A stretch of 64,000 nt of DNA from Methanobacteriota archaeon (GTDB taxonomy: Archaea; Thermoplasmatota; Thermoplasmata; RBG-16-68-12; JAFNFQ01), in the NCBI GenBank assembly GCA_017885655.1, contig JAFNFQ010000004.1:89373-153372 (forward strand), in the 5' to 3' direction. The translations under genes and the position numbers were made by a program. Numbering within the stretch: the first letter of the stretch is position 1; every line of letters begins with the position of its first letter. The notes under the pieces are model-generated. The model saw only the letters and a program-made list of their open reading frames with translations. It made no database searches and was not told the origin of the DNA. Below, piece after piece: positions 1-64,000 of this stretch.

Positions 1-3000
1 GCCTGTCAGGTTGATATGGTCGACCGCGACCGCGCGCAGGGTGACCCCGTTGATGGGGACGCCTGGAATCCACAGGTATGAGCCGTCGATCGTGAAGTCG
101 GATCCAATCGTATGCCATGAGCCGTCGAAGTAAGTGAAGTTAACGCGCACGACATCGGAATCCGTCGTGTATGCGATTGTGAGCGTCCCGTCCACCGCTT
201 GGTTGTCCACCACGGTTCCGATCGTGATTGTGGGCGGCGTGTTGTCGACATCAATCGGGGAGACGATGGTCATGTTCGTGGCCGTCACGTTGTTCGTCAC
301 TGTGGCAAGGAGACTGCCGCTCGCGAAGTCCAGTCCAGAGGTATCCCAATAATAAGTGCCATTGAGGGTTGCGGTGCTCCCAATAGGTGTCCAGCCCATC
401 CCATCATTGTAGTCGAACTGGACCGAGACAGAGTCCGTGCTGTTCGTATACACTATTGGCACGACGCCCGTCAGGAGTGCCCCCGATGCAGGGAAGCTGA
501 TCGCTATCCATGGTGGTGTGCCGAGAATCACGTGGATTTGCGCTGTCCCGATGATTATTCCGAAGGAAGCTTGCAGGGTCCCGTTGGCGGCGGGCGGGTT
601 GGATGTGAAAAGAACATCTTGTCCCCATGAGATGTTGAGGCTGCCGACACCACCACCGACAGCCCATGTGAAGTTCACGTCGGGTATGGTGTTGTTGTAT
701 GAATCGTACGCCTGTGCGTTGAAAATCTGAGACGCGAATGCAGGCATTGTGACGTTGTCCGGCGTGACAACTATGCGGTTCACGGGGCCGGGCGAGACGG
801 TGATGTTGTCGCTGAGACCGGTGACGGTGCTGAAGTTGGAGAAGATTCTGATAGTCTCTGCTTTGGTGTACGTCTCTGTTGCCAAGGTGGCGGCACCGCC
901 CGCCGAAATCACGAGCGATGCCGTACCCAAGACACCCCCGCCAGGTGTTATCCCGTCTGGGAGGCGAGCCTCCAGGGCGACAATGCCTGTCCAGGAGGTC
1001 ATCGTCGCGTTCAAGATGTCTTTCGCGGTCACAGTGACCGCGAACGGCGCTCCGGCGACCGCGGACGACGGGGCAGTCACGTAGAAGTGGTCGAGCCGGT
1101 GGGTGTATGTGAACCGGATTTCCTCAAGCACGGGAGTGATTAGGGTGTTGGCCGTGGATAGACTGGCACGGAAACGGATCTTTCCAGTCGCGATGCTTGC
1201 GGTCCGGAGATTCGCGGGTGGCGTGACAGCTATCCATGTACTGCCGGAGTCGAGGGAGTATTGGTACGAAATCGTCTGGCCATTGAGATTCTCCACAACT
1301 GTGAAGTTACCCCAAGCGGAGAGATCCGCCGGCACGAGGTCGTTTGTCTCGATTGTCCCTGCCGGTGGATAACGGAAATAGGATATGTTCACATCCCCTA
1401 TGACTGGCATATGCCCTGGGTTGGTGACCGAGAGAAGGAGGCGGTAATCGACCCACCGCGAACTCCCTGTCATCGGGGAAGTCGATGAACTCGGGTATGG
1501 CGCAGGCCATCCAGACCACGTGGCGTCCACAGGATTCGTGTCTCCGATGCGGGTCTGAACAGTGACCGTTGCGTCATTGGGAAGTGTGAAGCGAACATAA
1601 TCCACATCAACTGGGAGTGCGGTGCCGGAGAACCCATCGGTAACGAAGAACGCAGCCCGGACTCCGAGCGTATACTCGAACGAGGGTGTATATGTGTCCC
1701 GGACGGTCCATGCGGCACCGTTCGTGCTGGTCGAAGCGGTAAATGTGTTTCCCACGCGCCGGATCCGGACCCACGCGGGGACGGGGTTGCCGCTGGCGAC
1801 GTCTACGCGGACCGTAGTGGCGGCATCGTCCGTCGCATAAACCCTCCAGTTCCTCGGCCCGCCCACATTCGTCTTCGATATGCTGTACCAATTATGGTTG
1901 TCAACGAGGATCATGAGGCCAGATTTCTGGCCATTCACAGCGGGGTTCACGCTGTATTTCATAATGGCGGTGAAATCCCCGACGAGTCTCTCCGAGAGGA
2001 CATTGCCTGTGAACGTCCCGTCAGTGAAGTCAGTCCCGGTACTCGAGACGACATGGAGGCTCCCGGGCGTGGTCACGCCGACATTATATGAGGACGGCGG
2101 GTTAGTCCACGCCCATTTCGGGTCCAAGGAAGCGCCATTGAACTCATCCGAGACGAGGTCTCGGACCGACGGGTTCCACGAGATGTTCTTCCATGCGGCT
2201 GTGGTTCCTGGGCCGCCCACCTTGGAGATATACTCGGCAGTGGCCCCGACCACTCTGTACCAGATCTCCAGCTTCGGACGTCGGGTCGAGTCGATTGCGT
2301 AGTCTGAGGAGTAGAAAGTCTTGTCCGAGTCTGTCCCGGGGTTCGGCCCTTCGATCAGCAGGCCGTAGTTGGGCAGCCGCCCACGGTACCATAGGTCGAC
2401 AAGCTGGGTGACGTTCCAGGTCCTCCAGCCAGCTGTGTTGTCGATGAACGTCTGGTCGATCACGCGCACGCTGAAATCGCCGCCCGCGGTCCCCCATTTG
2501 ATTCCGGTGAGCCGATCGCTCCACGTCACCTGGGCCTCGTTCCACTGTGCAACCACATGGTGGAGGCTCGCGGTGAAGGAGTTGCCGAATCCCGCGCTCT
2601 GGTAGAGGCTTAATCTCGCGCCGTCAATCACTGCGCTCGCGGGAATCGCGGAAATGTCGAACCGGAGAATCGGCTGAGCGTCGGGGTTGCGGCCATCGAG
2701 GACGAGTGTGGTGCCGGCCCCGTGGTTGAGGTCCGGGTTCGTCTTCTCTAGCCACGCGTCTTCCCCGGTCGCCCCGGGCTGGAGGGTCAGGAGGGTGCCA
2801 GGCCCCGAAGGAATCGCCATTGCGACATCCCCAGGCCACCGAGCGATGTCTATGTTCGTCGCGCTGTCCGGGCCGGAGAAGTCTGCTTGGGTCGTGCTGT
2901 TCCACCAGAAGGTGGGCTGGCGCTCGAGGGTTGCATTGCTGCCCAGGATTTCCGTGTTCGTGAAGGTGTAGTCCGCAGGGTTCGTGAAGTTCCAGACAGC

Positions 3001-3132
3001 GTCTGATGTGCCGTCGGGATTATTCGTGATCGACGGGTCCGCGGAGACACGGCGTGAGAAGGGAGTTAGCGACGCCGAAGAAGCCAGCAGGACGATGCTG
3101 ATTGCCATGGCGCGCACCAAGCCGGTTCTCAT
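1..3132 (-). CDS. Large secreted/cell-surface protein, 5' part only; the gene continues past window position 1 (C-terminus outside)
   Basis: One minus-strand reading frame (codon phase 1) has no stop anywhere between 3132 and 1, so the track lists no ORF for it. ATG at 3130-3132 preceded by GGGGGAG. N-terminus MRTGLVRAMAISIVLLASSASL looks like a signal peptide. Body is Thr/Ser/Asn/Gly-rich, typical of surface-protein beta-sandwich domains. Confidence 0.6.
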   Translation of the reverse strand, partial: MRTGLVRAMAISIVLLASSASLTPFSRRVSADPSITNNPDGTSDAVWNFTNPADYTFTNTEILGSNATLERQPTFWWNSTTQADFSGPDSATNIDIARWPGDVAMAIPSGPGTLLTLQPGATGEDAWLEKTNPDLNHGAGTTLVLDGRNPDAQPILRFDISAIPASAVIDGARLSLYQSAGFGNSFTASLHHVVAQWNEAQVTWSDRLTGIKWGTAGGDFSVRVIDQTFIDNTAGWRTWNVTQLVDLWYRGRLPNYGLLIEGPNPGTDSDKTFYSSDYAIDSTRRPKLEIWYRVVGATAEYISKVGGPGTTAAWKNISWNPSVRDLVSDEFNGASLDPKWAWTNPPSSYNVGVTTPGSLHVVSSTGTDFTDGTFTGNVLSERLVGDFTAIMKYSVNPAVNGQKSGLMILVDNHNWYSISKTNVGGPRNWRVYATDDAATTVRVDVASGNPVPAWVRIRRVGNTFTASTSTNGAAWTVRDTYTPSFEYTLGVRAAFFVTDGFSGTALPVDVDYVRFTLPNDATVTVQTRIGDTNPVDATWSGWPAPYPSSSTSPMTGSSRWVDYRLLLSVTNPGHMPVIGDVNISYFRYPPAGTIETNDLVPADLSAWGNFTVVENLNGQTISYQYSLDSGSTWIAVTPPANLRTASIATGKIRFRASLSTANTLITPVLEEIRFTYTHRLDHFYVTAPSSAVAGAPFAVTVTAKDILNATMTSWTGIVALEARLPDGITPGGGVLGTASLVISAGGAATLATETYTKAETIRIFSNFSTVTGLSDNITVSPGPVNRIVVTPDNVTMPAFASQIFNAQAYDSYNNTIPDVNFTWAVGGGVGSLNISWGQDVLFTSNPPAANGTLQASFGIIIGTAQIHVILGTPPWIAISFPASGALLTGVVPIVYTNSTDSVSVQFDYNDGMGWTPIGSTATLNGTYYWDTSGLDFASGSLLATVTNNVTATNMTIVSPIDVDNTPPTITIGTVVDNQAVDGTLTIAYTTDSDVVRVNFTYFDGSWHTIGSDFTIDGSYLWIPGVPINGVTLRAVAVDHINLTG

Positions 3133-3387
3133 TGCGACGACTCCCCCTTTCATCCAGCAGTCGGGCTGCTGGGCTGGGAATCGCGATTTTACCAGTCTTC
3201 TTTCTATATAACAGGCATCTGGTGGTTATCTCTTCAGAGAATCACCACATGGAACCTCTCGAATATCGGTAAGCCCCAAATCCGTCGATTCCCGCCATTT
3301 TCAACTGCGAGAACGGCATGATGGCGGGGCGGAAAAATGGATGGATGCAGGTCGTTGGCTACTCCTGCCGTCCTCCGTAGCGCAGGC

Positions 3388-3564
3388 CTATCCCATTTCC
3401 CTTCTCACCGTGATGGGTATGACGCCTTTCTGGAACTCCAGTTCCGCGATCGAGAGCGGGTCGATGATGGTCTTGGGGACATCGACCAAGACGGGTGCAC
3501 CCATGGAGATTTGGAGTGCCCGTGCGCCCAGTATCCTTGCTCTCTCGAAGCGCGTGTATTTCAT
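3388..3564 (-). CDS. rpoK: DNA-directed RNA polymerase subunit K (Rpo6/RpoK), 58 aa
   Basis: Minus-strand translation [58 protein letters not shown] matches the conserved archaeal Rpo6 core (KYTRFE.ARI.GARALQI.MGAPVL...EF..G.IP). AGAGG lies 6 nt upstream of the ATG. Under 60 aa, so absent from the ORF track; the listed plus-strand ORF 3341-3577 is the antisense artefact. Confidence 0.8.
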
Positions 3565-3728
3565 CGACTGCCTCTGATAATGCTCCCTAATCGATGCGTT
3601 GCTCGATACCGAACACTCGGTGCGGCTTTAGGGTTTCGGATTCTCCTCAATGGGCAGGTAGTACATGATTCTTGGCATTTGGGCATGGCTGAATCCCCCG
3701 CTTCTCTCTGGAGGAACAGAACTTGCCG

Positions 3729-4595
3729 ATGGGCAAACCTATAAATGACCGGGTCACCTACTCAACGGAGATTACCTTGGATGCACAAATACCGCCCCCG
3801 GCTGAGAAGCCTGCACGCCGCGTTATCCTGCCGGGCGACGAGGTTGCAGTGAGCGAGGAATACGAGTCGGGAGAGGGGACCTACGAGCGCGACGGGAAGA
3901 TCTATGCGACCGCGCCGGGGATTCTGAATCTCGACGACGCGAGCAAGGTCGCCCGGGTCAGGATGTTCAACCCTCCCGCGCAGCTCAAGGTCGGCGACAT
4001 AGTGTATGCGACGGTGAGCGACATCAGGAGTTCTATGGCGACGGCGCAAGTCGTCGTCCTCCATGGCGTCGACAGGCAGCTCAGCGGCGACACAGAAGCG
4101 GCAATTCACATCTCTAACGTCTCTTCCGATTACACCGAGGAGTTTAGGCAGGTGTTCTGCCTTGGGGACATCATCCGCGCCCAGGTGATCCAGGCTCAGC
4201 CTTCGCTCCAATTGACGACTGCCGGTCCGACATTGGGCGTCGTGAAGGCGCTATGTTCCGAGTGCAGGGGTCCCTTGGTGAGGAGAGGGAATGAGCTTTA
4301 CTGCGAGAGGTGCGAACACAGCGAGCAGAGGAAGATCACGTCCGACTACGGCGACCTCACGCTCGATTCGCCAGCGAAGCAGCTGAGCATCGCATTCTCC
4401 GGCGACCGCAGAGAGCGGAGGGGCGAGGGCAGAGGCGAAGGGCACGGGTACCGCGGAGGGGACAGAGGGGACAGGGGCGACAGCGGAGATCAGAGAGGCG
4501 GGAGAGGCCGAGGTCCCCCGCGGAGAGGTGGTTACGAACACCGTGGCGGCGGCGGGAGAGGCAGGCCGCCGAGGCGCGATGGCCCCAGGCACTGA
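3729..4595 (+). CDS. csl4: Exosome complex RNA-binding subunit Csl4 (S1 domain + Zn-ribbon) with an unusual C-terminal RGG/RGD-rich tail
   Basis: S1-like core followed by CSECRGPLV...CERCEH zinc ribbon. C-terminal roughly 80 aa are GDRGDRGDSGDQRGGRGRGPPRRGG repeats. The track start at 3723 is TTG; the ATG at 3729 is more likely. Confidence 0.8.
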   Translation: MGKPINDRVTYSTEITLDAQIPPPAEKPARRVILPGDEVAVSEEYESGEGTYERDGKIYATAPGILNLDDASKVARVRMFNPPAQLKVGDIVYATVSDIRSSMATAQVVVLHGVDRQLSGDTEAAIHISNVSSDYTEEFRQVFCLGDIIRAQVIQAQPSLQLTTAGPTLGVVKALCSECRGPLVRRGNELYCERCEHSEQRKITSDYGDLTLDSPAKQLSIAFSGDRRERRGEGRGEGHGYRGGDRGDRGDSGDQRGGRGRGPPRRGGYEHRGGGGRGRPPRRDGPRH

Positions 4596-4678
4596 GTGAT
4601 GAGTGCGATAATCAGCATTATCATTCACAGCCAAAAGCATATGAACCCGCGAAGATATGCATAGGGTGTAGGTAGCAG

Positions 4679-4843
4679 ATGCCGCAATCCACTGAGGAAC
4701 TTCTACAGGAGATCCAACGGCTCAGGACGGAGATTCAGCAGCTGCGCGAGATGGTGAACGCGCTGTTCAACGCGGTCTTCGAGGATCTCGAGGAAGACTG
4801 GGACACGCTCCCGCACCGCGAAGACTTTAACGCCTACAACTGA
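4679..4843 (+). CDS. Small hypothetical coiled-coil protein (54 aa)
   Basis: ATG preceded by AGGGTGTAGGTAG. Translation MPQSTEELLQEIQRLRTEIQQLREMVNALFNAVFEDLEEDWDTLPHREDFNAYN. Stop TGA overlaps the ATG at 4843. Under 60 aa, not in track. Confidence 0.3.
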   Translation: MPQSTEELLQEIQRLRTEIQQLREMVNALFNAVFEDLEEDWDTLPHREDFNAYN

Positions 4844-4863
4844 TGCCTTGCCGGCTTGACGGC

Positions 4864-6066
4864 ATGAGCGACATTACTTCTCTAGTCTCTCGTCACGACG
4901 AGTGGCGGCTTCGCGAGTGCATCAACCTGCAGTGTTCCGAGAACGTCACGAGCAAGGCGGTCAGGAAGATACTATCCTCCGACATGGGCCATAGGTACAC
5001 GCTGCCCATCAACCAGGACGTGCACGGGTCATTTGTCGAGAACGCGTACCGTGGGACGCGGTACATGGACGAGATAGAGGCGTTGGGGGAGAAGCTGGCC
5101 GCAGAACTCTTCGGCGGGAAGTTCGCGACGGTCAAGCCGCTCTCGGGCCACATTGCCGCAATGATCATGCTCACTGCGATTTGCAGGAAAGGTAACAGGA
5201 TGCTCGTCGTGGACGCGAGGCATGGCGGGTATGACGGCTATCTTCCAGAGAACATGGCCGGCATGTTCGGCTTCAAGGCGGGTTTCCTTCCTTTCGACAA
5301 GAGGAGGTGGAATGTTGATTCCGGCGCTGCGGCTCGCAAGATCAGGAAGGAGAAACCTAGGCTCGTGGTCCTGGGGGCCAGCTTCATCCTGTTCCCATAC
5401 GATATTCGGCCAATACGAGAAGCTGCTGACGACGTCGGTGCGCGGCTCGGCTACGACGGATCCCACGTCCTCGGGCTGATGGCGGGAGGCGAATTCCAGA
5501 AGCCTTTCGAAGAGGGTGTCGACATCCTTGTGGGGAGCACGCACAAGTCATTGTTCGGGCCGCAGGGAGGGCTAGTGGTCTGCCGGGATGACAGCCTGGC
5601 CGATGACGTCCGGAAGGCGTTCTACTGGAAGGTCATGGACAACGCTCACTGGAACAGGATCGCCGCGTTGACGCAGGCGCTGTCGGAAGTGAAGAGACAT
5701 GGGGCGAAGTATGCGCGGCAGGTCGTGAAGAACTCGAAGGCCCTCGCGTCTTCCCTGCATCGTGGCGGGTTGGAGTTGAGGTTTCCAGAGCTCGACTTCA
5801 CCGAATGCCACCAGATGCACGTCGATGAGCGCGCGCTCAAGGCGGATTGGAATCTCACCCTGGACCAGTATGCCAAGAAACTGGAGAGGAGCAACCTGAT
5901 CGTCGACGCGGTCGGCCGCATCGGGACGAATGAGCTCACGAGGTTGGGCGGGCGGGAGGAGACCACCTCCGAGATCGCAGACATGATTCTTCGTGCCCTG
6001 AAAGATGAGGACGTAGCGCGGGAAGTTGCCGCCCTGCGCTCCAATCTCAGGATGAGTTACTGCTAG
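4864..6066 (+). CDS. glyA: Serine hydroxymethyltransferase (archaeal type)
   Basis: Motifs ECINLQCSEN and GSTHKSLFGPQGG (PLP-lysine region). The N-terminus aligns with archaeal SHMT from the second Met (MSDITSLVSRHDEW); the track ORF starts at 4843. Confidence 0.9.
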   Translation: MSDITSLVSRHDEWRLRECINLQCSENVTSKAVRKILSSDMGHRYTLPINQDVHGSFVENAYRGTRYMDEIEALGEKLAAELFGGKFATVKPLSGHIAAMIMLTAICRKGNRMLVVDARHGGYDGYLPENMAGMFGFKAGFLPFDKRRWNVDSGAAARKIRKEKPRLVVLGASFILFPYDIRPIREAADDVGARLGYDGSHVLGLMAGGEFQKPFEEGVDILVGSTHKSLFGPQGGLVVCRDDSLADDVRKAFYWKVMDNAHWNRIAALTQALSEVKRHGAKYARQVVKNSKALASSLHRGGLELRFPELDFTECHQMHVDERALKADWNLTLDQYAKKLERSNLIVDAVGRIGTNELTRLGGREETTSEIADMILRALKDEDVAREVAALRSNLRMSYC

Positions 6067-6099
6067 CCAAGGGGAAAAAGACAATAAGCCACACCAGTC

Positions 6100-7125
6100 A
6101 TGTCCATCCACCGCATGCCCAATCTGGATAGATACAGCCGCCAGACAGTCCTCGAACAGGTCGGCAAGGAAGGCCAGAAGAGATTGCTCGATGCACATGT
6201 CTCCGTTCTCGGCCTCGGGGCCCTCGGAACCGTGAGTTCGACTCTGCTGGTAAGGGCCGGGGTTGGGCACCTCACCGTCATCGACAGGGACGTCGTCGAA
6301 CTCGTCAACCTCCAGAGGCAGGTACTCTATGGAGAGGATGACATCGGGCTGCCAAAGGCACCTGTAGCCGCCGCAAGACTGAGACAGATGAACTCCTCGA
6401 TCAAGGTCGAGGGCATGGCGAAGGATGTGAGCAGCGCCAATGTGCTCGGACTCCTCAAGGGTTCGGAGCTTATTCTCGACGGCACCGACAACCTCGAAAC
6501 GCGATTCCTACTGAACGAGGCTTGCGTGGAGACCGAGACTCCGTGGGTCTATGCGGGGGTCATAGGGACAGAGGGACGGGTCATGTCGATAGTCCCCGGC
6601 AAGACCGCGTGCTTCCGATGCTTCTCCAGAAGCCTTCCGGCCCCTGGGACTCTGCCAACGTGCGAGACCGCCGGGGTACTCAACTCAGTAGCTGCCGCCA
6701 CCGCGTCTCTGCAAGTAACGGAAGCCATCAAGCTGATGGTCGGGGAGGAACCTGCTGGACATCTCATGGTCCTCGACGGATGGTCCCCCGAACTGCTGCG
6801 AATCAAGATGCCCCGGAGCAGGACCTGTCCGGTCTGCGTCGGCGGCAAGAGGGAGTATCTTGGCGGGAGGAGACCCCAGGTGATAACCGCCCTCTGCGGC
6901 GGGAACACGATATCGTTCGACCCGCTGCACAAAGGCAAGGTCGATTTGGCGGGAATCGCGATGAGACTCGAGAAGATTGGGAAGGTTAAAGTGGCGGGCG
7001 GGGTGGTGGTCTTCGAGACGGGCAGGCACAGAATGACGATATTTGAAGATGGGCGGGCGTTAATCAAAGGCGCGCGCAGCCCGGGAGAGGCGAGGTCCCT
7101 CTATTCGAAGTACGTCGGGCTGTGA
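6100..7125 (+). CDS. E1-like ThiF/MoeB/HesA-family adenylyltransferase with an extra C-terminal roughly 90-aa domain
   Basis: Rossmann GLGALG nucleotide-binding motif, paired CxxC (CFRC...CPVC) zinc motif, then a C-terminal extension homologous to the free-standing ORF 7810-8100. Confidence 0.85.
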   Translation: MSIHRMPNLDRYSRQTVLEQVGKEGQKRLLDAHVSVLGLGALGTVSSTLLVRAGVGHLTVIDRDVVELVNLQRQVLYGEDDIGLPKAPVAAARLRQMNSSIKVEGMAKDVSSANVLGLLKGSELILDGTDNLETRFLLNEACVETETPWVYAGVIGTEGRVMSIVPGKTACFRCFSRSLPAPGTLPTCETAGVLNSVAAATASLQVTEAIKLMVGEEPAGHLMVLDGWSPELLRIKMPRSRTCPVCVGGKREYLGGRRPQVITALCGGNTISFDPLHKGKVDLAGIAMRLEKIGKVKVAGGVVVFETGRHRMTIFEDGRALIKGARSPGEARSLYSKYVGL

Positions 7126-7138
7126 CCTGAGGAAGTGA

Positions 7139-7813
7139 ATGATGACCAACATCGCTGGAAAGGGGTTGTTGCTCTTGAGTGGTGGGTTCGACAGCCCCGT
7201 GGCCGGCCACCTCATGAAGCAGCAGGGCCTTGACATCGACGCGATCCATTTCTCGCTCGAACCCGTCACCGACGACGCAGCCGAGAAGAAGTGCATGGAG
7301 CTCGCGAGGATAGTCGGGCTTCGAAAGGTGTATGTCGCGAAAGTCGGGGACGCATTCACGAAGATTGCGGCGATGTGCTCACACCGATTCTATTTCGTCC
7401 TCAGCAAGAGGCTGATGGTCCGGGTGGCCGAGGCCGTGGCCAGGCGCGACGGCTACAGCTTCCTCGTCACGGGGGAGAACCTCGGACAGGTCTCGAGCCA
7501 GACGCTGCAGAACCTGACTGTCATCGACAATGCCGCCAGGATCCCGGTTTTGCGTCCGCTTCTCGGCTTCGACAAGCAGGAGATAATCTCGGTGGCGAAG
7601 AAGCTGGGAACATACGAGACCTCGAAGGGCCCTGAGATATGCGACGCGCTCGGCCCCGACAAGCCGTCGACAGCCGCCACTCTGCCGGAGATCCTTCAAG
7701 AGGAGACTAATCTGAACGGCGAGGGGCTTGTCGAGAAAGTGGTCGGTGATATGGAAGAGAGAGCGATACCTCGCGACGCCAAAGCCGCCGACAAGAGGGA
7801 GGCCGCTGGATGA
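7139..7813 (+). CDS. PP-loop ATPase, ThiI-like catalytic domain only (no THUMP, no rhodanese domain)
   Basis: SGGFDSP PP-loop signature within residues 13-20. The ORF starts 14 nt after the E1-like gene, so there is no room for an N-terminal THUMP/ferredoxin-like domain. Confidence 0.75.
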   Translation: MMTNIAGKGLLLLSGGFDSPVAGHLMKQQGLDIDAIHFSLEPVTDDAAEKKCMELARIVGLRKVYVAKVGDAFTKIAAMCSHRFYFVLSKRLMVRVAEAVARRDGYSFLVTGENLGQVSSQTLQNLTVIDNAARIPVLRPLLGFDKQEIISVAKKLGTYETSKGPEICDALGPDKPSTAATLPEILQEETNLNGEGLVEKVVGDMEERAIPRDAKAADKREAAG

Positions 7814-8100
7814 CCTATTACTTGCTCAAGCCCTGCAAGACCTCCGCGGGCTTCACGAGCACCTTGAAAAAGAGGACGAAGCTCAATCTCAAGGACGCGA
7901 AGCCGAAGTTGGAGGCGGCGGGATACAAGGTAACCGATGTCGAGGTCATGCTCATCCTCGAGGGCCCGGGGGGCATGACTGTCTACGAGAGCGGCAAGAT
8001 CCTCCTCAAGACGAACGACAAGGATGAGGCGCAGCATCAGATTGATTCAGTCTACGGGATCCTAGGTCTGTCTGAAGAGAAGGCCGAGACCCCCGCCTAA
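7810..8100 (+). CDS. Small protein (96 aa) that is a stand-alone copy of the domain fused to the C-terminus of the E1-like protein
   Basis: ATGA overlap with the PP-loop gene. KLNLKDAKPKLEAAGYKVTDVEVMLILEGPGGMTVYESGKILLKTNDKDEA aligns with KVDLAGIAMRLEKIGKVKVAGGVVVFETGRHRMTIFEDGRALIKGARSPGEA of the 6100-7125 product. Confidence 0.6.
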   Translation: MTYYLLKPCKTSAGFTSTLKKRTKLNLKDAKPKLEAAGYKVTDVEVMLILEGPGGMTVYESGKILLKTNDKDEAQHQIDSVYGILGLSEEKAETPA

Positions 8101-8603
8101 TGCTTATCTATATGCATTCCGAATCCACCGTCGTGAGATTCGTCCTGGACACCTCGGCTCTCATGAGCGGCAAGACGTTCGAGGGCGATCTGTACACGAC
8201 GCCGGAGGTTCTGAGCGAACTCAGGAGGTTCGGCGTTACCCCGCAGCTTGAGGCCTTCATCGAGAACAAGGTCCGAATCGTCACTCCCGGTGACGAGTCA
8301 GTCGATGTGGTGAAGCGCAAGGCCGAAGAGACGGGGGACGTCAATCGGTTGTCGCCGACGGACATCGGCATCCTCGCGTTGGCGGTCGAATTGAGAGCGG
8401 CTCTTGTGACAGACGACTATTCCATCGAGAACACGGCGAAGGCGATGGGCATCCGGTACGATACGGTGATGATGCCAGCGATCAAGGAGGAGGTCCACTG
8501 GCGGTATCGCTGCACCGGCTGTCTCAAGTTCTGGCCCGAATGGCACAGCGCGTGCCCGGTTTGCGGCGCTCGGCTAAAGACATCCAGATCGAAGAAGAAG
8601 TGA
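8100..8603 (+). CDS. nob1: Nob1-like endonuclease (PIN domain + C-terminal zinc ribbon)
   Basis: VLDTSAL PIN motif, later TDD acidic residues, C-terminal CTGC...CPVCG ribbon. Size matches archaeal Nob1. Overlaps the previous stop (TAATG). Confidence 0.8.
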   Translation: MLIYMHSESTVVRFVLDTSALMSGKTFEGDLYTTPEVLSELRRFGVTPQLEAFIENKVRIVTPGDESVDVVKRKAEETGDVNRLSPTDIGILALAVELRAALVTDDYSIENTAKAMGIRYDTVMMPAIKEEVHWRYRCTGCLKFWPEWHSACPVCGARLKTSRSKKK

Positions 8604-9386
8604 CTACTTCCCGAAGCGCCTGTGGCGCATCTGATAGGATCTTATGGCCCGCAAGAAGTCAATTTTCCTGAAGCCCGGCCAGTAGACGTCCACGAAGTAC
8701 AGTTCGGAGTAGGCGAGCTGCCACAGGAAGAAGTTGCTGATCCTCTCCTCCCCGCTGGTCCTCAGGATCAGGTCCGGGTCCGGGATATCGGCCGTCCATA
8801 ATCGCCTCGAGAAGAACTTCTCGTCAACGTCTTCCGGCGCAATCTTCCCGCTGCGCGCGTCTCGCACGAGCCCCCTGATGGCGTCGAGGATCTCCTCTCT
8901 CCCGCCATAAGCGATAGCGAGGTTCAGCCTGTACTTGTCGTATCCCTTGGTTCTGGCCTCGCAGTATTCGATTGCCTCGACGACCTCCCTCGGGAGCATG
9001 TCCCGCCGCCCGAGGACCGTGATCCGTATCTGGTTCTTGTGTACCCTCCCCTCGTCGCCCGCCCTGCGGAAGTTCTCGGCGAAGAGGCGCATGATGTGCC
9101 CGACCTCCTCCGTGTCCCTCGAGAAGTTCTCGGTGGAGAAGGCGTACACGGTAAGGATCTTGACGCCGGCCTCGAGGCACCACTCCAGGACCTCCTCCAG
9201 CTTCTCCCGCCCCTTCTCGTGCCCGGTCAGCGGCCTCAGCCCTATCGATTCAGCGAACCGCCGGTTGCCGTCCATGATTATGGCGACATGCTCGGGGACG
9301 GGTCGCGATTTGACCTGCTGGACTAGGTTCCTCTCGTAGGCCTGGTATGCAGCATCGCTGAGCATCTTGGAGATATCGACAGGCAA
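8604..9386 (-). CDS. uppS: Undecaprenyl-diphosphate synthase-type cis-prenyltransferase
   Basis: HVAIIMDGNRRFA, LTVYAFSTENFSR and the C-terminal RTSGEERISNFFLWQ motifs. Confidence 0.9.
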   Translation of the reverse strand: MPVDISKMLSDAAYQAYERNLVQQVKSRPVPEHVAIIMDGNRRFAESIGLRPLTGHEKGREKLEEVLEWCLEAGVKILTVYAFSTENFSRDTEEVGHIMRLFAENFRRAGDEGRVHKNQIRITVLGRRDMLPREVVEAIEYCEARTKGYDKYRLNLAIAYGGREEILDAIRGLVRDARSGKIAPEDVDEKFFSRRLWTADIPDPDLILRTSGEERISNFFLWQLAYSELYFVDVYWPGFRKIDFLRAIRSYQMRHRRFGK

Positions 9387-9536
9387 CGACCGTTCTCATC
9401 GTCCATCCGCTTATTAACTTTCTCGGCGAGCCGATTCCGCAGGATCCTCTCAGCCAGAATCGCTAGTCCCGAAACTTTAAGTAGAACACCTTTTATCAAT
9501 CAGCCAGATACAAACAGGAATCCTCCAGTGGAGCCG

Positions 9537-10334
9537 ATGAAGCATAGCGAATATATGGAGCTTTATCGAAAGCTCTCCACGCCCGAAGATATCGATTTTC
9601 TGGCGGAGAACTTTGGATACGGCAAAGAACTCCTCCTGGTCATCTACACGCAGCGAGTGACACGAGACGCGACGAAGCGCTACTACCGTGTCAAGGACCA
9701 GGCGAAACGCCTTCTGAGGATGTGGCAGGACGGACAATCATTCGTCCAGATAGCGAGGAGATACGACTTCCCGCCCGTGCTCACCGCCATGATGATAATG
9801 GAGCAGAGGAAGGTCTCGCGGAAACAGTTCTGGAAGCTCGTGTCAGACCCTGGGTTGTCGGGAGACGCCGGTCTCCGGAAGGATTTGCAGCAGGCCCTGA
9901 AGGATGACATCGTTTACTCGCCATCCGGAGTCGAGACGCAATACGCTCGAGGGAGATGGGGCGAAAAGATGCTCACTGACTGGCTCGATGCTCGAGGTCT
10001 CCAGTACAGGACGGAGAAGCAGCTCAAGTCCGAGTACGACAAGACACCTGATGTGCTGCTGCATAAACCGATTGAGTGGAACGGGTCGAAGAACTATTGG
10101 ATAGAGAGCAAGGCAATCGTCGGCGACCCCGTCGAGATAAAGCGCCACATCAGGAAGCAGCTAGGTCCGTATTGGGAGATTTTCGGGGATGGGATAGTGG
10201 TCTACTGGTTCGGCTTTGTGGACGATGTGAAGCTCGAAGTGCCCAAAGGCATTAGCATGGTCGATCAGCGCTTCTTCGAACGGGACGACGTCGTGCCTCT
10301 GCCCCAAACGGTGAAGCGAGTCGGAAGCAGCTGA
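9537..10334 (+). CDS. TPD-domain protein (C15orf41/CDIN1-like; PD-(D/E)xK-like fold)
   Basis: [24 protein letters not shown] motif. The track start 9528 is GTG; ATG at 9537 with TTTTATCA TATA-like box at 9491-9498. Confidence 0.6.
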
Positions 10335-10396
10335 ATTCCATTGCGGTATCCCCGTCCCAAGAAAGCCTTATAGGGTTCAACAACATCGTCGGCTCG

Positions 10397-10702
10397 ATGC
10401 CTGAAAATGAAGCGGGCCGAGTGAGGCTCCCACAGCTGAGAGGCGGAGAGATTTTCGGAATCGCGGACCAGCTCCTCGGCGCATCGCGAATCAAGGTAAT
10501 GTGTGCGGACGGCAAGAGCCGGCTGGGGAGAATCCCTGGCAAGTTGAAGAAACGGATGTGGATAAGGGAGGGGGACTTGCTGGTCGTCAAGCCTTGGGAC
10601 TTCCAGGACGAGAAATGCAACATCATCCACAGATACACCAAGACCGAGGCCAGCTACCTGAGCAGGCGTAGGGCGATACCTAAGACAATCGATATATTCT
10701 AG
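10397..10702 (+). CDS. eif1a: Translation initiation factor aIF-1A
   Basis: OB-fold motif [22 protein letters not shown], typical of archaeal/eukaryotic IF1A. Confidence 0.9.
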
Positions 10703-10736
10703 TCGCTACTTACGGCTTTTGAGGAAAGCTCCTCCA

Positions 10737-11528
10737 ATGTGCCCTCCGTTATCCCGAAACAGACTCAGACTGGACGAGAAGAAGCTTCTCGTTCTCGAGG
10801 AGCGCATCGACGGATGGCGCGCTCGCGTCAAGGACGACAGCCAGGCAAAGACTTATGGCGAGGTCTTCGACCAGAGGACGCTCATGGTCATCTACAAGCT
10901 CATCAACGAGGGAGCCGTTTCGACCGTTGACTATCCTGTCTCGACGGGGAAGGAGGGCAATGTATTCCATGCGACGGCGAACGGCGAGCCTGTCGCGCTC
11001 AAGATATACCGAGTCAGCAATGCGGCCTTCCGCGCGCTTTCAGACTACATCCTGGGCGATCCTCGCTTCAAGGGACTGAAGGGAAGCAAGAGGAAAATCA
11101 TCTGCGCCTGGGCGACAAAGGAGTACAAGAACCTCGAGAGGATGCACCTCTCGGGGACAAGGGTCCCGAGGCCAATCGCCGTGGAGGAAAATATACTAGT
11201 CATGGGCTATTTAGGTGACGAGACAATGCCCGCCCCGATGCTCAAGAGCGTGAAGCTCAAGGATCCGGAGTCGGTAATGGACGACGTGATAGACAACATG
11301 AAATGCATACAAAAAGCGGGGCTGGTACACGGAGACCTGAGCGAGTACAACATCCTCATCTGGGACGGGAAGACATACATCATCGATGTCGGGCAGGCGG
11401 TCACGCTGGATCATGTCAACGCGAATGAATGGTTCAAGAGGGATGTGGAAAACGTCGCGCGGTACTTCCGCCGCCTCGGTTGCGACATCACGCCGGAAGC
11501 GGTCAATCAGCGAGTCAGGGGTGTGTAA
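10737..11528 (+). CDS. rio1: RIO-type serine/threonine kinase Rio1
   Basis: STGKEGNVF ATP-binding motif, LVHGDLSEYNIL catalytic loop, IDVGQAV metal-binding loop. The track start 10719 is TTG; the first ATG is at 10737. Confidence 0.85.
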   Translation: MCPPLSRNRLRLDEKKLLVLEERIDGWRARVKDDSQAKTYGEVFDQRTLMVIYKLINEGAVSTVDYPVSTGKEGNVFHATANGEPVALKIYRVSNAAFRALSDYILGDPRFKGLKGSKRKIICAWATKEYKNLERMHLSGTRVPRPIAVEENILVMGYLGDETMPAPMLKSVKLKDPESVMDDVIDNMKCIQKAGLVHGDLSEYNILIWDGKTYIIDVGQAVTLDHVNANEWFKRDVENVARYFRRLGCDITPEAVNQRVRGV

Positions 11529-12069
11529 GATGTTCTACGTGAGAATACCTGTCGACAGGGTCGGGGTCCTCATAGGCGAGCAGGGACAGACGAAGGGCCG
11601 CCTCGAGGAGCTGACCGGGGTCAAGATCACTGTCGATTCGAACACCGGCGAGGTCACAATCGATGAAACCGGGGCAAAAGATCCAACGTTCTCGCTGAAA
11701 GTGAGGGACGTGGTCACGGCGATAGGGCGGGGTTTCTCTGAGGAGAAAGCATTCCTGCTCATGGACGATGACATGTACATTCAGGCTTTCGACATCAAGG
11801 AGTTCGCGAGCGACAGCAAAGACAGGGTCGCGCAGATCAAGGGGCGCGTCATCGGGGCGGGAGGCAAGACCCGCCGCCTTCTCGAGGAATTGGCGGGAGT
11901 CGACATCTCCGTCTCCGGGCACACGGTTGCCATAATCGGCGACGCGTTCCATCTGGACATCGGTAGGCAGGCGGTCGAGATGCTGCTTGGCGGGAGCGAG
12001 CACAAGACGGTCTACCGTTTCCTGGAGCGGAAGAGGCAGGAGATCAAGGCATACGAGACGGGCCTGTAG
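11529..12069 (+). CDS. KH-domain RNA-binding protein (archaeal Dim2/Pno1-like)
   Basis: Two KH-like GxxG segments (IGEQGQTKGRLEE and IGAGGKTRRLLEE). ATG at 11529 directly follows the Rio1 stop. The longer track ORF from 11386 overlaps Rio1 and is rejected. Confidence 0.8.
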
Positions 12070-12138
12070 CCAGTATTTCTGGGCAGTCGCAAATTCTTAA
12101 GTAATCGGCTCGTGTCCCAACCGATCGGTGAGCTGATG

Positions 12139-14862
12139 TCAAAGTACGTTTACTTCTTCAACGAAGGCAGTGCAAGAATGCGTGACCTCCTCGGGGGAAA
12201 GGGGGCTAACCTGTGCGAGATGACGCGCCTGGGCATGCCCGTGCCTCAAGGTTTCGTGATAACGACCGAAGTCTGCGTCCATTATACGAAAGAGGGCGCG
12301 TACCCGCCAACGCTCGACGAGCAGGTGAATGCCGCTCTCGCCAATGTCGAGAAGGAGATGGGCCTGAAGTTCGGGGACGAGCACGAGCCCCTGCTGCTCT
12401 CCTGCCGGAGCGGGGCGAGGCGCTCGATGCCCGGGATGATGGAGACCGTGCTCAACGTCGGCCTCTGCTCGAAGACGATCCCAGGTTTGATTGAAAAGAC
12501 GCGCAACGAGCGATTCGTCTATGACGCCTACCGCAGGCTCATCATGATGTATTCAGACGTGGTCATGGAGAAAGCGGAGGGCATCGAGACGAAAGAAGGC
12601 GAAGGCATCCGTGACAAGTTGGAATCGCTGATGGCGGGGATGAAGAAGAAAAAGCACTACACTCAGGATACGGAATTGACCGCCGAGGATCTCAAGGAAC
12701 TCTGCACTCAGTTCAAAAAGAAAGTCAGGGAGGTCATGGGCAGGGATTTCCCCGACGATCCGATGGAGCAGCTCTGGGGGTCGGTCGGTGCTGTCTTCAA
12801 GAGCTGGAACGGCAAGCGCGCCGTCTCATATAGGAGAATCGAACACATCCCCGACGATTGGGGGACCGCAACGAACGTGCAAAGCATGGTTTTCGGCAAC
12901 ATGGGCGAGACATCTGCCACAGGCGTGGCTTTCACACGGAATCCCGCCACGGGAGAGAACAAGTTCTATGGGGAGTGGCTGCCGAACGCCCAAGGCGAGG
13001 ACGTCGTCGCCGGCATCCGCACGCCGAACCCCCTTAACGAGGAAACGAAGAATCCCCAGAACAAGCACCTGCCATCTCTCCAGAGCAAATGGCCCGCGCT
13101 CTACCGCGAGCTCGGCAGTATACGGACCACGCTGGAGAAGCACTTCAGGGACATGCAGGACATCGAATTCACGATTCAGGAGGGCAAGCTCTACATGCTC
13201 CAGTGCCGCAACGGCAAGAGGACGGGCACAGCAGCCGTGAACATGGCCATGGACATGATGGAGGAGGGATTAATCGACGAGAAAACAGCCGTAAAACGGG
13301 TTGAGCCGGGGCACATCGAGGAAGTGCTGCACCCCATAGTGGATCCGGAAAAGGAAAAAGAAGTCAGACCGTTCCTGAAGGGGCTGCCGGCTGGCCCTGG
13401 CGGGGCGTGCGGAAAGATAGTATTCACTTCGGCAGATGCGGTGAAATCGGCCAGCCGGGGCGAAAAGGTCATCTTGGTACGTGAGGAGACCAATCCCGAG
13501 GATGTTGAAGGAATGCGCGCGGCAGAGGGCATCCTGACAGCTCGTGGTGGCATGACCAGCCATGCAGCCCTGGTCGCGCGAGGCTGGGGCAAATGTTGCA
13601 TTGTCGGGGCGGGCGATGCGGAGATCAACTTGGGCGCCAAACGGCTCTCAGCTGAAGGGACAAAGCTCAAGGAAGGCGACCTGATCACCCTCAACGGGAC
13701 CAGGGGTTTGGTGTATAAGGGTGCCTTGGCGCTAGTAAATCCGAGCGCGAATAGGCAGTTCTGGCACCGTTTTGAGGACTTTATGAAATTAGCAGACAAG
13801 TACCGGACGATCGGCGTGCGCACGAACGCAGACACGCAGCACGACGCCAAGGTGGCCCGGGACTTCGGCGCCGAGGGCATCGGGCTATTCCGCACTGAGC
13901 ACATGTTCTACGGCAAGGGCTCGGACGAGCCGCTCTTCCTTCTCAGGAAGATGATCCTCAGCAACACGCCGGAGGAGAGACAAGCGGCCGTCGATGAGCT
14001 CTACCCAATCGTGAAGAGGGACATCAAGGCCACCCTGGAAGCCATGGACGGGCTGCCGGTGACGATCAGGCTGCTGGACCCGCCGCTGCACGAATTCGTC
14101 CCTCAGGGCAAGGAGAACCAGGCGCAGCTGGCAAAGGCGCTCGGCATCAAGCCGTCCGACATCAAGAAGCGAGGCGAGGCACTGCGGGAGTCCAACCCGA
14201 TGATGGGGCACCGGGGCGTCCGCCTCGGCATCACGTATCCTGAGATCACGGAGATGCAGGTGCGCGCAATCCTCGAAGCCTCCGCGGAACTCATCAAGGC
14301 GGGCAAGCGCATGAAGCCTGAGATCATGGTCCCGGTGACCTGCGATGTAGGCGAGCTCGACGCCACGAGGGTGATCGTCGACCGCGTCCATGTCGAGGTC
14401 AGGAAGACGACCGGCGTCGACGTGCCTTTCCTCTACGGCACGATGATCGAGATCCCGAGGGCTTGCCTGTTGGCTGACAAGATGGCAAAGTCCGCGCAGT
14501 TCTTCTCGTTCGGCACCAACGACCTGACGCAGATGACATTCGGATTCAGCCGCGACGACATTGGGACTTTCCTCCCCGACTATCTGAAGCAGGGTCTGCT
14601 GCCCGCCGACCCATTCCAGACCATCGACCAGGCTGGAGTCGGCCAGCTGATCCAGATGTCTGTGGACAGGGGCCGGGCCGCTCGACCGGATCTCAAGATC
14701 GGCATCTGCGGCGAACAGGGCGGCGATCCCGCCAGCGTCGAGTTCTGTTTCAAGGCCGGGCTGAACTACGTCAGTTGCTCGCCTTTCAGAGTCCCCGTGG
14801 CCCGTCTCGCGGCCGCCCAGGCCAATCTGAAACACAAGGAGGCGGAGAACAGAGGAGTCTAG
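12139..14862 (+). CDS. ppdK: Pyruvate, phosphate dikinase
   Basis: N-terminal KYVYFFNEG...GGKGANL, central phospho-His region GGMTSHAALVARGWG, C-terminal PEP-utilising domain. The track start 12112 is GTG; ATG at 12139 has GGTGAG upstream. Confidence 0.9.
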   Translation, partial: SKYVYFFNEGSARMRDLLGGKGANLCEMTRLGMPVPQGFVITTEVCVHYTKEGAYPPTLDEQVNAALANVEKEMGLKFGDEHEPLLLSCRSGARRSMPGMMETVLNVGLCSKTIPGLIEKTRNERFVYDAYRRLIMMYSDVVMEKAEGIETKEGEGIRDKLESLMAGMKKKKHYTQDTELTAEDLKELCTQFKKKVREVMGRDFPDDPMEQLWGSVGAVFKSWNGKRAVSYRRIEHIPDDWGTATNVQSMVFGNMGETSATGVAFTRNPATGENKFYGEWLPNAQGEDVVAGIRTPNPLNEETKNPQNKHLPSLQSKWPALYRELGSIRTTLEKHFRDMQDIEFTIQEGKLYMLQCRNGKRTGTAAVNMAMDMMEEGLIDEKTAVKRVEPGHIEEVLHPIVDPEKEKEVRPFLKGLPAGPGGACGKIVFTSADAVKSASRGEKVILVREETNPEDVEGMRAAEGILTARGGMTSHAALVARGWGKCCIVGAGDAEINLGAKRLSAEGTKLKEGDLITLNGTRGLVYKGALALVNPSANRQFWHRFEDFMKLADKYRTIGVRTNADTQHDAKVARDFGAEGIGLFRTEHMFYGKGSDEPLFLLRKMILSNTPEERQAAVDELYPIVKRDIKATLEAMDGLPVTIRLLDPPLHEFVPQGKENQAQLAKALGIKPSDIKKRGEALRESNPMMGHRGVRLGITYPEITEMQVRAILEASAELIKAGKRMKPEIMVPVTCDVGELDATRVIVDRVHVEVRKTTGVDVPFLYGTMIEIPRACLLADKMAKSAQFFSFGTNDLTQMTFGFSRDDIGTFLPDYLKQGLLPADPFQTIDQAGVGQLIQMSVDRGRAARPDLKIGICGEQGGDPASVEFCFKAGLNYVSCSPFRVPVARLAAAQANLKHKEAENRGV

Positions 14863-14865
14863 GAA

Positions 14866-15642
14866 ATGGGTCTGCTGGACTTCCTCAACACGCCCTATGC
14901 GGTAGTCGTAGTCCTGCTGATTTTCGCCTTCCTGCCGCCAATAGCCTTTCTAATCTGGGTCAGGAACACCGAACGGTACGGTCGGGAGCCCTGGTTCGCC
15001 GTCATCAAGGTTTTCGTCTGGGGTGCCGTGTTTGCGGTGATAATCTCCATATTCCTCAGCCTGGGCCTGACATGGCTCTACAACAGATTCGCGCCCGCAT
15101 ATGTCATCTTGGGGAGCGAGCAGACTCTCGAGTCGCTCGTGGTCGTACTCGTCGTCGCTCCATTCGTGGAGGAGGGCGCGAAGGCGATCGGGGTCTACAC
15201 GGCGGCGTATAATATCAACGAGGTGGAGGACGGGATTGTCTACGGCGCCGCCTCCGGTCTCGGCTTCTCAGCCACCGAGAACCTCTTCTACGGGATTGCG
15301 GCCCTGGTGATGCTCGGTCCGGCGGGCTCGATCACGCTCATCGTGGTGAGGAGCATATCTTCGGCGCTGTTGCACGCGAGCGCGACGTCGACGACCGGCC
15401 TGGGCATCGGGAAGAGTCTCGTCTCCGGCGGGAAGAATCGCGTGGCGCCTTATTACCTCATTGCGGTGGCCATGCACGCTTCCTACAACTTCTTCGCGTC
15501 CTTCGGGGAGCTGTACAAATCGAGTTTCGGGGACAACGGGTATCTGTTCGGATTTGCGGCGGCATGGATTTTCGCGATCATAGCATTTAGCGTCCTGAGG
15601 GGCAAGATTTCCAAGGGCGAAAGGGGCGTCACCCCCAAATGA
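14866..15642 (+). CDS. PrsW-family intramembrane metalloprotease
   Basis: Multi-pass membrane protein with FVEEGAKA (EExxK), FSATENL and HASYNF motifs characteristic of PrsW/CAAX-like proteases. Confidence 0.7.
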   Translation: MGLLDFLNTPYAVVVVLLIFAFLPPIAFLIWVRNTERYGREPWFAVIKVFVWGAVFAVIISIFLSLGLTWLYNRFAPAYVILGSEQTLESLVVVLVVAPFVEEGAKAIGVYTAAYNINEVEDGIVYGAASGLGFSATENLFYGIAALVMLGPAGSITLIVVRSISSALLHASATSTTGLGIGKSLVSGGKNRVAPYYLIAVAMHASYNFFASFGELYKSSFGDNGYLFGFAAAWIFAIIAFSVLRGKISKGERGVTPK

Positions 15643-15714
15643 CCGCGCAGGCGCCAATCTTCAAGCGCTCTCTCGCGGCACATTTAATATCCTCCACCCT
15701 CATCGAATCGGTGA

Positions 15715-16191
15715 ATGAGGTATCGCTTCTTCCTTGATGGCCAAGCCTATTCGAAGAACAAGAACTCGTTCAAGAAGCTGCTGAGGAAACATGAGCTATC
15801 TTTCAAGGGTTCCTTCGGTGACTTTGTTTGGGAGAACGACAGGGAGAAGGTGATTGCGGAGTTCGAACGGGATCCGGAGAAGGACCTGACCATCTCCGCG
15901 ACACTGGTCTGGGAGGGCCGCAAGAAGACTGAATTCATGGAGGAGTTGAAAGCTTGGGTCTGGGAGCTTGGCGGGAAGGGGGACAAGGACGAGGCGCCCG
16001 CTCCCAAAGCATCCGAGGTCGAATCGCGAATCGACGAGGAGCTGGGATTCTGGGACGGCATCAACAAGCCTGACGTGGATCACCTAAGGGTGACGGGAAG
16101 GCCCGAGGAGTGGATAATGAGGGATTTGGAGGATTGGAAGAAGCGCAGGCGCGAGAAGAAGAGGGAGCTCGCGGAGAAGTACCGCGCCTAG
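15715..16191 (+). CDS. Hypothetical protein (158 aa, charged, W-rich)
   Basis: ATG ORF with TATA-like CATTTAATAT about 27 nt upstream, consistent with a leaderless archaeal transcript. No recognised domain. Confidence 0.5.
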   Translation: MRYRFFLDGQAYSKNKNSFKKLLRKHELSFKGSFGDFVWENDREKVIAEFERDPEKDLTISATLVWEGRKKTEFMEELKAWVWELGGKGDKDEAPAPKASEVESRIDEELGFWDGINKPDVDHLRVTGRPEEWIMRDLEDWKKRRREKKRELAEKYRA

Positions 16192-16355
16192 GTGGCGGAC
16201 GGAGCCGGCGCCATTAGGCTCTCGATGCAGTCGAAGCAGAATCCCTGCCGCTTGTCGTTCGGCAGGAGCACGAGCCTCATCCCGCAACGCCGACAGTAGC
16301 TGACTTTCTCGTCGTCAAGCTCATACTTCCGAATATCTGGACGAAGCCGCAACAA
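16188..16355 (-). CDS. Possible small zinc-ribbon protein (about 55 aa, TTG start)
   Basis: In-frame TTG codons at 16353-16355 and 16350-16352, preceded by GGAGGAG, with a TATA box (TATAAAAAAG at 16406-16415) upstream on this strand. Product contains CRRCG...CFDC. The 96-aa track ORF is the same frame extended into the promoter. Confidence 0.25.
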   Translation of the reverse strand: MLRLRPDIRKYELDDEKVSYCRRCGMRLVLLPNDKRQGFCFDCIESLMAPAPSAT

Positions 16356-16499
16356 GAACTCTCCTCCTGCATGCAAGACGGGCAAGCAGGGGAGAGGACC
16401 GAGTCTATAAAAAAGTTCCTGACTAAGGAGACGCGCAGCGAGATACAATGATGTCTCTGAGGCCAAGGTTTTTCTCAAGGGCTGCGCATCCCGCGCGAG

Positions 16500-17117
16500 A
16501 TGAGAGGCAGTTTTGTCACGTTTGAGGGCATCGACGGCTCCGGGAAGACGAGCGTCGCCAGAAAGACCGCCGCGAGATTACGGCGGCGGGGGCTGCCGAT
16601 CGTCCTCACCACTGAGCCCACGAAGACTTGGCTCGGCGATGCAGTCAAGCGGAGCTACAGAGAACCCGTGAGCAATTTCACCGAAGCCTTTCTCTTCATG
16701 GCGGACAGGGCGACTCACACCACGAGAATCGAGGAGTTGCTGAGGAAGGGGACGCTGGTGATCAGCGACAGGTACTGCGACTCCACCTATGCTTACCAGG
16801 CGGCTAGGTTGAAGGGAATGGTGAAGGACCCGATGAATTGGCTGAAACGAATCAGCGAACCGTTCGTCATCGAGCCGGACTTGACGATATTGCTGGATAT
16901 CGAACCCCGGAGTGGATTAAGGAGAATCGCAGCGAGGAAGAAGAAGGTGCACTTCGAGAACGAGCCGTTCCTCAGGCAGGTGAGGCGGAATTATCTCGCC
17001 CTTGCGGGGGAAAGGAGGTTCGTCGTGCTTGATGCGTCTCGCTCTCTCGACGAGGTCGTTGAGGATTCAGTTGACGTGATCAGTTCGCGATTGCGAGTAT
17101 CAAAGGGTCTTCGGTGA
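16500..17117 (+). CDS. tmk: Thymidylate kinase
   Basis: FEGIDGSGKTS P-loop and the DRY motif (DRYCDS). Confidence 0.9.
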   Translation: MRGSFVTFEGIDGSGKTSVARKTAARLRRRGLPIVLTTEPTKTWLGDAVKRSYREPVSNFTEAFLFMADRATHTTRIEELLRKGTLVISDRYCDSTYAYQAARLKGMVKDPMNWLKRISEPFVIEPDLTILLDIEPRSGLRRIAARKKKVHFENEPFLRQVRRNYLALAGERRFVVLDASRSLDEVVEDSVDVISSRLRVSKGLR

Positions 17118-17313
17118 TGCGGACGGTCGGGTTCTCCTCCTGAGCGAGGAAGGCCTTGGCGAAAAGGATGGCCCGTTCTACGTTTCCCCTGCTCAGCTCT
17201 GCCAGGAAAGCTCTACCGAAGACGGTCTTTGAGCTGGGCAGAGAGGGGAAGCTGCTCATCCAGCATCTACTTGGCCGCGTGACACCATATAGCTCGGCCT
17301 GTCAGAATCACCG

Positions 17314-18942
17314 GTGATTATCTCGCGAGATTGTGAGAATCAAGCGGTGGAACGTGTCCGTGACGCGACGAGCGGTTCGGCTCTCATCCATGGAACAAAG
17401 TATTTATCGAGGCGCCAGGATTACTCACAACTCGCGGATGCACTCATGGACGCAGGAGTTCAAAACCACTCAGTGGTATCCAGCGATGTCGCCGAAGGGT
17501 TCATCGGCGTGATTTATGGCGATGTCGGAACGACGAGCTTCAGGTGCAGCGCGATCACGCCGATAGACCGCAACGAGTTCGTCCAGGTCAGGCACTGGCA
17601 GTGCGGAATGGTGCTCGGCAGGGTCGAGGAGCTTCAGAGGAAGACCGACCTGTCGTTGGAGAAGGCCCAGCTGGTCTCCGACGGCGAGGACGTGCAGGTC
17701 GACGAGAAGGTCTCGGCGGCGATCCACGTCATCGGGTACAGGGACGAGCGCGGGCTCCTCCAGGTGCCGAGGACGCCGTTCAGGGCTGGGGAGTCGGTGT
17801 ACAAGGCCGAGGACTCCCTCATAAGGCAGGTCATCGGCCTCCTGGACAGCGAGAGGAAGGGCGCCTACATCGGAGTGCTCATTGGGCACGAGATCCAGAT
17901 ATACCTCGACATCAACGCGATGGTGCAGAAGCACGTGAGCGTGCTTGCGAAGACTGGCGGCGGCAAGAGCTACGTCGTCGGCGTGCTCATGGAGGAATTC
18001 ATGAAGCATGGTGTGACGGTGGTGATAATCGACCCGCACGGGGAGTACTCCTCTCTCCGCGACAAGTCGAAGGCCGAGGCGACAGAGAGGAAGTTCGGCG
18101 TCAAGCCGAGGAGCTACTCTGATCAAGTCCTCGAGTTCTCGCCCGATGTGAAGGTGAATCCCTCGGCCCACCCTCTGAGGTTCACGCTCGGCAACCTCGA
18201 AGCGAGGGACATACTAGGCCTCACGAAGCTGTCAAACCAGAGGAGCCACCTGCTGATGCTCAGGAAGGTGCTGGACGCGCTCAGGATGGCGGGCAAGGCC
18301 TACTCGCTCGCGGAGATAATCGCCCTGCTTGATGTGGAGGACGACACCACGGTAGGCTCTCTGATCGACGAGCTGGAATACCTGCGCGAGGTCGAGATAT
18401 TCGCCAAGGAAGGCACGAAGATCGACGACCTCGTCGTCAAGGGCAAGTGCACCATCATCAACCTGAAGGGCAGCCCGCCGGACATCCAGGAGCTCGTCGT
18501 CAGCAGGATAGCGAGCGCGCTGTTCGAGCTGCGCAAGGTCAACAAGGTCCCTCCGATGCTGCTGGTGCTCGAGGAGTCGCACAACTTCTGCCCCCAGATG
18601 GGCGTGGCTGCGTCGTCCAAGATACTCCGCACGATAGCCTCCGAGGGCAGGAAGTTCGGCCTGGGGCTGCTCATCGTGACACAGCGCGCGGCCAAGGTGG
18701 ATAAGAACGTGCTGAGCCAGTGCAACACGCAGATAATCCTCAAGGTCACCAACCCCAACGACCTGAGGGCGATAACCGCCAGCGTCGAAGGGCTCACGGC
18801 CTCGATGGAGGACGAAGTCCAGAGGCTGCCGATCGGGGTGGCCATAATCACCGGAGGCGGGATTCAGATGCCTCTCATGGTGGAGATCAGGCCGAGGGAG
18901 ACCCGCCACGGCGGCGAGAGCGTCAAGGTCCTGCCCGACTAG
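17314..18942 (+). CDS. HerA/FtsK-superfamily P-loop ATPase (DUF87-like)
   Basis: Walker A AKTGGGKSY, Walker B LLVLEESH, N-terminal HAS-barrel-like region. The GTG start at 17314 is uncertain (alternative ATG near 17446). Confidence 0.75.
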   Translation: MIISRDCENQAVERVRDATSGSALIHGTKYLSRRQDYSQLADALMDAGVQNHSVVSSDVAEGFIGVIYGDVGTTSFRCSAITPIDRNEFVQVRHWQCGMVLGRVEELQRKTDLSLEKAQLVSDGEDVQVDEKVSAAIHVIGYRDERGLLQVPRTPFRAGESVYKAEDSLIRQVIGLLDSERKGAYIGVLIGHEIQIYLDINAMVQKHVSVLAKTGGGKSYVVGVLMEEFMKHGVTVVIIDPHGEYSSLRDKSKAEATERKFGVKPRSYSDQVLEFSPDVKVNPSAHPLRFTLGNLEARDILGLTKLSNQRSHLLMLRKVLDALRMAGKAYSLAEIIALLDVEDDTTVGSLIDELEYLREVEIFAKEGTKIDDLVVKGKCTIINLKGSPPDIQELVVSRIASALFELRKVNKVPPMLLVLEESHNFCPQMGVAASSKILRTIASEGRKFGLGLLIVTQRAAKVDKNVLSQCNTQIILKVTNPNDLRAITASVEGLTASMEDEVQRLPIGVAIITGGGIQMPLMVEIRPRETRHGGESVKVLPD

Positions 18943-19037
18943 CCGTCTTCCCTCGGGCAATCCGTCCTAAACCGATAAATACGCGGTAATGGTTTTAGAC
19001 AGTCAACCTCTGACGCGCACGGGAGGAGTGGGCAGAA

Positions 19038-22000
19038 TTGTTAAAGACAAGCCTCTTGGCTCTGCTAGTGCTGGTGCTTCTGGTCGTACCGTCGGTTCCG
19101 TATGTCCAGGGAACTCATGTTGCGGGTGTTGAAGAATCCGGCCGGGCGATCTCGCTGGATTCAACCGCAGATCAAACGCAGGGCTGGACGCAGACGAGCA
19201 TCGAGGATACGCTGGTCGCGGATGCCGGGAAGCAGTTTGTGGACGTCGTCGTTTTCACAAGCGACGCAGGCGAGCTCGGACGTGCGCTGTCGAGCATGCC
19301 TCACCAGGGGGTCGTCGGCACCGCCAGCGGCGGCGGTTTCAGCACGCCCCGCATCCAGGTCCCCGCGTGGGCACTCGAAAGGATCAAATCGCTTCCATCC
19401 ACCATCGGCGTGTACGACTATAAGTCTCCCGAGAGACAGATAATGGACGATGCAGAAATCATGTCTGGCGAGGGTGTCGTCCCGACCAACATAGATTCTG
19501 TGAACAATCACAAGGCACCTGCCGCCTGGGCGCGGGGCTACAGGGGCGAGGGGACGGAGATCGCGATAGTCGACGACGGGATAGATTTCGCACATCCGGA
19601 TCTCCTGGGGACGGCCGCGAGGTACAACGCCAGCGAGGTCCCTCAGGCCACGCTGAACCAGAAGCCCTGGCTGGGCACTTACGACGGCTGGCCGATCGCC
19701 TACGACCCGACATCGATGTCCGGATGGTTCGCCAAGGGAGGGAAGGCGGAGGGCACTTGGTACGCAAACACGACCTCGACCGATGACACCGTATGGCACA
19801 CCATCAAGGTCGACGGCAAGAACGACTTCTGGACCGACGGTAGCGAGAAGATCGGGAGCGACAGCAACAGCGACATAGTCGAGATCAATGGCACCGAGAC
19901 GAGGCAGGACTACAACCTCATAGACCTCTGGGCCACCCAAGACCAGAACAACTGGTACTTCGCCTTCTCTTCAAAGGCGAACCACTCGACGATGAACTTC
20001 GGGCTCTACATCAACACGACATCGTCGCCGCCATGGACCGCGGGTGCGACGTACGATCCTGTGAACGGCAATCTCATCACGGCCGTTTCGAACCATACCC
20101 CCGAGTTCGCGATCTACATGACCCACAACGGCGGACAGCTGCCGGGACACTACGACAAGAACGACACGATCGACAACGCGACGGTGTGGAAGTGGACCGG
20201 CTCTGCATGGGGATCGCCGGTCAACGTCACCGATTCCCCGATAAACGGGCAGTTCGGTTACGGGAAATACGACTTCAAGAAAGGCGTGGGCTTCGTCGAG
20301 ATCATGATACCGAAGTCCTACCTCGGCAACCCGCCGGGGGTGTCGGTGGAGCTCTTCACAACTGGCACGAATGTCTCGCACGCGCAGGACACGTGCTACG
20401 AGGATCCAAACGTAAACTTCGCCAACCCTGACTGGTCCAGCACGCCCACTCAACTGTCAGCCTTCGTGCAAGTGGAGCGCAGCTTCTGGCATCACACGAG
20501 GAACAAGGTCGGCGACAGGGCGACGCTCTCATGGCCGATACACTACATCACCACCGGCACGAGCAAGAGCGGCTCATATTTCTTCGGGGATCACCCGGAC
20601 AAGAACCTGCCCCAGACCAAGGTACTCGTCGTCGATGAGGCGGCGGCGGGGGTCTACGACACGGTCTACGTCGACCTCGATCACAACAAGGACTTCCATA
20701 ACGACAAGGCGCTGAAGAAGCTCGGCAAGTACGATGCGTCGTTGAACTGGCACCCGGTCGATTGGAACGGCCAGGGGACCGTCTACGACGAGACCTCGTA
20801 CATGGACTTCTACGATCCGGGAGGGGCGGTGAGGACGGTTGCGTACTCGTCCGACGGCAAATGGTTCGTGTCCGGCGGGGAAGACCACCAGGTGGTGCTA
20901 TGGGACACGTCGAACTGGGCGATCAAGTGGTCGACGAACCCGCGCGATGGCCGCCCTGTCTCGTCCGCATTCTCGCCTGACAGCAACAGCGTGGCGGTCG
21001 GGTTCGACGACGCCTCGGGCGGCAGGTACTATGTCGTGATCTGGGACGTGGCGACTGGGACCATCACGCACACGCTCGCCGGTCACGCGGGTAGCGTGAA
21101 CGGTCTCGCCTGGTCGCAGGACGGGACCAAGATTGCATCCGCGTCATCCGACGGCACAGGGAGGATATGGGTCGTTGCCACGGGTTCATACATTGAGCTG
21201 GCAGGACACACCAACGCCGTGACTGGTGTAGCGTGGAGGTGGTCGGACAACATAGTCGCGACCAGTTCTCTGGACGGCACGATACGCCTGTGGGACTCGT
21301 CGGGCACGAGCACCGCAAGGCTCGTCTACGGTCCGCCTCTGTCCGCAGTTGACTTCAACCCGACCGGCACGATCCTTGCGGCCGCATCGTTCGATGGCAA
21401 CGTAACGCTCTGGAACACCGTCACTCGGCTGTTTTCGGCCGCAGCGGCTCATGGAGGCAACGGAGTGCTCAGCGTCAAGTTCAACAGCTCCGGCACCGGG
21501 CTCGTCACTACATCGAACGTGACCGGCGACTTCGACGCGACCGTGGTGACCTGGGACGTCGTTGCATGGGACAACTTCTTCCCGAGGGCCTCGGGGGCGA
21601 GCGCCTGCTACGAGAGCGCCCGGGGATACCGGTCGCCTGCGGGCGCGTTCGCGGCGAATGGCACACAGGTCGCATCGGCCTGCGGCAGCAGCTCGATAAA
21701 GCTGTGGGACAACAACCTAAGGCTTCAGGGCACGCTCAGGGGGCACCGCATAGGAGTCACGGACTACACGATATGGGATGCGGGCGACGGTCTACCTGAC
21801 ATCTCCGGCGGGATGATTTACTTCATCGCGCAGAACTACTATTACACCGCCACCACCAGCTGGGGGACGCCGATTCCGTATTCTGACGCCTACAAGAGCC
21901 GAAATGGCCAGGAGAACCTCTTCATCCCCGTCAACGGCACGCTCGTCGCTTTCATGGGCGAGATGGACCTGGGCAACAAGCACGGGACTCTGATGGCTTC

Positions 22001-25000
22001 CAGTATCGTCGGCAAGGGGGCCTCGAAGTACTATGACTCTACCACGACGATACCTTACCCGATGAAGGAACCGACTGCGCCGCAGGTGGTCGGCATCGCG
22101 CCCGCAGCGAAACTGGTCCCGATAGCTAATGTGTACACAAGCAGCGTCTTCGAAGGGTGGTGGTTCGCCGTCCAGGGATATGACGGCGCGCCGAGTAGCG
22201 GCGACGAGCCGCAGATCGCAGCGAACGGCTTGAGTTTCAGCAGCACCTTCGAGGACGGCTGGGACTTCTACTCGCGGTTCGCCGACTGGATCACCATGGT
22301 CTACGCGAGTGGCAGCGTCGCCTTCACGATGTCGGCGGGAAATGACGGTAATGGCTACGGCACCGTGACATCGCCCGGCTCTGGAGCTGGAGTGATCAGC
22401 GTCGGGGCCAGCACTGACTTCTTCTACCGCAAGGCATCTGGGTTGGAAGGGGGCTCGAGCCAGAGCTACGGTGATGTGGTGCCATTCTCCAGCCGAGGCC
22501 CGACAGCACTTGGAGCGCCCGATCCCCACATGCTCGCGAACGGCCGCATGTCCTACGGCTCGACCCCGCTCAACCTCGTGATTCCATACAACGGACAGAT
22601 AGCGAGCGAGCTCTGGTCTGGGACGAGCTTGTCATCGCCACTGGCGGCGGGCATACTCGCGATGACCGAGCAGGCCTACAAGCAGAAGCACGGCCATTGG
22701 CCCGATGCGGCAACCGCCAAGTCCCTCCTGATGAGCTCGTGCGACGACATCAACTACGACGCCTACTCGCAGGGCGCGGGCTTCCTCAACGCGGACCGCG
22801 CCACGAAGCTGGCGGAGGAGAGCGAGGGATTCTACGTCACTCCCTCTCTCTGGACCCCGGGCAACTACTCCGGACAGAAGTATGAGGCCTTCACATCCCT
22901 CCTCGACCCGGGCTCCTCCGACTCCCAGACATTCACGATAGGTAACCTTCATCAGACGGCCGCGCGGACCGCCAACCTGTCCGCCGAGATATTCCACAGG
23001 TTCTCACAAGTCGACCTCGCGGTGAACACGCTGGCGGACTTCACCGGTGCCGCGATTGACAACTACGTCACTCTGTCGGTGCTCAGTCCGGCCGCGCAGA
23101 CCCTCGGCGGTCCAGGCGCGTACCAGCTCATCCCTCCAACGGTGATGAAGAAGCGCGCGTCGATCAACGTGGCAGACTGGATCAGGGCGGACCTGTTGCG
23201 GGTCACGATATCTGCCAATTTCACCTCGCTGGACGGGGATGGTGACGGCGTCCTTGGCGGGTCGAAGGACTTCACTTACAACATCGACCTGTACGACTGG
23301 ACCTGGGACGGGCTGAACCCGATAATGCCGCACACGGGCAACTTCGCGGACCTCAACAGGATGACAATCAACCATCCAACCGCGAACGTGGTCCAAGCGA
23401 CGATCCGCAACCCCGCGATGAGGACGCACGACGGCCTGTTGATAGGCATCAGGAGGTTCCCGTACGGCGCGAAGGACATCTACTTCCGTATCAGTATCGA
23501 ATTCTTCGAGAAGACGACGTGGTCCCCGTTCCTCACGCTCGACAATAATTCGGTGAACGTCCCTTCGAACTCGAATGCGACATTCACCGCCACCGTGAAC
23601 GTCCCGGCGGACATCCCGATCGGCAGCTACGAGGGATCGATATACGTCAAGGGCAACCCGCAGCACGACATCAAGACGTGGGAGGTCGTGAGGACGAACA
23701 CGAAGTACGCCGCGCTGAACCAGTTCAACATAGTCGGCATCGCGGTCTGGCGGGGGGCGGTCAAGCTCAGGCCGGGCATTGACTATGTCGCCTACAATGA
23801 CACCGGCGTCGTCGAGTTCAAGATTGTCTTGGGGCTGGGGAACATCATGAAGGTGGATTACTGGTACGACCAGGTAGTCACGATCCCTGTCTCTGTCACG
23901 GTGCCCGCTCATGGAGTCATATTCAACTGGTCGGCGGGCCAAGTGCCCGGCCAAGACGAGTTCTACTCGAACGTGATTTCCGCGGGCTTCGGGCTGGGCG
24001 GGCAGTCTGGCGACTGGCGCTTCTACCCGACGTTGCTGCCGCAGGGCGGGCTGTACGACCTATCCAAGACGTTGCGATTCATCGCGAAGGTCAGCTGGGA
24101 TTTGAACAGGACGGACATCGACGTCTTCTCGTTCGGCCCAGGCGGCTCCGTCGTCGCGGTGGGCTCCGACCTGTCCACGCAGAGATACGGGCCGTTCCTC
24201 GTCGGCAGGAACAACGGCGGCAGCACGACTACCGCCCTTGTGTTCACCACGAGCGGGGGGAACATGGAGATAGCATCGCCGGCCTTCGCCGGTGGGCTCA
24301 ACATAATCGCCGTGCACGTCGTGCACATGAACGGTCTGCGCTACAGGGAGAACGTCTCCGGGGAGGTCGGTCTCTTCGGCCTCAACCCGAAGGAACTGAC
24401 CGTGGTCACCAACAAGCTGTACGGGAGCAGGGCGTTCCAGATATTCAGCACGATGAGCTGGCCAGGCATCGGAGCGGTATCAGCTGGCCCGGCGCCGCCA
24501 GAGCGTTATATGAACGAACACATAAAGCAGGACTCGACCGAGGGGACGGACTTCGTCTCGATGCTCTCGAAGGGTTCCTACACCCGCCTCGTCCGTGTCA
24601 AGCCGAGTGCACTCATCTTCAGCGCGAACACATCGAGCGATCAAGGCTACACCGACAAGCCCTGTTCCGACCTCGACCTGGGCGTCTTCCTCGACGGCAA
24701 AGGTCCTGGCAACGTCCCTGACGGCATCGCGCAGCCGGAGGAGTTCGTCGTCTACTCCGCCGGTCAAAGCGCGACGGAGGAAGTGAGGCTCATCAGGCCA
24801 ACCGTCGAGGACGACCCGGACACTCCAAATATCAACGAGATGGAGGTCGGCGCGCCCTACCTGATAAAGGTCCTAGGCTACATCGTCCCTTGGGCTCCTT
24901 ACGGCACGTTCAACGTGGACGTCACCCTCGTGCAGGGCGTGGGCTTCAGTGTCGAGGGTGCGACCAAGCTCCGCGTCGACCCTTACAACATATCGAGGGT

Positions 25001-26636
25001 GTACCTGAACTGGAACCTGCAGGGGAGCACGAAACCTGGCAGGATGCTCGGCGCTCTCTACATCGGTCCCTCGAACGCGCCGCTCATGATACTGGTCCCG
25101 ATAACGCTGGTCATCGACTTCACCGCACCTAAGATTACCAAATTCTCCGTCACTGCGACAGGCGAGAGCCGCGTGGACGCCGCAACGGGCAGGACGACGA
25201 ACGACAGGATGCCGAGTCTCGTCCTCGAGGTGAGGGACGACGACAGGGGCGAGCTGGATCCCGCGAGCGTCAGGACATACATGGACGGGGAGAACGTCAC
25301 AGCCTGGACTTCTGTCTCCTTCGCATTCAGCCCCCACCCGACCAGCGCGGTCCTTGGCCGGTGGAGCGGGAGCATCAGGTATGTGCCGATAAGGCCGCTC
25401 AGCCCGGGGCCCCACTTGTTCAAGGTCTCGGTGGCGGATGTTGCGGGGAACTTCGTCGATAGGGACTACGTCATAGTGATCGACCCCGATGCCCCGCTAA
25501 TAGCCATAGAAGGCCCGCCGGTCCGGTACACGAACGTCTCTGATGCGGAGATCCGCGGGACCACGGAGCCGGGCGCGACAGTCGTCATGGGGAACACCTC
25601 AGTAGTGGCCGATCAGGACGGGGCTTTCTCCTTCAATGTGCGCCTCACTCCAGGGATCAACGAGTACTCCGTGAGGGCGACCGACTGGTTCGCAGCAGGC
25701 ACGGGAGGAACGCAGGTCAGCGGCAATTACGCCGATGCCGCTGTCAGGATAATCTACGACACCGTACCGCCGGAGCTGCAGGCGGCGATCTCGCCATCCC
25801 TGGTCACGAGTGGCGAGGCCGTCATGGTCTGGGGACAGGTGAGCGACAGCGCCTCGACGATCGAACTGGACCCGACCACGGTGAGGGTGACCGTGAACGG
25901 AAACGACATCCACGTCAGCGCGGACGGGAAGTTCACGGTGTGGGTCACGCTGTTGCTCGAAGGCGACAACAGGATCACGGTCGCCGCGACGGACCTTGCG
26001 GGCAACACCGCCAGCCAGGAAATCACGGTCGTGAGGGACACCGAGCCACCGTCCCTAATCCTCGACGACATGCCGAGCGTCGTGACCGAGAGCAAGGTCA
26101 CGGTCTCCGGGAGGACTTCGCCAGGAGTGAGGGCGAAGGTGAACGGGTTCGAGGCTCCCGTGAACCCTGACGGGACCTTCTCGAAGCAGGTGCAGCTCAG
26201 CTACGGCATGAACTGCATCGTGGTCAGGGTGACCGACGACGCCGACAACGTCAACGAGATGAAGGTCGGGGTGTACTACGCCTCCAGCTTTGCGCCGGAA
26301 TCGGGGGCGCCAGGCGGCTACCTCAACATGTCCCCGGGGGTGTGGGCGGCGATTGCCGTGGTCATCGGTCTGGTGATTGGCTTGGTTCTCTCCATTCTCT
26401 TCAAGCCGAAGGGTGGAACGAAGGGCGAACCCGAGGAGGGCGAGGCCGGGGAAGCAGAGGCCGAAGAGAAGCCGAAGGAGGAAGAGGCTCCGAAGAAAGA
26501 GGTTCCACCTGAGACCGAGCCCATGAAGCCCGCAGAGGACAAGAGGGAGGCTGCGCTGCGCAAGGCCCTCGAGGACGGGAAGATAAGCAAGGAGATCTAC
26601 GAGAAGAACCTGGCCCGCATCAAGGGGAAGGCGTAG
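19038..26636 (+). CDS. Giant (2532 aa) membrane-anchored surface protein: subtilisin-like (S8) peptidase triad with an inserted WD40 beta-propeller, multiple beta-sandwich domains, C-terminal TM helix and acidic/Lys tail
   Basis: TTG start with GGGAGGAG upstream; signal peptide MLKTSLLALLVLVLLVVPSVPYVQG. Asp motif AIVDDGIDFAHPDL, His motif HGTLMASSIVG about 800 aa later, Ser motif SGTSLSSPLAAG. WD repeats (VVLWDTS, VIWDVATG, RIWVVATG, IRLWDSSG, VTLWNTV, VVTWDV, IKLWDNN) lie between the Asp and His motifs. C-terminus VWAAIAVVIGLVIGLVLSILF followed by an E/K-rich tail. Confidence 0.85.
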   Translation: MLKTSLLALLVLVLLVVPSVPYVQGTHVAGVEESGRAISLDSTADQTQGWTQTSIEDTLVADAGKQFVDVVVFTSDAGELGRALSSMPHQGVVGTASGGGFSTPRIQVPAWALERIKSLPSTIGVYDYKSPERQIMDDAEIMSGEGVVPTNIDSVNNHKAPAAWARGYRGEGTEIAIVDDGIDFAHPDLLGTAARYNASEVPQATLNQKPWLGTYDGWPIAYDPTSMSGWFAKGGKAEGTWYANTTSTDDTVWHTIKVDGKNDFWTDGSEKIGSDSNSDIVEINGTETRQDYNLIDLWATQDQNNWYFAFSSKANHSTMNFGLYINTTSSPPWTAGATYDPVNGNLITAVSNHTPEFAIYMTHNGGQLPGHYDKNDTIDNATVWKWTGSAWGSPVNVTDSPINGQFGYGKYDFKKGVGFVEIMIPKSYLGNPPGVSVELFTTGTNVSHAQDTCYEDPNVNFANPDWSSTPTQLSAFVQVERSFWHHTRNKVGDRATLSWPIHYITTGTSKSGSYFFGDHPDKNLPQTKVLVVDEAAAGVYDTVYVDLDHNKDFHNDKALKKLGKYDASLNWHPVDWNGQGTVYDETSYMDFYDPGGAVRTVAYSSDGKWFVSGGEDHQVVLWDTSNWAIKWSTNPRDGRPVSSAFSPDSNSVAVGFDDASGGRYYVVIWDVATGTITHTLAGHAGSVNGLAWSQDGTKIASASSDGTGRIWVVATGSYIELAGHTNAVTGVAWRWSDNIVATSSLDGTIRLWDSSGTSTARLVYGPPLSAVDFNPTGTILAAASFDGNVTLWNTVTRLFSAAAAHGGNGVLSVKFNSSGTGLVTTSNVTGDFDATVVTWDVVAWDNFFPRASGASACYESARGYRSPAGAFAANGTQVASACGSSSIKLWDNNLRLQGTLRGHRIGVTDYTIWDAGDGLPDISGGMIYFIAQNYYYTATTSWGTPIPYSDAYKSRNGQENLFIPVNGTLVAFMGEMDLGNKHGTLMASSIVGKGASKYYDSTTTIPYPMKEPTAPQVVGIAPAAKLVPIANVYTSSVFEGWWFAVQGYDGAPSSGDEPQIAANGLSFSSTFEDGWDFYSRFADWITMVYASGSVAFTMSAGNDGNGYGTVTSPGSGAGVISVGASTDFFYRKASGLEGGSSQSYGDVVPFSSRGPTALGAPDPHMLANGRMSYGSTPLNLVIPYNGQIASELWSGTSLSSPLAAGILAMTEQAYKQKHGHWPDAATAKSLLMSSCDDINYDAYSQGAGFLNADRATKLAEESEGFYVTPSLWTPGNYSGQKYEAFTSLLDPGSSDSQTFTIGNLHQTAARTANLSAEIFHRFSQVDLAVNTLADFTGAAIDNYVTLSVLSPAAQTLGGPGAYQLIPPTVMKKRASINVADWIRADLLRVTISANFTSLDGDGDGVLGGSKDFTYNIDLYDWTWDGLNPIMPHTGNFADLNRMTINHPTANVVQATIRNPAMRTHDGLLIGIRRFPYGAKDIYFRISIEFFEKTTWSPFLTLDNNSVNVPSNSNATFTATVNVPADIPIGSYEGSIYVKGNPQHDIKTWEVVRTNTKYAALNQFNIVGIAVWRGAVKLRPGIDYVAYNDTGVVEFKIVLGLGNIMKVDYWYDQVVTIPVSVTVPAHGVIFNWSAGQVPGQDEFYSNVISAGFGLGGQSGDWRFYPTLLPQGGLYDLSKTLRFIAKVSWDLNRTDIDVFSFGPGGSVVAVGSDLSTQRYGPFLVGRNNGGSTTTALVFTTSGGNMEIASPAFAGGLNIIAVHVVHMNGLRYRENVSGEVGLFGLNPKELTVVTNKLYGSRAFQIFSTMSWPGIGAVSAGPAPPERYMNEHIKQDSTEGTDFVSMLSKGSYTRLVRVKPSALIFSANTSSDQGYTDKPCSDLDLGVFLDGKGPGNVPDGIAQPEEFVVYSAGQSATEEVRLIRPTVEDDPDTPNINEMEVGAPYLIKVLGYIVPWAPYGTFNVDVTLVQGVGFSVEGATKLRVDPYNISRVYLNWNLQGSTKPGRMLGALYIGPSNAPLMILVPITLVIDFTAPKITKFSVTATGESRVDAATGRTTNDRMPSLVLEVRDDDRGELDPASVRTYMDGENVTAWTSVSFAFSPHPTSAVLGRWSGSIRYVPIRPLSPGPHLFKVSVADVAGNFVDRDYVIVIDPDAPLIAIEGPPVRYTNVSDAEIRGTTEPGATVVMGNTSVVADQDGAFSFNVRLTPGINEYSVRATDWFAAGTGGTQVSGNYADAAVRIIYDTVPPELQAAISPSLVTSGEAVMVWGQVSDSASTIELDPTTVRVTVNGNDIHVSADGKFTVWVTLLLEGDNRITVAATDLAGNTASQEITVVRDTEPPSLILDDMPSVVTESKVTVSGRTSPGVRAKVNGFEAPVNPDGTFSKQVQLSYGMNCIVVRVTDDADNVNEMKVGVYYASSFAPESGAPGGYLNMSPGVWAAIAVVIGLVIGLVLSILFKPKGGTKGEPEEGEAGEAEAEEKPKEEEAPKKEVPPETEPMKPAEDKREAALRKALEDGKISKEIYEKNLARIKGKA

Positions 26637-26678
26637 GGCGCAAAGCTATTCTACCGGTGGCGGTTAGGCACCGCCCAA

Positions 26679-26750
26679 GGGCCGATAGATCAGTGGAAGA
26701 TCGCCGCCTTCGCAAGGCGGAAGCCGTGGGTTCAAATCCCACTCGGTCCA
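26679..26750 (+). tRNA. tRNA-Ala (anticodon CGC), no encoded CCA
   Basis: Cloverleaf folds by hand: acceptor GGGCCGA/TCGGTCC with a G3:U70 pair (Ala identity element), D-stem GATC/GATC, anticodon stem CCGCC/GGCGG with loop TTCGCAA, T-arm GTGGG-TTCAAAT-CCCAC. Confidence 0.85.
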
Positions 26751-26905
26751 CTTTCAATGAGTGCGCATGGAGTTCAGTACGCATCGCAGGGAATCATGCT
26801 GGGCTTTATCCAGAGGGATTATTGTCATAGTCCTCATCGAAAGAATCAATACGCGAATCATGAAGGTTCCTAGATTGACAGAACGGCATCGAACCCTGGC
26901 TATGC

Positions 26906-28363
26906 CTATACTTCTAGCGCGTCGATCCTATTGCCCGCGATTCGAACAACGAATGTGAGCAGTAGCGCCGAGAGATCTGCCATGAGAATCGCAACGAGTA
27001 CTCCCAGAACCCTGTCGTTCATGAAAACGAGCGGCGCTGGTGCGAAGACCACCACGCAGGCTATCAGGCCGAGGATGAAGACAGCATACATCGTGAAAGA
27101 GTCAGGAAGACCGCCAGTGTTCCTGTCGAAGCTTGGCGATCTGGCCCCGAAATAGAGCCCCACAGCGATCATTAGGAAACTCACGACCAGCGCCCCGAAC
27201 GCCAGCATGACGGTAACCGCCCATGGGAGTCCCGCCATCAATGACAGCGGCAAAGTAACAGCCACTACAGCTGGCACGACGATCAGGTAGGCCGACACCT
27301 TGCCGACCGCCACGGCATGTCCATTCACTGGAGCCGTGCGGACGATCCAAATGGAATCGAATTCCCCGCCAATGGAGGAGAGCCCCTTTGAGGTGAGGAC
27401 GAGCGCCGCACCTATGTAGGCTCCCGCCATCGCGAGCGCAGGAAGGGTGAATCTCGCGAGAGGGCCCGCAGGCGGACCGCCAAGGAATAAGTCGACTGAC
27501 GCCAGAGCGACTGTCAGCAGGATGAGTGTGGCGATCGAGATGGTGATCTCCCGGCGCCTCCACGCGGTCTTGATCTCCTTGTCGAAAAGGGCGGCCTCGG
27601 GTTCTGTCATCCATGGGAGCCTGAACGCCCTCGAGCTCCTCAGGCCCGACTTGCCCGGGGATGAGGTTTGGACATTCCAGGCCTCAGCCAACCATTCGGA
27701 TGTCCCGAAAGCCGAAGCCATTGTTGGCGGAACTACAGCCAGGAGGAATGCGAACATATTGCCCAAGGGAGGTTCGTTCTGTACTAGGACGAGCCAAGCG
27801 ATTGCGGGAACTACCGCCAGCGACGCCAAGCCCGTTATCTTCTTTCTCCATGTCGACAGCGAGGCCGCCACTGAGAAGGCGAACCCCGAGGCGAGTCCTC
27901 CGATCGCCGCAAGGACAAGGGACGGGATGAACAGGCCGGTGGCGGGGATTTGCATGTGCAGCCCCGCTATCATGGCGGTCGCGCTGCCAAGTGCGAGGGC
28001 CACGAAAGCCAAGTTGAACGAGAACACCGTGGCCAGTTTGGCTGCCACGATCGAGCGGCGGGAGAGCGGCTGTTGGAGCAAGAAGACCAGAGAAGGGTTG
28101 CGCACCATCCTGTTGTAGCCGTCTATCGCCCCCTTCCCGAGGGCGATCATGAACGCCGCGAAGAGAAGGGAGCCCGGCGTGATCGGCATGGCAATCGGAG
28201 CGTTTGATGTGTTTACCAGCTCGACTATTCTGAGAATCAGCCAGATGCTCCCGAGGAACTGGAGGATCGACAGAGGGAACGAGATCTTGTGCTTGCTGTA
28301 GCGCGCGGTGGAGAAGCGCATCGACTGCACTACATCCGCAGCGTGGATTGAGAACGCGCTCAT
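26906..28363 (-). CDS. ABC-2-type transporter permease (large, probably duplicated/fused, about 12 TM segments)
   Basis: Hydrophobic multi-pass protein translationally coupled (ATGA overlap) to the upstream ABC ATPase. Confidence 0.7.
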   Translation of the reverse strand: MSAFSIHAADVVQSMRFSTARYSKHKISFPLSILQFLGSIWLILRIVELVNTSNAPIAMPITPGSLLFAAFMIALGKGAIDGYNRMVRNPSLVFLLQQPLSRRSIVAAKLATVFSFNLAFVALALGSATAMIAGLHMQIPATGLFIPSLVLAAIGGLASGFAFSVAASLSTWRKKITGLASLAVVPAIAWLVLVQNEPPLGNMFAFLLAVVPPTMASAFGTSEWLAEAWNVQTSSPGKSGLRSSRAFRLPWMTEPEAALFDKEIKTAWRRREITISIATLILLTVALASVDLFLGGPPAGPLARFTLPALAMAGAYIGAALVLTSKGLSSIGGEFDSIWIVRTAPVNGHAVAVGKVSAYLIVVPAVVAVTLPLSLMAGLPWAVTVMLAFGALVVSFLMIAVGLYFGARSPSFDRNTGGLPDSFTMYAVFILGLIACVVVFAPAPLVFMNDRVLGVLVAILMADLSALLLTFVVRIAGNRIDALEV

Positions 28364-29085
28364 GAGTCTCCCACTATCGCGGTGAACGCGTCCTCCAGGG
28401 TAGATGCCCCCGACTTCGCGCAGACCTCCTTGACGGACCCGAGCGCCACGAGGCCTCCGTCGTGTATTATCGCGATTCTATCGCAGATCGCCTCCGCCAC
28501 CTGAGTCACGTGCGTGCTCAGGAGGATGGTGTTTCCTGCCCGGGCATATTCCTTGAGCCATTCCTTGAGCACCTTGGCGAACCTGGGGTCGAGGCCGTTG
28601 GTGGGCTCGTCCAGGATGAGCACCGGTGGCCTGTGGAAAAGAGCGCTCGACACTGCGAGCTTCTGCTTCATCCCCCTGGACAGCCCATCCGACTCGCGTT
28701 CGAGCTCCGCGCCCATGCGGAACAGCTCCCTCATCTCGGATATCCCCCTGTCGGCATCGGCCTGCTTCATGTTTCGCAGCCGGGCGATCATGTTCAGGAA
28801 CTCGCGGCCTGTGAGCTTGTCGTAGAGAGATGGATTCTCGGGAACGAAGCCGATCAACCGTCTTGCCCGGAGCGGATCTCGGACTACGTCGGCATTGCCG
28901 ACGACGGCCACCCCGGAATCCGGGCGGAGGAGAGTGGCGAATATCTTCATCAGGGTGGTCTTGCCCGCCCCGTTCGAGCCCAGCAGGCCGAAGACCTCTC
29001 CTCTGGACAGCTCGAGGCTGACACGGTTGAGGGCAATGATGTCCCCATAGCGCTTGGTCACGTCCCTGGCGGCTAGCATGAGCAT
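28360..29085 (-). CDS. ABC transporter ATP-binding protein
   Basis: Walker A GSNGAGKTT, ABC signature LSRGMKQK, Walker B LILDEPT, H-loop STH. Confidence 0.9.
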   Translation of the reverse strand: MLMLAARDVTKRYGDIIALNRVSLELSRGEVFGLLGSNGAGKTTLMKIFATLLRPDSGVAVVGNADVVRDPLRARRLIGFVPENPSLYDKLTGREFLNMIARLRNMKQADADRGISEMRELFRMGAELERESDGLSRGMKQKLAVSSALFHRPPVLILDEPTNGLDPRFAKVLKEWLKEYARAGNTILLSTHVTQVAEAICDRIAIIHDGGLVALGSVKEVCAKSGASTLEDAFTAIVGDS

Positions 29086-29160
29086 CCAAAGAAGGCGGAA
29101 CGGCTTAAGGATTGACCTATCGCCGGTCAGTGGACGACAGGAAGCGCCGATACATTTCGC

Positions 29161-29739
29161 CTAAATTCGCGTGATCGAAGCGATGTATGCCATAGGAAGA
29201 TGGCCGTTGAAACTCGCCTCGAACCTCGTCTCTCTGATGTAGTTGATCCTCCATCCTCCGCCGAAAGTCTGGCGGATCTCGGCCTGGGTTATCCTCCTCG
29301 GTCCGCCGCCATCAGGCTCTTTGTCGCTGAAACAGAGCATGAAATAGGTCCCGCCGGGCCTCAGCACCCTTGCCAGGCCTCTGGCAAAAACCTCTCGCTC
29401 TTCATCAGAAAGGACGTGGAAAAGACCCGAGTCTATTACCGAATCGAACTTTCGGCCTATGGAGGGGAGATCGAGCGCGCCGTGGACGAGGAACTTGGCA
29501 TTTAGCCGTCGGTCTTTCGCCTTCAGTCTCGCTTTCTCTATGGCAAGTGGGGCCGAGTCGATCCCCCAGACCTCGTGCCCCTCCGCCGCGAGGAACAGGG
29601 AGTTCTCGCCGGTCCCGCAGCCAACGTCCAGAACTGCGCCTCGAATCTCGCCTGACTGCGCCAGTCTTACTATCTCACCTTGAGGGTGGCCTATGTCCCA
29701 GGGCGGCGTGCCCCGGTAGGCCTCGTTGAACCAGCCCAT
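29161..29739 (-). CDS. Class I SAM-dependent methyltransferase (192 aa)
   Basis: VLDVGCGTGE motif I. ATG at 29739 lies 11 nt downstream of the DUF1059 stop. The 238-aa track ORF is a GTG-initiated extension that overlaps the DUF1059 gene in another frame. Confidence 0.8.
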   Translation of the reverse strand: MGWFNEAYRGTPPWDIGHPQGEIVRLAQSGEIRGAVLDVGCGTGENSLFLAAEGHEVWGIDSAPLAIEKARLKAKDRRLNAKFLVHGALDLPSIGRKFDSVIDSGLFHVLSDEEREVFARGLARVLRPGGTYFMLCFSDKEPDGGGPRRITQAEIRQTFGGGWRINYIRETRFEASFNGHLPMAYIASITRI

Positions 29740-29750
29740 GGCTTCTCTTT

Positions 29751-29915
29751 CTAGGCCGGCTCGATCTTGCCCCTCATCTCGACTGGGGTCGACCTCATGT
29801 TGTGGATGTTCGACACGTGGCTCAGCGCGAGATTCACTATCTCGTTCTCGTCGTGGCTTCTCACCATGAATCCGCACTCAGGTTCGCATTCAATCTTCTT
29901 CAGATTTGCTGCCAT
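29751..29915 (-). CDS. DUF1059-like small metal-binding protein (54 aa)
   Basis: Translation MAANLKKIECEPECGFMVRSHDENEIVNLALSHVSNIHNMRSTPVEMRGKIEPA with the C-x-C ... H ... H pattern of DUF1059. TATA box upstream. Under 60 aa, so not in the track; the plus-strand ORF 29767-29949 is the antisense artefact. Confidence 0.65.
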   Translation of the reverse strand: MAANLKKIECEPECGFMVRSHDENEIVNLALSHVSNIHNMRSTPVEMRGKIEPA

Positions 29916-29957
29916 GTTATTTGCCCCGGTTTATCTTGTTCTTGTTTAGGCTGCCCG

Positions 29958-29967
29958 AATATATAAA
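29958..29967 (-). promoter_or_regulatory. TATA box (AATATATAAA) for the DUF1059-methyltransferase operon
   Basis: AT-rich box about 43 nt upstream of the DUF1059 ATG in an otherwise GC-rich intergenic region. Confidence 0.45.
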
Positions 29968-30010
29968 CGGTTGCTAATTCCCCGGGAGGACCCTGCCCTG
30001 GTACAATCCC

Positions 30011-32359
30011 TCAAGGCTCCTTCAGACGCCCGAAGCGGCCCAGTTGGCCTTGTTCTTTCCTGAGTTGTTCCTTGTATATCCAGAAAAGAACCAGAAGGCA
30101 CCCGACCGCCAGGGCGACTGTGATCACCCCGCACGCGCTCACGAGGTATAGGCCCGACTCCTCCACGGTGTCTGCCTGGTTGTTGACGAAGCGATTGTTG
30201 TCGAGGACCATGTGGCTCGCGCTGTCGTACCTTATGGCGTAGTTGCTGTTGTGCTGGAAGTAGTTGGAGCGGATTATGGGGCTTGAGGTCCGCACGACGA
30301 CGCCGTGGAGGTTGTCGATGAAGGAGTTGTCCTCGATGAGTGCGTCCGAGCCTTCCGCGACTATCATCGCATAGTTGCAGTTCTCTATCCTGTTGCCGAC
30401 GATGCGCGCCTTGGCGCCGTGCATCTCGATCCCGTCGTCACCCGCGTCGGAAATGGTCGAGTTGGCGATGGTCGGATTCGAGTTCATGATCAGGATTCCG
30501 TTGAGCCTGGCGTTGGGGAACCTCGTCGCGTTGATGATGACGTCGCTGGAATAGATCTCGAGACCGCCATTATAGTTCTCCTGCTTCGGGTCCGCCCAGA
30601 TTCCGGAGATCAGGCTGTTGTCGATCACCGCGGACCCCATGATTTCAAACGTGTAGGCGAAATCGGGGCTCGAGCTCAGCACCTTGGAGTCGGCGCTGAT
30701 GAAGAGCGTCCCGCCATCGGCCACCCATATGCCGAATTCCTTGTCGGAAGTGAGGTTCATGATCAGCGACGTGTTGACGAGCTGGAGGATCTGGCCCGCG
30801 TCGACGAGAATCCAATCGTTCACGTTGATCGTGGCGTTCACATAGGTGCCCGGCGCGAGGCTGCTTGAGGCCGGCTTCGGCTCGATGTAAATCGCCGACT
30901 GCGGGGCGGCGGGAGCGGAGACGGCCATCTCCAGCCCTATGCTGACGAAGAAGAAGGCGAGCGCCACCGCAATGATGGCCGCGGGGACCTTGATGTTCAG
31001 CTTTCTTGGCACAATCTTCTGCATCTTCGTCATCCTGAACGTCATGTAGGTGACCGCGAGCATGACGAAGATCGGCATGACAAGCCCGAGACCGGATAGC
31101 ACGAGGGAGATCGGCTGACCCGAGAACGTGTACAGGATGAACAGTGCGCTGATGAAGGCTGCAAGAGCGGTGGCGGTCGCGTAGAGCCCGTACTCTATCT
31201 TCCTCGAGGAGACGGCCTCCTCGGGCGACACCTCGCCCTTCACGATGAACTCCTCCCGCCCGAGCTTCGCCCGTATGGTGTCTAGCATCTCCGGGAAACC
31301 TCGCATCCTCTTCCTGATCGCGATGCTCTGCCTCGGATTGGCGGTCCTGAAGATGTAGACCTGGCCGTCTATGAAATTGCTCATCTCCGTGATGTCGCGC
31401 AACTCGCCGAATGAGTAGAAGAAAGTCCGCCCGCCAAACGGCGCGGTCGCCTCGATCCCGTTTTCATAGATTCTGACAGGTTTCAGTCTCCGGCTCATGA
31501 AAATGAGCACGATGCCGACGGCGGCAAGCATCGGGCCGAAAACGAAGAACATCATCAGCAGGAAGAAGAAAAGCGTCGGGAGCACCATGGCGAGGAGCGC
31601 GACCCCTATGCCCGCGATCGCGATGCCGACGCCGATGAGCAAAGCCCCGCCTCTGATGAAAGCCTCCGCCCTCTCGCCGATGTCCTCTTGGCTCTCTTCG
31701 AGGAGCAGCTTGCCCTTACCTTCCACCGCGGGCTTTGGCGGTGGCATCCCGAACGGTCTCATCTCGGCCGATCGCGGGGTTCCCGGACCCCGCATGCTCT
31801 TGTGGATGAGGAGGTCGCCCTCCATGAAGTTGCCCCAGAGAGTCTCGTTCTCGCGGTAGGTCTGGTACCATCGCGGCCCCATCGCCTGCTTGAGGATCGG
31901 GATCAGCTTTTCGAAGTCGTGCGCTCTCGAGCTGACGAGGAGCGCCATGGAGCTCTCCGTCTCTATCTGCAGAGCCTTGAACGATGCGGGGCCGGTCCAG
32001 ATCGAGTCGGTCTTCGTGAAGGGGTTCTCTATCTTCACTGGGTAGATGTCGGATATCTCCGACCAGGGCACGAAGATGTACTTTCCTTTCTTGCCCACGC
32101 TGAACTTGGCGTAGATGCCGTTCTGGTAGATCGCAATGCCTTCATGCGAGACGAGCTTGCGCTTGTACAGAGGAGATCCCTGAGGTCTCGCCTGAGGGTT
32201 CATCGCCCTGTATCTCCTGTTGGCCTCCTTCAGGGCCTTGACCTGCGTCTTGTCGAGTTTGACCCAGCTGTGGACCACCTTGCCGTAGCGCTTGATTCCG
32301 TACCAGAGCGCCAGGGGAATGCCGAAGGCGACTGCAAAGATCGCGATATCCTCTATCAC
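30011..32359 (-). CDS. Membrane protein with extracytoplasmic right-handed parallel beta-helix (NosD/pectate-lyase-like) repeats and a C-terminal TM anchor
   Basis: Several TM helices in the N-terminal half, then repeats (NSNPTIANSTISDAGDDGIEMHG, RIVGNRIENCNYAMIV, IEDNSFIDNLHGVVV, IRSNYFQHNSNYAIRY), then a final TM helix. Confidence 0.75.
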   Translation of the reverse strand: MIEDIAIFAVAFGIPLALWYGIKRYGKVVHSWVKLDKTQVKALKEANRRYRAMNPQARPQGSPLYKRKLVSHEGIAIYQNGIYAKFSVGKKGKYIFVPWSEISDIYPVKIENPFTKTDSIWTGPASFKALQIETESSMALLVSSRAHDFEKLIPILKQAMGPRWYQTYRENETLWGNFMEGDLLIHKSMRGPGTPRSAEMRPFGMPPPKPAVEGKGKLLLEESQEDIGERAEAFIRGGALLIGVGIAIAGIGVALLAMVLPTLFFFLLMMFFVFGPMLAAVGIVLIFMSRRLKPVRIYENGIEATAPFGGRTFFYSFGELRDITEMSNFIDGQVYIFRTANPRQSIAIRKRMRGFPEMLDTIRAKLGREEFIVKGEVSPEEAVSSRKIEYGLYATATALAAFISALFILYTFSGQPISLVLSGLGLVMPIFVMLAVTYMTFRMTKMQKIVPRKLNIKVPAAIIAVALAFFFVSIGLEMAVSAPAAPQSAIYIEPKPASSSLAPGTYVNATINVNDWILVDAGQILQLVNTSLIMNLTSDKEFGIWVADGGTLFISADSKVLSSSPDFAYTFEIMGSAVIDNSLISGIWADPKQENYNGGLEIYSSDVIINATRFPNARLNGILIMNSNPTIANSTISDAGDDGIEMHGAKARIVGNRIENCNYAMIVAEGSDALIEDNSFIDNLHGVVVRTSSPIIRSNYFQHNSNYAIRYDSASHMVLDNNRFVNNQADTVEESGLYLVSACGVITVALAVGCLLVLFWIYKEQLRKEQGQLGRFGRLKEP

Positions 32360-32766
32360 AGTCTCATCTCAGCGCAGCTCTTCTGATGACTCTCCCATAC
32401 CTTCCTGCTATTGAACCTCTTGCCGCAGTGCTTGCATGCGAAGTCTCCCGCAATAACGGCGGGTTCTATGCTCCCCATGCGGTAGACGGTCATGAGCGAG
32501 ATCCCCAATCCGACGAAGAGCAGGACCGTGACGAACACCATGAACATGGTCTGCAGGATCTCCTTGTTGGGGAGAAGGACGAGGAGGCAGAGGAAGACCA
32601 CGCCGAAGACACCGTAGAGAACAGCCATCGCCCAGATCCTGCCGGCGGCCTCTGGCCTCACCGTCGTTGGCGGGGCCGGGATGGGCTTGCCCGCCCTGGG
32701 AGGTGAGAAACCTTGCGTCCTCGGAGTCATCCCCATGAATCCTGCCCCCTGCAGCGGCTGAAGCAT
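32356..32766 (-). CDS. Small membrane protein with a C-terminal C2HC zinc-finger-like motif
   Basis: Two TM helices, then CKHCGKRFNSRKVWESHQKSC. ATGA overlap with the downstream beta-helix gene. Confidence 0.55.
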   Translation of the reverse strand: MLQPLQGAGFMGMTPRTQGFSPPRAGKPIPAPPTTVRPEAAGRIWAMAVLYGVFGVVFLCLLVLLPNKEILQTMFMVFVTVLLFVGLGISLMTVYRMGSIEPAVIAGDFACKHCGKRFNSRKVWESHQKSCAEMRL

Positions 32767-32912
32767 GCTCCATGGTCAAATGCTTTGCGCCAGAGGAGTG
32801 GGTGTATTCATTCATGCGGGACATACGTCGAGCATCCTCTCGATGGCGGTAAGCCCGGTTCGGGCCTGCAAAGCTTGCTGCGCATTTCGCGAATCCGCTT
32901 TCTGCTCTCTCC

Positions 32913-33104
32913 TTAGTAGCCAGGGACGGCCCAGTTGACGTCGCTGCTGACGCGGATCATATAGGCGTAGCCAGTCATCAGGTGCGTCGATGTTCCAGCC
33001 CCCGCATTCGGCACAGTGCCGAGATACGCGAACGGGCTGGTCACGACAAGGCCAATCAGGAGAAGGGCCATGCCTGCTCTTCCGAATCCGATTTCATTTT
33101 TCAT
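32913..33104 (-). CDS. Small hydrophobic protein (63 aa) translationally coupled to the InlB-repeat surface protein
   Basis: ATG overlaps the upstream TGA (ATGA) and is preceded by AGGAGGAAGGAAA. Product MKNEIGFGRAGMALLLIGLVVTSPFAYLGTVPNAG... has one TM segment. Confidence 0.5.
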   Translation of the reverse strand: MKNEIGFGRAGMALLLIGLVVTSPFAYLGTVPNAGAGTSTHLMTGYAYMIRVSSDVNWAVPGY

Positions 33105-35713
33105 TTTCCTTCCTCCTGCGATCCGAGCTCTCTCGATGATCCTTCCCCGCCACGAGGATTGGTCGGAGGCACGATTTTCTTGTCCGCTCTCCCGGCCTTC
33201 CGACCCGACTCCTCTTCCCTTGCTCGCTTGCGGTGCAAATAGAACAGCAGAAGCGCGGTGAGGATCACCGCCAATAGGATTGCCGCGATGACGACCAACG
33301 CTGTCGGGAATGGAGAGGGCTGTTGTGAAGGCGTCTGTTCGACCCAGGTCGCAGTCACGGCTTTTGGCGAGTCCATGAGTACTGCCACGTGGAGATCCCT
33401 GCCGCTCGCGTCCCCGGTCCATCCGTTGAAGTCCCAGACCGTGCCGTAGGAATCCGTGAAGGTGGAGTTGACAGTCAATGAGGCGACCGATTGATTGTTG
33501 TACCAGCCCTCGCCCGCAGGCTCCTCGCATTCAGCGCTCCCGCCGCAGTCCGACGACACCGTCAGCCGGAACTGCACTGCCCAGTTGGCGGTGACCGTCA
33601 GGGGCGTGTCCATTGTCACGGTCACCTGATCGTCCGTGCCGCTCGCGCCGCCCGACCATTCGGTGAATATGCAGCGCGTGCCGCCGTTCACGCTGACAGT
33701 CTCGGAAATGGCGACGGTGGCCTCCGACCCCTCGTCGTACCAGCCCGCTCCGGTCGGCGAGCCGCAGTTGGTGATCGAGGAGCACTCCGATACTATGGTC
33801 AGGAGGAACTGGGGTTCCCACGCCGCTGAAACTTCCTTGGCCGCGTTCATCGTCAGCACCAGAGGGTTCGAGGTGCCGGAGGCGTCCATCCCCCAGCCGA
33901 TGAACTTCTGCCTGGTGTCGGTGCTGATGACGAAAGGATCCTCCAATGTCACAGACGCGGTTGTTCCGTTCAGATACCAGCAATCCGCATTCGAGCACTG
34001 GGGATTCCCATAAAGGGAAAGCACCGTCAAATGGAAGAAGATCGTCCATTCGGCGACCGCCGTCATCGGAGCAATCATCAACAGTTGGGCAGACGTGTCG
34101 GTTCCGCTTGCGTCGCCGGACCACTGCACGAACTCATAGCGGCCGCCGTTACCGTCCAGCCACGGCGAAGTCACCTGCGCCGTCGCGGGCTCGGATAGGT
34201 CGTACCAGCAGTCTGTGCGTTCGACGCAGCGGATGTCTCCGATTATCGGAGGGGATAGTGTGAGTTTCACCTGCATGCGACCGTAGAATGCAATATAGTC
34301 CTCCGGTGCGGCGATGAGGACTCGGCGTTGCGACAAGAAGACTCCATCCGACCATTGAGTGAAGGCGTACCTGACCAGAACGAGTTCGTAATTCAGAACC
34401 GTCAGGTTGAGCCAGTGCATCGACTGGTTCTCCCACCATAAGGACGTCAGGCCGTTACAGTTCACGTCGTCGACGCTGAAGTCGATGTTCGTTGGACTGG
34501 TATCGACCCTCACAAGGAAATCGAGATAGCACACGGCCGTCTCTGTGATACTGCCAAGAATCGTGATCGTCGCGTTCGGGTCGGGGCCCGTGTAGTTCCC
34601 GGGTCCATCGCCAATCCACATCTCGAAGCGGTACCGCGTTCGCGGCGGGAGAACTGTCGGCGGAACCCACATCAATTGCACGTCCGTCCCCATGTCTACC
34701 CAAATGGTGATTGGCGGATCGCCCGTGCATATAAACTGCAAGGTGAGCAGGCATTCGGCGTTGAATATCACGATGTACGTCGCCGGACCCGTCACAGGGC
34801 CGATGGGTCGAATCTGGCTGAGGTAGCCATCCGACCACTGCATGAATGTGAATCTGCAATCGTCGAACCGCTGTGGCGAGTTTATGATTAGACTCGGAGA
34901 GGAGTTCTCATCCGCCCAGCAGTGGACTGGGGTGGTCATCGGCACGTCGCATCCGGGTATGTCGCTCCCTATCAAGAGAGGTTCAGGGACGTTCGACTGG
35001 ATCGTTATCAGATACTGTTTGATGAAGCTGGCCACGAATGTCTGAGACCCGTTGATGGTCACGTTCCAGCCCCATGTAGTGGGTCCCCCGATCCACCGGT
35101 CGAACCGATACCGCGTGTCCACCGGGTTCGACGGCTGTGGCGAAACGGTGTACAGCATGTGCGCCGAGCCGTTCTGGAGGACAAGATTCGTCGGAGCAAT
35201 CTGCAGCGGACTCGAGTCGATGCCGACCATCAACCCGGTCGGGATCGTGTCAATCGTGATTGTGACATCCTGATCAAGTGTCGGGTCGGTCCCCGAATTC
35301 GGACGCTCTTCCTGAATCGCGCTCCTAGAACGGCTTATTGCCGCGTTAGTCGAATCAGTCTGACCTGCACCGACCTGATCGGTCGCTCCGCTCGATTCAG
35401 TCTGCTCCTTCACGTCGCCCTGGGTGCCCGCGTTCAGCTCGAGCTGCGTGTCGTCCGGGACTGGGCCGCCCTTCTCCTGAATCTGCGCTTCCGGCAGAAC
35501 CATTGTGACACCGCCCGGGTCAGCCGCCATGGGGGACCCCATGTCCAGCTGTATTTCAGGCGGTGGAATCGTTGTGAGCCCGGACGAGTCCGGGCGTACT
35601 GCGTCCGCTCCCGTGTCCGGCCTGGCGCCGAGCACCGGAGCAAGACAGGAGAAGAGGGCCACAACGACAAGAAGCAGAGCGCTAGCTCTACAGAGTCTAA
35701 GCTCTTGTAACAT
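33101..35713 (-). CDS. Secreted, C-terminally membrane-anchored protein with about eight InlB-B-repeat-like modules
   Basis: ATG at 35713 with GGAGGAGG 7 nt upstream; signal peptide MLQELRLCRASALLLVVVALFSCLAPVLGA. Repeated F.(Q/E)WSGDASGTD / RYRF..W.GG motifs, C-terminal TM helix and basic tail. The track start 35761 is TTG. Confidence 0.65.
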   Translation of the reverse strand: MLQELRLCRASALLLVVVALFSCLAPVLGARPDTGADAVRPDSSGLTTIPPPEIQLDMGSPMAADPGGVTMVLPEAQIQEKGGPVPDDTQLELNAGTQGDVKEQTESSGATDQVGAGQTDSTNAAISRSRSAIQEERPNSGTDPTLDQDVTITIDTIPTGLMVGIDSSPLQIAPTNLVLQNGSAHMLYTVSPQPSNPVDTRYRFDRWIGGPTTWGWNVTINGSQTFVASFIKQYLITIQSNVPEPLLIGSDIPGCDVPMTTPVHCWADENSSPSLIINSPQRFDDCRFTFMQWSDGYLSQIRPIGPVTGPATYIVIFNAECLLTLQFICTGDPPITIWVDMGTDVQLMWVPPTVLPPRTRYRFEMWIGDGPGNYTGPDPNATITILGSITETAVCYLDFLVRVDTSPTNIDFSVDDVNCNGLTSLWWENQSMHWLNLTVLNYELVLVRYAFTQWSDGVFLSQRRVLIAAPEDYIAFYGRMQVKLTLSPPIIGDIRCVERTDCWYDLSEPATAQVTSPWLDGNGGRYEFVQWSGDASGTDTSAQLLMIAPMTAVAEWTIFFHLTVLSLYGNPQCSNADCWYLNGTTASVTLEDPFVISTDTRQKFIGWGMDASGTSNPLVLTMNAAKEVSAAWEPQFLLTIVSECSSITNCGSPTGAGWYDEGSEATVAISETVSVNGGTRCIFTEWSGGASGTDDQVTVTMDTPLTVTANWAVQFRLTVSSDCGGSAECEEPAGEGWYNNQSVASLTVNSTFTDSYGTVWDFNGWTGDASGRDLHVAVLMDSPKAVTATWVEQTPSQQPSPFPTALVVIAAILLAVILTALLLFYLHRKRAREEESGRKAGRADKKIVPPTNPRGGEGSSRELGSQEEGK

Positions 35714-35928
35714 CGTCGTGCCTCCTCCAATCGAAGCCCTATCAGGGGCATCGAAAGTCAAAGCGATATCCGACTATTTAATAACAAATGTCGAGGAGGT
35801 GCGATTGAACGCGGATGCCGACGACATGGGGAATTCCCGCCATTTTCGGAGCGCTGTCGTCCTATCATGTCGCGATGCTACAGCGACACCGATAGGCCTT
35901 TGAGCCGCCGCGCACTTTCTCCCTGCGC

Positions 35929-38811
35929 TTGAAACGACAGAAGGAAAGGATCGAACGTCAAGTGCGGGAGGGCTTTGCGGCCCTGGCGGAGAACGACGTG
36001 GAGGCAGCGGAGCGCCACTTCAGAATAGCCGGTCACACTCTCGGCATCGCGCTCGCCTGCTATCACGGCCGGTTTTGGGAGCGAGCGACCAGCAAGGCCC
36101 TGGCGGCACTGGCCATGGCGGGACCTGGAACCGAGGACGAGGCGGTCGCCCTCAAGGTCCTCGCGATCGCTTCCAAGCAGCCGGGAGAGAAAGAGGTCAG
36201 AGGCGCCGCGCAGCAGCGGCGGGAGGCGCTCATCAAGCGCGCGGAGGAGCGGCTGGACGGGGTCGAATGGGGGCCAGTGCATGGCCTGATGCGCGAGCTG
36301 GCGAAGAAGCAGCCCGCCATCTACGGGGCTCTCGCCTCCGTCCGCATGGGGCGGAAAATGGTGAAAGCGGGTTTCCGGACAATAGTCGACTTCGTTCTTG
36401 CGGGAGATTACCACCGGGCGGCCTGTCTGGGCGACGACCTCACGCGCATAGAGGCGACGACCTGGGGGCTCGCGGCGGAGTTCTCCCTCTGCCCGGACTG
36501 CCTGGAGGAGTGGTTCGAGCCAGCTCCGGGGGAGCCGCCAAACGTGGCGCTGAACCGCTTGAGCGCGCTGACCGGGACGATACTCTTCGAGTTCACGTGG
36601 AAGAGTCCGGAGCACGCGCTGATCCTCGGGATCTCGGCGCTTCACTTCGCCGAGTTCAGGGCCCGCCACGGGGAGGACGTCGCGAGGCTCGTCGAGCGCG
36701 CGCAGGTCTACTACGATGCGGCCGCGGCACCGCAGTCGCTCGCGCCCGAGGAGGCGGGGCGCTGGACCGCCTGCGTCGAATATCACAGGGGGCGTGTACT
36801 CGAACTGGGGAAGAACGAGGCGGCCGCGCTGGCCCTCGTTGAGAAGGTCGCCTCGGGGTCTGCCGCCCCGTGGAACGAGAGGGCGCAGGAGGTGGCCGAT
36901 AGGATCCGCCGCCGCCAGGCGTCGGAGGCGAAAAGGGCGCGCGTCGCGACCCTGCGCGGGGAATGCGAGGCTGCGAGGAAGAAAAGCGATGGCGAGGTCG
37001 AGCTCGCCGCCCTGAAAGCCCTTTCATCGGAGATTGATCTGGAGCTCGGCCAGCTCGAGAGGCTCTCGCGCCTCCGCGACGAGGATCACGATCCAGGCTG
37101 GACGGACATAGCGATAAAGGCCGCGGCGAAAGGATCGCACGACGAGAACCTGTCAAGGCGTCTCGGGGAGGAGGCTGCCGTGCGGTGGTCGGAGGGGAAA
37201 GGACGCGAAGCATTGAACCTCTTCATTCTGGCCCGCCGCATCGCTCCGCTGTCGCTCGACGTGATGTCGGCGTACGCGGCAGTGCTCGCCTCGTTCGGCC
37301 GCAATGCCGAGGCGGCGAAGGCGTACGCGGCGATCGGCCACAGGGAGCCCATGCACTTCCTCGAGAGCGCGCGCTGCTTCATGGCGGCGGGCGAGGAGAG
37401 GCGCGCGGTCGCGGTGGTGCAGGCGCTGTTCGTCGCGTCGGACGCGGTCCGCCTGTGGGAGGATGGTCTGCGCCTTGTCGAGTCCCATACCACACCGCCG
37501 GCCCTGCGCCTCCTGGCCAGACTGCTGCTGGACCGGCAACCTGAGAACGAATTCGCCCGCACCGCCCTTGCCCGTGCAGAGGCGGAGGCGTACCGCGCGG
37601 CGGTCGAGGAGCGCGAGAGAGTACGTGCAGTTGCGCGCGTGGCCGCGAAGACGGGAGACTGGCGGAAGGTGAGGGATTCCCTGCAGAGCGTGCAGGAGAA
37701 TGTGAGGGACGGCGAACTCTGGAACCTGCTCGCCCGGGCTCATGAGGCCCTCGGTGAGGGGGAGGAAGCCCTGCGGTGCTACGAGGCGATGCCGCAGACG
37801 GCAGCCTCGATGGCGGGCCGCGCGCGCAGCCTCGTCCGCCTGAGGAGGTTCGAGGATGCCCGCGAGACTCTGGAGCATCTCCGTGACCGATTGGAGCCCG
37901 AGGAGGAGCCGGAGCTGGGGAGCGACCCTGATGTCAAGGGGCTGTGGGCCGAAGTGAAGGGCGACCTGCAGCTGGCGGCGCGGCTGTATGTCGATGAGGC
38001 GATGCTCCGCTCTCTGATCATGAAGGCGCGCGAGCGGGAGGATGCGCTGGCGGAGCTGGAGGCGCTCTCGGTCATCGCCGCGCGCGATGAAGCGTGCGTC
38101 GGCGAGCTCATGGACCGCGTGCGGGCCCTTGAGGGGCGCCTGCCTGTCCGCGCGAAGGCGCGCATCGTCCGAGATCGCATGCCCTCGCTCGTCCTGTGCG
38201 ACACGAACGTGCTGCTGTCGAGGGTGCTCGAGGGCGTCCCCCTGCCGGGCGATCTGAAAGCGCTCGGCAATCCGCGGGGTGTTGAGCGTTTCGAGACGCT
38301 CAGGTCGCAGAGGGGGAACGCGGTTCTCGCGGTCACGGATACCGTGGCGGGGGAGCTGAGGTCCCTGCTCAAGTACCAGATGGCGGTCCGGGAGGACGAG
38401 GAGGCGGAGAAGGCGCTCGAGGAGGTCATGCGGCGCGCGGAGCAGCTCGTGTCGGAGATGCGGGTGGAGAAGGTCGCCGGCCTCTCGCCGAGGCCGCCAC
38501 CGGAGTACTCGGAGCGCGTGAGGTCATTCTATAGGTCAATGGGCCCGCGCCTGCGTGCGATTACTCGGCGCAAGGTGAGCAGGCGGCCCGAGCGGTCGTC
38601 GGAGATCCTCGGCCGGCGGGGAGTGAGCAAGGGCAAGCCGGGGCGCGCGCCGATGCCGGAGGCGGTGGACCAACGGCTGCTCGCCGAGGCGGCGTCGCTC
38701 GTTGACGGGCCGCTGCCCGGGTTCGGCGGCGTGGGCATCCTGTCCGACGACGCTGACTTCCGGAGCTTCGCGCGGGAGATCGAGACGACATTCGGCGTGA
38801 GGATTCACTGA
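35929..38811 (+). CDS. Large alpha-helical (TPR-like) protein with a C-terminal PIN-domain nuclease
   Basis: Ala/Arg/Glu-rich helical repeats over roughly 750 aa, then a PIN core LVLCDTNVLL ... AVTDTV ... QRLLAEAA ... GILSDDADF. Many overlapping alternative-frame ORFs are by-products of high GC. Confidence 0.7.
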   Translation: MKRQKERIERQVREGFAALAENDVEAAERHFRIAGHTLGIALACYHGRFWERATSKALAALAMAGPGTEDEAVALKVLAIASKQPGEKEVRGAAQQRREALIKRAEERLDGVEWGPVHGLMRELAKKQPAIYGALASVRMGRKMVKAGFRTIVDFVLAGDYHRAACLGDDLTRIEATTWGLAAEFSLCPDCLEEWFEPAPGEPPNVALNRLSALTGTILFEFTWKSPEHALILGISALHFAEFRARHGEDVARLVERAQVYYDAAAAPQSLAPEEAGRWTACVEYHRGRVLELGKNEAAALALVEKVASGSAAPWNERAQEVADRIRRRQASEAKRARVATLRGECEAARKKSDGEVELAALKALSSEIDLELGQLERLSRLRDEDHDPGWTDIAIKAAAKGSHDENLSRRLGEEAAVRWSEGKGREALNLFILARRIAPLSLDVMSAYAAVLASFGRNAEAAKAYAAIGHREPMHFLESARCFMAAGEERRAVAVVQALFVASDAVRLWEDGLRLVESHTTPPALRLLARLLLDRQPENEFARTALARAEAEAYRAAVEERERVRAVARVAAKTGDWRKVRDSLQSVQENVRDGELWNLLARAHEALGEGEEALRCYEAMPQTAASMAGRARSLVRLRRFEDARETLEHLRDRLEPEEEPELGSDPDVKGLWAEVKGDLQLAARLYVDEAMLRSLIMKAREREDALAELEALSVIAARDEACVGELMDRVRALEGRLPVRAKARIVRDRMPSLVLCDTNVLLSRVLEGVPLPGDLKALGNPRGVERFETLRSQRGNAVLAVTDTVAGELRSLLKYQMAVREDEEAEKALEEVMRRAEQLVSEMRVEKVAGLSPRPPPEYSERVRSFYRSMGPRLRAITRRKVSRRPERSSEILGRRGVSKGKPGRAPMPEAVDQRLLAEAASLVDGPLPGFGGVGILSDDADFRSFAREIETTFGVRIH

Positions 38812-38943
38812 GAGCTGCCGGGGCGGCGCGGTCTGAGCGTCCTTCATTGTCCCTACTTCAAGGAATCAGACAAGGCATCTGCATCAAGATTCCGTCATCG
38901 CCGGAATCGCATGGTTTAACATCCGCGGGGAGTTCCCACGGAC

Positions 38944-40209
38944 ATGGCCGAGGTCTGGGTCAGCCTGCTCGTCGGCGGGACTCTGCTCCTCATCGGATAT
39001 GGCGCCTCCCTGATTTTCGACAAGTTCCGAATCCCCGACTTCATCGTGCTCATCTTCCTGGGTGTCCTCCTGGCGCAGATACCTGTCGAGCCTTTCGGAC
39101 CAGGTCTCGTGCCCTCGCTCACCCCGATACTGCCGGTCTTCACGGCCCTGACCATAGCATTCATCATGTTCGAGGGGGGCCTCTCGCTGAACCTCAAGGG
39201 CTCGGGCAGGGGGATGCCGGGGGTCCTCGCTCACGTCGCGGTCTCGGTGTTCATCACGGTCGTCCTTATCTGGTTGATCGCGACGCGCCTCCTCGGCTTC
39301 GACGGCGTCACCGCGCTTGTTCTGGCGGGGGCGTTCTGCGGTCCGTCGGCCGCCGTCATCCTCAGCTTCGCGACGCGTCTCAAGCTCGGCAAGGCGGCGG
39401 AGAGGGCGGTCGTGCTCGACGCCGTGGTCACGAACGTCATCGCGGTGATCCTGGTATTCTTCGCGATAAGGTCGGCGAGCGCCGAGCCGGCGACTTTCCT
39501 CCATCAGTATGCGCTCGAGATAGCGCTCGCGACGATCGTGGCGATTGCGGCGGGGATTCCGTGGAGGATGGCGATCAAGCGCTCGCCTTCACGCAAGTTC
39601 ATGTACATCGCGACAGTCGCCTGGGCCCTCGTCATCTATGGCATCGCCGATGGGCTCATCAACGGGAACGGCGCCGTCGCCGCATTCGTCTTCGGCCTCG
39701 TCCTCGCATACCGCAAGCCCGAGGACGCTCCGGACCCGGAGGGGAAGGGCAGCCTCCAGGAGTTCCAGTCCGAGATCACCTTCGGCATGAGGACGTTCTT
39801 CTTCATCTACCTCGGTCTCGTGGTGACGGTGGACAGCGTGACCCCGGTGGCGCTCATTGGCGCTCTCCTCCTGACGCTGGTGTTCGTCGTGTCGAGGGTG
39901 CCGAGCTCGATCGCTCTGGGCAGGCTATCCGGGTTCAGCAAGAGGGAGACGAGGGTCCTCATCGCGTCGATGGCGCGCGGGATGACCGATGTGGTGCTCA
40001 TCCTCATCGCGATCGAGAGCGGAGTCGTACCAGCGTCCTCGGTTCCTCTGCTCGTCGGGCTGGTGACCGTGACTATCCTGGTTGCGGTGGCGGTGTGCGC
40101 GGGGCTGGTCGTCTGGGCGGAGAGGAGCCCCATGGAGGAACAGGCACGTGAGAACCCACCTATTCCACCTGACGCGGATGTCCCTCTGCAATTCGACCGT
40201 CCAGCGTAG
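38944..40209 (+). CDS. Monovalent cation:proton antiporter (CPA1/NhaP-like)
   Basis: Ten to twelve predicted TM helices. The overlapping 434-aa ORF 38847-40151 in another frame is RG-rich and rejected. Confidence 0.85.
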   Translation: MAEVWVSLLVGGTLLLIGYGASLIFDKFRIPDFIVLIFLGVLLAQIPVEPFGPGLVPSLTPILPVFTALTIAFIMFEGGLSLNLKGSGRGMPGVLAHVAVSVFITVVLIWLIATRLLGFDGVTALVLAGAFCGPSAAVILSFATRLKLGKAAERAVVLDAVVTNVIAVILVFFAIRSASAEPATFLHQYALEIALATIVAIAAGIPWRMAIKRSPSRKFMYIATVAWALVIYGIADGLINGNGAVAAFVFGLVLAYRKPEDAPDPEGKGSLQEFQSEITFGMRTFFFIYLGLVVTVDSVTPVALIGALLLTLVFVVSRVPSSIALGRLSGFSKRETRVLIASMARGMTDVVLILIAIESGVVPASSVPLLVGLVTVTILVAVAVCAGLVVWAERSPMEEQARENPPIPPDADVPLQFDRPA

Positions 40210-40233
40210 CCGAGCTGCCCGCCATCGGTCGTT

Positions 40234-40704
40234 CTACTTCAGATTTATCCTGTAGAAGCTCCAGTCAGTCTTTTCCGCGTTGTTCTTCTCGTAGAATCTC
40301 TGGGCGGACTTGTTCCAGTCGAGGACGGTGAACTCGATTCTCCCGCAACCCTCTTTCTTGGCTCTTTCCACGCAGAAGTCGAACATGGCCTGACCTATGC
40401 CCTGTCTCCGGTACTCCTCAAGCACGAAGATGTCCTCAAGGTAAAGAGTTGGCAGGGCGCGGAAGCTGGAGTAGGTGAAATAGACGATGACGTAGGCAAC
40501 GTACTTGGAGTCAAGTCTGCCCAGGTATGCCTCGTATCTAGGGTTCTTCGAGAGCGCGTCTCGCCTCAGTCTTCTCTTGGCGGCTTTGTCCGGAGGTGCG
40601 AGGTTTTCGAACTTCGCGAGTCCCTCGATGAGAAGGAGGAGGTGATGGAAGTTGTCCCCCGTGACTCGCTCGATGATCAGTCCACTGTCAGCATGCTTGC
40701 TCAT
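40234..40704 (-). CDS. GNAT-family N-acetyltransferase
   Basis: Acetyl-CoA motif RRQGIGQAMFDFCVERAKKEG. TATA-like ATATTTACG about 30 nt upstream of the ATG (leaderless arrangement). Confidence 0.85.
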   Translation of the reverse strand: MSKHADSGLIIERVTGDNFHHLLLLIEGLAKFENLAPPDKAAKRRLRRDALSKNPRYEAYLGRLDSKYVAYVIVYFTYSSFRALPTLYLEDIFVLEEYRRQGIGQAMFDFCVERAKKEGCGRIEFTVLDWNKSAQRFYEKNNAEKTDWSFYRINLK

Positions 40705-40767
40705 GGCGGCGGTAAGATGAAGCGTCGGCGTAAATATCCTTCCGCGGAACGGTTTCGGAGCGGAATC
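40624..40767. repeat. Direct repeat copy 1 (about 142 bp): promoter plus first 29 codons of the GNAT gene
   Basis: Aligns by eye with 41576-41719 at high identity, including the ATATTTACG TATA-like box and the MSKHADSGL coding start. Confidence 0.7.
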
Positions 40768-40988
40768 GATAATCTGCGCGTTTGTATCCCCGATCAGACT
40801 GGACCCGCCATCACATCATCGGAGGGAGATCCACGAGAGATATCGATATCGGCAGAACTACCAGCAATCCGGTATCTAGCTCTCCGGCGAAGAGACTGGG
40901 CATCCGCTCTTTAAGATTCCTTCATTCCAATATTAGAGCACGCAGGAGTCATGGGTTCTTCACTCCACGATGAATCGCGCGAGCGCGG

Positions 40989-41513
40989 CTATGGCGTATC
41001 CCACGCCGCAATCTGCATTATCGTTGAATCGTCCACGAGCTCAAACCTCCAGTCATGGGAACCCGACATTCCGTAGACAAAGAAAGAATCGCCAGTGCTC
41101 AACCTCCCGTCGCTGTCCTCGTCGTGGACGATTGCCTTGACTGTCAGGCCGAAGCTGAATGGGGTGTTAAATCTCAGACTTTGATAATCCGGGAGTAGGG
41201 GACTGAAATCCGCGTACATGCGCATTCGTATGTGGGAGACTTCCCCAAAGCGTTCCGTCACGCATTTCGCCTTCCAGCTAGCCGTGAGGTTGTCCGAGAG
41301 TCCACCGATGTCGATTTCGGTGAAGTACATCGGAGCCCCATCTACCCACGGACCGCAATATTCGGGGGTATGGGCGGTCAGCGTGTACCAGACAATGACA
41401 GCTGTCACCAAGAGGACGGCAATTACGAAGGAGGCAACCGCGTACAGGAATCTGCGAGATTTCGATTTCCTCTCGTTTCCATTGGCATCCTTTCGCTCGG
41501 GCTGCGCCGTCAT
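40989..41513 (-). CDS. Membrane-anchored extracytoplasmic protein (174 aa), inserted between the two GNAT-promoter repeats
   Basis: N-terminal TM anchor (FLYAVASFVIAVLLVTAVIVWY), GGAG 6 nt upstream. ATGA overlap with the truncated GNAT leader ORF. Confidence 0.55.
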   Translation of the reverse strand: MTAQPERKDANGNERKSKSRRFLYAVASFVIAVLLVTAVIVWYTLTAHTPEYCGPWVDGAPMYFTEIDIGGLSDNLTASWKAKCVTERFGEVSHIRMRMYADFSPLLPDYQSLRFNTPFSFGLTVKAIVHDEDSDGRLSTGDSFFVYGMSGSHDWRFELVDDSTIMQIAAWDTP

Positions 41514-41656
41514 CCGTCGCTCCCTGCACCGAGAGCATGCTTATTACCCTTAAAGGTTCCTGGATTCGGGAGGCTCTCGACAAGAAGGAGGAATTCCTGG
41601 AAGTTGTCTCCTTTGACTCGCTCGATGGTCAGTCCACTGTCAGCATGCTTACTCAT
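41510..41656 (-). pseudogene. Truncated duplicate of the GNAT gene 5' end (29 conserved codons + 19 novel codons), acting as a leader ORF coupled to the 40989-41513 gene
   Basis: MSKHADSGLTIERVKGDNFQEFLLLVESL matches MSKHADSGLIIERVTGDNFHHLLLLIEGL of the full gene, then diverges and stops overlapping the next ATG. Confidence 0.6.
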
Positions 41657-41719
41657 GGCGGCGGCGAGATGAAACGTGGGCGTAAATATTCTTCCGCGGA
41701 AAGCCTTCAACAGGGAATC
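41576..41719. repeat. Direct repeat copy 2 of the GNAT promoter/5' segment
   Basis: See copy 1. Copy 2 ends where the Fic gene (41718-42656) ends. Confidence 0.7.
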
Positions 41720-42656
41720 AGCGGGCTTGCGTCCCCGGCTGGACCGTTTCCGCGTACCGCGCTAGTGCATGCTTGCTTGAATACCATGTGCGGCCGATCT
41801 TGACGGCCTCGAGCACTCCCTGCCGCGCGCGCAACGAGAGGTATTCCTGAGAATACGCGCTGCCCCGGGCAAGCTGTCTCAGGGGGACGAGAGCACGTTC
41901 GGGATCCACCGCGGACAGGAACACCGCCAGCCCCTCGTCAACAGCATGCAGTACGAAGCCCGAGAGCGGTCCGTACCGGCCCCGGTCCGCCTCATCGAGA
42001 CACTTGTAGTACCGCCGCCTGTCCTCCACGCGGAGGACGACAGGCGCGTATCCTGCGCTGATGAGCACCAGGTTGGCGGCCAGCCGCGCGGTCCTCCCGT
42101 TCCCGTCGAGGAACGGATGGATCGATGCGAGGCGGTGATGCAGGCAGATGCTGCGGAGGACCGGCTCGCGGATGGCGGGAAGTCCCTTGAACAGCTGGTC
42201 GAGTCGCCGGACGATCTCGGATGGGGGCGGCGGGAGGTGCGCCGAACCGCCGATCCGGACCTGCTGCCGTCTGTACTCCCCTGGAGACTCCAGCGTCCCC
42301 TTCGTGACCATTTCGTGGAGCTTCTTGAGGGGGGCATGGTCGAACCGCAGGCCAGGACGGCCACTCTCCCATATCCAGTCGAAGGCCTCCGCGTTGTTCG
42401 TGGCCTCGAGGTGTTCGCGGACGCTCTTCCCCCCGATCGTGATCCCCTGCTCGATGATGAGGCGGGTCTCCTTGAGGCTGAGCGTGTTCCCCTCTATGGC
42501 GTTGCTGTTGTAGGTGTGGTAGAGGCGCAGCTGCTGCCGCAATCGTTCCAGGACGTCCCGGGGAAGGGGCCTGCGGGACCGCAGCTCCTTGAGATTCGAC
42601 TGGACCCGCCGCCATGTCACAGGAGGAAGGTCGGAGACGGATATCGGTATCGGCAT
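41718..42656 (-). CDS. Fic/Doc-family protein
   Basis: Canonical Fic motif HPFLDGNGRTARL. Confidence 0.85.
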   Translation of the reverse strand: MPIPISVSDLPPVTWRRVQSNLKELRSRRPLPRDVLERLRQQLRLYHTYNSNAIEGNTLSLKETRLIIEQGITIGGKSVREHLEATNNAEAFDWIWESGRPGLRFDHAPLKKLHEMVTKGTLESPGEYRRQQVRIGGSAHLPPPPSEIVRRLDQLFKGLPAIREPVLRSICLHHRLASIHPFLDGNGRTARLAANLVLISAGYAPVVLRVEDRRRYYKCLDEADRGRYGPLSGFVLHAVDEGLAVFLSAVDPERALVPLRQLARGSAYSQEYLSLRARQGVLEAVKIGRTWYSSKHALARYAETVQPGTQAR

Positions 42657-42800
42657 GTTTCCGTGTTATCCGATAGCCTTGCGGTTATATATCGGTATCG
42701 GCAAGATTGACAGTAATCCGATATCTGTCTCTCCATGAAGGTGATTCGAGACTTGACGCCCCTTGCACAAGCCCGGAAGATTCAGAGCACCCAGATGCCC

Positions 42801-43493
42801 TCATCCGGCGGTGAACACGTCCCATCTCGAGACTTTCGCGCCCGCCGACCTCAACTCCTCGATGAGGGCGGTGGCGTCCTCGTCCGAGAGCATGAGGACT
42901 GATGGGGAGACGACAGTCGCCTCGTACCTGTCCTTGAGCCCCTCGTACCTGTAGATCGTCCGGCGCCCTCCGACCTCCTTCGTCGAGACGGACCCGTGGA
43001 CCTTACGCGACACCTGCACCTTCTTGCCGGGCGGGAGGCCTGTGAGGTCATAGGAGACTAGGACCATCGGCCTCAACGCGAGGTGGTCGGGCGTGAGGAC
43101 GAACTTGCCCTGGAGCACGACTCCCTCCCGGAACACGTTCCTCAGGAAGCTCGGGTCGAGGTCCCTCAGGTTCGTGGGGATCGCGTTGATGTCCCTGTGG
43201 GGCCTGAGCGCTGTCACCATGCGCGCGATCTGCCGGTTGAGCGTCTGGGGAACCCTGCGGTCGACTATCACGAGGAGGTCGATGTCGGACCTGCGGTCGA
43301 ATTCGCCGCGGGCGAGGGAGCCGAATAGCACTACCCCGCCAGCTCGGACGATTCCCTGAAGGCCGTCGAGGAACCTCTCGATGAGCCGCCGGTCGTCGTC
43401 GGGGAGCTCAGTGAAGCTCGGCTTCGATGTCCCCGAGGATCTCCTTCGCTCTCTTGGCCGACTTTCCATCTCCTTTTCCTCCGTAGTGTTCAT
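42801..43493 (-). CDS. Nucleotidyltransferase-domain protein (MNT-like N-terminus + about 110-aa C-terminal domain)
   Basis: LFGSLARGEFDRRSDIDLLV = GS...D.D minimal nucleotidyltransferase signature. Confidence 0.8.
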   Translation of the reverse strand: MNTTEEKEMESRPRERRRSSGTSKPSFTELPDDDRRLIERFLDGLQGIVRAGGVVLFGSLARGEFDRRSDIDLLVIVDRRVPQTLNRQIARMVTALRPHRDINAIPTNLRDLDPSFLRNVFREGVVLQGKFVLTPDHLALRPMVLVSYDLTGLPPGKKVQVSRKVHGSVSTKEVGGRRTIYRYEGLKDRYEATVVSPSVLMLSDEDATALIEELRSAGAKVSRWDVFTAG

Positions 43494-43571
43494 TCTGTAA
43501 CAGGTTAATGAAAGAGGCAGTTCTTGGCACTTTCTGTTAATCCGTCACAGACTGCACCTAGGGCGGAATCG

Positions 43572-43620
43572 TCATCGGAACCTGTATCCCTCCGGGAAGC
43601 ATCTCAGCAGCTTCCCCGGC
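43572..43620. repeat. Copy a of a repeated gene-3' segment (X-type end, shortest copy)
   Basis: Shares TCA.CGGAACCTGTATC..TCCGGGA.GCAT.T.AGCAGCTTCCCC with copy b. The minus-strand reading ends ...GKLLRCFPEGYRFR* versus ...GKLLKCIPDRYRFQ* in copy b. Confidence 0.55.
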
Positions 43621-43741
43621 AGCCTGCCGTCAAGCTCCTCGATGTCGCGGTCCACGGACCCAATCACGCGGATGCCATACCTCTTGAGGATCTCCCGCTT
43701 CGTCTTCAGTCATCTCACGAAGCGTGCACGATCGAGTTCAT

Positions 43742-44125
43742 TCAGATTAACAGAGCGGCTTGCTCGACCGTCCCGCCGCAGAGCTCGACCGATTCGCTGT
43801 CACTCTGCGGGCCCAATACCCCGCCTGTCGAATCCGCGGACACTTGGTGCGTCTGACAGGAGTCGACGAGCCATGTTATATCGAACGTGTACTGGATGGA
43901 CCCCAAGGGCGAGAGAGTCCCGCTGTACTTCAACTGACCGTCCAGAAACACCCGGTATTCCACATCATTCACCAGATGCGTGCTCGACACGGTCACAACG
44001 ATCTTGCCGCTCTTCGAGATCATGAAGAACCCGATTAGTGCGACAACCACCACGATAACGACCACGATGATAACACCAGTGTGCTTCTTGGGCTGTGCTT
44101 GTTGCGTCGGCTGAGGCTGCGCCAT
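43742..44125 (-). CDS. Small membrane-anchored extracytoplasmic protein (127 aa)
   Basis: N-terminal MAQPQPTQQAQPKKHTGVIIVVVIVVVVALIGFFMI TM anchor. Lies between repeat copies a and b. Confidence 0.45.
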   Translation of the reverse strand: MAQPQPTQQAQPKKHTGVIIVVVIVVVVALIGFFMISKSGKIVVTVSSTHLVNDVEYRVFLDGQLKYSGTLSPLGSIQYTFDITWLVDSCQTHQVSADSTGGVLGPQSDSESVELCGGTVEQAALLI

Positions 44126-44259
44126 CTATCTACGCTCCTTGCGCTGAAGATGTCTCGACAAGCTTTAAATGTTTCCAGACACCACACGTCACCGGGTATT
44201 CGGGGTCGCGGATCCTGCGCAATCGATGCAGGCGATCCTTGGACGCCCCTCGCCCGGAT

Positions 44260-44427
44260 TCACTGGAACCTGTATCTATCCGGGATGCATTTGAGCAGCT
44301 TCCCCTCCGAGCCCTCGTGGACGCACGTCTCCTTCAGGTCGCATCCGGGGCAGAACCGTGCGCGGATCTCGCTCTCCTCCAGCCCCAGGAGGCCCGCCTG
44401 GTCGAACAGTTCGTGGAGGAGCTTCAG
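44260..44427. repeat. Copy b of the repeated gene-3' segment (about 165 bp)
   Basis: 129 bp (44299-44427) align with 49156-49284 of gene 49088-49492 at roughly 90% identity by eye. Minus-strand reading LKLLHELFDQAGLLGLEESEIRARFCPGCDLKETCVHEGSEGKLL matches LKLLHDMFDQAGLLGLDESEIRVRFCPECDLRATCVHEGSEGRL. In frame after the 44497-44973 gene stop. Confidence 0.7.
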
Positions 44428-44496
44428 GTTCCATCCCCCGGGATCAGGCGGTCCCCGGCGGGGTCGGTGCTCCTCTCTCGGTCATCGTCCGGCAGC

Positions 44497-44973
44497 TCAC
44501 CCTTCTCCGAGAAACCTCAGGTCCTCGAGGTCCTGCTTCCTCCGTAGCTTCTTGAGGGTCTCCCTGTGGTCATCGAGCGATATCACGGGGATCCTGACGC
44601 CCTTGTATGAGAACGTCTGTCTTCTCTTCCAGAGGTCGTCGAAAGACCCCAGGACGGGACTGGTGATGATGTCCACCTCCCTGTCGTTCGTGAACGTGGT
44701 GTGCCCCATCCCCCGTATGTCCTTCACGACGTCCGTGTCGGGGACGAGCCCCAGGCTCTCCAGCGCCTTCACGGTTGCGGACACGTTCTCCGGCCCCGGG
44801 TGGATCATGATGTCGACGTCGACCGTCGTGCGGGGGACGCCGTGGAGGACGCCGGCGAGGCCTCCCGCCAGGAGGTACCTGACCTTATTCCTATTCAGCG
44901 TCCTCATTATCACCTGAAGCTCTAGCAATCCTCGCCTCCCTTCTGAACCCCTCAACCTCCTCAGCGAGCGCAA
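44497..44973 (-). CDS. Nucleotidyltransferase-fold protein (AbiEii/DUF-type)
   Basis: RYLLAGGLAGVLHGVPRTTVDVDIMI: hG[GS] plus D.D pattern of the Pol-beta-like nucleotidyltransferase fold. Confidence 0.55.
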   Translation of the reverse strand: MRSLRRLRGSEGRRGLLELQVIMRTLNRNKVRYLLAGGLAGVLHGVPRTTVDVDIMIHPGPENVSATVKALESLGLVPDTDVVKDIRGMGHTTFTNDREVDIITSPVLGSFDDLWKRRQTFSYKGVRIPVISLDDHRETLKKLRRKQDLEDLRFLGEG

Positions 44974-45852
44974 GTCGCTCCTGAGGTGTCAGGCTCAGGA
45001 ACCACCTGCCGAGCCTCTCCCGCGCCGGGTCTTTCTCTGGCATCGGGCCTCAATCCCTCTCGTTGGTATATCTCCCTTTCGCGGCGGCCGGTCGATATGT
45101 TCGGCAGATTGCCGTCCGGACGGAAGCCGTCGCTCCGGGTTGAACCCCTGTCAGCCCCGCACTACGAGACTTTGTCTTCCAGGACCATCGCGACGATTCC
45201 GTCCCAGCATCGGCGACCAGCCCCTGGCGGGCCTTCTCCAACCACCCGCCATCGATGAGGCTGATGGACCTGGTTTTGTCCATCAGGAAGCCTCCATTAG
45301 GAGAGAATCAACAGAATCGATCAGCCGTATTGAGGCCTCGGCGACCCAGAGGATCCCGAGGCGTGTAATCGATGTGGTTGTGGGTTCCGCGATTCCGGAA
45401 CCGTGTAATTCGAAATCAAATGGGTTCATGGGTATTTAACGACATTGGACTCGGTGATCAAGGTCGTTCGTTGGTGTAGCTTGCCGATAGGTTGCTCGGC
45501 GGGATTCCGGTGATCACGAGTCGAATCATCGGGGCATGGACGTTGCGGGCGCGACATTCCCCAGCGTCTGAATCTGCTTCTGGGACGCAGCCTCAACGAG
45601 GCAATGTTCCAGGAGATGCCCGCTACGGATGAACACAGGATATTTAAGGTGGGATGAGATGTCTTTTCGAGAATCCGGGCAGAAGGTAAAAGTAGGCGCC
45701 CGGGCCATAGACGACGCATCTGGAACTGCATACGGTTTGGGGGCTAGGGGTAAGAGCGGGAACCGGACGATGGACGCCGTCCAAGAAGGACAGAGAGGCA
45801 AAGGATACGAGCTCTTGGGAGCGAATGGTTTAACGGGACGTGCTGCGGGGGT

Positions 45853-46320
45853 TTGCCTTTGAAGAAAGTAAAGCTGACGATACGAGAGAAGATCCAGGAC
45901 GCTGGTTTCAGGCTCTGCCTCATGAAGGAGGCGCAGAAGCAGTTCATCACGCGCTTCTTCGCCGAGAACCTCCAGGACAAGAAGACCGTCGAGGTCCTGG
46001 TGGGCGGCCGCCGCAAGGACGTCGATCGATACATCCAGACCGTGAAGGGAATGCGCACGGGGAATCCCAAGGGCTTCGATGTGGAAACACAGGACTATGA
46101 CGGGAACATAATGGACATCAGGGATTTCGCCGGCTATCTGACGGCGGAACAGCTGGTGAGAGGCGTGGGGGGAATGACGGGGCTTGTCTCGAGGATCGAC
46201 ACGCTCGACAAGACGCTCGTCGTTCGCCTTTCCGGGCTTGAGACCACATTGAAGGGAATCGGCCCTGACATCGCAAGAGCCATACTGGAGGGGTTCGAGC
46301 GCCTCGAGAAGCGGGGTTAG
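45853..46320 (+). CDS. Hypothetical protein (155 aa; TTG start, first ATG at Met24)
   Basis: Single long ORF in an otherwise ORF-poor stretch. The N-terminal region is loosely acylphosphatase-like (FR...A...G..N..D..VEVLV.G); not confidently assigned. Confidence 0.35.
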   Translation: MPLKKVKLTIREKIQDAGFRLCLMKEAQKQFITRFFAENLQDKKTVEVLVGGRRKDVDRYIQTVKGMRTGNPKGFDVETQDYDGNIMDIRDFAGYLTAEQLVRGVGGMTGLVSRIDTLDKTLVVRLSGLETTLKGIGPDIARAILEGFERLEKRG

Positions 46321-46562
46321 ACCCCGGTCAGAGGGCGGCGCGTCTCAGGATATCATCCAGAGATCGTGGTGGCGCGAGACCAAGCCAGCCGGCCGATTGC
46401 CAGTTTCCCCCATGGTTCTCATGGACCGTCCATGGCAGATTTTCTTCATCCTGAGTTGGAGATTGGGCCGGATTCGCCGTCCCTGCATTCGCTTTGGATT
46501 GGCACTCATCTTCCTAATATCCTTCCTGACTCGAGGGCTCTGACAGATCACTGCGCGATGCC

Positions 46563-46700
46563 CTAGGCACGTGACTTCGCACCGCCTCTGAGAATGACGG
46601 TCGCAACTCCATCCAGGCACAGCGGCGACAGCTTCCCCTCCGAGCCCTCATGGATGCACGTCTCTTTCAGGTCGCATCCGGGGCAGAACTGCACATGGAG
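46563..46700. repeat. Copy c of the repeated gene-3' segment (about 140 bp, Y-type end)
   Basis: Minus-strand reading VQFCPGCDLKETCIHEGSEGKLSPLCLDGVATVILRGGAKSRA* versus RFCPECDLRATCVHEGSEGRLSPLCLDGVATAILRANFESSI* of the full gene. Similarity continues about 25 bp past the stop codon. Confidence 0.7.
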
Positions 46701-46751
46701 CCCGACCGATTTAAATTGACGCGGTGTGCCGATGCTCGGAGACGACCGCGA

Positions 46752-47921
46752 CTAATCGAGGATTATATCGAGATAGGGCCGATAGGCGAAAACTCGATTG
46801 CGCCTGTTCCCCGTCTGTTCATTCAAAAGCGCGAGCCCCTCCAGTTCGACCGCGAGTTCGTTCGCGCTCGGGAACGACAGCCCTGTGACCCTCTGCATAT
46901 CGTTCACCGAGACCATCGGGTGCTGGTACATGAACTCGATGAGAATGAGTGCGCCTCCCGCCCTTCGTCCCATTGCATTCTGGATCAACCGCCTATGCTC
47001 CTCACGCAGCTGGATGATTCTCTTCGCTGTCTCGGTCGCCTGCCTGGACACCTCGTCGACGCCTTTCAGGAAGAACCTCAGCCAGCCCTCCCAGTCCCCC
47101 TCGTCCCTGACCGCCTGCAGCGTGTCGTAGTACGAAGACCTGTTCTGGCGGAAGTAATGTGAAAGGTAGAGCAGGGGCCGCTCGAGATAGCCCTCCGCCG
47201 TCAAGAGGAAGGTGATGAGCAGACGCCCCATCCTCCCGTTGCCGTCCAAGAACGGATGGATCGTCTCGAACTGGCTGTGCGCGAGCCCCACCTTGACCAG
47301 CGGCGGCAAGGATCTCTCTGTCAGGAGAAAGCGCTCCAGATCGTCGAGGGCCTTTCTCATCTCGGGTACAGCAGGCGGGACGAAGGCTGCATCTTCAATC
47401 CCCCTCTCCGAGGGGCCGATCCAGTTCTGCACCGACCTCAGCTCGCCAGGACTATGGCTGCTGCCCCTGCCCCTGCTGAGCAGGCGAGCATGTATCTCCT
47501 GAACGAGCGCGACAGACAGCTCTCTCCCCCTCGCGATCTGACCCAGACCGTGGTTCATCGCGTCGATGTAGTTGGACACATCGACGACATCGCGAGGGTG
47601 ACCGCGCAGGCGCGCGCCCGCCTCGTACTCGAGGAGGTCGATCAGCGATGATTGGGTGCCCTCGATCTGGCTGGACAGTACGGCCTCTTTCCTGATATAC
47701 ATGAAGACGAAGAGGTCCGGGTTCGGCAGGGTCTCCGTCGCCCCGCTGAGCCTCCCAAGGTTCCTGTCCGCTTGCGAGAGGATGCTCAGCATCGAGCTGT
47801 CGAAGTCGATCGGAGGATTGGGCGGGAGCGGTTTGGGGACATATGTGCGATAGCCTTCCGGTTGCATCGCATATTGACCTGCACGCGCGGTCGTTTTTAC
47901 CATATTTAAGCCAGCCTTCAC
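46752..47921 (-). CDS. Fic-family protein with C-terminal winged-helix region
   Basis: Fic motif HPFLDGNGRMGRLL; 389 aa with the C-terminal wHTH typical of long Fic proteins. Confidence 0.85.
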   Translation of the reverse strand: MKAGLNMVKTTARAGQYAMQPEGYRTYVPKPLPPNPPIDFDSSMLSILSQADRNLGRLSGATETLPNPDLFVFMYIRKEAVLSSQIEGTQSSLIDLLEYEAGARLRGHPRDVVDVSNYIDAMNHGLGQIARGRELSVALVQEIHARLLSRGRGSSHSPGELRSVQNWIGPSERGIEDAAFVPPAVPEMRKALDDLERFLLTERSLPPLVKVGLAHSQFETIHPFLDGNGRMGRLLITFLLTAEGYLERPLLYLSHYFRQNRSSYYDTLQAVRDEGDWEGWLRFFLKGVDEVSRQATETAKRIIQLREEHRRLIQNAMGRRAGGALILIEFMYQHPMVSVNDMQRVTGLSFPSANELAVELEGLALLNEQTGNRRNRVFAYRPYLDIILD

Positions 47922-48119
47922 AATTCAGAAGCTTTAACAGTTAATTAATTTTCTATTGACATTATTGAATAACGAGCTGCATCTATAAGTACATTCCTTC
48001 CAAAGCTAGCTGCTGCGAAAATGAAAGACCTTGAACGATTCTTTCGAAATCGGGCAAGGGAATCGCAGGCGCGGGATTCCTCAGCCTGAATCGCGCGGGT
48101 CGTTCCGGATCTTGATGTC

Positions 48120-48199
48120 TCACTCCGACTTCGCTCTCAGGATGACTGTGGCGATCCCGTCCAGGCACAGCGGCGACAGCTGCCCCTCCGAGCCCTCGC
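48120..48199. repeat. Copy d of the repeated gene-3' segment (shortest Y-type copy, about 80 bp)
   Basis: GTCCAGGCACAGCGGCGACAGCTGCCCCTCCGAGCCCTCG is shared with copies c and e. Minus-strand reading ...GSEGQLSPLCLDGIATVILRAKSE*. Confidence 0.6.
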
Positions 48200-48345
48200 G
48201 GAGGCGTAATTCTCCTGCGGCACTCCGGGCGGAACCGCACACGGGATTTACTCTGACGGAATTCTCCTATCCTAGGCCGATTGCGTTATGAAAGTACACA
48301 GAATCATTATGGCCGCGAATGCGTTGCCATTCGCGTGGATGAGAC

Positions 48346-48861
48346 ATGACTGCAGAGCGCACGATGCTGTTCATGGACGGATCGAATCTTTTCCACTCCA
48401 CCAAGGACTTCGACCCTGGATTGAAAATCGATCTCGTGAAACTTCGAGATTTCTTGGCGAAAGACAGGCTCCTGATACGCGCATACTACTATGGCTCGAT
48501 ACCGATTGGGAATCCGGAGAGAATCGCGAAACAGACCGCCTTTCATCACTTGCTCGAGTACAGCGGTTTCAAGACGGTGATTTTGCCGCTGCGCAGGCGA
48601 GGGGCGGAGTACGTGGAGAAAGGTGTCGACGTCTCCCTTGTTACCGACATGTTGGCGCTTGGGTTCGATCGAGCTTACGAGTGCGGCATTCTCGTGGCTG
48701 GCGATGCCGACTATGTCAGGGCGATTCAAGAGGTAGAACGCAAGGGCATCAGGATTCACGTCGCATTCTACGATCTCCCCTTATGTGCGGGCGACCTGAG
48801 ACGGGCTGCACATTCGTTCGTCTCGCTGGATAAGCATCTTGAGGAATTCAGGAAGTCGTGA
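48346..48861 (+). CDS. NYN-domain (LabA-like) protein, paralog 1
   Basis: MLFMDGSNLF ... YYYGS ... EKGVDVSLVTDML ... LVAGDADYVRAIQEV, matching the NYN/LabA core. The likely true start is the ATG at 48364. Confidence 0.8.
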   Translation: MTAERTMLFMDGSNLFHSTKDFDPGLKIDLVKLRDFLAKDRLLIRAYYYGSIPIGNPERIAKQTAFHHLLEYSGFKTVILPLRRRGAEYVEKGVDVSLVTDMLALGFDRAYECGILVAGDADYVRAIQEVERKGIRIHVAFYDLPLCAGDLRRAAHSFVSLDKHLEEFRKS

Positions 48862-48879
48862 AATCAAAAATGCATTGAG

Positions 48880-48975
48880 GAAGCTTTTTTGCCAGACGAC
48901 CGAGCCAAATGATGTGCGCTTGTCGTTATGGTTTTTGGCGGTCGTCTGGAGAGTTATTTTCGCATTCTTAATTCA
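48880..48975. repeat. Conserved hairpin element (copy 1) just downstream of NYN paralog 1
   Basis: TTTTTT-GCCAGACGACCG-(loop with CTTGTCGT)-CGGTCGTCTGG-AGAGTTATTTTC. Resembles 60420-60515 in the arms, the loop motif and the T-rich flanks. Confidence 0.55.
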
Positions 48976-49087
48976 CGTGCTTGCTTAAAACTCTTTCGCT
49001 TGGAGTCAGCCTCTTGATAGCCTGATCTGGCAAGCGTCCGTGTGAGCGATTGATGGATATTTCCAAGAAGGTTCCACGCGCAAAAGC

Positions 49088-49492
49088 CTAGATGGACGAT
49101 TCGAAGTTTGCGCGGAGTATCGCGGTCGCAACACCGTCCAGGCACAGCGGCGACAGCCTCCCCTCCGAGCCCTCGTGGACGCACGTCGCCCTCAGGTCGC
49201 ATTCGGGGCAGAACCGCACGCGGATCTCGCTCTCATCCAGCCCCAGGAGGCCCGCCTGGTCGAACATGTCGTGGAGGAGCTTCAGGTACTTGCCCTCGGC
49301 TATGCGCGGCACGTCGTACTTCGCCGCCTTCAGTCCCCCGCGCGCGGTCCAGTACTCGTAGAGGCGCCGCGCGCCCTTGGAGCTGTTGCACAAGGGGCCG
49401 ACCCGGAAGGCATTCCTCCCGCCACTAGTCAATAAATGGCGATTGCATTCCGTGCAGCTTCGCCACGAATTCTTCAGTCTTCTTAAAGTCAC
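49088..49492 (-). CDS. Hypothetical small Cys-pair protein (134 aa if GTG at 49492); the full-length gene whose 3' end recurs in copies a-d
   Basis: SCTECNRH ... FCPECDLRATCVHEG Cys pairs. 3' region 49088-49284 is the repeat unit. The GTG start overlaps the upstream RNase-III-like gene by 68 nt, so the true start may be an internal TTG/GTG/ATG. Confidence 0.5.
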   Translation of the reverse strand: MTLRRLKNSWRSCTECNRHLLTSGGRNAFRVGPLCNSSKGARRLYEYWTARGGLKAAKYDVPRIAEGKYLKLLHDMFDQAGLLGLDESEIRVRFCPECDLRATCVHEGSEGRLSPLCLDGVATAILRANFESSI

Positions 49493-49937
49493 GATCAGTA
49501 TCTAAGTAAACGGCTCCTATGAGCGCCTCTAGCGTCTCGGCCGGAATTCTCGGTTGCACATCGAGGCTCTTATCTCTCTCCGACCCTCCCAGCCGAATGA
49601 GACCTCCGACTCCTTTTTCCAGTGCGAGTTTTGCTAACGTCGGTTTCTCTTCCATCTTTCTCCTTTCCACGGTAATTTTGTCCCCTGTCTCGAAGCCGGA
49701 GTGATATAGGATATCGGTTAGTGCCGCTTTGAGCAAAGCATCGCCCAAGGTCGCGAGCGCTGTCTGATCCTCACATTTCGGTTGCTGCAACGCCCGATCC
49801 TCGACAAACTTCTGACGGGTCAATGCACGGATGAGAATATCTGTGTTTCCGAATCGATGGCCGAGAATTCCTTCCTCTTCGTTCGCTTTGATGATCTTGT
49901 CCATTGGGTCTTCGAGTTTCAAGCAATCACCTCGCAC
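49425..49937 (-). CDS. RNase III-domain-like protein (170 aa, single catalytic-domain type)
   Basis: LATLGDALLKAALTDILY and ETLEALIGAVYLD resemble the RNase III signature (ERLEFLGDA ... EALIGAIYLD). Confidence 0.55.
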   Translation of the reverse strand: MRGDCLKLEDPMDKIIKANEEEGILGHRFGNTDILIRALTRQKFVEDRALQQPKCEDQTALATLGDALLKAALTDILYHSGFETGDKITVERRKMEEKPTLAKLALEKGVGGLIRLGGSERDKSLDVQPRIPAETLEALIGAVYLDTDRDFKKTEEFVAKLHGMQSPFID

Positions 49938-50150
49938 ATATGTCTGTTCATGCTAATCCTGTCGTGTTCCATTGCTATTCCCCTCGCCGACATGCAAATG
50001 CATGGGGTCCTATTTCAAAGATGGCTTGCGCATGATGGTGACATCCCGCCCACCGCTAGATCGTCCTGCTGAGTTAAGTGTCAATTTGAGAATGTCAATC
50101 GCGACCTTTATCAAACTCTATATACGCGACACTCACATTCGGTTAATCGA

Positions 50151-50633
50151 TTGCGCATGGCAGGAGTTACGTGCCTGACCTTGTCGGGGGACAACTACTG
50201 GGCGGTCGTCAACAGCGTCTGGTCTCTTCTGTATGAGGGGCTTTCAGTCCCTAGCCACCTCATTCTCATAACTAACGGCCGCCACAAAGATGTCGCGAAG
50301 AGGGCTTCCGATTCGTTGCAGACACTGCTTTCCTTCTATGGGATGACCAGCGTCCCCGAAATCATCGTCGTCCCCGAATATGACCTGCGCCAGGTACACG
50401 ACAAGCTGTTTGAAATCATGCAGAAGGCCAAGTCGGAGGGAGAAGTCGCTCTCAATATCACTCCGGCTAGAAAGTCGCTTGCCACAGTCGCCATGGTCGC
50501 CGCATGGGAAACTAAGGTGAATAGAATCCATTACGTTTACCTCAGAAGTCTCAAGGACGCCGATTGTCCCTATCCCCTCATAGCAAGGGATCTCCATGAA
50601 TTGCTCGACTTGAAGGAGCTCCGCCCGAAATGA
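50151..50633 (+). CDS. CARF-like Rossmann-fold sensor domain protein (degenerate ligand-site motif)
   Basis: VTCLTLSGD ... HLILITNG ... VALNITPARKSLATVAMVAAWE ... IHYVYL parallels the Csa3-like protein in this window (VHIATVGE ... LHINITGGTNIMASAALIAG ... VYYI), but with NITPA in place of NITGG. TATA CTATATAC at 50118-50125; likely ATG at 50157. Confidence 0.45.
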   Translation: MRMAGVTCLTLSGDNYWAVVNSVWSLLYEGLSVPSHLILITNGRHKDVAKRASDSLQTLLSFYGMTSVPEIIVVPEYDLRQVHDKLFEIMQKAKSEGEVALNITPARKSLATVAMVAAWETKVNRIHYVYLRSLKDADCPYPLIARDLHELLDLKELRPK

Positions 50634-51718
50634 GCACATGGTGCGCGCCCAGCAGATTCCTGATGGCGCTGGTCAACAGGATTTTTGGATATGGACGCGG
50701 GGTAATCACAATCAGATATCCACTCTATGGCACGGAGCTCTTCTCATTCGATTCATCATTCAAAGTCAAGAGCGCCTCATCCAAGCACAAGTTTTACGAA
50801 GCGCGAAAGGCTGCAACCTCATGGAGCAAGGAGCTGAGTCACGAAGCGCCCGAGTGGAACCAAGTGATGGACTCGTTCGTATCCTCTGGGACATTGAAGC
50901 CTCAGAACCTCGCCGATTTCGCTGTATGGGCCAGGAAGACACTGGAGGATAGGAGACGTCCGGAATTGGCAGCTCGCCCATTCTTCCTGGCAATCGATAC
51001 GAATGTAGCTTACAATCGCCTGTTCACGCGGCATTTTCCAATCGATGGCCCAAGCGGCGTCGTTAGAGCTCCAGATTTCAGATTCCTGTTATGCGATGTT
51101 GTCCGTCGAGAAGTCGACGAACAGATTAAACGAAAATATCGCGGGGAACTGAACCAAATATTCACCCATCCTGAACAGGAATCGATTCTCAAGGAAATCG
51201 GAGGACGCAATGTCCTCGTGGCGCGAAGGGCCAAGCTCGCTCAGAATGAAATCGACTACCTTGACAAAACGCTCAACGCCTTGACTGTTCCTTGCACGGA
51301 GTTCCCCTCAGACAAGGAAGATCGAGATATTCTCATCGCAAAGACCTACGGAGCATTCAGCCGGGACAGAAACGTGGACATAGCGCTGCTGACGATGGAC
51401 CAGAACATGGTGGACCACGCGAAGAATGCTCAGATTATGTCCTTCTCGTTAAGGGTCCCTGGAGCTTCGGAACTGGAGAAGGTCGAACTGCACTACTCCC
51501 TGTGGCATCTGCTCCACGATCTGGCCGTTGCGCTAGGCGTGATTGACATAGAGCCCTTCGGGACGCGGGTGTACGGCGAGTGGGCCGGAAAAACCACGTC
51601 TGACTACGGCGCAGAGAGAGTGAAGATAGTTCTCGACGACAAAGCTCCAATAGCGAATGAAGTGGTCAGGGACTTCCGGATTTGCGCGAAAGTCTTGGGA
51701 GTGTCAATTAGCGGCTGA
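50630..51718 (+). CDS. PIN-domain nuclease with N- and C-terminal extensions
   Basis: ATGA overlap with the CARF-like gene. PIN core PFFLAIDTNVAYN ... DVVRREVDEQ ... LLTMDQNMVDHA. Confidence 0.65.
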   Translation: MSTWCAPSRFLMALVNRIFGYGRGVITIRYPLYGTELFSFDSSFKVKSASSKHKFYEARKAATSWSKELSHEAPEWNQVMDSFVSSGTLKPQNLADFAVWARKTLEDRRRPELAARPFFLAIDTNVAYNRLFTRHFPIDGPSGVVRAPDFRFLLCDVVRREVDEQIKRKYRGELNQIFTHPEQESILKEIGGRNVLVARRAKLAQNEIDYLDKTLNALTVPCTEFPSDKEDRDILIAKTYGAFSRDRNVDIALLTMDQNMVDHAKNAQIMSFSLRVPGASELEKVELHYSLWHLLHDLAVALGVIDIEPFGTRVYGEWAGKTTSDYGAERVKIVLDDKAPIANEVVRDFRICAKVLGVSISG

Positions 51719-53230
51719 CGGTTTGCCATCGTGGGATTCAGCGACTATGTCGGCGCCTAGATCCTTCGCTCTCTGTGTGACACGTTTAGCATCATCAGGT
51801 GACTTGGCCAGGATGTATTTCTTCCCTTTGTGTTGGAATAGATCTACATCTTCTTCTGACTTCAACCTCTGGGCACCCTTTGGAAGAGTCGGAGGGAGCA
51901 CTGTCCAACGGTACACGATCTCGTGGGGCAATGATTGCACCTCCCCCTCATCGGGAATAGGGAATTCCTTGGGCTCGGTCTCCGCCATCGAGTCCAACGA
52001 TTTCGCTTGAATTGTGCCAAGGTCTTTCTCGATTGTCCCTCCTACGATTGCCGGCGACAGTCCCCTGCCGTCCCAGAGGAGGCATTCGCCGGTAACCTGG
52101 CCGCGGGGCAGGTTCTCCGTCAGCCTGAAGTGGAATGTCTTGGGCCATGACTCCATCAGGGTTCGAAGACTCTCGCACTGGGCGGGGGTGAGTTGGACAC
52201 CGGTCTCGAACCCGGTATCTAATCCGCGTGATTCTACATTGGCCGTCATCACGATGCCACGCATCTTGCCGCTCATCTTGCCTAACATGGCTTTCGCGTG
52301 CAGGTACCTGTGAGCATATACATCCGCGCCTCCGCGCATCAGATTCACGGCAGCCTCCATGTTCTTGACGCGGGGTCGCATGAAAATGTGCGTTCTCAGC
52401 CCACCCTTGACCCTCTTCAGCAGGTTTTGTGTGACTTCGTGTTTCATATCGAGATTATAGATTGACATCCAGAAATCATCCTGTGCACTCTCCACGAAGT
52501 CCAACAGAGATTGCCTGAGGGTTTGCATGTTCTGCGTCGTCACGGGCAGGTCAGACGGCAACACGGACTTTATCTCCATCCTACCGGACTTGCTGACCGG
52601 TTCTAGGCGTCCAGCTCGGAACAGCTCGTGTTCGCTCTCCTGCCAGAATCCGATTCTGAACTGTTCGAAAAGCGCTTTCGCAAGATCACCTTTCAAGGGG
52701 ATAACCACCTCAACGTTCCGTGTCAAGGCTTCTGTGGCAAGATTTGCGGTGGAAAGGAAGGCTGCCGTCTTGCCAGGACTCCGCGGATCGACGATCACAA
52801 ATTTCGAATGGAAGTGCCCTGCTGTGCGGACCAATACTCTGCCCGCCAATGCGTCCAATGTCGCCTTATGCTCCTCAACCTGCCTCTTAGCGAATTCCGA
52901 TTCCTGAGAAAGGTCTTTGAGCAGATGTTGCTCCGACATCGTCAGCACGTAACAGCGCACACCTCTTTTCGACGCCTCCAGGAGCGCGTTGCCGATATTC
53001 TGATCGTAGAACAGGAAAGAGCAAAGGCATACCGTTTCCATAGAAGAGCGTATGGCTTCGACGATCATCGAACGGGCGAACCCAGTTTCCTCGGTGGGCC
53101 ATATGGTGGCGTCGCGCCTCGGCGGCACTGCGGGCGATCCCATCTGAGGCGCCAAAGGAATCCATGCAATCCCTAGAGGATTTTCCCTGAAAGGCTTGAT
53201 CATCTTCTTCTCTAGCGCCCAAGTGCTCAT
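51704..53230 (-). CDS. Phospholipase-D-family nuclease (two HKD motifs), MkoB-like
   Basis: HFHSKFVIVD and HAKAMLGK HxK motifs. ATG at 53230 gives an ATGA overlap with the upstream gene; the track ORF from 53278 would overlap it by 52 nt. Confidence 0.8.
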   Translation of the reverse strand: MSTWALEKKMIKPFRENPLGIAWIPLAPQMGSPAVPPRRDATIWPTEETGFARSMIVEAIRSSMETVCLCSFLFYDQNIGNALLEASKRGVRCYVLTMSEQHLLKDLSQESEFAKRQVEEHKATLDALAGRVLVRTAGHFHSKFVIVDPRSPGKTAAFLSTANLATEALTRNVEVVIPLKGDLAKALFEQFRIGFWQESEHELFRAGRLEPVSKSGRMEIKSVLPSDLPVTTQNMQTLRQSLLDFVESAQDDFWMSIYNLDMKHEVTQNLLKRVKGGLRTHIFMRPRVKNMEAAVNLMRGGADVYAHRYLHAKAMLGKMSGKMRGIVMTANVESRGLDTGFETGVQLTPAQCESLRTLMESWPKTFHFRLTENLPRGQVTGECLLWDGRGLSPAIVGGTIEKDLGTIQAKSLDSMAETEPKEFPIPDEGEVQSLPHEIVYRWTVLPPTLPKGAQRLKSEEDVDLFQHKGKKYILAKSPDDAKRVTQRAKDLGADIVAESHDGKPSAAN

Positions 53231-54357
53231 CGAACCGCCTCCTGCTTCCCCAGGTCGGTTGGTGCCCGCAAGTACCAATATGCCGCTGGCAATAAATCAC
53301 CACGAAGGATTGCGCCATGCCGAATCTGATCGGCCATCTTATCATGTTCAGGCAATGTGATATCGAAATCTGGGAATCTGTCGGTGACACCGCGGACTAG
53401 TTTAGGATAGCTGTTTTCATCAAGGTATTCGGTGATTTCATGCTCGAGAACCCACTCCCCCCATTCTTGTGCGTCTTTGACCGTTCGCGGGGCAATTGGC
53501 ACGTCACGGATTTCTGTTTCATCAAACGTGCCGTATTCACTCACGGTCGGCCTATCTAACTTCAGTTGCCTCGACATCGACGTCTTCTCTGCATCCGACA
53601 CCTCATTGAAGCCGCATCGCAAGACCCCTCTTCGAGCATCCCATGCCTGGCGAGTGTCGCCCAACAACTCAAGGAAAATGCTTTCGTGGGAAACCTTGGG
53701 CGACTCCATATCCCACTTTGCGAAACCTTCTGCCATGAGCTCAGATTCTCTATCAGGGTGGATGATCCATTTCAGCGAAAGCCTCTCATTCTGTTCCACC
53801 TGCGAACGTACGCATCGTTCAGCGACTGACATGATGCGGATTCGCTCCCCTAATCGTGGAAGCATGATTGACTGGTCTTTCAATTCGACAAGCCATGGCG
53901 GCACCTGCTCGACCTCCTCAGATTGTTTGCCTTTCGATTCGAGCCTCCTCGCCGCCCTGCGCGCGTTCACGATGTCCTCCACCATGGGCTCGTGCGTGCC
54001 TTCCAAATCCAGGATTCGCTGAGGAACCAACGGGTCGGTCGTGCAAAGAATTCTATAACGTCCATGCTCTGGCAATGGCACAGTTTTTCGCTCAAGCGAT
54101 TCTCTCCCTAAAGGCGTGAGACTTCCATAATCGTCAAGTAGCCCGAGATCTCGGCAGCGCGAAATTACCGTATGGCCAACGGCTATCGGTCGATCAATGA
54201 GGAGGGAATTGCAGATGTCCTCTGCTCTGATTTGTCCTCCGAGTTCTTCCGCTCGCATCAGAACGGAGATGACATCCTTGCGCCTCTCCTCCCTCCCGAC
54301 TTCCATAACAACTTCATACGCGGTCATTGACACATTTCGACTAAGGATGATCTTCAT
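53227..54357 (-). CDS. Hypothetical protein (376 aa) embedded between the helicase and PLD genes
   Basis: 4-nt overlaps on both sides indicate co-translation within the operon. No recognisable motif; the N-terminus is possibly wHTH-like. Confidence 0.6.
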   Translation of the reverse strand: MKIILSRNVSMTAYEVVMEVGREERRKDVISVLMRAEELGGQIRAEDICNSLLIDRPIAVGHTVISRCRDLGLLDDYGSLTPLGRESLERKTVPLPEHGRYRILCTTDPLVPQRILDLEGTHEPMVEDIVNARRAARRLESKGKQSEEVEQVPPWLVELKDQSIMLPRLGERIRIMSVAERCVRSQVEQNERLSLKWIIHPDRESELMAEGFAKWDMESPKVSHESIFLELLGDTRQAWDARRGVLRCGFNEVSDAEKTSMSRQLKLDRPTVSEYGTFDETEIRDVPIAPRTVKDAQEWGEWVLEHEITEYLDENSYPKLVRGVTDRFPDFDITLPEHDKMADQIRHGAILRGDLLPAAYWYLRAPTDLGKQEAVR

Positions 54358-57002
54358 CTTGTGTTCGACCTCCCTTCTTTTGAACTGTATGAGAAGGCTA
54401 TTGGTATCTGGGTCCCGAGCCGCCGCAACAAATCAGATTTCCACTGGCGGGCGAAGCCCCTGCAATTCCCCACTAGGACCAATTGGAATCGCCCTCTCGT
54501 TATCGCGACGTTCAATCTATGAGGACTGTCGAGGAATCCAATGCTTTTTCTTCCGAGTGGATCCCGAACAAAGGATAAAAGCACGAAATCTGCCTCGTGC
54601 CCTTGGAATCGGTCAACAGATCCAAGAGAGACGCGGACCCTGCCATCGCCGGTCTTGAAATGCTGCCTGTTCCAAGACTTGAACAAGCTACGCAATCGTC
54701 GTCTCAGCTCGCTTTCTTGGGCGAGATAGAATGTCAGCACGGCAACATCCCACGGCAATATAGTGCCGTTCTTCTTCTTCGGATTGCTAGTCGCCCACGA
54801 AAGGAAGGTCTGGAGCTCATCCATTATAATGTCGGCCTCGGCAAAATTGCGGTTGGCGTTCGGATCTTCATTCGCTAGAACATGAATCCAAACGGATCGG
54901 GCGCCGTATCTTCCGATATTCAGAGACCGCTGTGAAGCAATGTTTGGTGGGTCTCTGAGGCTTTGGCCTTCGTAGATATTCTCACGCGGGAACCGGGAGA
55001 TATCAGGATGCATTCGATGCTGATACGTCAAGACCGCGTGTCGCTTGCTCAGAACTTCCGTGGGCAGCCCGTGGGTGATTGCCGTTGGCTCATACTTCAT
55101 CTGCTCCCTTTCGAATCCGACTTGAAGCATTTCCAGGATAGAAGGCAGTGCTACGCGCTTGATTGAATTGACTTCATATGAAATACGATTCATTTCTTTT
55201 TCATCGAGCCACTTTGGCAGGAGCGCGTCGACATCTGCGGCGTACCGTTTCGCCTCTTCAGGCCGACGGCGGAGTTCAAACTGACGAATGAGGCGCCATC
55301 CGATTTCCGAAGCCCACGTTTTCTCCTCGCGTTCCATCTGTTCCTCATTGTCGGCCTCCTCGGGATGACGCACTCGCCAGTACGCCATTCTTCGCTCGAG
55401 GCGTGACGTGATAACCGTCTCGGAGAGAACTTGAACATTCAGAGGCAATAAACGACCGATGACGGTCAAATCCTTCGTGTCAGCGACCATCAGGTCGGCC
55501 CAAAGTGGCCCCAGGTCTCCACTATCGATCGTCTGCGGCGACAATTGTACCGTAGGTATGCCCAGCGCTTCCGCTTGTTTTACTGCCCATTCCCTGACCT
55601 TCGGGTCGGGGTCGCAAAGGAGAAAGCTGCGTTTCTCGCCCTTCTTGCGACGCGCCCGCACGAAGGCCTTGAACACTGGTAGTATCGCGCGGCTTTCCCT
55701 CTCGTCCAGGATGCCCGCAAGATTGGCCTCGACCTCGACATTGTTCACGAAGGGTGATAGCTGATTGACATCTCCAACGAGGACCCATTTCTTCGCATAG
55801 AGTGCTGGAACCAAGAACTCCTGGAATGGGGTCTTGCTCGCCTCATCAACAATCAGTGTGTCAAACTCCGGGAACGCCGGCCGCACGAGACCCACCGCTA
55901 TGTCAGGATGTTTGAGAATGCCTATGGTGGTCCCGCATACGAGATTCGCAGAATCCAGGATCAATCGCTGAAGAACCTTTTCGCCATCTTCTTCCAAAGC
56001 TTTCAGCAGGTAGTCCTGTGCGGGGGTCCTCCGCGCAATGCCTTTGAGTTTCTTCTTGAGTTCGTTCCTCTCAGTCTCGAGCCGGTTCTTGAGCAGAAGA
56101 TGAGAGACTTGCTCGGAAACGTCGAAATCCCTCGAGGCAATTCGCACCGCGACGACGGACCTTTCCATCCACCCCAGATCTACAAGCTTCTCCAAGACAT
56201 TGTCAACCGCCACATGCGTGGATGCGCAAAGAAGGACTCGATGTCCCAGCTCGATTTCTTGAAGAATCAACTCGCAGATGGTGACGGTTTTTCCGCTGCC
56301 GGGGGGCCCTTCAAGAATCGCGAAATCCGGGGTGCCAAGGGCTTTCTCCACAAAGTCACGTTGTTCATCGACTCCCGCAAAGTCGTCATCGACCAGTATT
56401 CTCCAGTTAATGGGGGAGACAGCCGCAACTGGTTCCCATCGAACATTGTTGTAGCCTTCGGCCAATGAAATCAAAGGCCTGTGAGCAGGGTGAGGACTCT
56501 GCCGAATATTCTCCAGGGCCATTAGCTCGCGATAGAGGTTCCATGTATTGGGGTGAATGTAGACTTTCTCTGCAGCTGGCAATCGGGACACACAGATCGC
56601 GTCAATTTCGGGCTCCCTGTCAAGCACCTCAATATCGCCGCGTCCTGCCTTTGCTTTATCGGAAATGAAATCCGCATCGAAGAACTCATCGAACACTTCT
56701 TCGGGAGTCTCAGCGTCGATTTCTCTCAGACGAATCCAAAATCCCATCGCACTCGTTTTTCGTTGTGCCGGTTGGTGAATGTTTTGTTCGGAGGGCATCG
56801 ATCCATTGGCGGTTCGATTTCGGATAATCTCTGGGTCAATAGGTCCCTCCCAGGCGAGCATCAATGCCTGCGCTTCAATCCTGTACTTTGCGCTGCTAAG
56901 ATACTTGTAGAACGGTCGGTAGTTGTTGTAGGTTCTTTCCAAGAGAACCTGAATGTCTGTGTTAGGAACTCTTGGCATATTAGCAAAGTGCAGGTTCAGC
57001 AT
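54354..57002 (-). CDS. Superfamily-1 Upf1/DNA2-like helicase (COG1112-type, MkoA-like) with about 230-aa N-terminal domain
   Basis: Walker A GPPGSGKTV, Walker B LIVDEASKT, motif VI VAITRGRFQLVLVG. Confidence 0.85.
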   Translation of the reverse strand: MLNLHFANMPRVPNTDIQVLLERTYNNYRPFYKYLSSAKYRIEAQALMLAWEGPIDPEIIRNRTANGSMPSEQNIHQPAQRKTSAMGFWIRLREIDAETPEEVFDEFFDADFISDKAKAGRGDIEVLDREPEIDAICVSRLPAAEKVYIHPNTWNLYRELMALENIRQSPHPAHRPLISLAEGYNNVRWEPVAAVSPINWRILVDDDFAGVDEQRDFVEKALGTPDFAILEGPPGSGKTVTICELILQEIELGHRVLLCASTHVAVDNVLEKLVDLGWMERSVVAVRIASRDFDVSEQVSHLLLKNRLETERNELKKKLKGIARRTPAQDYLLKALEEDGEKVLQRLILDSANLVCGTTIGILKHPDIAVGLVRPAFPEFDTLIVDEASKTPFQEFLVPALYAKKWVLVGDVNQLSPFVNNVEVEANLAGILDERESRAILPVFKAFVRARRKKGEKRSFLLCDPDPKVREWAVKQAEALGIPTVQLSPQTIDSGDLGPLWADLMVADTKDLTVIGRLLPLNVQVLSETVITSRLERRMAYWRVRHPEEADNEEQMEREEKTWASEIGWRLIRQFELRRRPEEAKRYAADVDALLPKWLDEKEMNRISYEVNSIKRVALPSILEMLQVGFEREQMKYEPTAITHGLPTEVLSKRHAVLTYQHRMHPDISRFPRENIYEGQSLRDPPNIASQRSLNIGRYGARSVWIHVLANEDPNANRNFAEADIIMDELQTFLSWATSNPKKKNGTILPWDVAVLTFYLAQESELRRRLRSLFKSWNRQHFKTGDGRVRVSLGSVDRFQGHEADFVLLSFVRDPLGRKSIGFLDSPHRLNVAITRGRFQLVLVGNCRGFARQWKSDLLRRLGTQIPIAFSYSSKEGRSNTR

Positions 57003-57901
57003 CCAATTTCCCTTCCCCTTTCCCTCAACACTCCGAAGATCTCCTTGTCATCAGCGATGACCTTCCCCCCGGGACGCCATTGGTAATGGCCGCCTCGAAC
57101 AAGAAACTTTCGCCTATCCCATCCCGCTCTCTGAATAGCATCTTGCACTCCGACCTCGAGAATCGACGGTCCGAACCCATAACTGCCACCCGTATTCTGG
57201 AAGAATCGACCGAGTGGGTCCATCATGAGGTATGAGTCTGTCATGGCCCGATTATCCTCTTTGACTGGATTGAGGCATTCATGGCGAGCGACGAAGGCTT
57301 CGAACTGCCCATTCATAGTGGCCAAGTCTGCGAAGCTGTCATCGTTCTCTCCTTTTATTGGGAGCATTTGAAAGACCTTCCACCGCCGAGGTTTCAGTTC
57401 GGCAACGAAGGATCGCATGTCTTCTCCCCAATTCATTGAGGTGACAACAGTGTTGACTTTGAATCGTATGCCGAATTCATGAATCCGCTTTGCCACTTCG
57501 CGAACAAGTGCGACATGATTTCCATCACCCCGCCCGAGAGCTTTTTCCACTTGCTCTGATGCGCTGTCAACGCTCAGAGCGATCCAGTCGACTAGGTCTG
57601 CAATCGTGCTGAGATAGGTCTTATTCAGCCGCGTCCCGTTCGATATGATCATCGTTGTCAGGCCAGCTTCTTTTGAAGCCTGAAGTACCTCTCGGAGGTG
57701 GGAACACAATGTCGGCTCCCCTCCCGCCAAGGTCAACTTTTCCGTCCCCGCTTTGCGGAGAATCTCCGGAATCTTCACCGCCTGATTCATCGAAAGCGGG
57801 GTACAGATTCCCTTGAAATGGGCGAAGCAGAATCTGCAGCGATAGTTGCACCATGGCCATATATGCCAATTCACCGAAACCGGTTCCACGCCCCCATTCA
57901 T
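56996..57901 (-). CDS. Prokaryotic viperin (pVip) radical-SAM enzyme
   Basis: Residue-level correspondence with animal viperin: PVSVNWHIWPWCNYRCRFCF vs [20 protein letters not shown]; AGGEP vs SGGEPF; ISNGTRL vs VSNGSLI; FKVNTVV vs FKINSVI; RWKVFQMLPIKGEN vs RWKVFQCLLIEGEN; MTDSYLMMD vs MKDSYLILD; ILEVGVQDAIQRAGWDRRKFLVRGGHYQW vs [29 protein letters not shown]. Confidence 0.9.
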   Translation of the reverse strand: MNGGVEPVSVNWHIWPWCNYRCRFCFAHFKGICTPLSMNQAVKIPEILRKAGTEKLTLAGGEPTLCSHLREVLQASKEAGLTTMIISNGTRLNKTYLSTIADLVDWIALSVDSASEQVEKALGRGDGNHVALVREVAKRIHEFGIRFKVNTVVTSMNWGEDMRSFVAELKPRRWKVFQMLPIKGENDDSFADLATMNGQFEAFVARHECLNPVKEDNRAMTDSYLMMDPLGRFFQNTGGSYGFGPSILEVGVQDAIQRAGWDRRKFLVRGGHYQWRPGGKVIADDKEIFGVLRERGREIGC

Positions 57902-57946
57902 CTAGATTGTCAGGTATTGCAGACACCTATAGCGGTTCTCTTTTAT

Positions 57947-57967
57947 AGTAAAATGCTGCATTTTACT
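57947..57967. promoter_or_regulatory. Perfect 10-bp inverted repeat (AGTAAAATGC-T-GCATTTTACT) in the pVip/csa3 divergent promoter; candidate Csa3 operator
   Basis: Lies between the TTTTATAG TATA-like box (57941-57948) and the csa3-like ATG (57973), i.e. over the expected leaderless transcription start. Confidence 0.4.
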
Positions 57968-57972
57968 GACGG

Positions 57973-58617
57973 ATGTGCGCAGTCCATATAGCCACGGTCG
58001 GCGAAACGCCCGAGCCAATCATAGAAGGCGTCAGACACCACAGCGTCGATTTGCAGGTGCTCCTGCATAGTCGCGAGACAAAGAGTGTTGCCGTCGAAAT
58101 TCGCAGGAGGATTAAGAGCCTTATTGGCAGAGACATCTGTGAGCTGAAGGAGATCGATCCGTTCGACATGCGCGACATCATGACTGCCATCGTCTCATAT
58201 CGAAAAAGGATGCCCGCGGAGGTGCTCCACATCAACATAACGGGCGGAACCAACATCATGGCATCTGCGGCCCTGATAGCGGGATTCGTGGTCGGGGCAC
58301 GCGTTTACTATATCCGGAAGGATCCAAACCCGAAGATACCGCTCGCTGATCGTATCATCGAGCTTCCGGTTCCCCGCGTTTCTCTTGAGAGCCTCGACGA
58401 GAATCATCGCAGGATTCTGAAATTGATACATAATCGAGGAACGGAGTTCGCTCCGGCCAACAGCGTGATTGCGACCGAATTGGGGATGTCGCGGCAGCTC
58501 GTGAGCTACCACCTCAGGAGGCTCGAGAGGGCGGGCTTATTGCACCTGACACTTGAAGGTCGAAACAAGATCGCGAGTCTGACGCCCGAAGGAGACCTCT
58601 ACGCTGAGATTGTTTGA
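57973..58617 (+). CDS. csa3: Csa3-like transcriptional regulator (CARF domain + winged HTH)
   Basis: CARF motifs VHIATVGETPEP and LHINITGGTNIMASAALIAGFVVGARVYYI; C-terminal wHTH RILKLIHNRG ... IATELGMSRQLVSYHLRRLERAGLL. Confidence 0.8.
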   Translation: MCAVHIATVGETPEPIIEGVRHHSVDLQVLLHSRETKSVAVEIRRRIKSLIGRDICELKEIDPFDMRDIMTAIVSYRKRMPAEVLHINITGGTNIMASAALIAGFVVGARVYYIRKDPNPKIPLADRIIELPVPRVSLESLDENHRRILKLIHNRGTEFAPANSVIATELGMSRQLVSYHLRRLERAGLLHLTLEGRNKIASLTPEGDLYAEIV

Positions 58618-59255
58618 TCCAGAATGCGCCCCATAACCGAAGCCGAATCACAAGGACGCGATGGCAAGATTCTTGTCCACCCATTAACATGGCGCACCAA
58701 CGAGGCCGTCATATGACCAAGAATCCGGCGAAAATGAGGGAGGACTTCAAGCCCGATAGGATACGATTTCTGATGGTCGGAGAATCACCGCCCAGGAAAG
58801 GGTTCTTTTATGATCCTGAAAGCTCATTGAAGTCGTTGTCTCGCGGTACCGCTGAAGTCTTTGAGGAAGTATATGGTGAGGACTATGGCAAAGGAGAAGA
58901 CCAGAAGCTCCTGTTCCTCAATAGCTTCCAATCTAAAGGGTTCTATCTTCACGATTTCTACGCTGTGAGAGGCAAGAAAGTAAGAAGAAGACGTTGGGAC
59001 GATATATACGAAGGAATCGACGAGCTCAGGTCATTGCTGGAAGTCAGTAAGGCCGACATTGGACGTGTCGTGACGGTGTGGCCCGAGATCTCGGACATCG
59101 TGGATGAAGCTTTGTGGAAGGAGGAGATTAAGGCACTGCACAGGATCGTCCCATTCCCCTCCAATGTGAGCATGAAGGTCTACAAGTGGAGGATCTCGGA
59201 GATCGTGAAGGAGTTCGAAGGTCGTCCGCGTTCGCATTCTCGCAACGATCGATGA
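58614..59255 (+). CDS. Hypothetical protein, ATGA-coupled to csa3 (alternative ATG at 58713); possible uracil-DNA-glycosylase-superfamily fold
   Basis: FLMVGESPP and IVPFPSNVS loosely resemble UDG motif A (GE.PG) and motif B (HPSP.N). Weak assignment. Confidence 0.4.
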   Translation: MIQNAPHNRSRITRTRWQDSCPPINMAHQRGRHMTKNPAKMREDFKPDRIRFLMVGESPPRKGFFYDPESSLKSLSRGTAEVFEEVYGEDYGKGEDQKLLFLNSFQSKGFYLHDFYAVRGKKVRRRRWDDIYEGIDELRSLLEVSKADIGRVVTVWPEISDIVDEALWKEEIKALHRIVPFPSNVSMKVYKWRISEIVKEFEGRPRSHSRNDR

Positions 59256-59423
59256 CGGAGTGACTGAGGCAAAATCCGCGATTTCTGCATGATCATCTCC
59301 TTCCCCCTGATGCGGATACGCCCGGATAGGACTTGACTTCATCGCAAGAAATACCGTCGAACTGTCTCCAACCACGTTGATGTTCCTCCATTTCCACACA
59401 TCAATGTAGGAGGTGTGATTCGA

Positions 59424-59585
59424 TTGAAGCCTATCAACGTAGACGACAAGAACGTGTGGTTCGAGCGCGGGGTGAGGTGCCTGGAGAGACACGAGTACGG
59501 TCAGGCGGTGGACCGCTTCAAGAGGGCGCGCGTGCCGCTCCCATGGGAGGTGCTGAGGAGAAGGAGCGGGAAGATGAAGTACTAA
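59424..59585 (+). CDS. Possible small ORF (53 aa, TTG start) upstream of NYN paralog 2
   Basis: GGAGGTG 9 nt upstream of the TTG. Product KPINVDDKNVWFERGVRCLERHEYGQAVDRFKRARVPLPWEVLRRRSGKMKY. Speculative. Confidence 0.2.
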   Translation: MKPINVDDKNVWFERGVRCLERHEYGQAVDRFKRARVPLPWEVLRRRSGKMKY

Positions 59586-59635
59586 GCTGGAGGCTCTGAT
59601 GCGAATGGTGAATATCATCAAGGGATAATCGGCCC

Positions 59636-60199
59636 ATGCAACATTCGATGCCTGAGAGATTGATGATTTTCATCGATGGTTCAAATCTCTTTCACACCGG
59701 TCGACTGTACGGGAAGCATTACCGAATCGAGGACCTATGCAACGAACTGTCCGCGGACAGACAACTCGTCCGGACCTACTACTATGGTTCCATTCCCACT
59801 GGCGGAGACGACGACAAGGTGGAGAAGCAGAAAGGATTCCATATGAGGCTGGAATATGGGGGAATCAATGTCAGCATCATTCCGCTGAAGACACGGGAGG
59901 TCAATTTTAAATGTCCAAAGTGTGGGGCAAAATCGGCTTTCAGCCGCAATGTCGAGAAGGGGGTGGACGTCGCGCTCGTCACTGACATGCTTGCTTTCGG
60001 TTTCCGCGATGGCTACGATGTGGCCTTGCTGGTCGCGGGCGACCTGGATTACATCAGAGCGATTGAGGAAGTGAAGAGGATACCAAAAAGGGTCGAGATA
60101 GCATTCTTCGAGAGCATCCAGGCGATCAGCGGCGCACTGAAGAGGAAAGCGGATCGCTTCATTCCTCTGGAACCGATAATCAACAAGATCGGCACCTAG
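59636..60199 (+). CDS. NYN-domain protein, paralog 2, with an inserted CPKCG zinc-ribbon
   Basis: MIFIDGSNLF ... YYYGS ... KCPKCG ... EKGVDVALVTDML ... LVAGDLDYIRAIEEV. Confidence 0.8.
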   Translation: MQHSMPERLMIFIDGSNLFHTGRLYGKHYRIEDLCNELSADRQLVRTYYYGSIPTGGDDDKVEKQKGFHMRLEYGGINVSIIPLKTREVNFKCPKCGAKSAFSRNVEKGVDVALVTDMLAFGFRDGYDVALLVAGDLDYIRAIEEVKRIPKRVEIAFFESIQAISGALKRKADRFIPLEPIINKIGT

Positions 60200-60419
60200 T
60201 GTTTAGACGTAGTTATTTCACCAGGTCGCCGAGGAGATACCGAAAGCGTCTCCCCGCCAGGGCATGTTGGTTCCGCCGACCTGTTAAGTTGTTTCACCAC
60301 CCTTATGACTCCCGCGTATCTTAAGCTTTTTCCTGGGGCTATCTCGAAGGGGCAGTACATGATTCTCGAATAGGCATCGTTGGCGGCGATGACACGGTCC
60401 GTGATCTGTTGACTTGGTA

Positions 60420-60515
60420 AAGGTTTTTTACCAGACGACCGACAAGCCATCCCCGCGAACACTTGTCGTCAAGGCATTAGCCGTCGTCTGGAGAGCTATT
60501 TTCAGACACCTCATT
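60420..60515. repeat. Conserved hairpin element (copy 2) downstream of NYN paralog 2
   Basis: TTTTTT-ACCAGACGACCG-(loop with CTTGTCGT)-CCGTCGTCTGG-AGAGCTATTTTC. See 48880-48975. Confidence 0.55.
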
Positions 60516-60677
60516 CGTTTCGGACTTTGAAGCCTTTATGCTTCAATTCATCAAGGTGCGCCGCACACGATGTCGCGAACCGAATTGAGTACACGGTCGG
60601 AGGAATCCCTGATGTCTTTCTCCGTGATGTTCAAGCGAGATCGCATCCGCATTTCTTTCCGCGCGAACGGGTTGGAC

Positions 60678-61187
60678 TTAGGGTACCCAGATGCATTCTT
60701 CGACTGTGACGAATTCGAAGGTCGCCGATTCCGGATTGCCGTCCTTGCGTATCCGCGAGAGGAGCGTTTCGAAGTCCTCATCGGAGTCGATTACCTTCCG
60801 ATTCTTCACTGCGATGTAGCGGTCGCCGAACTTCTTGCGCAGGGTCAACATGGACCTATCGATCCATGCCGAGTTCCGCTGCTCTCTTCGAATCGAGCGG
60901 AGTATCTCTGCCTTGTTCACGTTCATTACAGGCTCTTCATGGCCTGCTATGGAGATAAAGCCTTCTCGTCCGATTATGGTCGGTCCGAGTTGCAACGCAC
61001 ATCTACGGCGAATCGGGGTGAGTATTGAGAAGGGGCGTTGGCTTGAGTCTCTTTTCATGAGTGAGAGGGCGAATTTTCGACCCCCTACATGGTTCAAGAT
61101 AGTCTTGCCTATCCTATATTCTCTCATTGATTCAAGAATCAATAGAGCAGGATTGGGGTATGGACCATGTGCCTCGCACCTACTCAA
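60678..61187 (-). CDS. Hypothetical protein; true gene may be only the C-terminal roughly 80 aa
   Basis: The C-terminal part (MNVNKAEILRSI ... DRYIAVKNRKVIDSDEDFETLLSRI ... FEFV) looks like a small self-contained domain. The long N-terminal extension is low-complexity. Confidence 0.4.
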   Translation of the reverse strand: MSRCEAHGPYPNPALLILESMREYRIGKTILNHVGGRKFALSLMKRDSSQRPFSILTPIRRRCALQLGPTIIGREGFISIAGHEEPVMNVNKAEILRSIRREQRNSAWIDRSMLTLRKKFGDRYIAVKNRKVIDSDEDFETLLSRIRKDGNPESATFEFVTVEECIWVP

Positions 61188-61316
61188 TCCCGCCAGAGAG
61201 TGCGAATATCCTTTCGATCATTCCGCCCGAGACTCCCATGGGTTCTGGACAAGTCCAGTGATGTCTCAGACGGATGGGCGATAGCATTTTAGCGAGGCAT
61301 GCCATTCATTATTTAA

Positions 61317-61664
61317 ATGGAAGCGCAGGGGGGCGCGACGCTCCGTCACGCAAAGACGCATCTGAGCCGCGAGGGACTCGCATGCGTTATTGTCGATTAC
61401 TTGGTTCTAAGAAAGGAGAGTACCAAGCCAGGATGCACCGCGTACGACATCGCTAAAAATGCACCTAGGCTGAGGACCACACAGCGTCAGCAGCGAATCG
61501 AGGAGATTCTAAGGGATCTCGAGACACAGGGAATCGTCCACTGCGAGCGCTACGAGAAAGCAAGCTACTTCTCGATTACTGATGATGGGATGAAGTGGTA
61601 CAAGGATATCGTCAAACGTTTCTATGATGTGCTCGGGCCGATTTATCCTGGATTTCAGGACTGA
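61317..61664 (+). CDS. PadR-like winged-helix transcriptional regulator
   Basis: VIVDYLVLRKESTKPGCTAYDIAKNA ... RQQRIEEILRDLETQGIVHCE ... YFSITDDG follows the PadR pattern (hGYel ... G.lYp.L.rLe..G). Confidence 0.5.
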   Translation: MEAQGGATLRHAKTHLSREGLACVIVDYLVLRKESTKPGCTAYDIAKNAPRLRTTQRQQRIEEILRDLETQGIVHCERYEKASYFSITDDGMKWYKDIVKRFYDVLGPIYPGFQD

Positions 61665-61754
61665 CTCGCAACGGATTTCGCTTGAATATTGCCCCGGATA
61701 TTATTCGGTCGGGTTTAGATCAGTCAGCTGTGTTCAGATTCCTTAGAAGGGGCT

Positions 61755-62501
61755 TCATCTGACCCAGATTGAAGTGAATTTGCCGTCACTATGCGTGAGG
61801 AGTGCATTGAAGACATTCTTTGTGGGCAATCCCTCCTCACTCCGAGTCCATTCGACCGCGTCGGCCTCGAAACCGGCTTTGGACACAGCCAATATCACGA
61901 AAGGTCCCCTGCCACGTCTTCTTGCAACGTCCATGACATCCGCTTTGAACTCGACAAGTTCCGCCATGGTCGTCGGACTTTGCCCTTCGAACCTTCTTAT
62001 GGCTGCCAATCGTGCTCCGAATTCAGCATAGATATTGAAACGGTGCGAGCCAGTCTTTCCAAGGACTTCAGCGTCGAAAGTGACTTTAGCTTTTGAGAAC
62101 TCGGGATGAAGCTCCGTGAGCTTGGCCATTATCTGCTTATCCAAATCCTCGCTCGTAGTCGGCAACATCTCGAATTTGACTTTGAACCAAAGAGGGTAGA
62201 AGCATTCAAAGAAGTGCTCTAAAGGTTTATCGAACTTCATGGACGGGGCAATCACAAAGAGTCCGAAAAAGCCCAGGATTATTCCGGCCAACCCGGAAAT
62301 AAGAACAGCCAAATCCGTAAACGGCCCCCACACTTCCGGTTCAAGGACCATTGCCAGAATCCATAGAATCAATGTGATTATCATGACGAGGCTGGATACT
62401 TTCGCCCAGAGTACCAAAGTTCTGAGCTTCTGTCGCTGGCTAAACAGGGTTTCTGACGCTTCCAAGAGAGTAAGTACCGGAGGAGTGCCTGCTTTATTCA
62501 C
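61755..62501 (-). CDS. Membrane protein (two TM helices) with a C-terminal cytoplasmic domain of unknown function (possibly nuclease-like)
   Basis: TM segments LVMIITLILWILAMV and LAVLISGLAGIILGFFGLFVIA; C-terminal D..E.K-like residues (DAEVLGK ... ELVEFKAD). Confidence 0.5.
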   Translation of the reverse strand: MNKAGTPPVLTLLEASETLFSQRQKLRTLVLWAKVSSLVMIITLILWILAMVLEPEVWGPFTDLAVLISGLAGIILGFFGLFVIAPSMKFDKPLEHFFECFYPLWFKVKFEMLPTTSEDLDKQIMAKLTELHPEFSKAKVTFDAEVLGKTGSHRFNIYAEFGARLAAIRRFEGQSPTTMAELVEFKADVMDVARRRGRGPFVILAVSKAGFEADAVEWTRSEEGLPTKNVFNALLTHSDGKFTSIWVR

Positions 62502-62661
62502 GATGCTGAATATGAAATGGCGACATATAGCCGGTACTGGAATTTCGTTCTAGTTCCACGACGCGGAAATCATCATACGTGAACTGATGTTCTCCTGAAT
62601 CGTATTTTCGTTCGTTGCCAACCCTAGTATCTCTTCATGCCTCTATGTCTCGGTGTAAAAA

Positions 62662-63294
62662 ATGCGAGACACGGAAGCAGATTCGGAAATAGGTGTGAGC
62701 GCGGATGTGGGAACGTCAGCCAAGAGAGTGGCCGTCTTCGTTGACGTGCCAAACCTCTGGGTCGTTGCGAAAGACAATGGTTTCGATTTTGACACGAAAC
62801 CAGTGATCGACGCAGCAAAGACCTACGGTCGGGTCGTTCTCGCAAAGGCATATGCCGCCATCCAGTGGGGGCGGCCAGTGAATTCTGGGGTGATAGACCT
62901 CGAGCATGTCGGCTTCGAGGCCGTGCATAGATGCGTGTCGCCGAAAGATGGCAATGGAAAGAAAGACATCGACTCCCTACTCTTGACGGATATGATCGTG
63001 GCCGCGTACGAAAACGTGGCCGACACGTTCCTGCTTGCAAGTGGAGACTCAGACTACGTTCCAGCCATTCGGACGATCAGACGGCTTGGCAAGAAGGTCG
63101 TGGTCATGTCATACCCCGCCCAGATGTCCCCGCGGCTGCTTGCAATCGCAGACGAGGCCATATCGATGATCCCCCCCTGCGAAGTGAAGGATCCCGGGAA
63201 CGAAAGTTGTGCAATGCCCCCCGCCATCCGGGATTCGACGTGGAGTCGGGACTGTGGGGTCCCTGTTGATGGCTCAGCAGGAGTCAAAGGATAG
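62662..63294 (+). CDS. NYN-domain protein, paralog 3
   Basis: VAVFVDVPNLW ... KDIDSLLLTDMIVAAY ... LLASGDSDYVPAIRTIRRLGKKVVV. Confidence 0.75.
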   Translation: MRDTEADSEIGVSADVGTSAKRVAVFVDVPNLWVVAKDNGFDFDTKPVIDAAKTYGRVVLAKAYAAIQWGRPVNSGVIDLEHVGFEAVHRCVSPKDGNGKKDIDSLLLTDMIVAAYENVADTFLLASGDSDYVPAIRTIRRLGKKVVVMSYPAQMSPRLLAIADEAISMIPPCEVKDPGNESCAMPPAIRDSTWSRDCGVPVDGSAGVKG

Positions 63295-63306
63295 GGGGGA
63301 AATATC

Positions 63307-63447
63307 GTGCGAACGAGATATTTAATCGCTGGTGGTGCCGGATTCATAGGAAGCCACTTGGTCCGTTGCCTTCTCGATCGAGATTCTCAGGCGAGAGTCG
63401 TTATTCTCGATGGAATGAATAGACACCAGAAAATTGATATAGGGTAA
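63307..63447 (+). pseudogene. Remnant of the 5' end of an NAD-dependent epimerase/dehydratase gene (46 codons, then premature stop)
   Basis: GTG-RTRYLIAGGAGFIGSHLVRCLLDRDSQARVVILDG matches the N-terminal Rossmann motif (TGGAGFIGSHL) of UDP-glucose 4-epimerase / dTDP-glucose dehydratase-type enzymes. The reading frame ends at TAA 63445-63447. Confidence 0.5.
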
Positions 63448-63453
63448 ACTGAG

Positions 63454-64000
63454 ATGCGTGGCAATTGTACGGGGGACAGGGATCCGGTGCCGAACCTCTT
63501 CTACTGTAACATCGAACATCAGAGGCCTGGAGAGTTGCAGAATTCCGTTTCGCGCGAACTGGGTTATTTCAGAGGATATCTCGAGAAGGCTAGACGCTCG
63601 ATGGATGTCAGGCGATACGGCCTTCAGTGGGAGGCGGACGAGAAAATGGTCTATGACATTTTCCCGTGTCAGCTCTTAGAGATTCCCAAGCCGCAGAATC
63701 GCGTGTTGTTGCGACTTCGCAACGAGAAATTCTCGGCCAAGAAAGCAATCATGAGGGATAATGGTGAAAGAATCCTCTATGACAACCACGAAATCGTGGA
63801 TGGCGGTGTCGTCCTCTTGCTGCAAGAAGTGGAGAGATTGTCGACGGGGGATGTAATTCTTTATGGGATGACTAAGGTGGACTGGGAACCCCTGTCGTCC
63901 GGATTTTCCGGATCAATCGAGAGTTTGTCCGATAGAACAGGAAGGAAATACACGCCGCGTCAAGTGCGTGAAAAGCCAGACCATTACGAAGTGCAGCTCA
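63454..64000 (+). CDS. Hypothetical protein, 5' part only (open to the window end)
   Basis: ATG at 63454, no stop through position 64000 (182 codons). Not in the track because no stop lies in the window. Confidence 0.45.
   Translation, partial: MRGNCTGDRDPVPNLFYCNIEHQRPGELQNSVSRELGYFRGYLEKARRSMDVRRYGLQWEADEKMVYDIFPCQLLEIPKPQNRVLLRLRNEKFSAKKAIMRDNGERILYDNHEIVDGGVVLLLQEVERLSTGDVILYGMTKVDWEPLSSGFSGSIESLSDRTGRKYTPRQVREKPDHYEVQL

Follow-up and report, generated by a model that had tools for sequence, protein, structure and literature searches.

It is established viperin biochemistry, also for the prokaryotic viperins (pVips), that 3'-deoxy-3',4'-didehydro-nucleoside triphosphates (ddhNTPs) are chain terminators for viral polymerases. 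The partners that the searchable literature describes for pVips comprise nucleotide kinases and, for archaeal members, a TPR protein. Two further described systems resemble the remaining genes of the locus considered here. On the one hand, Mokosh type I (MkoA + MkoB; Millman et al. 2022, 10.1101/2022.05.11.491447) has a COG1112/Upf1-like helicase and a separate PLD nuclease. On the other hand, in the CoCoNuT cnuH-cnuE modules of type III-C (Bell et al. 2024, PMC11090510), a Upf1-like SF1 helicase is followed by a wHTH partner and two PLD domains, frequently together with a CARF-domain transcription regulator that is RtcR-like in bacteria. Archaea are reported to have almost no CoCoNuTs, viperin is not among the genes reported for these modules, and RNA targeting has been predicted for the cnuHE relatives (PMC11090510). 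In the literature open to search, we did not find described a partnership of viperin with a helicase/X/PLD operon and a CARF regulator.

We have analysed a 64-kb stretch of archaeal DNA (hereafter the window), in which a pVip gene is the first gene of an overlapping same-strand operon in the order pVip, Upf1-like SF1 helicase, X and PLD nuclease. The features of this locus are as follows.

50151 to 50633, plus strand: small CARF-domain protein of 160 aa, the first half of a split CARF/PIN-like pair.
50630 to 51718, plus strand: protein of 362 aa matching the C-terminal part of CARF_PIN; its gene overlaps the CARF gene by 4 nt.
51704 to 53230, minus strand: PLD-family nuclease of 508 aa, counted from the Met at 53230, with two HKD halves and an ATGA overlap with X.
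53227 to 54357, minus strand: protein X, 376 aa, with a 4-nt overlap with the helicase gene.
54354 to 57002, minus strand: Upf1-like SF1 helicase of 882 aa, whose ATG lies 7 nt inside the pVip end (ATGCTGA overlap).
56996 to 57901, minus strand: pVip, an ATG-started ORF for a viperin-family radical-SAM enzyme of 301 aa, operon gene 1.
57940 to 57967, no strand: candidate operator and shared promoter, within the 71 bp between the two divergent genes.
57973 to 58617, plus strand: Csa3-like CARF-wHTH regulator of 214 aa, divergent from pVip.

The same-strand overlaps measure 7 nt between pVip and helicase, 4 nt between helicase and X, and 4 nt between X and PLD, and the four genes would form a translationally coupled operon. 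The helicase carries Pfam AAA_11/AAA_12, its best PDB matches are Upf1/NAM7 (1.7e-31), IGHMBP2, DNA2 and Sen1, and its motifs I (GPPGSGKT), II (DEAS) and V/VI are intact in all lineages described below. The PLD protein, for which the maximal ORF begins at TTG 53278, matches Pfam PLDc_2 (5.9e-19) and keeps both HxK...(S/T)xN motifs from archaea to bacteria. Protein X has a wHTH domain (about residues 27-90) within a beta-rich fold, for which no structural relative was detectable. Apart from the wHTH, X is confidently predicted to be a novel fold, and it is a putative DNA- or RNA-binding protein. Its family, with 605 clusters at 50% identity, is widespread and has no name.

These genes showed similarities with both Mokosh and CoCoNuT, but a distinct arrangement. 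Like Mokosh, the operon encodes a COG1112/Upf1-like helicase and a separate PLD nuclease, and the sole PDB match of the latter is MitoPLD/Zucchini (4ggj, E 0.003), Zucchini/PLD6 being the eukaryotic MkoB analogue. However, the PADLOC MkoA match of the helicase (4e-83, 278 bits) covers the helicase core only (profile positions 618-1081 of 1112), and no kinase Pfam domain, corresponding to the Ser/Thr-kinase domain of MkoA, was found in the 882-aa protein. The MkoB match of the nuclease is likewise weak (4e-4, 17.7 bits) and lower than that of the DrmC models (2e-15). Unlike Mokosh, the operon has an obligatory third gene, X, between helicase and PLD, and CARF regulators and viperin are attached to it. 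The likeness to CoCoNuT, in the Upf1-like helicase, wHTH and two PLD domains and the CARF-domain regulator, is one of domain content. Here the wHTH (X) and the two PLD domains are on two proteins, whereas CoCoNuT has a single CnuE. We found no McrB-like NxD GTPase (CnuB) or McrC-like protein (CnuC) in the cassette or in the flanking ORFs scanned in the window, and none among the called genes of five related loci (L006, L009, L017, L019 and L021). We consider that the operon is a new arrangement, related to the Mokosh and CoCoNuT cnuHE modules.

The regulator gene divergent from pVip encodes Pfam HFX_2341_N (residues 4-115) and HTH_20 (143-192) domains, and matches PADLOC CARF3 (9.1e-49) and the CARF structure 8bao (2.3e-7). 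As in Csa3 and RtcR-type regulators, a CARF sensor is joined to a DNA-binding domain, and the gene lies beside its presumed target operon. Unlike those regulators, it has neither type III CRISPR-Cas genes nor Rtc genes of RNA repair nearby, and it scores below the TIGR01884 Csa3 cutoff (40.6 bits against 60.2). Neither a cyclic-oligoadenylate synthase (Cas10 or similar) nor a CRISPR array was found in the 64-kb window. Between the two genes, a perfect 10-nt inverted repeat, AGTAAAATGC-a-GCATTTTACT, at 57947..57967 abuts a TATA box, TATAAAAG, at 57940..57947. This box precedes the pVip ATG by about 38 nt and is about 28 nt away from the regulator ATG. Within the window the repeat is found a single time, against 0 expected (100 shuffles). 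The pattern TAAAAT-N5-7-TTTTAC together with TATAAAAG is kept in lineages A, B, C and D/E, in which the coding sequences are 43-70% identical. The inverted repeat is likely the operator of the CARF-wHTH regulator, and the promoter is likely bidirectional and shared with the operon.

At the other end, the CARF/PIN-like pair converges on the operon 3' end, and the 3' end of the 362-aa gene overlaps that of PLD by 15 nt. The small CARF protein matches the CARF part of the PADLOC CARF_m1 model (3.4e-23). The 362-aa protein had no Pfam or PDB match, and matches PADLOC PDLC01973 (7.2e-17) at profile positions 217-454, which is the non-CARF part of CARF_m1 'CARF_PIN'. Both are conserved with the cassette, at 79%, 63% and 33% identity for the CARF protein and 78%, 65% and 33% for its partner in L006, L009 and L016, respectively. 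The preliminary description had called the viperin archaeal, and this was borne out by genes on the contig for an exosome subunit (Rrp4), a RIO kinase, a PIN protein of the Nob1 type and a protein with the TPD motif.

The cassette recurs in five diverged archaeal lineages (A to E), all found in metagenome assemblies, with helicases that are 41-82% identical. The lineages are as follows.

Lineage A: the window and L003-5.
Lineage B: L006-8.
Lineage C: L009.
Lineage D: L014 and L001 (Thermoplasmatota MAG).
Lineage E: L016 and L020 (Thorarchaeota MAG).

Wherever the upstream region of a cassette pVip is covered by the contig (lineages A-E), a CARF-wHTH gene adjoins pVip; the contig of L016 breaks off within pVip. 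Beside the solo pVips of L010, L012, L013, L002 and the M. hollandica plasmid, no CARF-wHTH gene was present. The trio of helicase, X and PLD is also found where pVip is absent: in Cuniculiplasma and one other archaeon, with NYN and CARF genes in front, and on plasmids of Vibrio and Pontibrevibacter, where the regulator is RtcR-like (CARF-AAA-HTH). Among the trio loci examined in archaea and bacterial plasmids, a CARF-domain regulator was always nearby where the flanks sufficed. In the viperin-less Cuniculiplasma version, an NYN RNase fills the front slot of pVip. L014 and L020 are 98% identical in CARF and 87% in pVip, yet 42% in helicase and 31% in X, whereas L014 and L006 are 82%, 78% and 80% identical in helicase, X and PLD, yet 57% in pVip and 42% in CARF. 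On these values, the CARF and viperin 'front' has moved by recombination, as one block, onto different 'backs'. Most likely, helicase, X and PLD constitute an older and independent module, and the pair of viperin and CARF regulator is a clade-specific front module in the slot taken by the NYN RNase in other versions. In the pVip tree, the cassette-linked viperins did not form one clade (0/200 bootstraps), and the deep nodes were poorly supported.

Considering these results, we regard as probable a model in which a competent viperin is the first cistron of a CARF-switched four-gene operon that delivers two arms together. The CARF regulator would sense a nucleotide or RNA-end ligand and turn the operon on. 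In the first arm, viperin would make 3'-deoxy-3',4'-didehydro-NTPs from ribonucleoside triphosphates by means of a [4Fe-4S] cluster and SAM, which would give a small-molecule block of viral nucleic-acid synthesis. In the second arm, an ATP-driven complex of helicase, X and PLD would degrade viral RNA or DNA. We infer that the two arms may be functionally coupled. Also, as solo pVips and viperin-less trios both exist, each arm is presumably able to work alone. Further observations that weigh against the model are that no cyclic-oligoadenylate synthase or CRISPR array was found in the window, that the cassette was met in only five lineages, that pVip and helicase genes lie apart in lineage D, and that the pVip tree does not unite the cassette-linked viperins.

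A closer, mechanistic coupling is conceivable but unlikely. According to this reading, transcripts or replication intermediates terminated by 3'-ddh nucleotides, or stalled polymerases, would be recognised by helicase and X and destroyed by PLD, in an RNA-surveillance-like step analogous to that of Upf1 in nonsense-mediated decay. The pVip and helicase genes appear translationally coupled, the helicase belongs with Upf1, IGHMBP2 and Sen1, a clade whose substrates are RNA or ssDNA, and the sole solved relative of the PLD protein, Zucchini/MitoPLD, is an ssRNA nuclease. In addition, the NYN RNase in the same slot of viperin-less versions and a second cassette of NYN, helicase and X, which lies 5 kb off in the same genome, suggest that the 'front' gene is RNA-directed, and the cnuHE relatives in CoCoNuT are predicted to target RNA (PMC11090510). 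However, both arms are found independently in other genomes, and the C-terminal tail of pVip, which varies among lineages, counts against such coupling. The free recombination of front and back modules argues against a tight co-adaptation of interacting surfaces. We likewise hold it as unlikely that viperin belongs, as an integral effector, to an immune system of the RNA-surveillance type under CARF control, in which ddhNTPs would be made on the signal sensed by the regulator, and 3'-ddh-ended viral transcripts or replication intermediates, or stalled polymerases, would be the specific substrates of helicase-X and a Zucchini-like PLD.

It is quite improbable that a stand-alone pVip merely lies beside an unrelated helicase/PLD system, with neither shared regulation nor shared function. 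In favour of this reading, pVip lies in a defence island of low GC (0.52 vs 0.59), which also encodes SoFic, two NYN proteins and a protein resembling RNase III, solo pVips are the rule elsewhere, the trio also exists without pVip, and in lineage D (L014, L001) the pVip and helicase genes are about 177 nt apart. Against this, the 7-nt stop/start overlap is kept in three lineages (it is also present in L006 and L009), and in a fourth (L016) the genes abut without a gap. Gene order and orientation are the same in all five lineages despite otherwise different flanking genes. Moreover, the CARF-wHTH and pVip pair was never without the trio in the loci examined, and the cassette architecture was retained after the recombination of front and back.

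The first gene of this operon had been described as a prokaryotic viperin, and the profile searches agree. The NCBIfam model NF038283 'viperin_w_prok' scores 285.2 bits (E 4.7e-85, cutoff 180) and aligns residues 8-270 with positions 2-280 of its 281 positions. The PADLOC pVip models match at E 2.3e-83 and 2.5e-82, and Pfam Radical_SAM at 80.7 bits. Mouse viperin (5vsl) is the best solved relative (E 1.6e-53, residues 6-277), and viperins or viperin-like enzymes account for all of the nine best structural matches. The closest named relatives are from Thermoplasmatota and Asgard MAGs, and every annotated plasmid homologue is named viperin family protein. The length of 301 aa, called typical of pVips, lies inside the range of the best 120 relatives (264-353 aa). 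That the protein is a MoaA-like or other radical-SAM enzyme (a maturase of cofactors or peptides) which resembles viperin only superficially in its motifs is effectively refuted, since the generic models that match the N-terminal half (MoaA 57, StsB 64 and NrdG 50 bits) are far under their cutoffs (for MoaA, 57.1 bits against 284 in TIGR02666 and 53.7 against 325 in TIGR02668) and confined to the SAM core, whereas the viperin model is over its cutoff, the viperin-specific C-terminal substrate-binding residues Y224, R269, GG270-271 and Y273 are present, and the protein lacks SPASM and twitch domains. On these matches, the ORF is a genuine archaeal viperin-family member. The gene alone is ordinary, in a family that is well documented and automatically annotated.

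The preliminary description also emphasised a near motif-for-motif match to animal viperin. All of the motifs that it quoted are present (CNYRCRFC 18-25, GGEP 60-63, ISNGTRL 86-92, RWKVFQ 173-178 and VRGGHYQW 268-275), but both base-selecting positions differ, and the identity to mouse viperin, 39.5% over 271 positions, equals the median among 116 prokaryotic relatives, whose values range from 35 to 44%. Accordingly, the likeness to animal viperin is a property of the family and not of this gene. With 189.4 bits against the cutoff of 450 in the animal equivalog model TIGR04278, the protein is, judged by its score, not an orthologue of animal viperin.

In its active site, pVip agrees with both animal viperin (RSAD2; TIGR04278; PDB 5vsl/6q2p) and other pVips (NF038283; Bernheim et al. 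2021), among them those of Asgard and further archaea (Leao et al. 2024, PMC11291487; Shomar et al. 2023, 10.1101/2023.09.13.557418). The Fe-S cysteines Cys18/22/25 and G60-G61-E62-P63 align with C84/C88/C91 and G125-P128 of mouse viperin, and the RGGxYxW C-terminal block is shared. In a residue map against the mouse enzyme, 26/26 catalytic, SAM-binding and triphosphate-binding positions are conserved, including the equivalents of N77, H79, K120, S180, R194, K220, N222, R245, K247, Y302, R347 and Y351. The NTP-binding set of pVip consists of N11, H13, K55, K148, N150, R173, K175, Y224, R269, G270, G271 and Y273, and its mouse counterparts, including those of the C-terminal extension, are N77, H79, K120, K220, N222, R245, K247, Y302, R347, GG348-349 and Y351. 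Going by the known biochemistry of viperins and pVips, pVip should be a catalytically competent viperin, a predicted synthase of 3'-deoxy-3',4'-didehydro-NTPs from NTPs. Among the substrate residues, from which the choice of nucleotide was to be read, the catalytic and triphosphate positions are conserved, and the base pocket has Asn236/Tyr241 in place of the CTP-selecting Cys314/Lys319 of the mouse. Asn is found at this pocket in 101/116 relatives and Tyr in 60/116. An Asn pocket is the 'promiscuous' type of prokaryotic and Asgard viperins, which is reported to take several NTPs, a rule that comes from one preprint and structural models (Shomar et al., bioRxiv 10.1101/2023.09.13.557418). The pocket of pVip would thus be of the type that accepts several NTPs, and CTP selectivity is not predicted.

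Beyond the active site, pVip shares with prokaryotic viperins the length class and the defence-island setting. It differs from them in being operonic with helicase, X and PLD, in its paired CARF-wHTH regulator and in having no adjacent kinase; no nucleotide kinase was fused to or near pVip in the neighbours scanned, and the sole thymidylate kinase (16500..17117) is 40 kb off. It differs from animal viperin in that its genomic partner is not CMPK2 and in that it has no N-terminal amphipathic/ER-targeting extension, since the protein starts 5 residues ahead of the conserved core. Expression is probably inducible in both, by interferon in animals and putatively by the CARF regulator here.

In summary, the noteworthy part of this locus is a viperin that is built into a helicase/nuclease operon under a ligand-sensing transcription factor. 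As far as the genes indicate, the cassette offers a concrete example of a prokaryotic viperin whose expression would be regulated ('inducible'), and a case in which chain-terminator chemical defence would be co-deployed with enzymatic nucleic-acid degradation. The X family marks the helicase-X-PLD module in archaea and on bacterial plasmids. If the two arms were mechanistically coupled, three parts with eukaryotic counterparts (viperin, a Upf1-like helicase and a Zucchini-like PLD) would be in one archaeal pathway.

An ORF running exactly from 56996 to 57901 on the minus strand, as the preliminary description had claimed, was found; it starts with ATG, encodes 301 aa, and contains every motif quoted there, namely CNYRCRFC (residues 18-25), GGEP (60-63), ISNGTRL (86-92), RWKVFQ (173-178), and VRGGHYQW (268-275). 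The NCBIfam model NF038283 ('viperin family antiviral radical SAM protein', cutoff 180 bits) matched this protein (pVip) at 285.2 bits (E 4.7e-85) in a nearly full-length alignment, whereas the MoaA models, with cutoffs of 284-325, reached only 54-57 bits and the matches of other radical-SAM families covered the N-terminal SAM core only. The pVip models of PADLOC matched at E 2e-83, all nine best solved structures were viperins or viperin-like enzymes (top, mouse viperin 5vsl, E 1.6e-53, residues 6-277), and every annotated plasmid homologue was labelled a viperin family protein. Based on these results, the viperin assignment holds, and the scores rule out a MoaA or other radical-SAM identity. 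For the identical viperin in three other loci, L003 (10001..10795, equal to window 56996..57790), L004, and L005, the JGI/Logan gene calls begin at Met38 (264 aa), which deletes the CxxxCxxC Fe-S motif. Since both the ORF itself and the gene call of NCBI have 301 aa, these database copies are N-terminally truncated by mis-annotation.

With regard to animal viperin, the TIGR04278 model (cutoff 450 bits) reached 189 bits, the N-terminal extension is absent, and pVip, judged from its sequence, is no orthologue of the animal enzyme. The near motif-for-motif match that had been described is correct insofar as the motifs are present, but it is a trait of the family and nothing peculiar to this gene: the identity of pVip to mouse viperin, 39.5%, is the median of its relatives (range 35-44%).

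Viperin from mouse and Nematostella was aligned with 116 prokaryotic relatives, and the mouse numbering was transferred to the window protein. In this residue map, the Fe-S cysteines C18, C22, and C25 and the GGEP motif are conserved, as are, among the mapped positions, all SAM/triphosphate contacts (N11, H13, K55, S110, D112, R124, K148, N150, R173, K175, Q178, Y224, R269, G270, G271, and Y273). According to Shomar et al. (10.1101/2023.09.13.557418), base selectivity depends on two positions of the beta-8 loop, Cys314 and Lys319 of the mouse enzyme for CTP, and Asn at the first of them marks a 'promiscuous' pocket, the usual type in viperins from bacteria, archaea, and Asgard archaea. The C-terminal nucleotide-binding residues, which had been singled out for inspection, keep the triphosphate contacts and place Asn236 and Tyr241 at these two base-selecting positions (Asn in 101 and Tyr in 60 of the 116 relatives). 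Considering this pocket and the structural rule of the Shomar et al. preprint, pVip is predicted to be a synthase of 3'-deoxy-3',4'-didehydro-NTP (ddhNTP) without CTP selectivity. Taken alone, it is an ordinary new addition to the known viperin family, and its base pocket is predicted to be non-selective.

The pVip partners on record in the literature searched are kinases and a TPR protein. The kinase-associated pVip subtype is ruled out here by the absence of a nucleotide kinase nearby; a thymidylate kinase gene (16500..17117, plus strand), 40 kb from the viperin gene amid the housekeeping genes for PPDK, a HerA-like ATPase, and a PrsW protease, should not be taken for a viperin-associated kinase. 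The viperin gene is accompanied by the following genes.

54354..57002, minus strand: SF1 helicase, 882 aa, with its ATG 7 nt inside the viperin gene
53227..54357, minus strand: protein X, 376 aa, with a 4-nt overlap with the helicase gene
51704..53230, minus strand: PLD-family protein, 508 aa, with an ATGA overlap with X
57973..58617, plus strand (divergent): Csa3-like CARF-wHTH protein, 71 bp from pVip (PADLOC CARF3, 9e-49)

In addition, a gene for a 160-aa CARF protein overlaps the next gene, for a 362-aa protein resembling the non-CARF part of the PADLOC CARF_m1 'CARF_PIN' family, and the two run convergently towards the PLD gene. The helicase falls within the Upf1/IGHMBP2/DNA2/Sen1 clade and has intact motifs I, II, V, and VI, and its PADLOC MkoA match is restricted to the helicase core. 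The PLD protein has two HxK...(S/T)xN motifs, both kept from archaea to bacteria, and MitoPLD/Zucchini is its sole solved sequence relative. For X, word-index searches gave 4 clusters and then 8, and the family was revealed by an exhaustive HMMER search. Its AF2 model had a pLDDT of 94.9 with an 80-sequence alignment and 46 with 4 sequences, and fold searches with the model found no relative aside from wHTH. X matched only a contig already in the set in a metagenome scan and nothing in viral contigs (narrow alignment), and the phage collection held no relatives of X or pVip; accordingly, nothing indicates a virus-borne cassette.

The divergent intergenic region between pVip and the regulator contains a perfect inverted repeat with 10-nt arms (57947..57967); this repeat has one copy in the 64-kb window, where zero would be expected. 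It adjoins a TATAAAAG box (57940..57947), and the viperin ATG lies about 38 nt downstream of this box and the regulator ATG about 28 nt away from it. A TAAAAT-N5-7-TTTTAC core and TATAAAAG are kept in all lineages (A, B, C, and D/E, described below) at protein identities of 43-70%. This arrangement fits a bidirectional archaeal promoter with a candidate operator to which the CARF-wHTH protein would bind. Scans for bacterial sigma-70 promoters and intrinsic terminators gave results no better than chance, or below it, in keeping with an archaeal genome. No source of a cyclic-oligoadenylate ligand, whether a cyclase or a CRISPR array, was found in the window, and we reject a type III CRISPR setting of the CARF proteins, as neither array nor cas genes were seen there. 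By analogy with RtcR, an RNA-damage product could be the alternative CARF ligand (PMC11090510).

By exact-protein look-ups and tblastn, we found the cassette in identical order and orientation in five diverged lineages.

Lineages carrying the viperin cassette (percentages, identity to the window proteins)
Lineage A: the window and L003-5
Lineage B: L006-8; pVip 70%, helicase 79%, X 72%, PLD 72%
Lineage C: L009; pVip 62%, helicase 53%, X 46%, PLD 49%
Lineage D: L014 and L001 (Thermoplasmatota MAG); pVip 53-55%, helicase 77%
Lineage E: L016 and L020 (Thorarchaeota MAG); pVip 52-54%, helicase 41-44%, X 34%

The genes flanking the cassette vary from lineage to lineage; the 7-nt viperin/helicase overlap is common to lineages A, B, and C, and the CARF/PIN-like pair is retained in A, B, C, and E. 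Both the helicase and the CARF-wHTH gene are absent at the viperins of L010, L012, L013, and bacterial L002 and at the Methanomethylovorans plasmid pVip, and the solo viperins of L010, L012, and L013 are similar in divergence to the cassette viperins. A bootstrapped NJ viperin tree grouped A with B and D with E (100% each). Cassette-linked viperins formed one group excluding the solo ones in 0 of 200 bootstraps of this tree, whose deep nodes are weak; their monophyly is therefore not adopted, and we make no claim on single or multiple acquisition.

In the identity matrices, lineages D and E share the CARF regulator at 98% and viperin at 87%, with the helicase at 42% and X at 31%, whereas lineages D and B share the helicase at 82%, X at 78%, and PLD at 80%, with viperin at 57% and CARF at 42%. 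This mosaic indicates that regulator and viperin, the 'front', were swapped together as one unit onto another helicase-X-PLD 'back'. The exchange junction is a spacer of about 177 nt, present in lineage D only.

At every locus with readable context, X follows a Upf1-like helicase and precedes a PLD protein, whether viperin is present or not. In Cuniculiplasma (L017 and L018) and another archaeon (L019), an NYN-like RNase and a small CARF protein stand ahead of the helicase in the absence of viperin, with a Csa3-like gene divergent. On two bacterial plasmids, Vibrio aerogenes pLMG19650 (L021, NZ_AP024863.1) and a Pontibrevibacter plasmid (L022, NZ_CP049815.1), helicase-X-PLD is followed by an RtcR-like CARF-AAA+-HTH regulator, a sigma-54 activator (PADLOC 4.5e-209). 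RefSeq gives these genes only the labels 'DEAD/DEAH box helicase / hypothetical protein / phospholipase D-like / sigma 54-interacting transcriptional regulator', and the Vibrio plasmid carries cas1-cas2 about 3.5 kb away. A CARF-domain regulator accompanies helicase-X-PLD at all examined loci with enough flanking sequence. Given the same trio in viperin-less archaea and bacterial plasmids, helicase-X-PLD is an independent, widespread module and viperin is a clade-specific addition.

That the host is archaeal is shown by the contig, which codes for Rrp4 of the exosome, a RIO kinase, a PIN protein of the Nob1 type, a TPD-motif protein, and a HerA-like ATPase; of the named genomes with related genes, the closest are MAGs of Thermoplasmatota and Thorarchaeota. 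From about 48 kb to the window end, GC drops to about 0.52 from about 0.59, and the stretch is crowded with genes of RNA-directed or defence type; the following genes lie in or beside it.

46752..47921, minus strand: SoFic (PADLOC 7e-115), just upstream of the low-GC stretch
49425..49937, minus strand: RNase III-like protein
59636..60199, plus strand: NYN protein
60678..61187, minus strand: DUF5678 protein
62662..63294, plus strand: NYN protein of a second cassette
63454 to beyond the window: SF1 helicase of the second cassette, 1117 aa in L003 (PADLOC MkoA 4e-80)

Based on SoFic, the two NYN proteins, and the RNase III-like protein, the stretch (~48000..64000) is probably a defence island gained by horizontal transfer; neither an integrase nor a flanking tRNA was identified. 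The second, paralogous cassette, about 5 kb from the viperin gene, spans 62662..64000 and continues past the edge (L003 1..5129). Past its helicase, outside the window and less than 1 kb beyond the right edge, a protein of >329 aa matches the X-family HMM (8.4e-15). One genome thus has both viperin-fronted and NYN-fronted helicase-X modules.

Upstream of the island, a protein with a Fic domain, of the 'mobile mystery protein B' kind (41718..42656, minus strand), adjoins a nucleotidyltransferase (NTP_transf_2/Polbeta; 42801..43493, minus strand), and the two may form a defence or toxin-antitoxin-like pair. A local GC peak of 0.66-0.685 at 36-40 kb (35929..40209) holds a 960-aa ORF (35929..38811, plus strand) with no Pfam matches and many overlapping antisense ORFs, followed by a predicted cation/proton antiporter. 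A 2532-aa ORF (19038..26636, plus strand), with tRNA-Ala(CGC) immediately past it (26679..26751), and two ORFs of about 800-900 aa (30011..32359 and 33101..35761, both minus strand) have weak NosD-like or InlB B-repeat matches and presumably encode secreted or surface proteins.

Among known systems, Mokosh type I is defined by two genes, with MkoA bearing a kinase (10.1101/2022.05.11.491447). It likewise combines a Upf1-like helicase with a PLD nuclease, but the missing STK domain, the weak match of the PLD protein to MkoB, and the extra gene rule out membership. In terms of domain content, cnuH-cnuE of the CoCoNuTs is a closer conceptual relative of helicase-X-PLD, as a Upf1-like helicase is followed there by a wHTH-nuclease effector, with two PLD domains in type III-C; CoCoNuTs frequently have RtcR-like CARF regulators, are predicted to target RNA, and are reported to be nearly absent from archaea (PMC11090510). 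However, the defining McrB/McrC is missing from the cassette, which rules out membership, and its wHTH and PLD domains are on separate proteins. In the searchable literature, which includes few subscription journals, we found no viperin linked to a helicase/PLD operon, Mokosh, Upf1-like helicases, or CARF regulators.

Beyond sequence and structure homology, what we say on the function of the cassette is what we infer. A true mechanistic coupling of its two effector arms, viperin and helicase-X-PLD, via ddh-terminated nucleic acids is unlikely; each arm occurs apart from the other, in solo viperins and in viperin-less trios. Mere adjacency of the viperin and helicase/PLD genes is unlikely as well, given an order that is identical in five lineages with varying flanks. 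We consider that the two arms are probably co-regulated and deployed in parallel, which is the most likely mode of action. The noteworthy result lies beyond the coordinates of the preliminary description: a conserved, modular, CARF-associated operon that unites viperin, a Upf1-like helicase, a novel wHTH protein, and a two-HKD PLD nuclease.

What the first reader, a model, noticed from the sequence alone, without database searches (positions are those of the whole stretch)
57902..57972. Perfect 21-bp palindrome at the pVip/csa3 divergent promoter
AGTAAAATGC-T-GCATTTTACT (57947-57967) has 10-bp perfect inverted arms. It lies directly between a TATA-like TTTTATAG and the csa3-like ATG and overlaps the expected leaderless transcription start. 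This geometry suits an (auto)repressor operator for the wHTH dimer. The motif could control both divergent transcripts.
Basis: seen in the sequence. Interest (0 to 1): 0.5.

Follow-up and report, generated by a model that had tools for sequence, protein, structure and literature searches.

The report
Operator site of a viperin defence regulator
The palindrome is real and is most likely the DNA site where a signal-sensing regulator switches an antiviral gene cluster (viperin, helicase, nuclease) on or off in an archaeon; the same site recurs at the same place in related clusters, including those of Heimdallarchaeota.

Summary
In detail: AGTAAAATGC-T-GCATTTTACT lies at 57947-57967 in the 71-bp gap between a prokaryotic viperin (pVip, minus strand) and a CARF+winged-helix regulator (plus strand).

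A perfect 10-bp-arm palindrome is not rare across 64 kb, so the case rests on comparison with related loci.
- In 10 related loci the same dyad, CTTTTATAGTAAAA-N7-TTTTACTAT, sits in the same register. Its half-sites are conserved and its central 7 nt vary.
- In a leave-one-out matrix scan it is the top hit of the whole locus in 10 of 11 loci.
- Its centre lies 54-56 nt from the divergent effector gene's start in all 9 loci measured.
- More distant regulator/pVip pairs carry different palindromes at the regulator's start codon and a related second site before pVip. The recognition helix changes with the site.

The host is an archaeon (exosome Csl4, Rio1 kinase), so the TATA/leaderless reading holds.

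Best explanation (about 0.7): this is the operator of the Csa3-like regulator. It overlaps the regulator's own core promoter and sits just upstream of the pVip-operon promoter. Binding, ligand and sign of regulation are untested. As an element it is a new member of a known kind. The CARF-controlled pVip/helicase/PLD cassette around it did not turn up in the literature held here.

The parts
57947..57967 (.). Perfect palindrome AGTAAAATGC-T-GCATTTTACT (the finding)
   Evidence: Read directly; unique in the window at up to 3 mismatches.
57940..57969 (.). Conserved dyad CTTTTATAGTAAAA-N7-TTTTACTGA, the proposed operator. The half-sites ATAGTAAAA / TTTTACT are conserved; the central 7 nt (57954-57960) are not.
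   Evidence: Alignment of 11 loci. Leave-one-out matrix score of 35.8 bits against 6.7 for the next-best site in 64 kb. The 12-mer TACTATAAAAGA (minus strand, 57950-57939) is exact in L006, L085, L087 and L089.
57941..57948 (+). TATA-like TTTTATAG, starting 32 nt before the regulator ATG; the likely TATA box of a leaderless regulator mRNA (inferred)
   Evidence: Spacing of 29-30 nt from TATAG/TATAA to the start codon in window, L077, L079 and L078 (coordinates worked out by hand); L083 is 1-2 nt longer by the hexamer-to-start distances. The genome-wide pattern of TATA-like boxes at -28 to -38.
57927..57933 (-). Weak TATA-like CTATAGG about 32 nt before the pVip ATG; a candidate core promoter of a leaderless pVip-operon mRNA (inferred)
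   Evidence: Position matches the TTTTAATAT boxes at about -31 of pVip in L085, L006, L007 and L005 (positions counted by hand on the sequences printed).
57973..58617 (+). CARF + winged-helix regulator (214 aa), Csa3-like fold, Pfam HFX_2341-like
   Evidence: Pfam PF19810, 44.3 bits (cut-off 30), plus HTH_20. PADLOC CARF3, 9e-49. AlphaFold2 model pLDDT 92.5. Best full-length PDB match Csa3 2wte, TM 0.69, and the Csa3-cA4 complex 6wxq.
56996..57901 (-). Prokaryotic viperin (pVip), first gene of the divergent operon
   Evidence: NCBIfam NF038283, 285 bits (cut-off 180). PADLOC pVip, 2e-83. CNYRCRFC motif at residues 18-25.
54354..57002 (-). Superfamily-1 (Upf1-like) helicase, MkoA-like; overlaps the pVip stop
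   Evidence: Pfam AAA_11/AAA_12. PADLOC MkoA, 4e-83. Conserved next to the regulator in the related loci.
53227..54357 (-). 376-aa protein of unknown function (weak N-terminal winged-helix hit), conserved member of the operon
   Evidence: Pfam PF24409, only 19 bits. Homologues in the same position in L005-7, L077, L079, L080, L085, L089, L092 and L095.
51704..53278 (-). Phospholipase-D-family nuclease, last gene of the operon
   Evidence: PLDc_2 on the identical gene in L001. PADLOC DrmC, 2e-15; MkoB only 4e-4. Conserved in related loci.
50151..51718 (+). Small CARF protein (160 aa) plus a 362-aa PIN-like protein. The same pair follows the regulator in Heimdall-type loci.
   Evidence: PADLOC CARF_m1, 3e-23, and the C-terminal part of CARF_PIN, 7e-17. 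Pairs of the same sizes in L006, L007, L085, L087 and L089 with shared CARF and DTN motifs.

Best explanation
The palindrome is this genome's version of a conserved dyad operator, ATAGTAAAA-N7-TTTTACTAT. The dimeric CARF + winged-helix regulator encoded next to it most likely binds it.

In this archaeon the site spans about -33 to -4 of the regulator's own leaderless promoter. It overlaps the end of the TATA box and the region that RNA polymerase must open, so a bound dimer would shut off the regulator gene (autorepression).

The same site lies at about -39 to -68 of the divergent operon (pVip, helicase, 376-aa protein, PLD nuclease). That is directly upstream of the operon's BRE/TATA position, so the same bound dimer also sets that operon's expression.

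A nucleotide signal bound by the CARF domain, by analogy a cyclic oligoadenylate, would change DNA binding and so couple infection sensing to transcription of the effectors.

Shown here: the sequence, its conservation, its fixed spacing, the co-variation with the recognition helix, and the fold of the regulator.
Inferred: who binds, the transcription starts, the ligand, and whether the effect on the operon is repression (favoured) or activation.
For: 1. Footprint-like conservation. Eleven loci whose regulators are only 37-58% identical share CTTTTATAGTAAAA-N7-TTTTAC.AT in one register. The centre is variable and the flanks are unrelated.
2. A leave-one-out matrix ranks the site first in the whole locus in 10 of 11 loci, by wide margins.
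3. The distance from the dyad centre to the divergent gene's start is 54-56 nt in all 9 loci, whether that gene is pVip or a NYN nuclease. In L078 and L079 the starts agree with independent gene calls.
4. In Heimdall-type loci both genes have their own TATA-like boxes at about -31 (positions counted by hand on the printed sequences). The dyad arms are therefore not simply the two TATA boxes.
5. L005 (complete Ca. Heimdallarchaeum aukensis genome) has a second full dyad in a one-directional promoter context.
6. Distant regulator/pVip pairs show the same logic with other sequences. L102 has a 12-bp-arm palindrome overlapping the regulator ATG, plus a related site before pVip. L103 has ATGATTAGAT-N6-ATCTAATCAT at the ATG, plus ATTAGATAAA-N20-TTTATCTAAT before pVip. 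L154 has the same site twice.
7. The recognition helix is QxxSYHL wherever the site is ATAGTAAAA, and differs where the site differs.
8. The regulator has a Csa3-like fold. Csa3b binds TTTTC-N8-GAAAA palindromes in a promoter (PMC5389559). The family's namesake, HFX_2341, represses cas genes (PMC11434293).
Against: - There are no binding or transcript data.
- The perfection of the 21-mer is not significant across the whole window.
- A crude test for perfect palindromes in the 70 nt upstream of 50 non-redundant family members showed no general enrichment (Fisher p = 0.41). An upstream palindrome is therefore not a family-wide rule, or the test is too blunt: it cuts off the Heimdall sites.
- The left half-site is itself TATA-like, so part of its conservation may reflect basal promoter function.
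- For L077 the 55-nt spacing needs one of three in-frame GTG starts, not the gene caller's choice.
- No cyclic-nucleotide synthase, cas gene or CRISPR array lies in the window, so the signal source is unknown.
- The related loci share ancestry, so the counts of loci are not fully independent.
Confidence: 0.7

Rival explanations
1. The dyad is basal promoter architecture only: mirrored TATA/BRE-like elements of a bidirectional promoter, or an AT-rich melting region. It would be read by TBP/TFB and RNA polymerase, with no dedicated regulator binding.
For: The outer arms read TATAAAAG / CTTTTATA, which is TATA-like. In the window TTTTATAG is at the right distance to serve the regulator gene. In L077 it is the only AT-rich stretch in the gap. 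The right arm in the window's group lies where promoter opening occurs.
Against: Heimdall-type loci have separate, better-placed TATA-like boxes at about -31 of both genes. Other promoters in the window do not contain the motif (next-best score 6.7 bits against 35.8). The specific AGTA/TACT core and the strict N13 register are kept while the centre varies. L005 keeps both arms in a one-directional context. Paralogous systems have non-TATA palindromes (ATGATTAGAT, GATATACTGA) in the same positions.
Confidence: 0.12
2. The dyad is an operator, but for a different DNA-binding protein of the cassette or host. One candidate is the conserved 376-aa protein with a weak N-terminal winged-helix hit.
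For: The 376-aa protein co-occurs with the dyad in the same loci and has a faint winged-helix match (PF24409, 19 bits). All loci were retrieved through the regulator, so the regulator and the 376-aa protein cannot be separated by co-occurrence.
Against: The regulator's recognition helix co-varies with the site across paralogues. L102, L103 and L154 have operators at the regulator's own start but no hit to the 376-aa protein in the DNA held. Sites overlapping a regulator's own start codon are the classic autoregulation layout.
Confidence: 0.08
3. The palindrome acts as an RNA hairpin (a 5'-leader or attenuator structure) in one of the divergent transcripts.
For: The window's copy folds into a 9-10 bp hairpin: -6.9 kcal/mol on the plus strand (z = -2.4) and -6.4 on the minus strand (z = -4.0).
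Against: The equivalent hairpin is not predicted in L077, L083 or L079, which have no compensatory changes and only 5-6 A-U pairs left. With the predicted promoters only one arm, or neither, would be transcribed. There is no Rfam match.
Confidence: 0.04
4. The palindrome is a chance feature of AT-rich intergenic DNA with no function.
For: Palindromes of this quality are expected about once per window of this size.
Against: The half-sites are conserved in register in loci with 37-58% identical regulators while the flanks are randomised.
Confidence: 0.03

Closest known systems
Csa3b and its operator in Sulfolobus/Saccharolobus type I-A CRISPR-Cas (PMC5389559)
   Same: A CARF + winged-helix dimer encoded next to the genes it controls. 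It binds imperfect palindromes with short A/T half-sites and a spacer (TTTTC-N8-GAAAA, against GTAAAA-N7-TTTTAC here) in an archaeal promoter and represses a defence operon until infection. The predicted fold of the window protein matches Csa3 best.
   Different: The target here is a pVip/helicase/PLD operon, not cas genes. There is one dyad overlapping the regulator's own core promoter, rather than two tandem sites upstream of the target's BRE/TATA. Sequence identity to Csa3 is only about 16%, and the protein is below the NCBIfam Csa3 cut-off. No Cascade partner is evident.
Csa3a (activator of adaptation cas genes and DNA-repair genes; binds cA4; PMC4333418, PMC5587795, PMC8699464)
   Same: The same domain architecture and a cyclic tetra-adenylate-binding CARF domain. 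It shows that this kind of regulator can activate as well as repress.
   Different: Whether the window protein activates, and what ligand it binds, was not tested here.
HFX_2341 of Haloferax mediterranei (PMC11434293), namesake of Pfam PF19810
   Same: The window protein's N-terminal domain belongs to this Pfam family. HFX_2341 represses cas gene expression.
   Different: The passages of that paper searched here mention no binding site. HFX_2341 is described there as a global regulator that is not tied to a pVip cassette.
BrxR/CapW-type WYL regulators of defence islands (PMC9122601)
   Same: A ligand-sensing transcription factor encoded beside diverse defence systems. By my recollection of this work, not checked here, it binds inverted repeats in its own promoter region.
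   Different: The sensor domain differs (WYL, not CARF). These regulators are bacterial and act at sigma-70 promoters.

Membership tests
Csa3 (NCBIfam TIGR01884, cas_HTH) | [quoted passage not shown] | tested here: met
   Pfam HFX_2341_N (residues 4-115) plus HTH_20/HTH_24 (143-192). AlphaFold2 model pLDDT 92.5. Full-length fold match to Csa3 2wte (TM 0.69) and 6wxq.
Csa3 (NCBIfam TIGR01884, cas_HTH) | Sequence score above the curated family cut-off | tested here: not met
   TIGR01884 scores 40.6 bits against a cut-off of 60.2. It should therefore be called Csa3-like by fold, not a Csa3 family member.
Csa3 (NCBIfam TIGR01884, cas_HTH) | Encoded next to CRISPR-Cas genes (typically type I-A) | tested here: not met
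   No CRISPR-like array. No cas hits among the ORFs scanned across the window. The neighbours are pVip, a helicase, a PLD nuclease and NYN proteins.
Csa3 (NCBIfam TIGR01884, cas_HTH) | Binds cyclic tetra-adenylate in the CARF pocket | not testable with these tools
   Only indirect evidence: the NITGGTNIM loop is conserved, and the closest CARF sequences in the PDB are Can2 (8bao; a second Can2, 7bdv, is solved with cA4) and the cA4-activated Card1.
HFX_2341-like regulators (Pfam PF19810) | N-terminal domain scores above the Pfam gathering threshold | tested here: met
   44.3 bits against a cut-off of 30. The precomputed annotations list PF19810 for all 27 homologues returned.
Transcription-factor operator (autoregulatory dyad) | Two-fold symmetric half-sites that are conserved in orthologous promoters, with a variable spacer | tested here: met
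Transcription-factor operator (autoregulatory dyad) | Fixed position relative to a core promoter | tested here: met
   54-56 nt from the divergent gene's start in 9 loci, and 16-18 nt from the regulator's start in 5 loci. The transcription starts themselves are inferred.
Transcription-factor operator (autoregulatory dyad) | Site sequence co-varies with the DNA-reading helix of the regulator | tested here: met
   Three helix types match three site types. The sample is small.
Transcription-factor operator (autoregulatory dyad) | Specific binding by the regulator and an effect on transcription | not testable with these tools
   Needs gel shift, footprinting and reporter or transcript assays.
Prokaryotic viperin (pVip) | Score above the curated cut-off, and a CxxxCxxC radical-SAM motif | tested here: met
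   NF038283 scores 285 bits against a cut-off of 180. CNYRCRFC lies at residues 18-25 of the 301-aa reading frame.
Mokosh type I (MkoA helicase + MkoB PLD nuclease) | Both MkoA and MkoB homologues are present | tested here: inconclusive
   The helicase hits MkoA at 4e-83, but only over the C-terminal helicase part of the profile. The PLD protein hits DrmC better (2e-15) than MkoB (4e-4). It is Mokosh-like in composition; membership is not shown.

The most novel reading that the evidence does not exclude
The dyad is the transcriptional switch of an undescribed, conserved seven-gene archaeal defence cassette. The cassette consists of a CARF-wHTH regulator, a variable first effector (pVip, NYN nuclease or a small endonuclease-like protein), an Upf1-like helicase, a 376-aa protein, a PLD nuclease, and a split CARF + PIN pair. 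It is found in Heimdallarchaeota and other archaea. Under this reading a cyclic-nucleotide signal made elsewhere in the cell (for example by type III CRISPR-Cas) induces viperin and Mokosh-like immunity at the level of transcription.
Probability: 0.4. Interest if true: 0.75.

Novelty: new member of a known kind. Interest (0 to 1): 0.5.

Why it matters
CARF + winged-helix regulators have so far been studied as regulators of CRISPR-Cas and repair genes. Here a Csa3-like regulator has a defined, conserved site in front of a viperin/helicase/PLD operon, and the arrangement is shared with Heimdallarchaeota. This gives a directly testable case of second-messenger signalling controlling a non-CRISPR defence system at the transcriptional level. 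The 30-bp site and the 214-aa protein are small enough for immediate gel-shift and ligand-screening experiments. The site's matrix can also be used to map the regulon in complete genomes. It further suggests that archaeal viperins, usually treated as single-gene systems, can be part of a larger regulated operon.

Tried and rejected
1. Bacterial host. The PPDK gene at 12112-14862 is 74-76% identical to proteins named as Planctomycetota, and a sigma-70-like CAGACA-18-TATAGT match exists. I dropped this after finding an archaeal exosome Csl4 (2ba1, 1e-32) and a Rio1 kinase (1zp9, 9e-55) on the same contig. The PPDK is probably a transferred gene or a naming bias in the database.
2. Near-identical contigs from other samples (L001-L004) gave no variation in the gap.
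3. A generic test for perfect palindromes in the 70 nt upstream of 50 non-redundant family members was not significant.
4. Further copies in the window: there are none beyond chance. The 1-mismatch copy at 61284-61292 sits in a TATA-like position before the ORF at 61317, but it is within chance expectation.
5. RNA structure and Rfam: weak and not conserved; no match.
6. A scan of viral contigs with the 18-base dyad found 23 AT-rich contigs with no cassette proteins and no outer CTTTT/AAAAG arms. These are unrelated AT-rich palindromes.
7. A search of the window for a signal synthase or CRISPR-Cas found nothing.
8. Literature searches for pVip together with Csa3 or CARF regulators returned nothing relevant.

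Full report
**Observation.** The sequence at 57947-57967 is AGTAAAATGC-T-GCATTTTACT, with perfect 10-bp inverted arms. It is the only such sequence in the window at up to 3 mismatches.
- It lies in the 71-bp gap between two divergent genes. On the minus strand is a radical-SAM protein that is a prokaryotic viperin: NCBIfam NF038283, 285 bits against a cut-off of 180, and PADLOC pVip 2e-83. On the plus strand is a 214-aa protein with an N-terminal CARF-type domain (Pfam HFX_2341_N) and a C-terminal winged helix.
- The regulator's ATG at 57973 is confirmed by alignment with 19 homologues that all begin M-x-x-V-H-I-A-T-V-G.
- The pVip ATG at 57901 is the first start codon after a stop, and it is needed to keep the CNYRCRFC iron-sulfur motif. 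Automatic gene calls on identical contigs start 37 codons later and lose that motif.
- The palindrome ends 5 nt before the regulator ATG, and its first two bases overlap TTTTATAG.

**Is it more than chance?** Taken alone, barely.
- The window has two distinct perfect palindromes with arms of at least 10 bp, giving three entries in the count; simulated sequences average 1.3.
- Within this particular 71-nt gap the probability is about 4-9 in 10,000.

**Host.** I was first misled by a pyruvate-phosphate dikinase that is 74-76% identical to Planctomycetota proteins. The same contig encodes an archaeal exosome Csl4 subunit (PDB 2ba1, 1e-32) and a Rio1 kinase (1zp9, 9e-55), and also has TPD and HerA hits.
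- Across the window many genes have TATA-like boxes beginning 28-38 nt before the start codon. The regulator's TTTTATAG begins at -32.
- The locus lies in a low-GC island: 0.52 against 0.59, from about 48 kb onward.

**Related loci.** Homologues of the regulator and scans of genome and metagenome collections brought in 155 further loci; the first four came from the exact-sequence look-up.
- tblastn with the island's proteins shows a conserved cassette: the regulator, divergent from [pVip or a NYN nuclease]-[superfamily-1 helicase, MkoA-like]-[376-aa protein]-[PLD nuclease].
- It occurs in a complete Ca. Heimdallarchaeum aukensis genome (L005), in Heimdall metagenome-assembled genomes (L006, L007), and in many metagenome contigs (L077, L079, L083, L085, L087, L089, L092, L095 and others).
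- A small CARF protein plus a PIN-like protein belongs to the cassette as well. This pair is at 50151-51718 in the window and directly after the regulator in the Heimdall-type loci.

**The conserved dyad.** Aligned on the regulator side of the gap, 11 loci share one motif in one register: CTTTT-ATAGTA-AAA-N7-TTT-TAC(TAT).
- Examples: L085 has TCTTTTATAGTA-N13-TACTATAAAAGA with perfect 12-bp arms. L007 has 14-bp arms with one mismatch. L086 has ATAGTAAAAAA-TGG-TTTCTTACTAT. L083 has GTAAAA-N7-TTTTAC.
- The central 7 nt differ in every locus (TGCTGCA, GACGCCA, GAATGGA, GTGTAGG and so on). The DNA outside the motif is unrelated.
- The extra complementarity that makes the window's copy a perfect 21-mer is therefore lineage-specific.
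- A matrix built from the other loci, with the centre masked, ranks this site first in the whole locus in 10 of 11 cases. In the window it scores 35.8 bits against 6.7 for the next-best site.

**Operator or just promoter?** Five observations favour a dedicated binding site.
1. The dyad centre is 54-56 nt from the divergent gene's start codon in all nine loci measured. This holds whether that gene is pVip or NYN. The distance to the regulator's start is either 16-18 nt (the window's group) or 53-62 nt (the Heimdall group). In L078 and L079 the starts agree with independent gene calls.
2. In the Heimdall group both genes have their own TATA-like boxes at about -31 (TTTTAATAT for pVip, AATATAAA for the regulator; positions counted by hand on the printed sequences). 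The dyad therefore sits between two core promoters and abuts their upstream edges, rather than being the TATA boxes.
3. L005 has a second complete dyad just after the regulator gene, about 55 nt upstream of a small same-strand ORF with a ribosome-binding site. That is a one-directional context.
4. More distant regulator/pVip pairs (27-31% identity) use different palindromes in the same way.
   - L102 has ATGATATACTGA-A-TCAGTATATCAT overlapping the regulator's ATG, and ATATCATA-N9-TATGATAT before pVip.
   - L103 has ATGATTAGAT-N6-ATCTAATCAT at the ATG, and ATTAGATAAA-N20-TTTATCTAAT before pVip.
   - L154 carries the same AATAATACAAA-N5/6-TTTGTACAATA site (spacer 5 or 6 nt) at the regulator's ATG and again about 140 nt before the next gene.
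5. The presumed recognition helix is Q-x-x-S-Y-H-L in every protein paired with ATAGTAAAA. It differs (SEVMVGRN, STPTAKYH) where the site differs.

A blunt family-wide test for perfect palindromes in the 70 nt upstream of 50 non-redundant homologues was negative. The claim is therefore limited to these clades.

**The regulator.** The AlphaFold2 model is confident (pLDDT 92.5).
- Its best full-length match among solved structures is Csa3 (2wte, TM 0.69), along with the Csa3-cA4 complexes 6wxq and 6w11.
- By sequence its CARF domain is nearest to Can2 (8bao) and to cA4-activated Card1.
- It misses the NCBIfam Csa3 cut-off (40.6 against 60.2 bits), and no cas genes or CRISPR array are in the window. 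It is Csa3-like in architecture and fold, but it should be filed under the HFX_2341-like Pfam family.
- Known relatives give the mechanistic precedent. Csa3b represses a defence operon through TTTTC-N8-GAAAA palindromes (PMC5389559), a geometry close to GTAAAA-N7-TTTTAC. HFX_2341 represses cas genes (PMC11434293). Csa3a activates and binds cA4 (PMC4333418, PMC8699464).

**Mechanism proposed.** A dimer binds the dyad.
- In the window's group the site overlaps the 3' end of the regulator's TATA box and the region between TATA and the leaderless start. This should block assembly or opening of the transcription complex, giving autorepression.
- For the pVip operon the site lies immediately upstream of the BRE/TATA position. 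There it could exclude TFB (repression, which I favour because the effectors are likely costly) or recruit it (activation, as with Csa3a).
- Ligand binding to the CARF domain would switch the state.
- These steps are inferred. No synthase for such a signal is present in the window.

**Rivals.** The alternatives are a pure basal promoter element (0.12), another binding protein such as the 376-aa cassette protein (0.08), an RNA hairpin (0.04) and chance (0.03).
- The hairpin is predicted only in the window's copy, at -6.9 kcal/mol. It is not predicted in L077, L083 or L079, and there is no Rfam match.

**Novelty and interest.** As an element this is an ordinary kind of thing: the operator of a one-component regulator. 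I rate it a new member of a known kind.
- What raises its interest is the context. The held literature links neither pVip nor Mokosh-like helicase/PLD genes to a CARF transcription factor. Yet the cassette with its dyad is conserved from this archaeon to Heimdallarchaeota.
- That makes a transcription-level link between cyclic-nucleotide signalling and viperin defence directly testable with a 30-bp DNA and a 214-aa protein.

Noticed in passing
window 50151-58617; L005-L007, L077, L079, L083, L085, L087, L089, L092, L095: A conserved multi-gene cassette surrounds the finding. It comprises a CARF-wHTH regulator, pVip, an Upf1-like helicase, a 376-aa protein, a PLD nuclease, and a small CARF protein with a PIN-like partner. 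It occurs in a complete Heimdallarchaeum genome and in many metagenome contigs, and I found no description of it in the papers searched.
   Followed up: partly
L078 2483-3103, L079 5324-5929, L080 about 1560-1860: The first gene of the operon is interchangeable. pVip is replaced by a NYN nuclease in L078 and L079. In L080 it is replaced by a small ORF that I judged by eye to be endonuclease-like (not scanned against any family), and there the regulator is co-directional with the helicase operon. A 1-mismatch copy of the left arm (TCTTTTACAGTA, L080 1411) lies between the regulator and that operon.
   Followed up: partly
window 12112-14862: The pyruvate-phosphate dikinase is 74-76% identical to Planctomycetota proteins, although the contig is archaeal (Csl4 at 3723-4595, Rio1 at 10719-11528). 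This is probably inter-domain gene transfer, and it nearly misled the host assignment.
   Followed up: partly
window 56996-57901 (L001 7693-8487): Automatic gene calls in the public collection start pVip 37 codons too late (264 aa). That removes the CxxxCxxC radical-SAM motif and makes the gap look 182 bp long instead of 71 bp.
   Followed up: yes
L121 9200-9211 (also L123, L125, L127; 1 mismatch in L114): The exact 12-mer TCTTTTATAGTA occurs in GC-rich (0.59-0.60) contigs, next to a GTGCCC/GGGCAC hairpin and upstream of a 648-aa ORF. It lies about 3.6 kb from two tandem, distant CARF-wHTH paralogues. It has no inverted partner in the usual register and remains unexplained.
   Followed up: partly
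L005 6650-6679: A second full dyad (TTTTTATAATAAAAAAGCAATTTTTACTTT) lies directly after the regulator gene in Ca. Heimdallarchaeum aukensis, upstream of a small ORF preceded by AGGTGA. It suggests a regulon of more than one promoter.
   Followed up: partly
L102 1460-1484 and 2252-2276; L103 7326-7351 and 8062-8101: Distant CARF-wHTH/pVip pairs have perfect 10-12-bp-arm palindromes whose right arm runs into the regulator's ATG. A related inverted repeat lies in front of pVip.
   Followed up: yes
window 1022-1044: This is the window's other perfect palindrome, TTCGCGGTCAC-A-GTGACCGCGAA (11-bp arms). It is GC-rich and lies inside an ORF-dense region.
   Followed up: no
window 36001-40000: GC content rises to 0.66-0.685, against about 0.59 around it. 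The stretch coincides with a 960-aa ORF (35929-38811) that has no PADLOC hit.
   Followed up: no
window 41718-47921 and 59636-63294; L001 14151-19314: The island holds further defence-type genes: two Fic/SoFic-like proteins, two NYN proteins, a DUF5678 protein and an LmuC-like small protein. Just past the window's end lie a second MkoA-like helicase (1117 aa) and two more ORFs.
   Followed up: no
window 49425-49937: An RNase III-like ORF lies inside the low-GC island of an archaeal contig.
   Followed up: no
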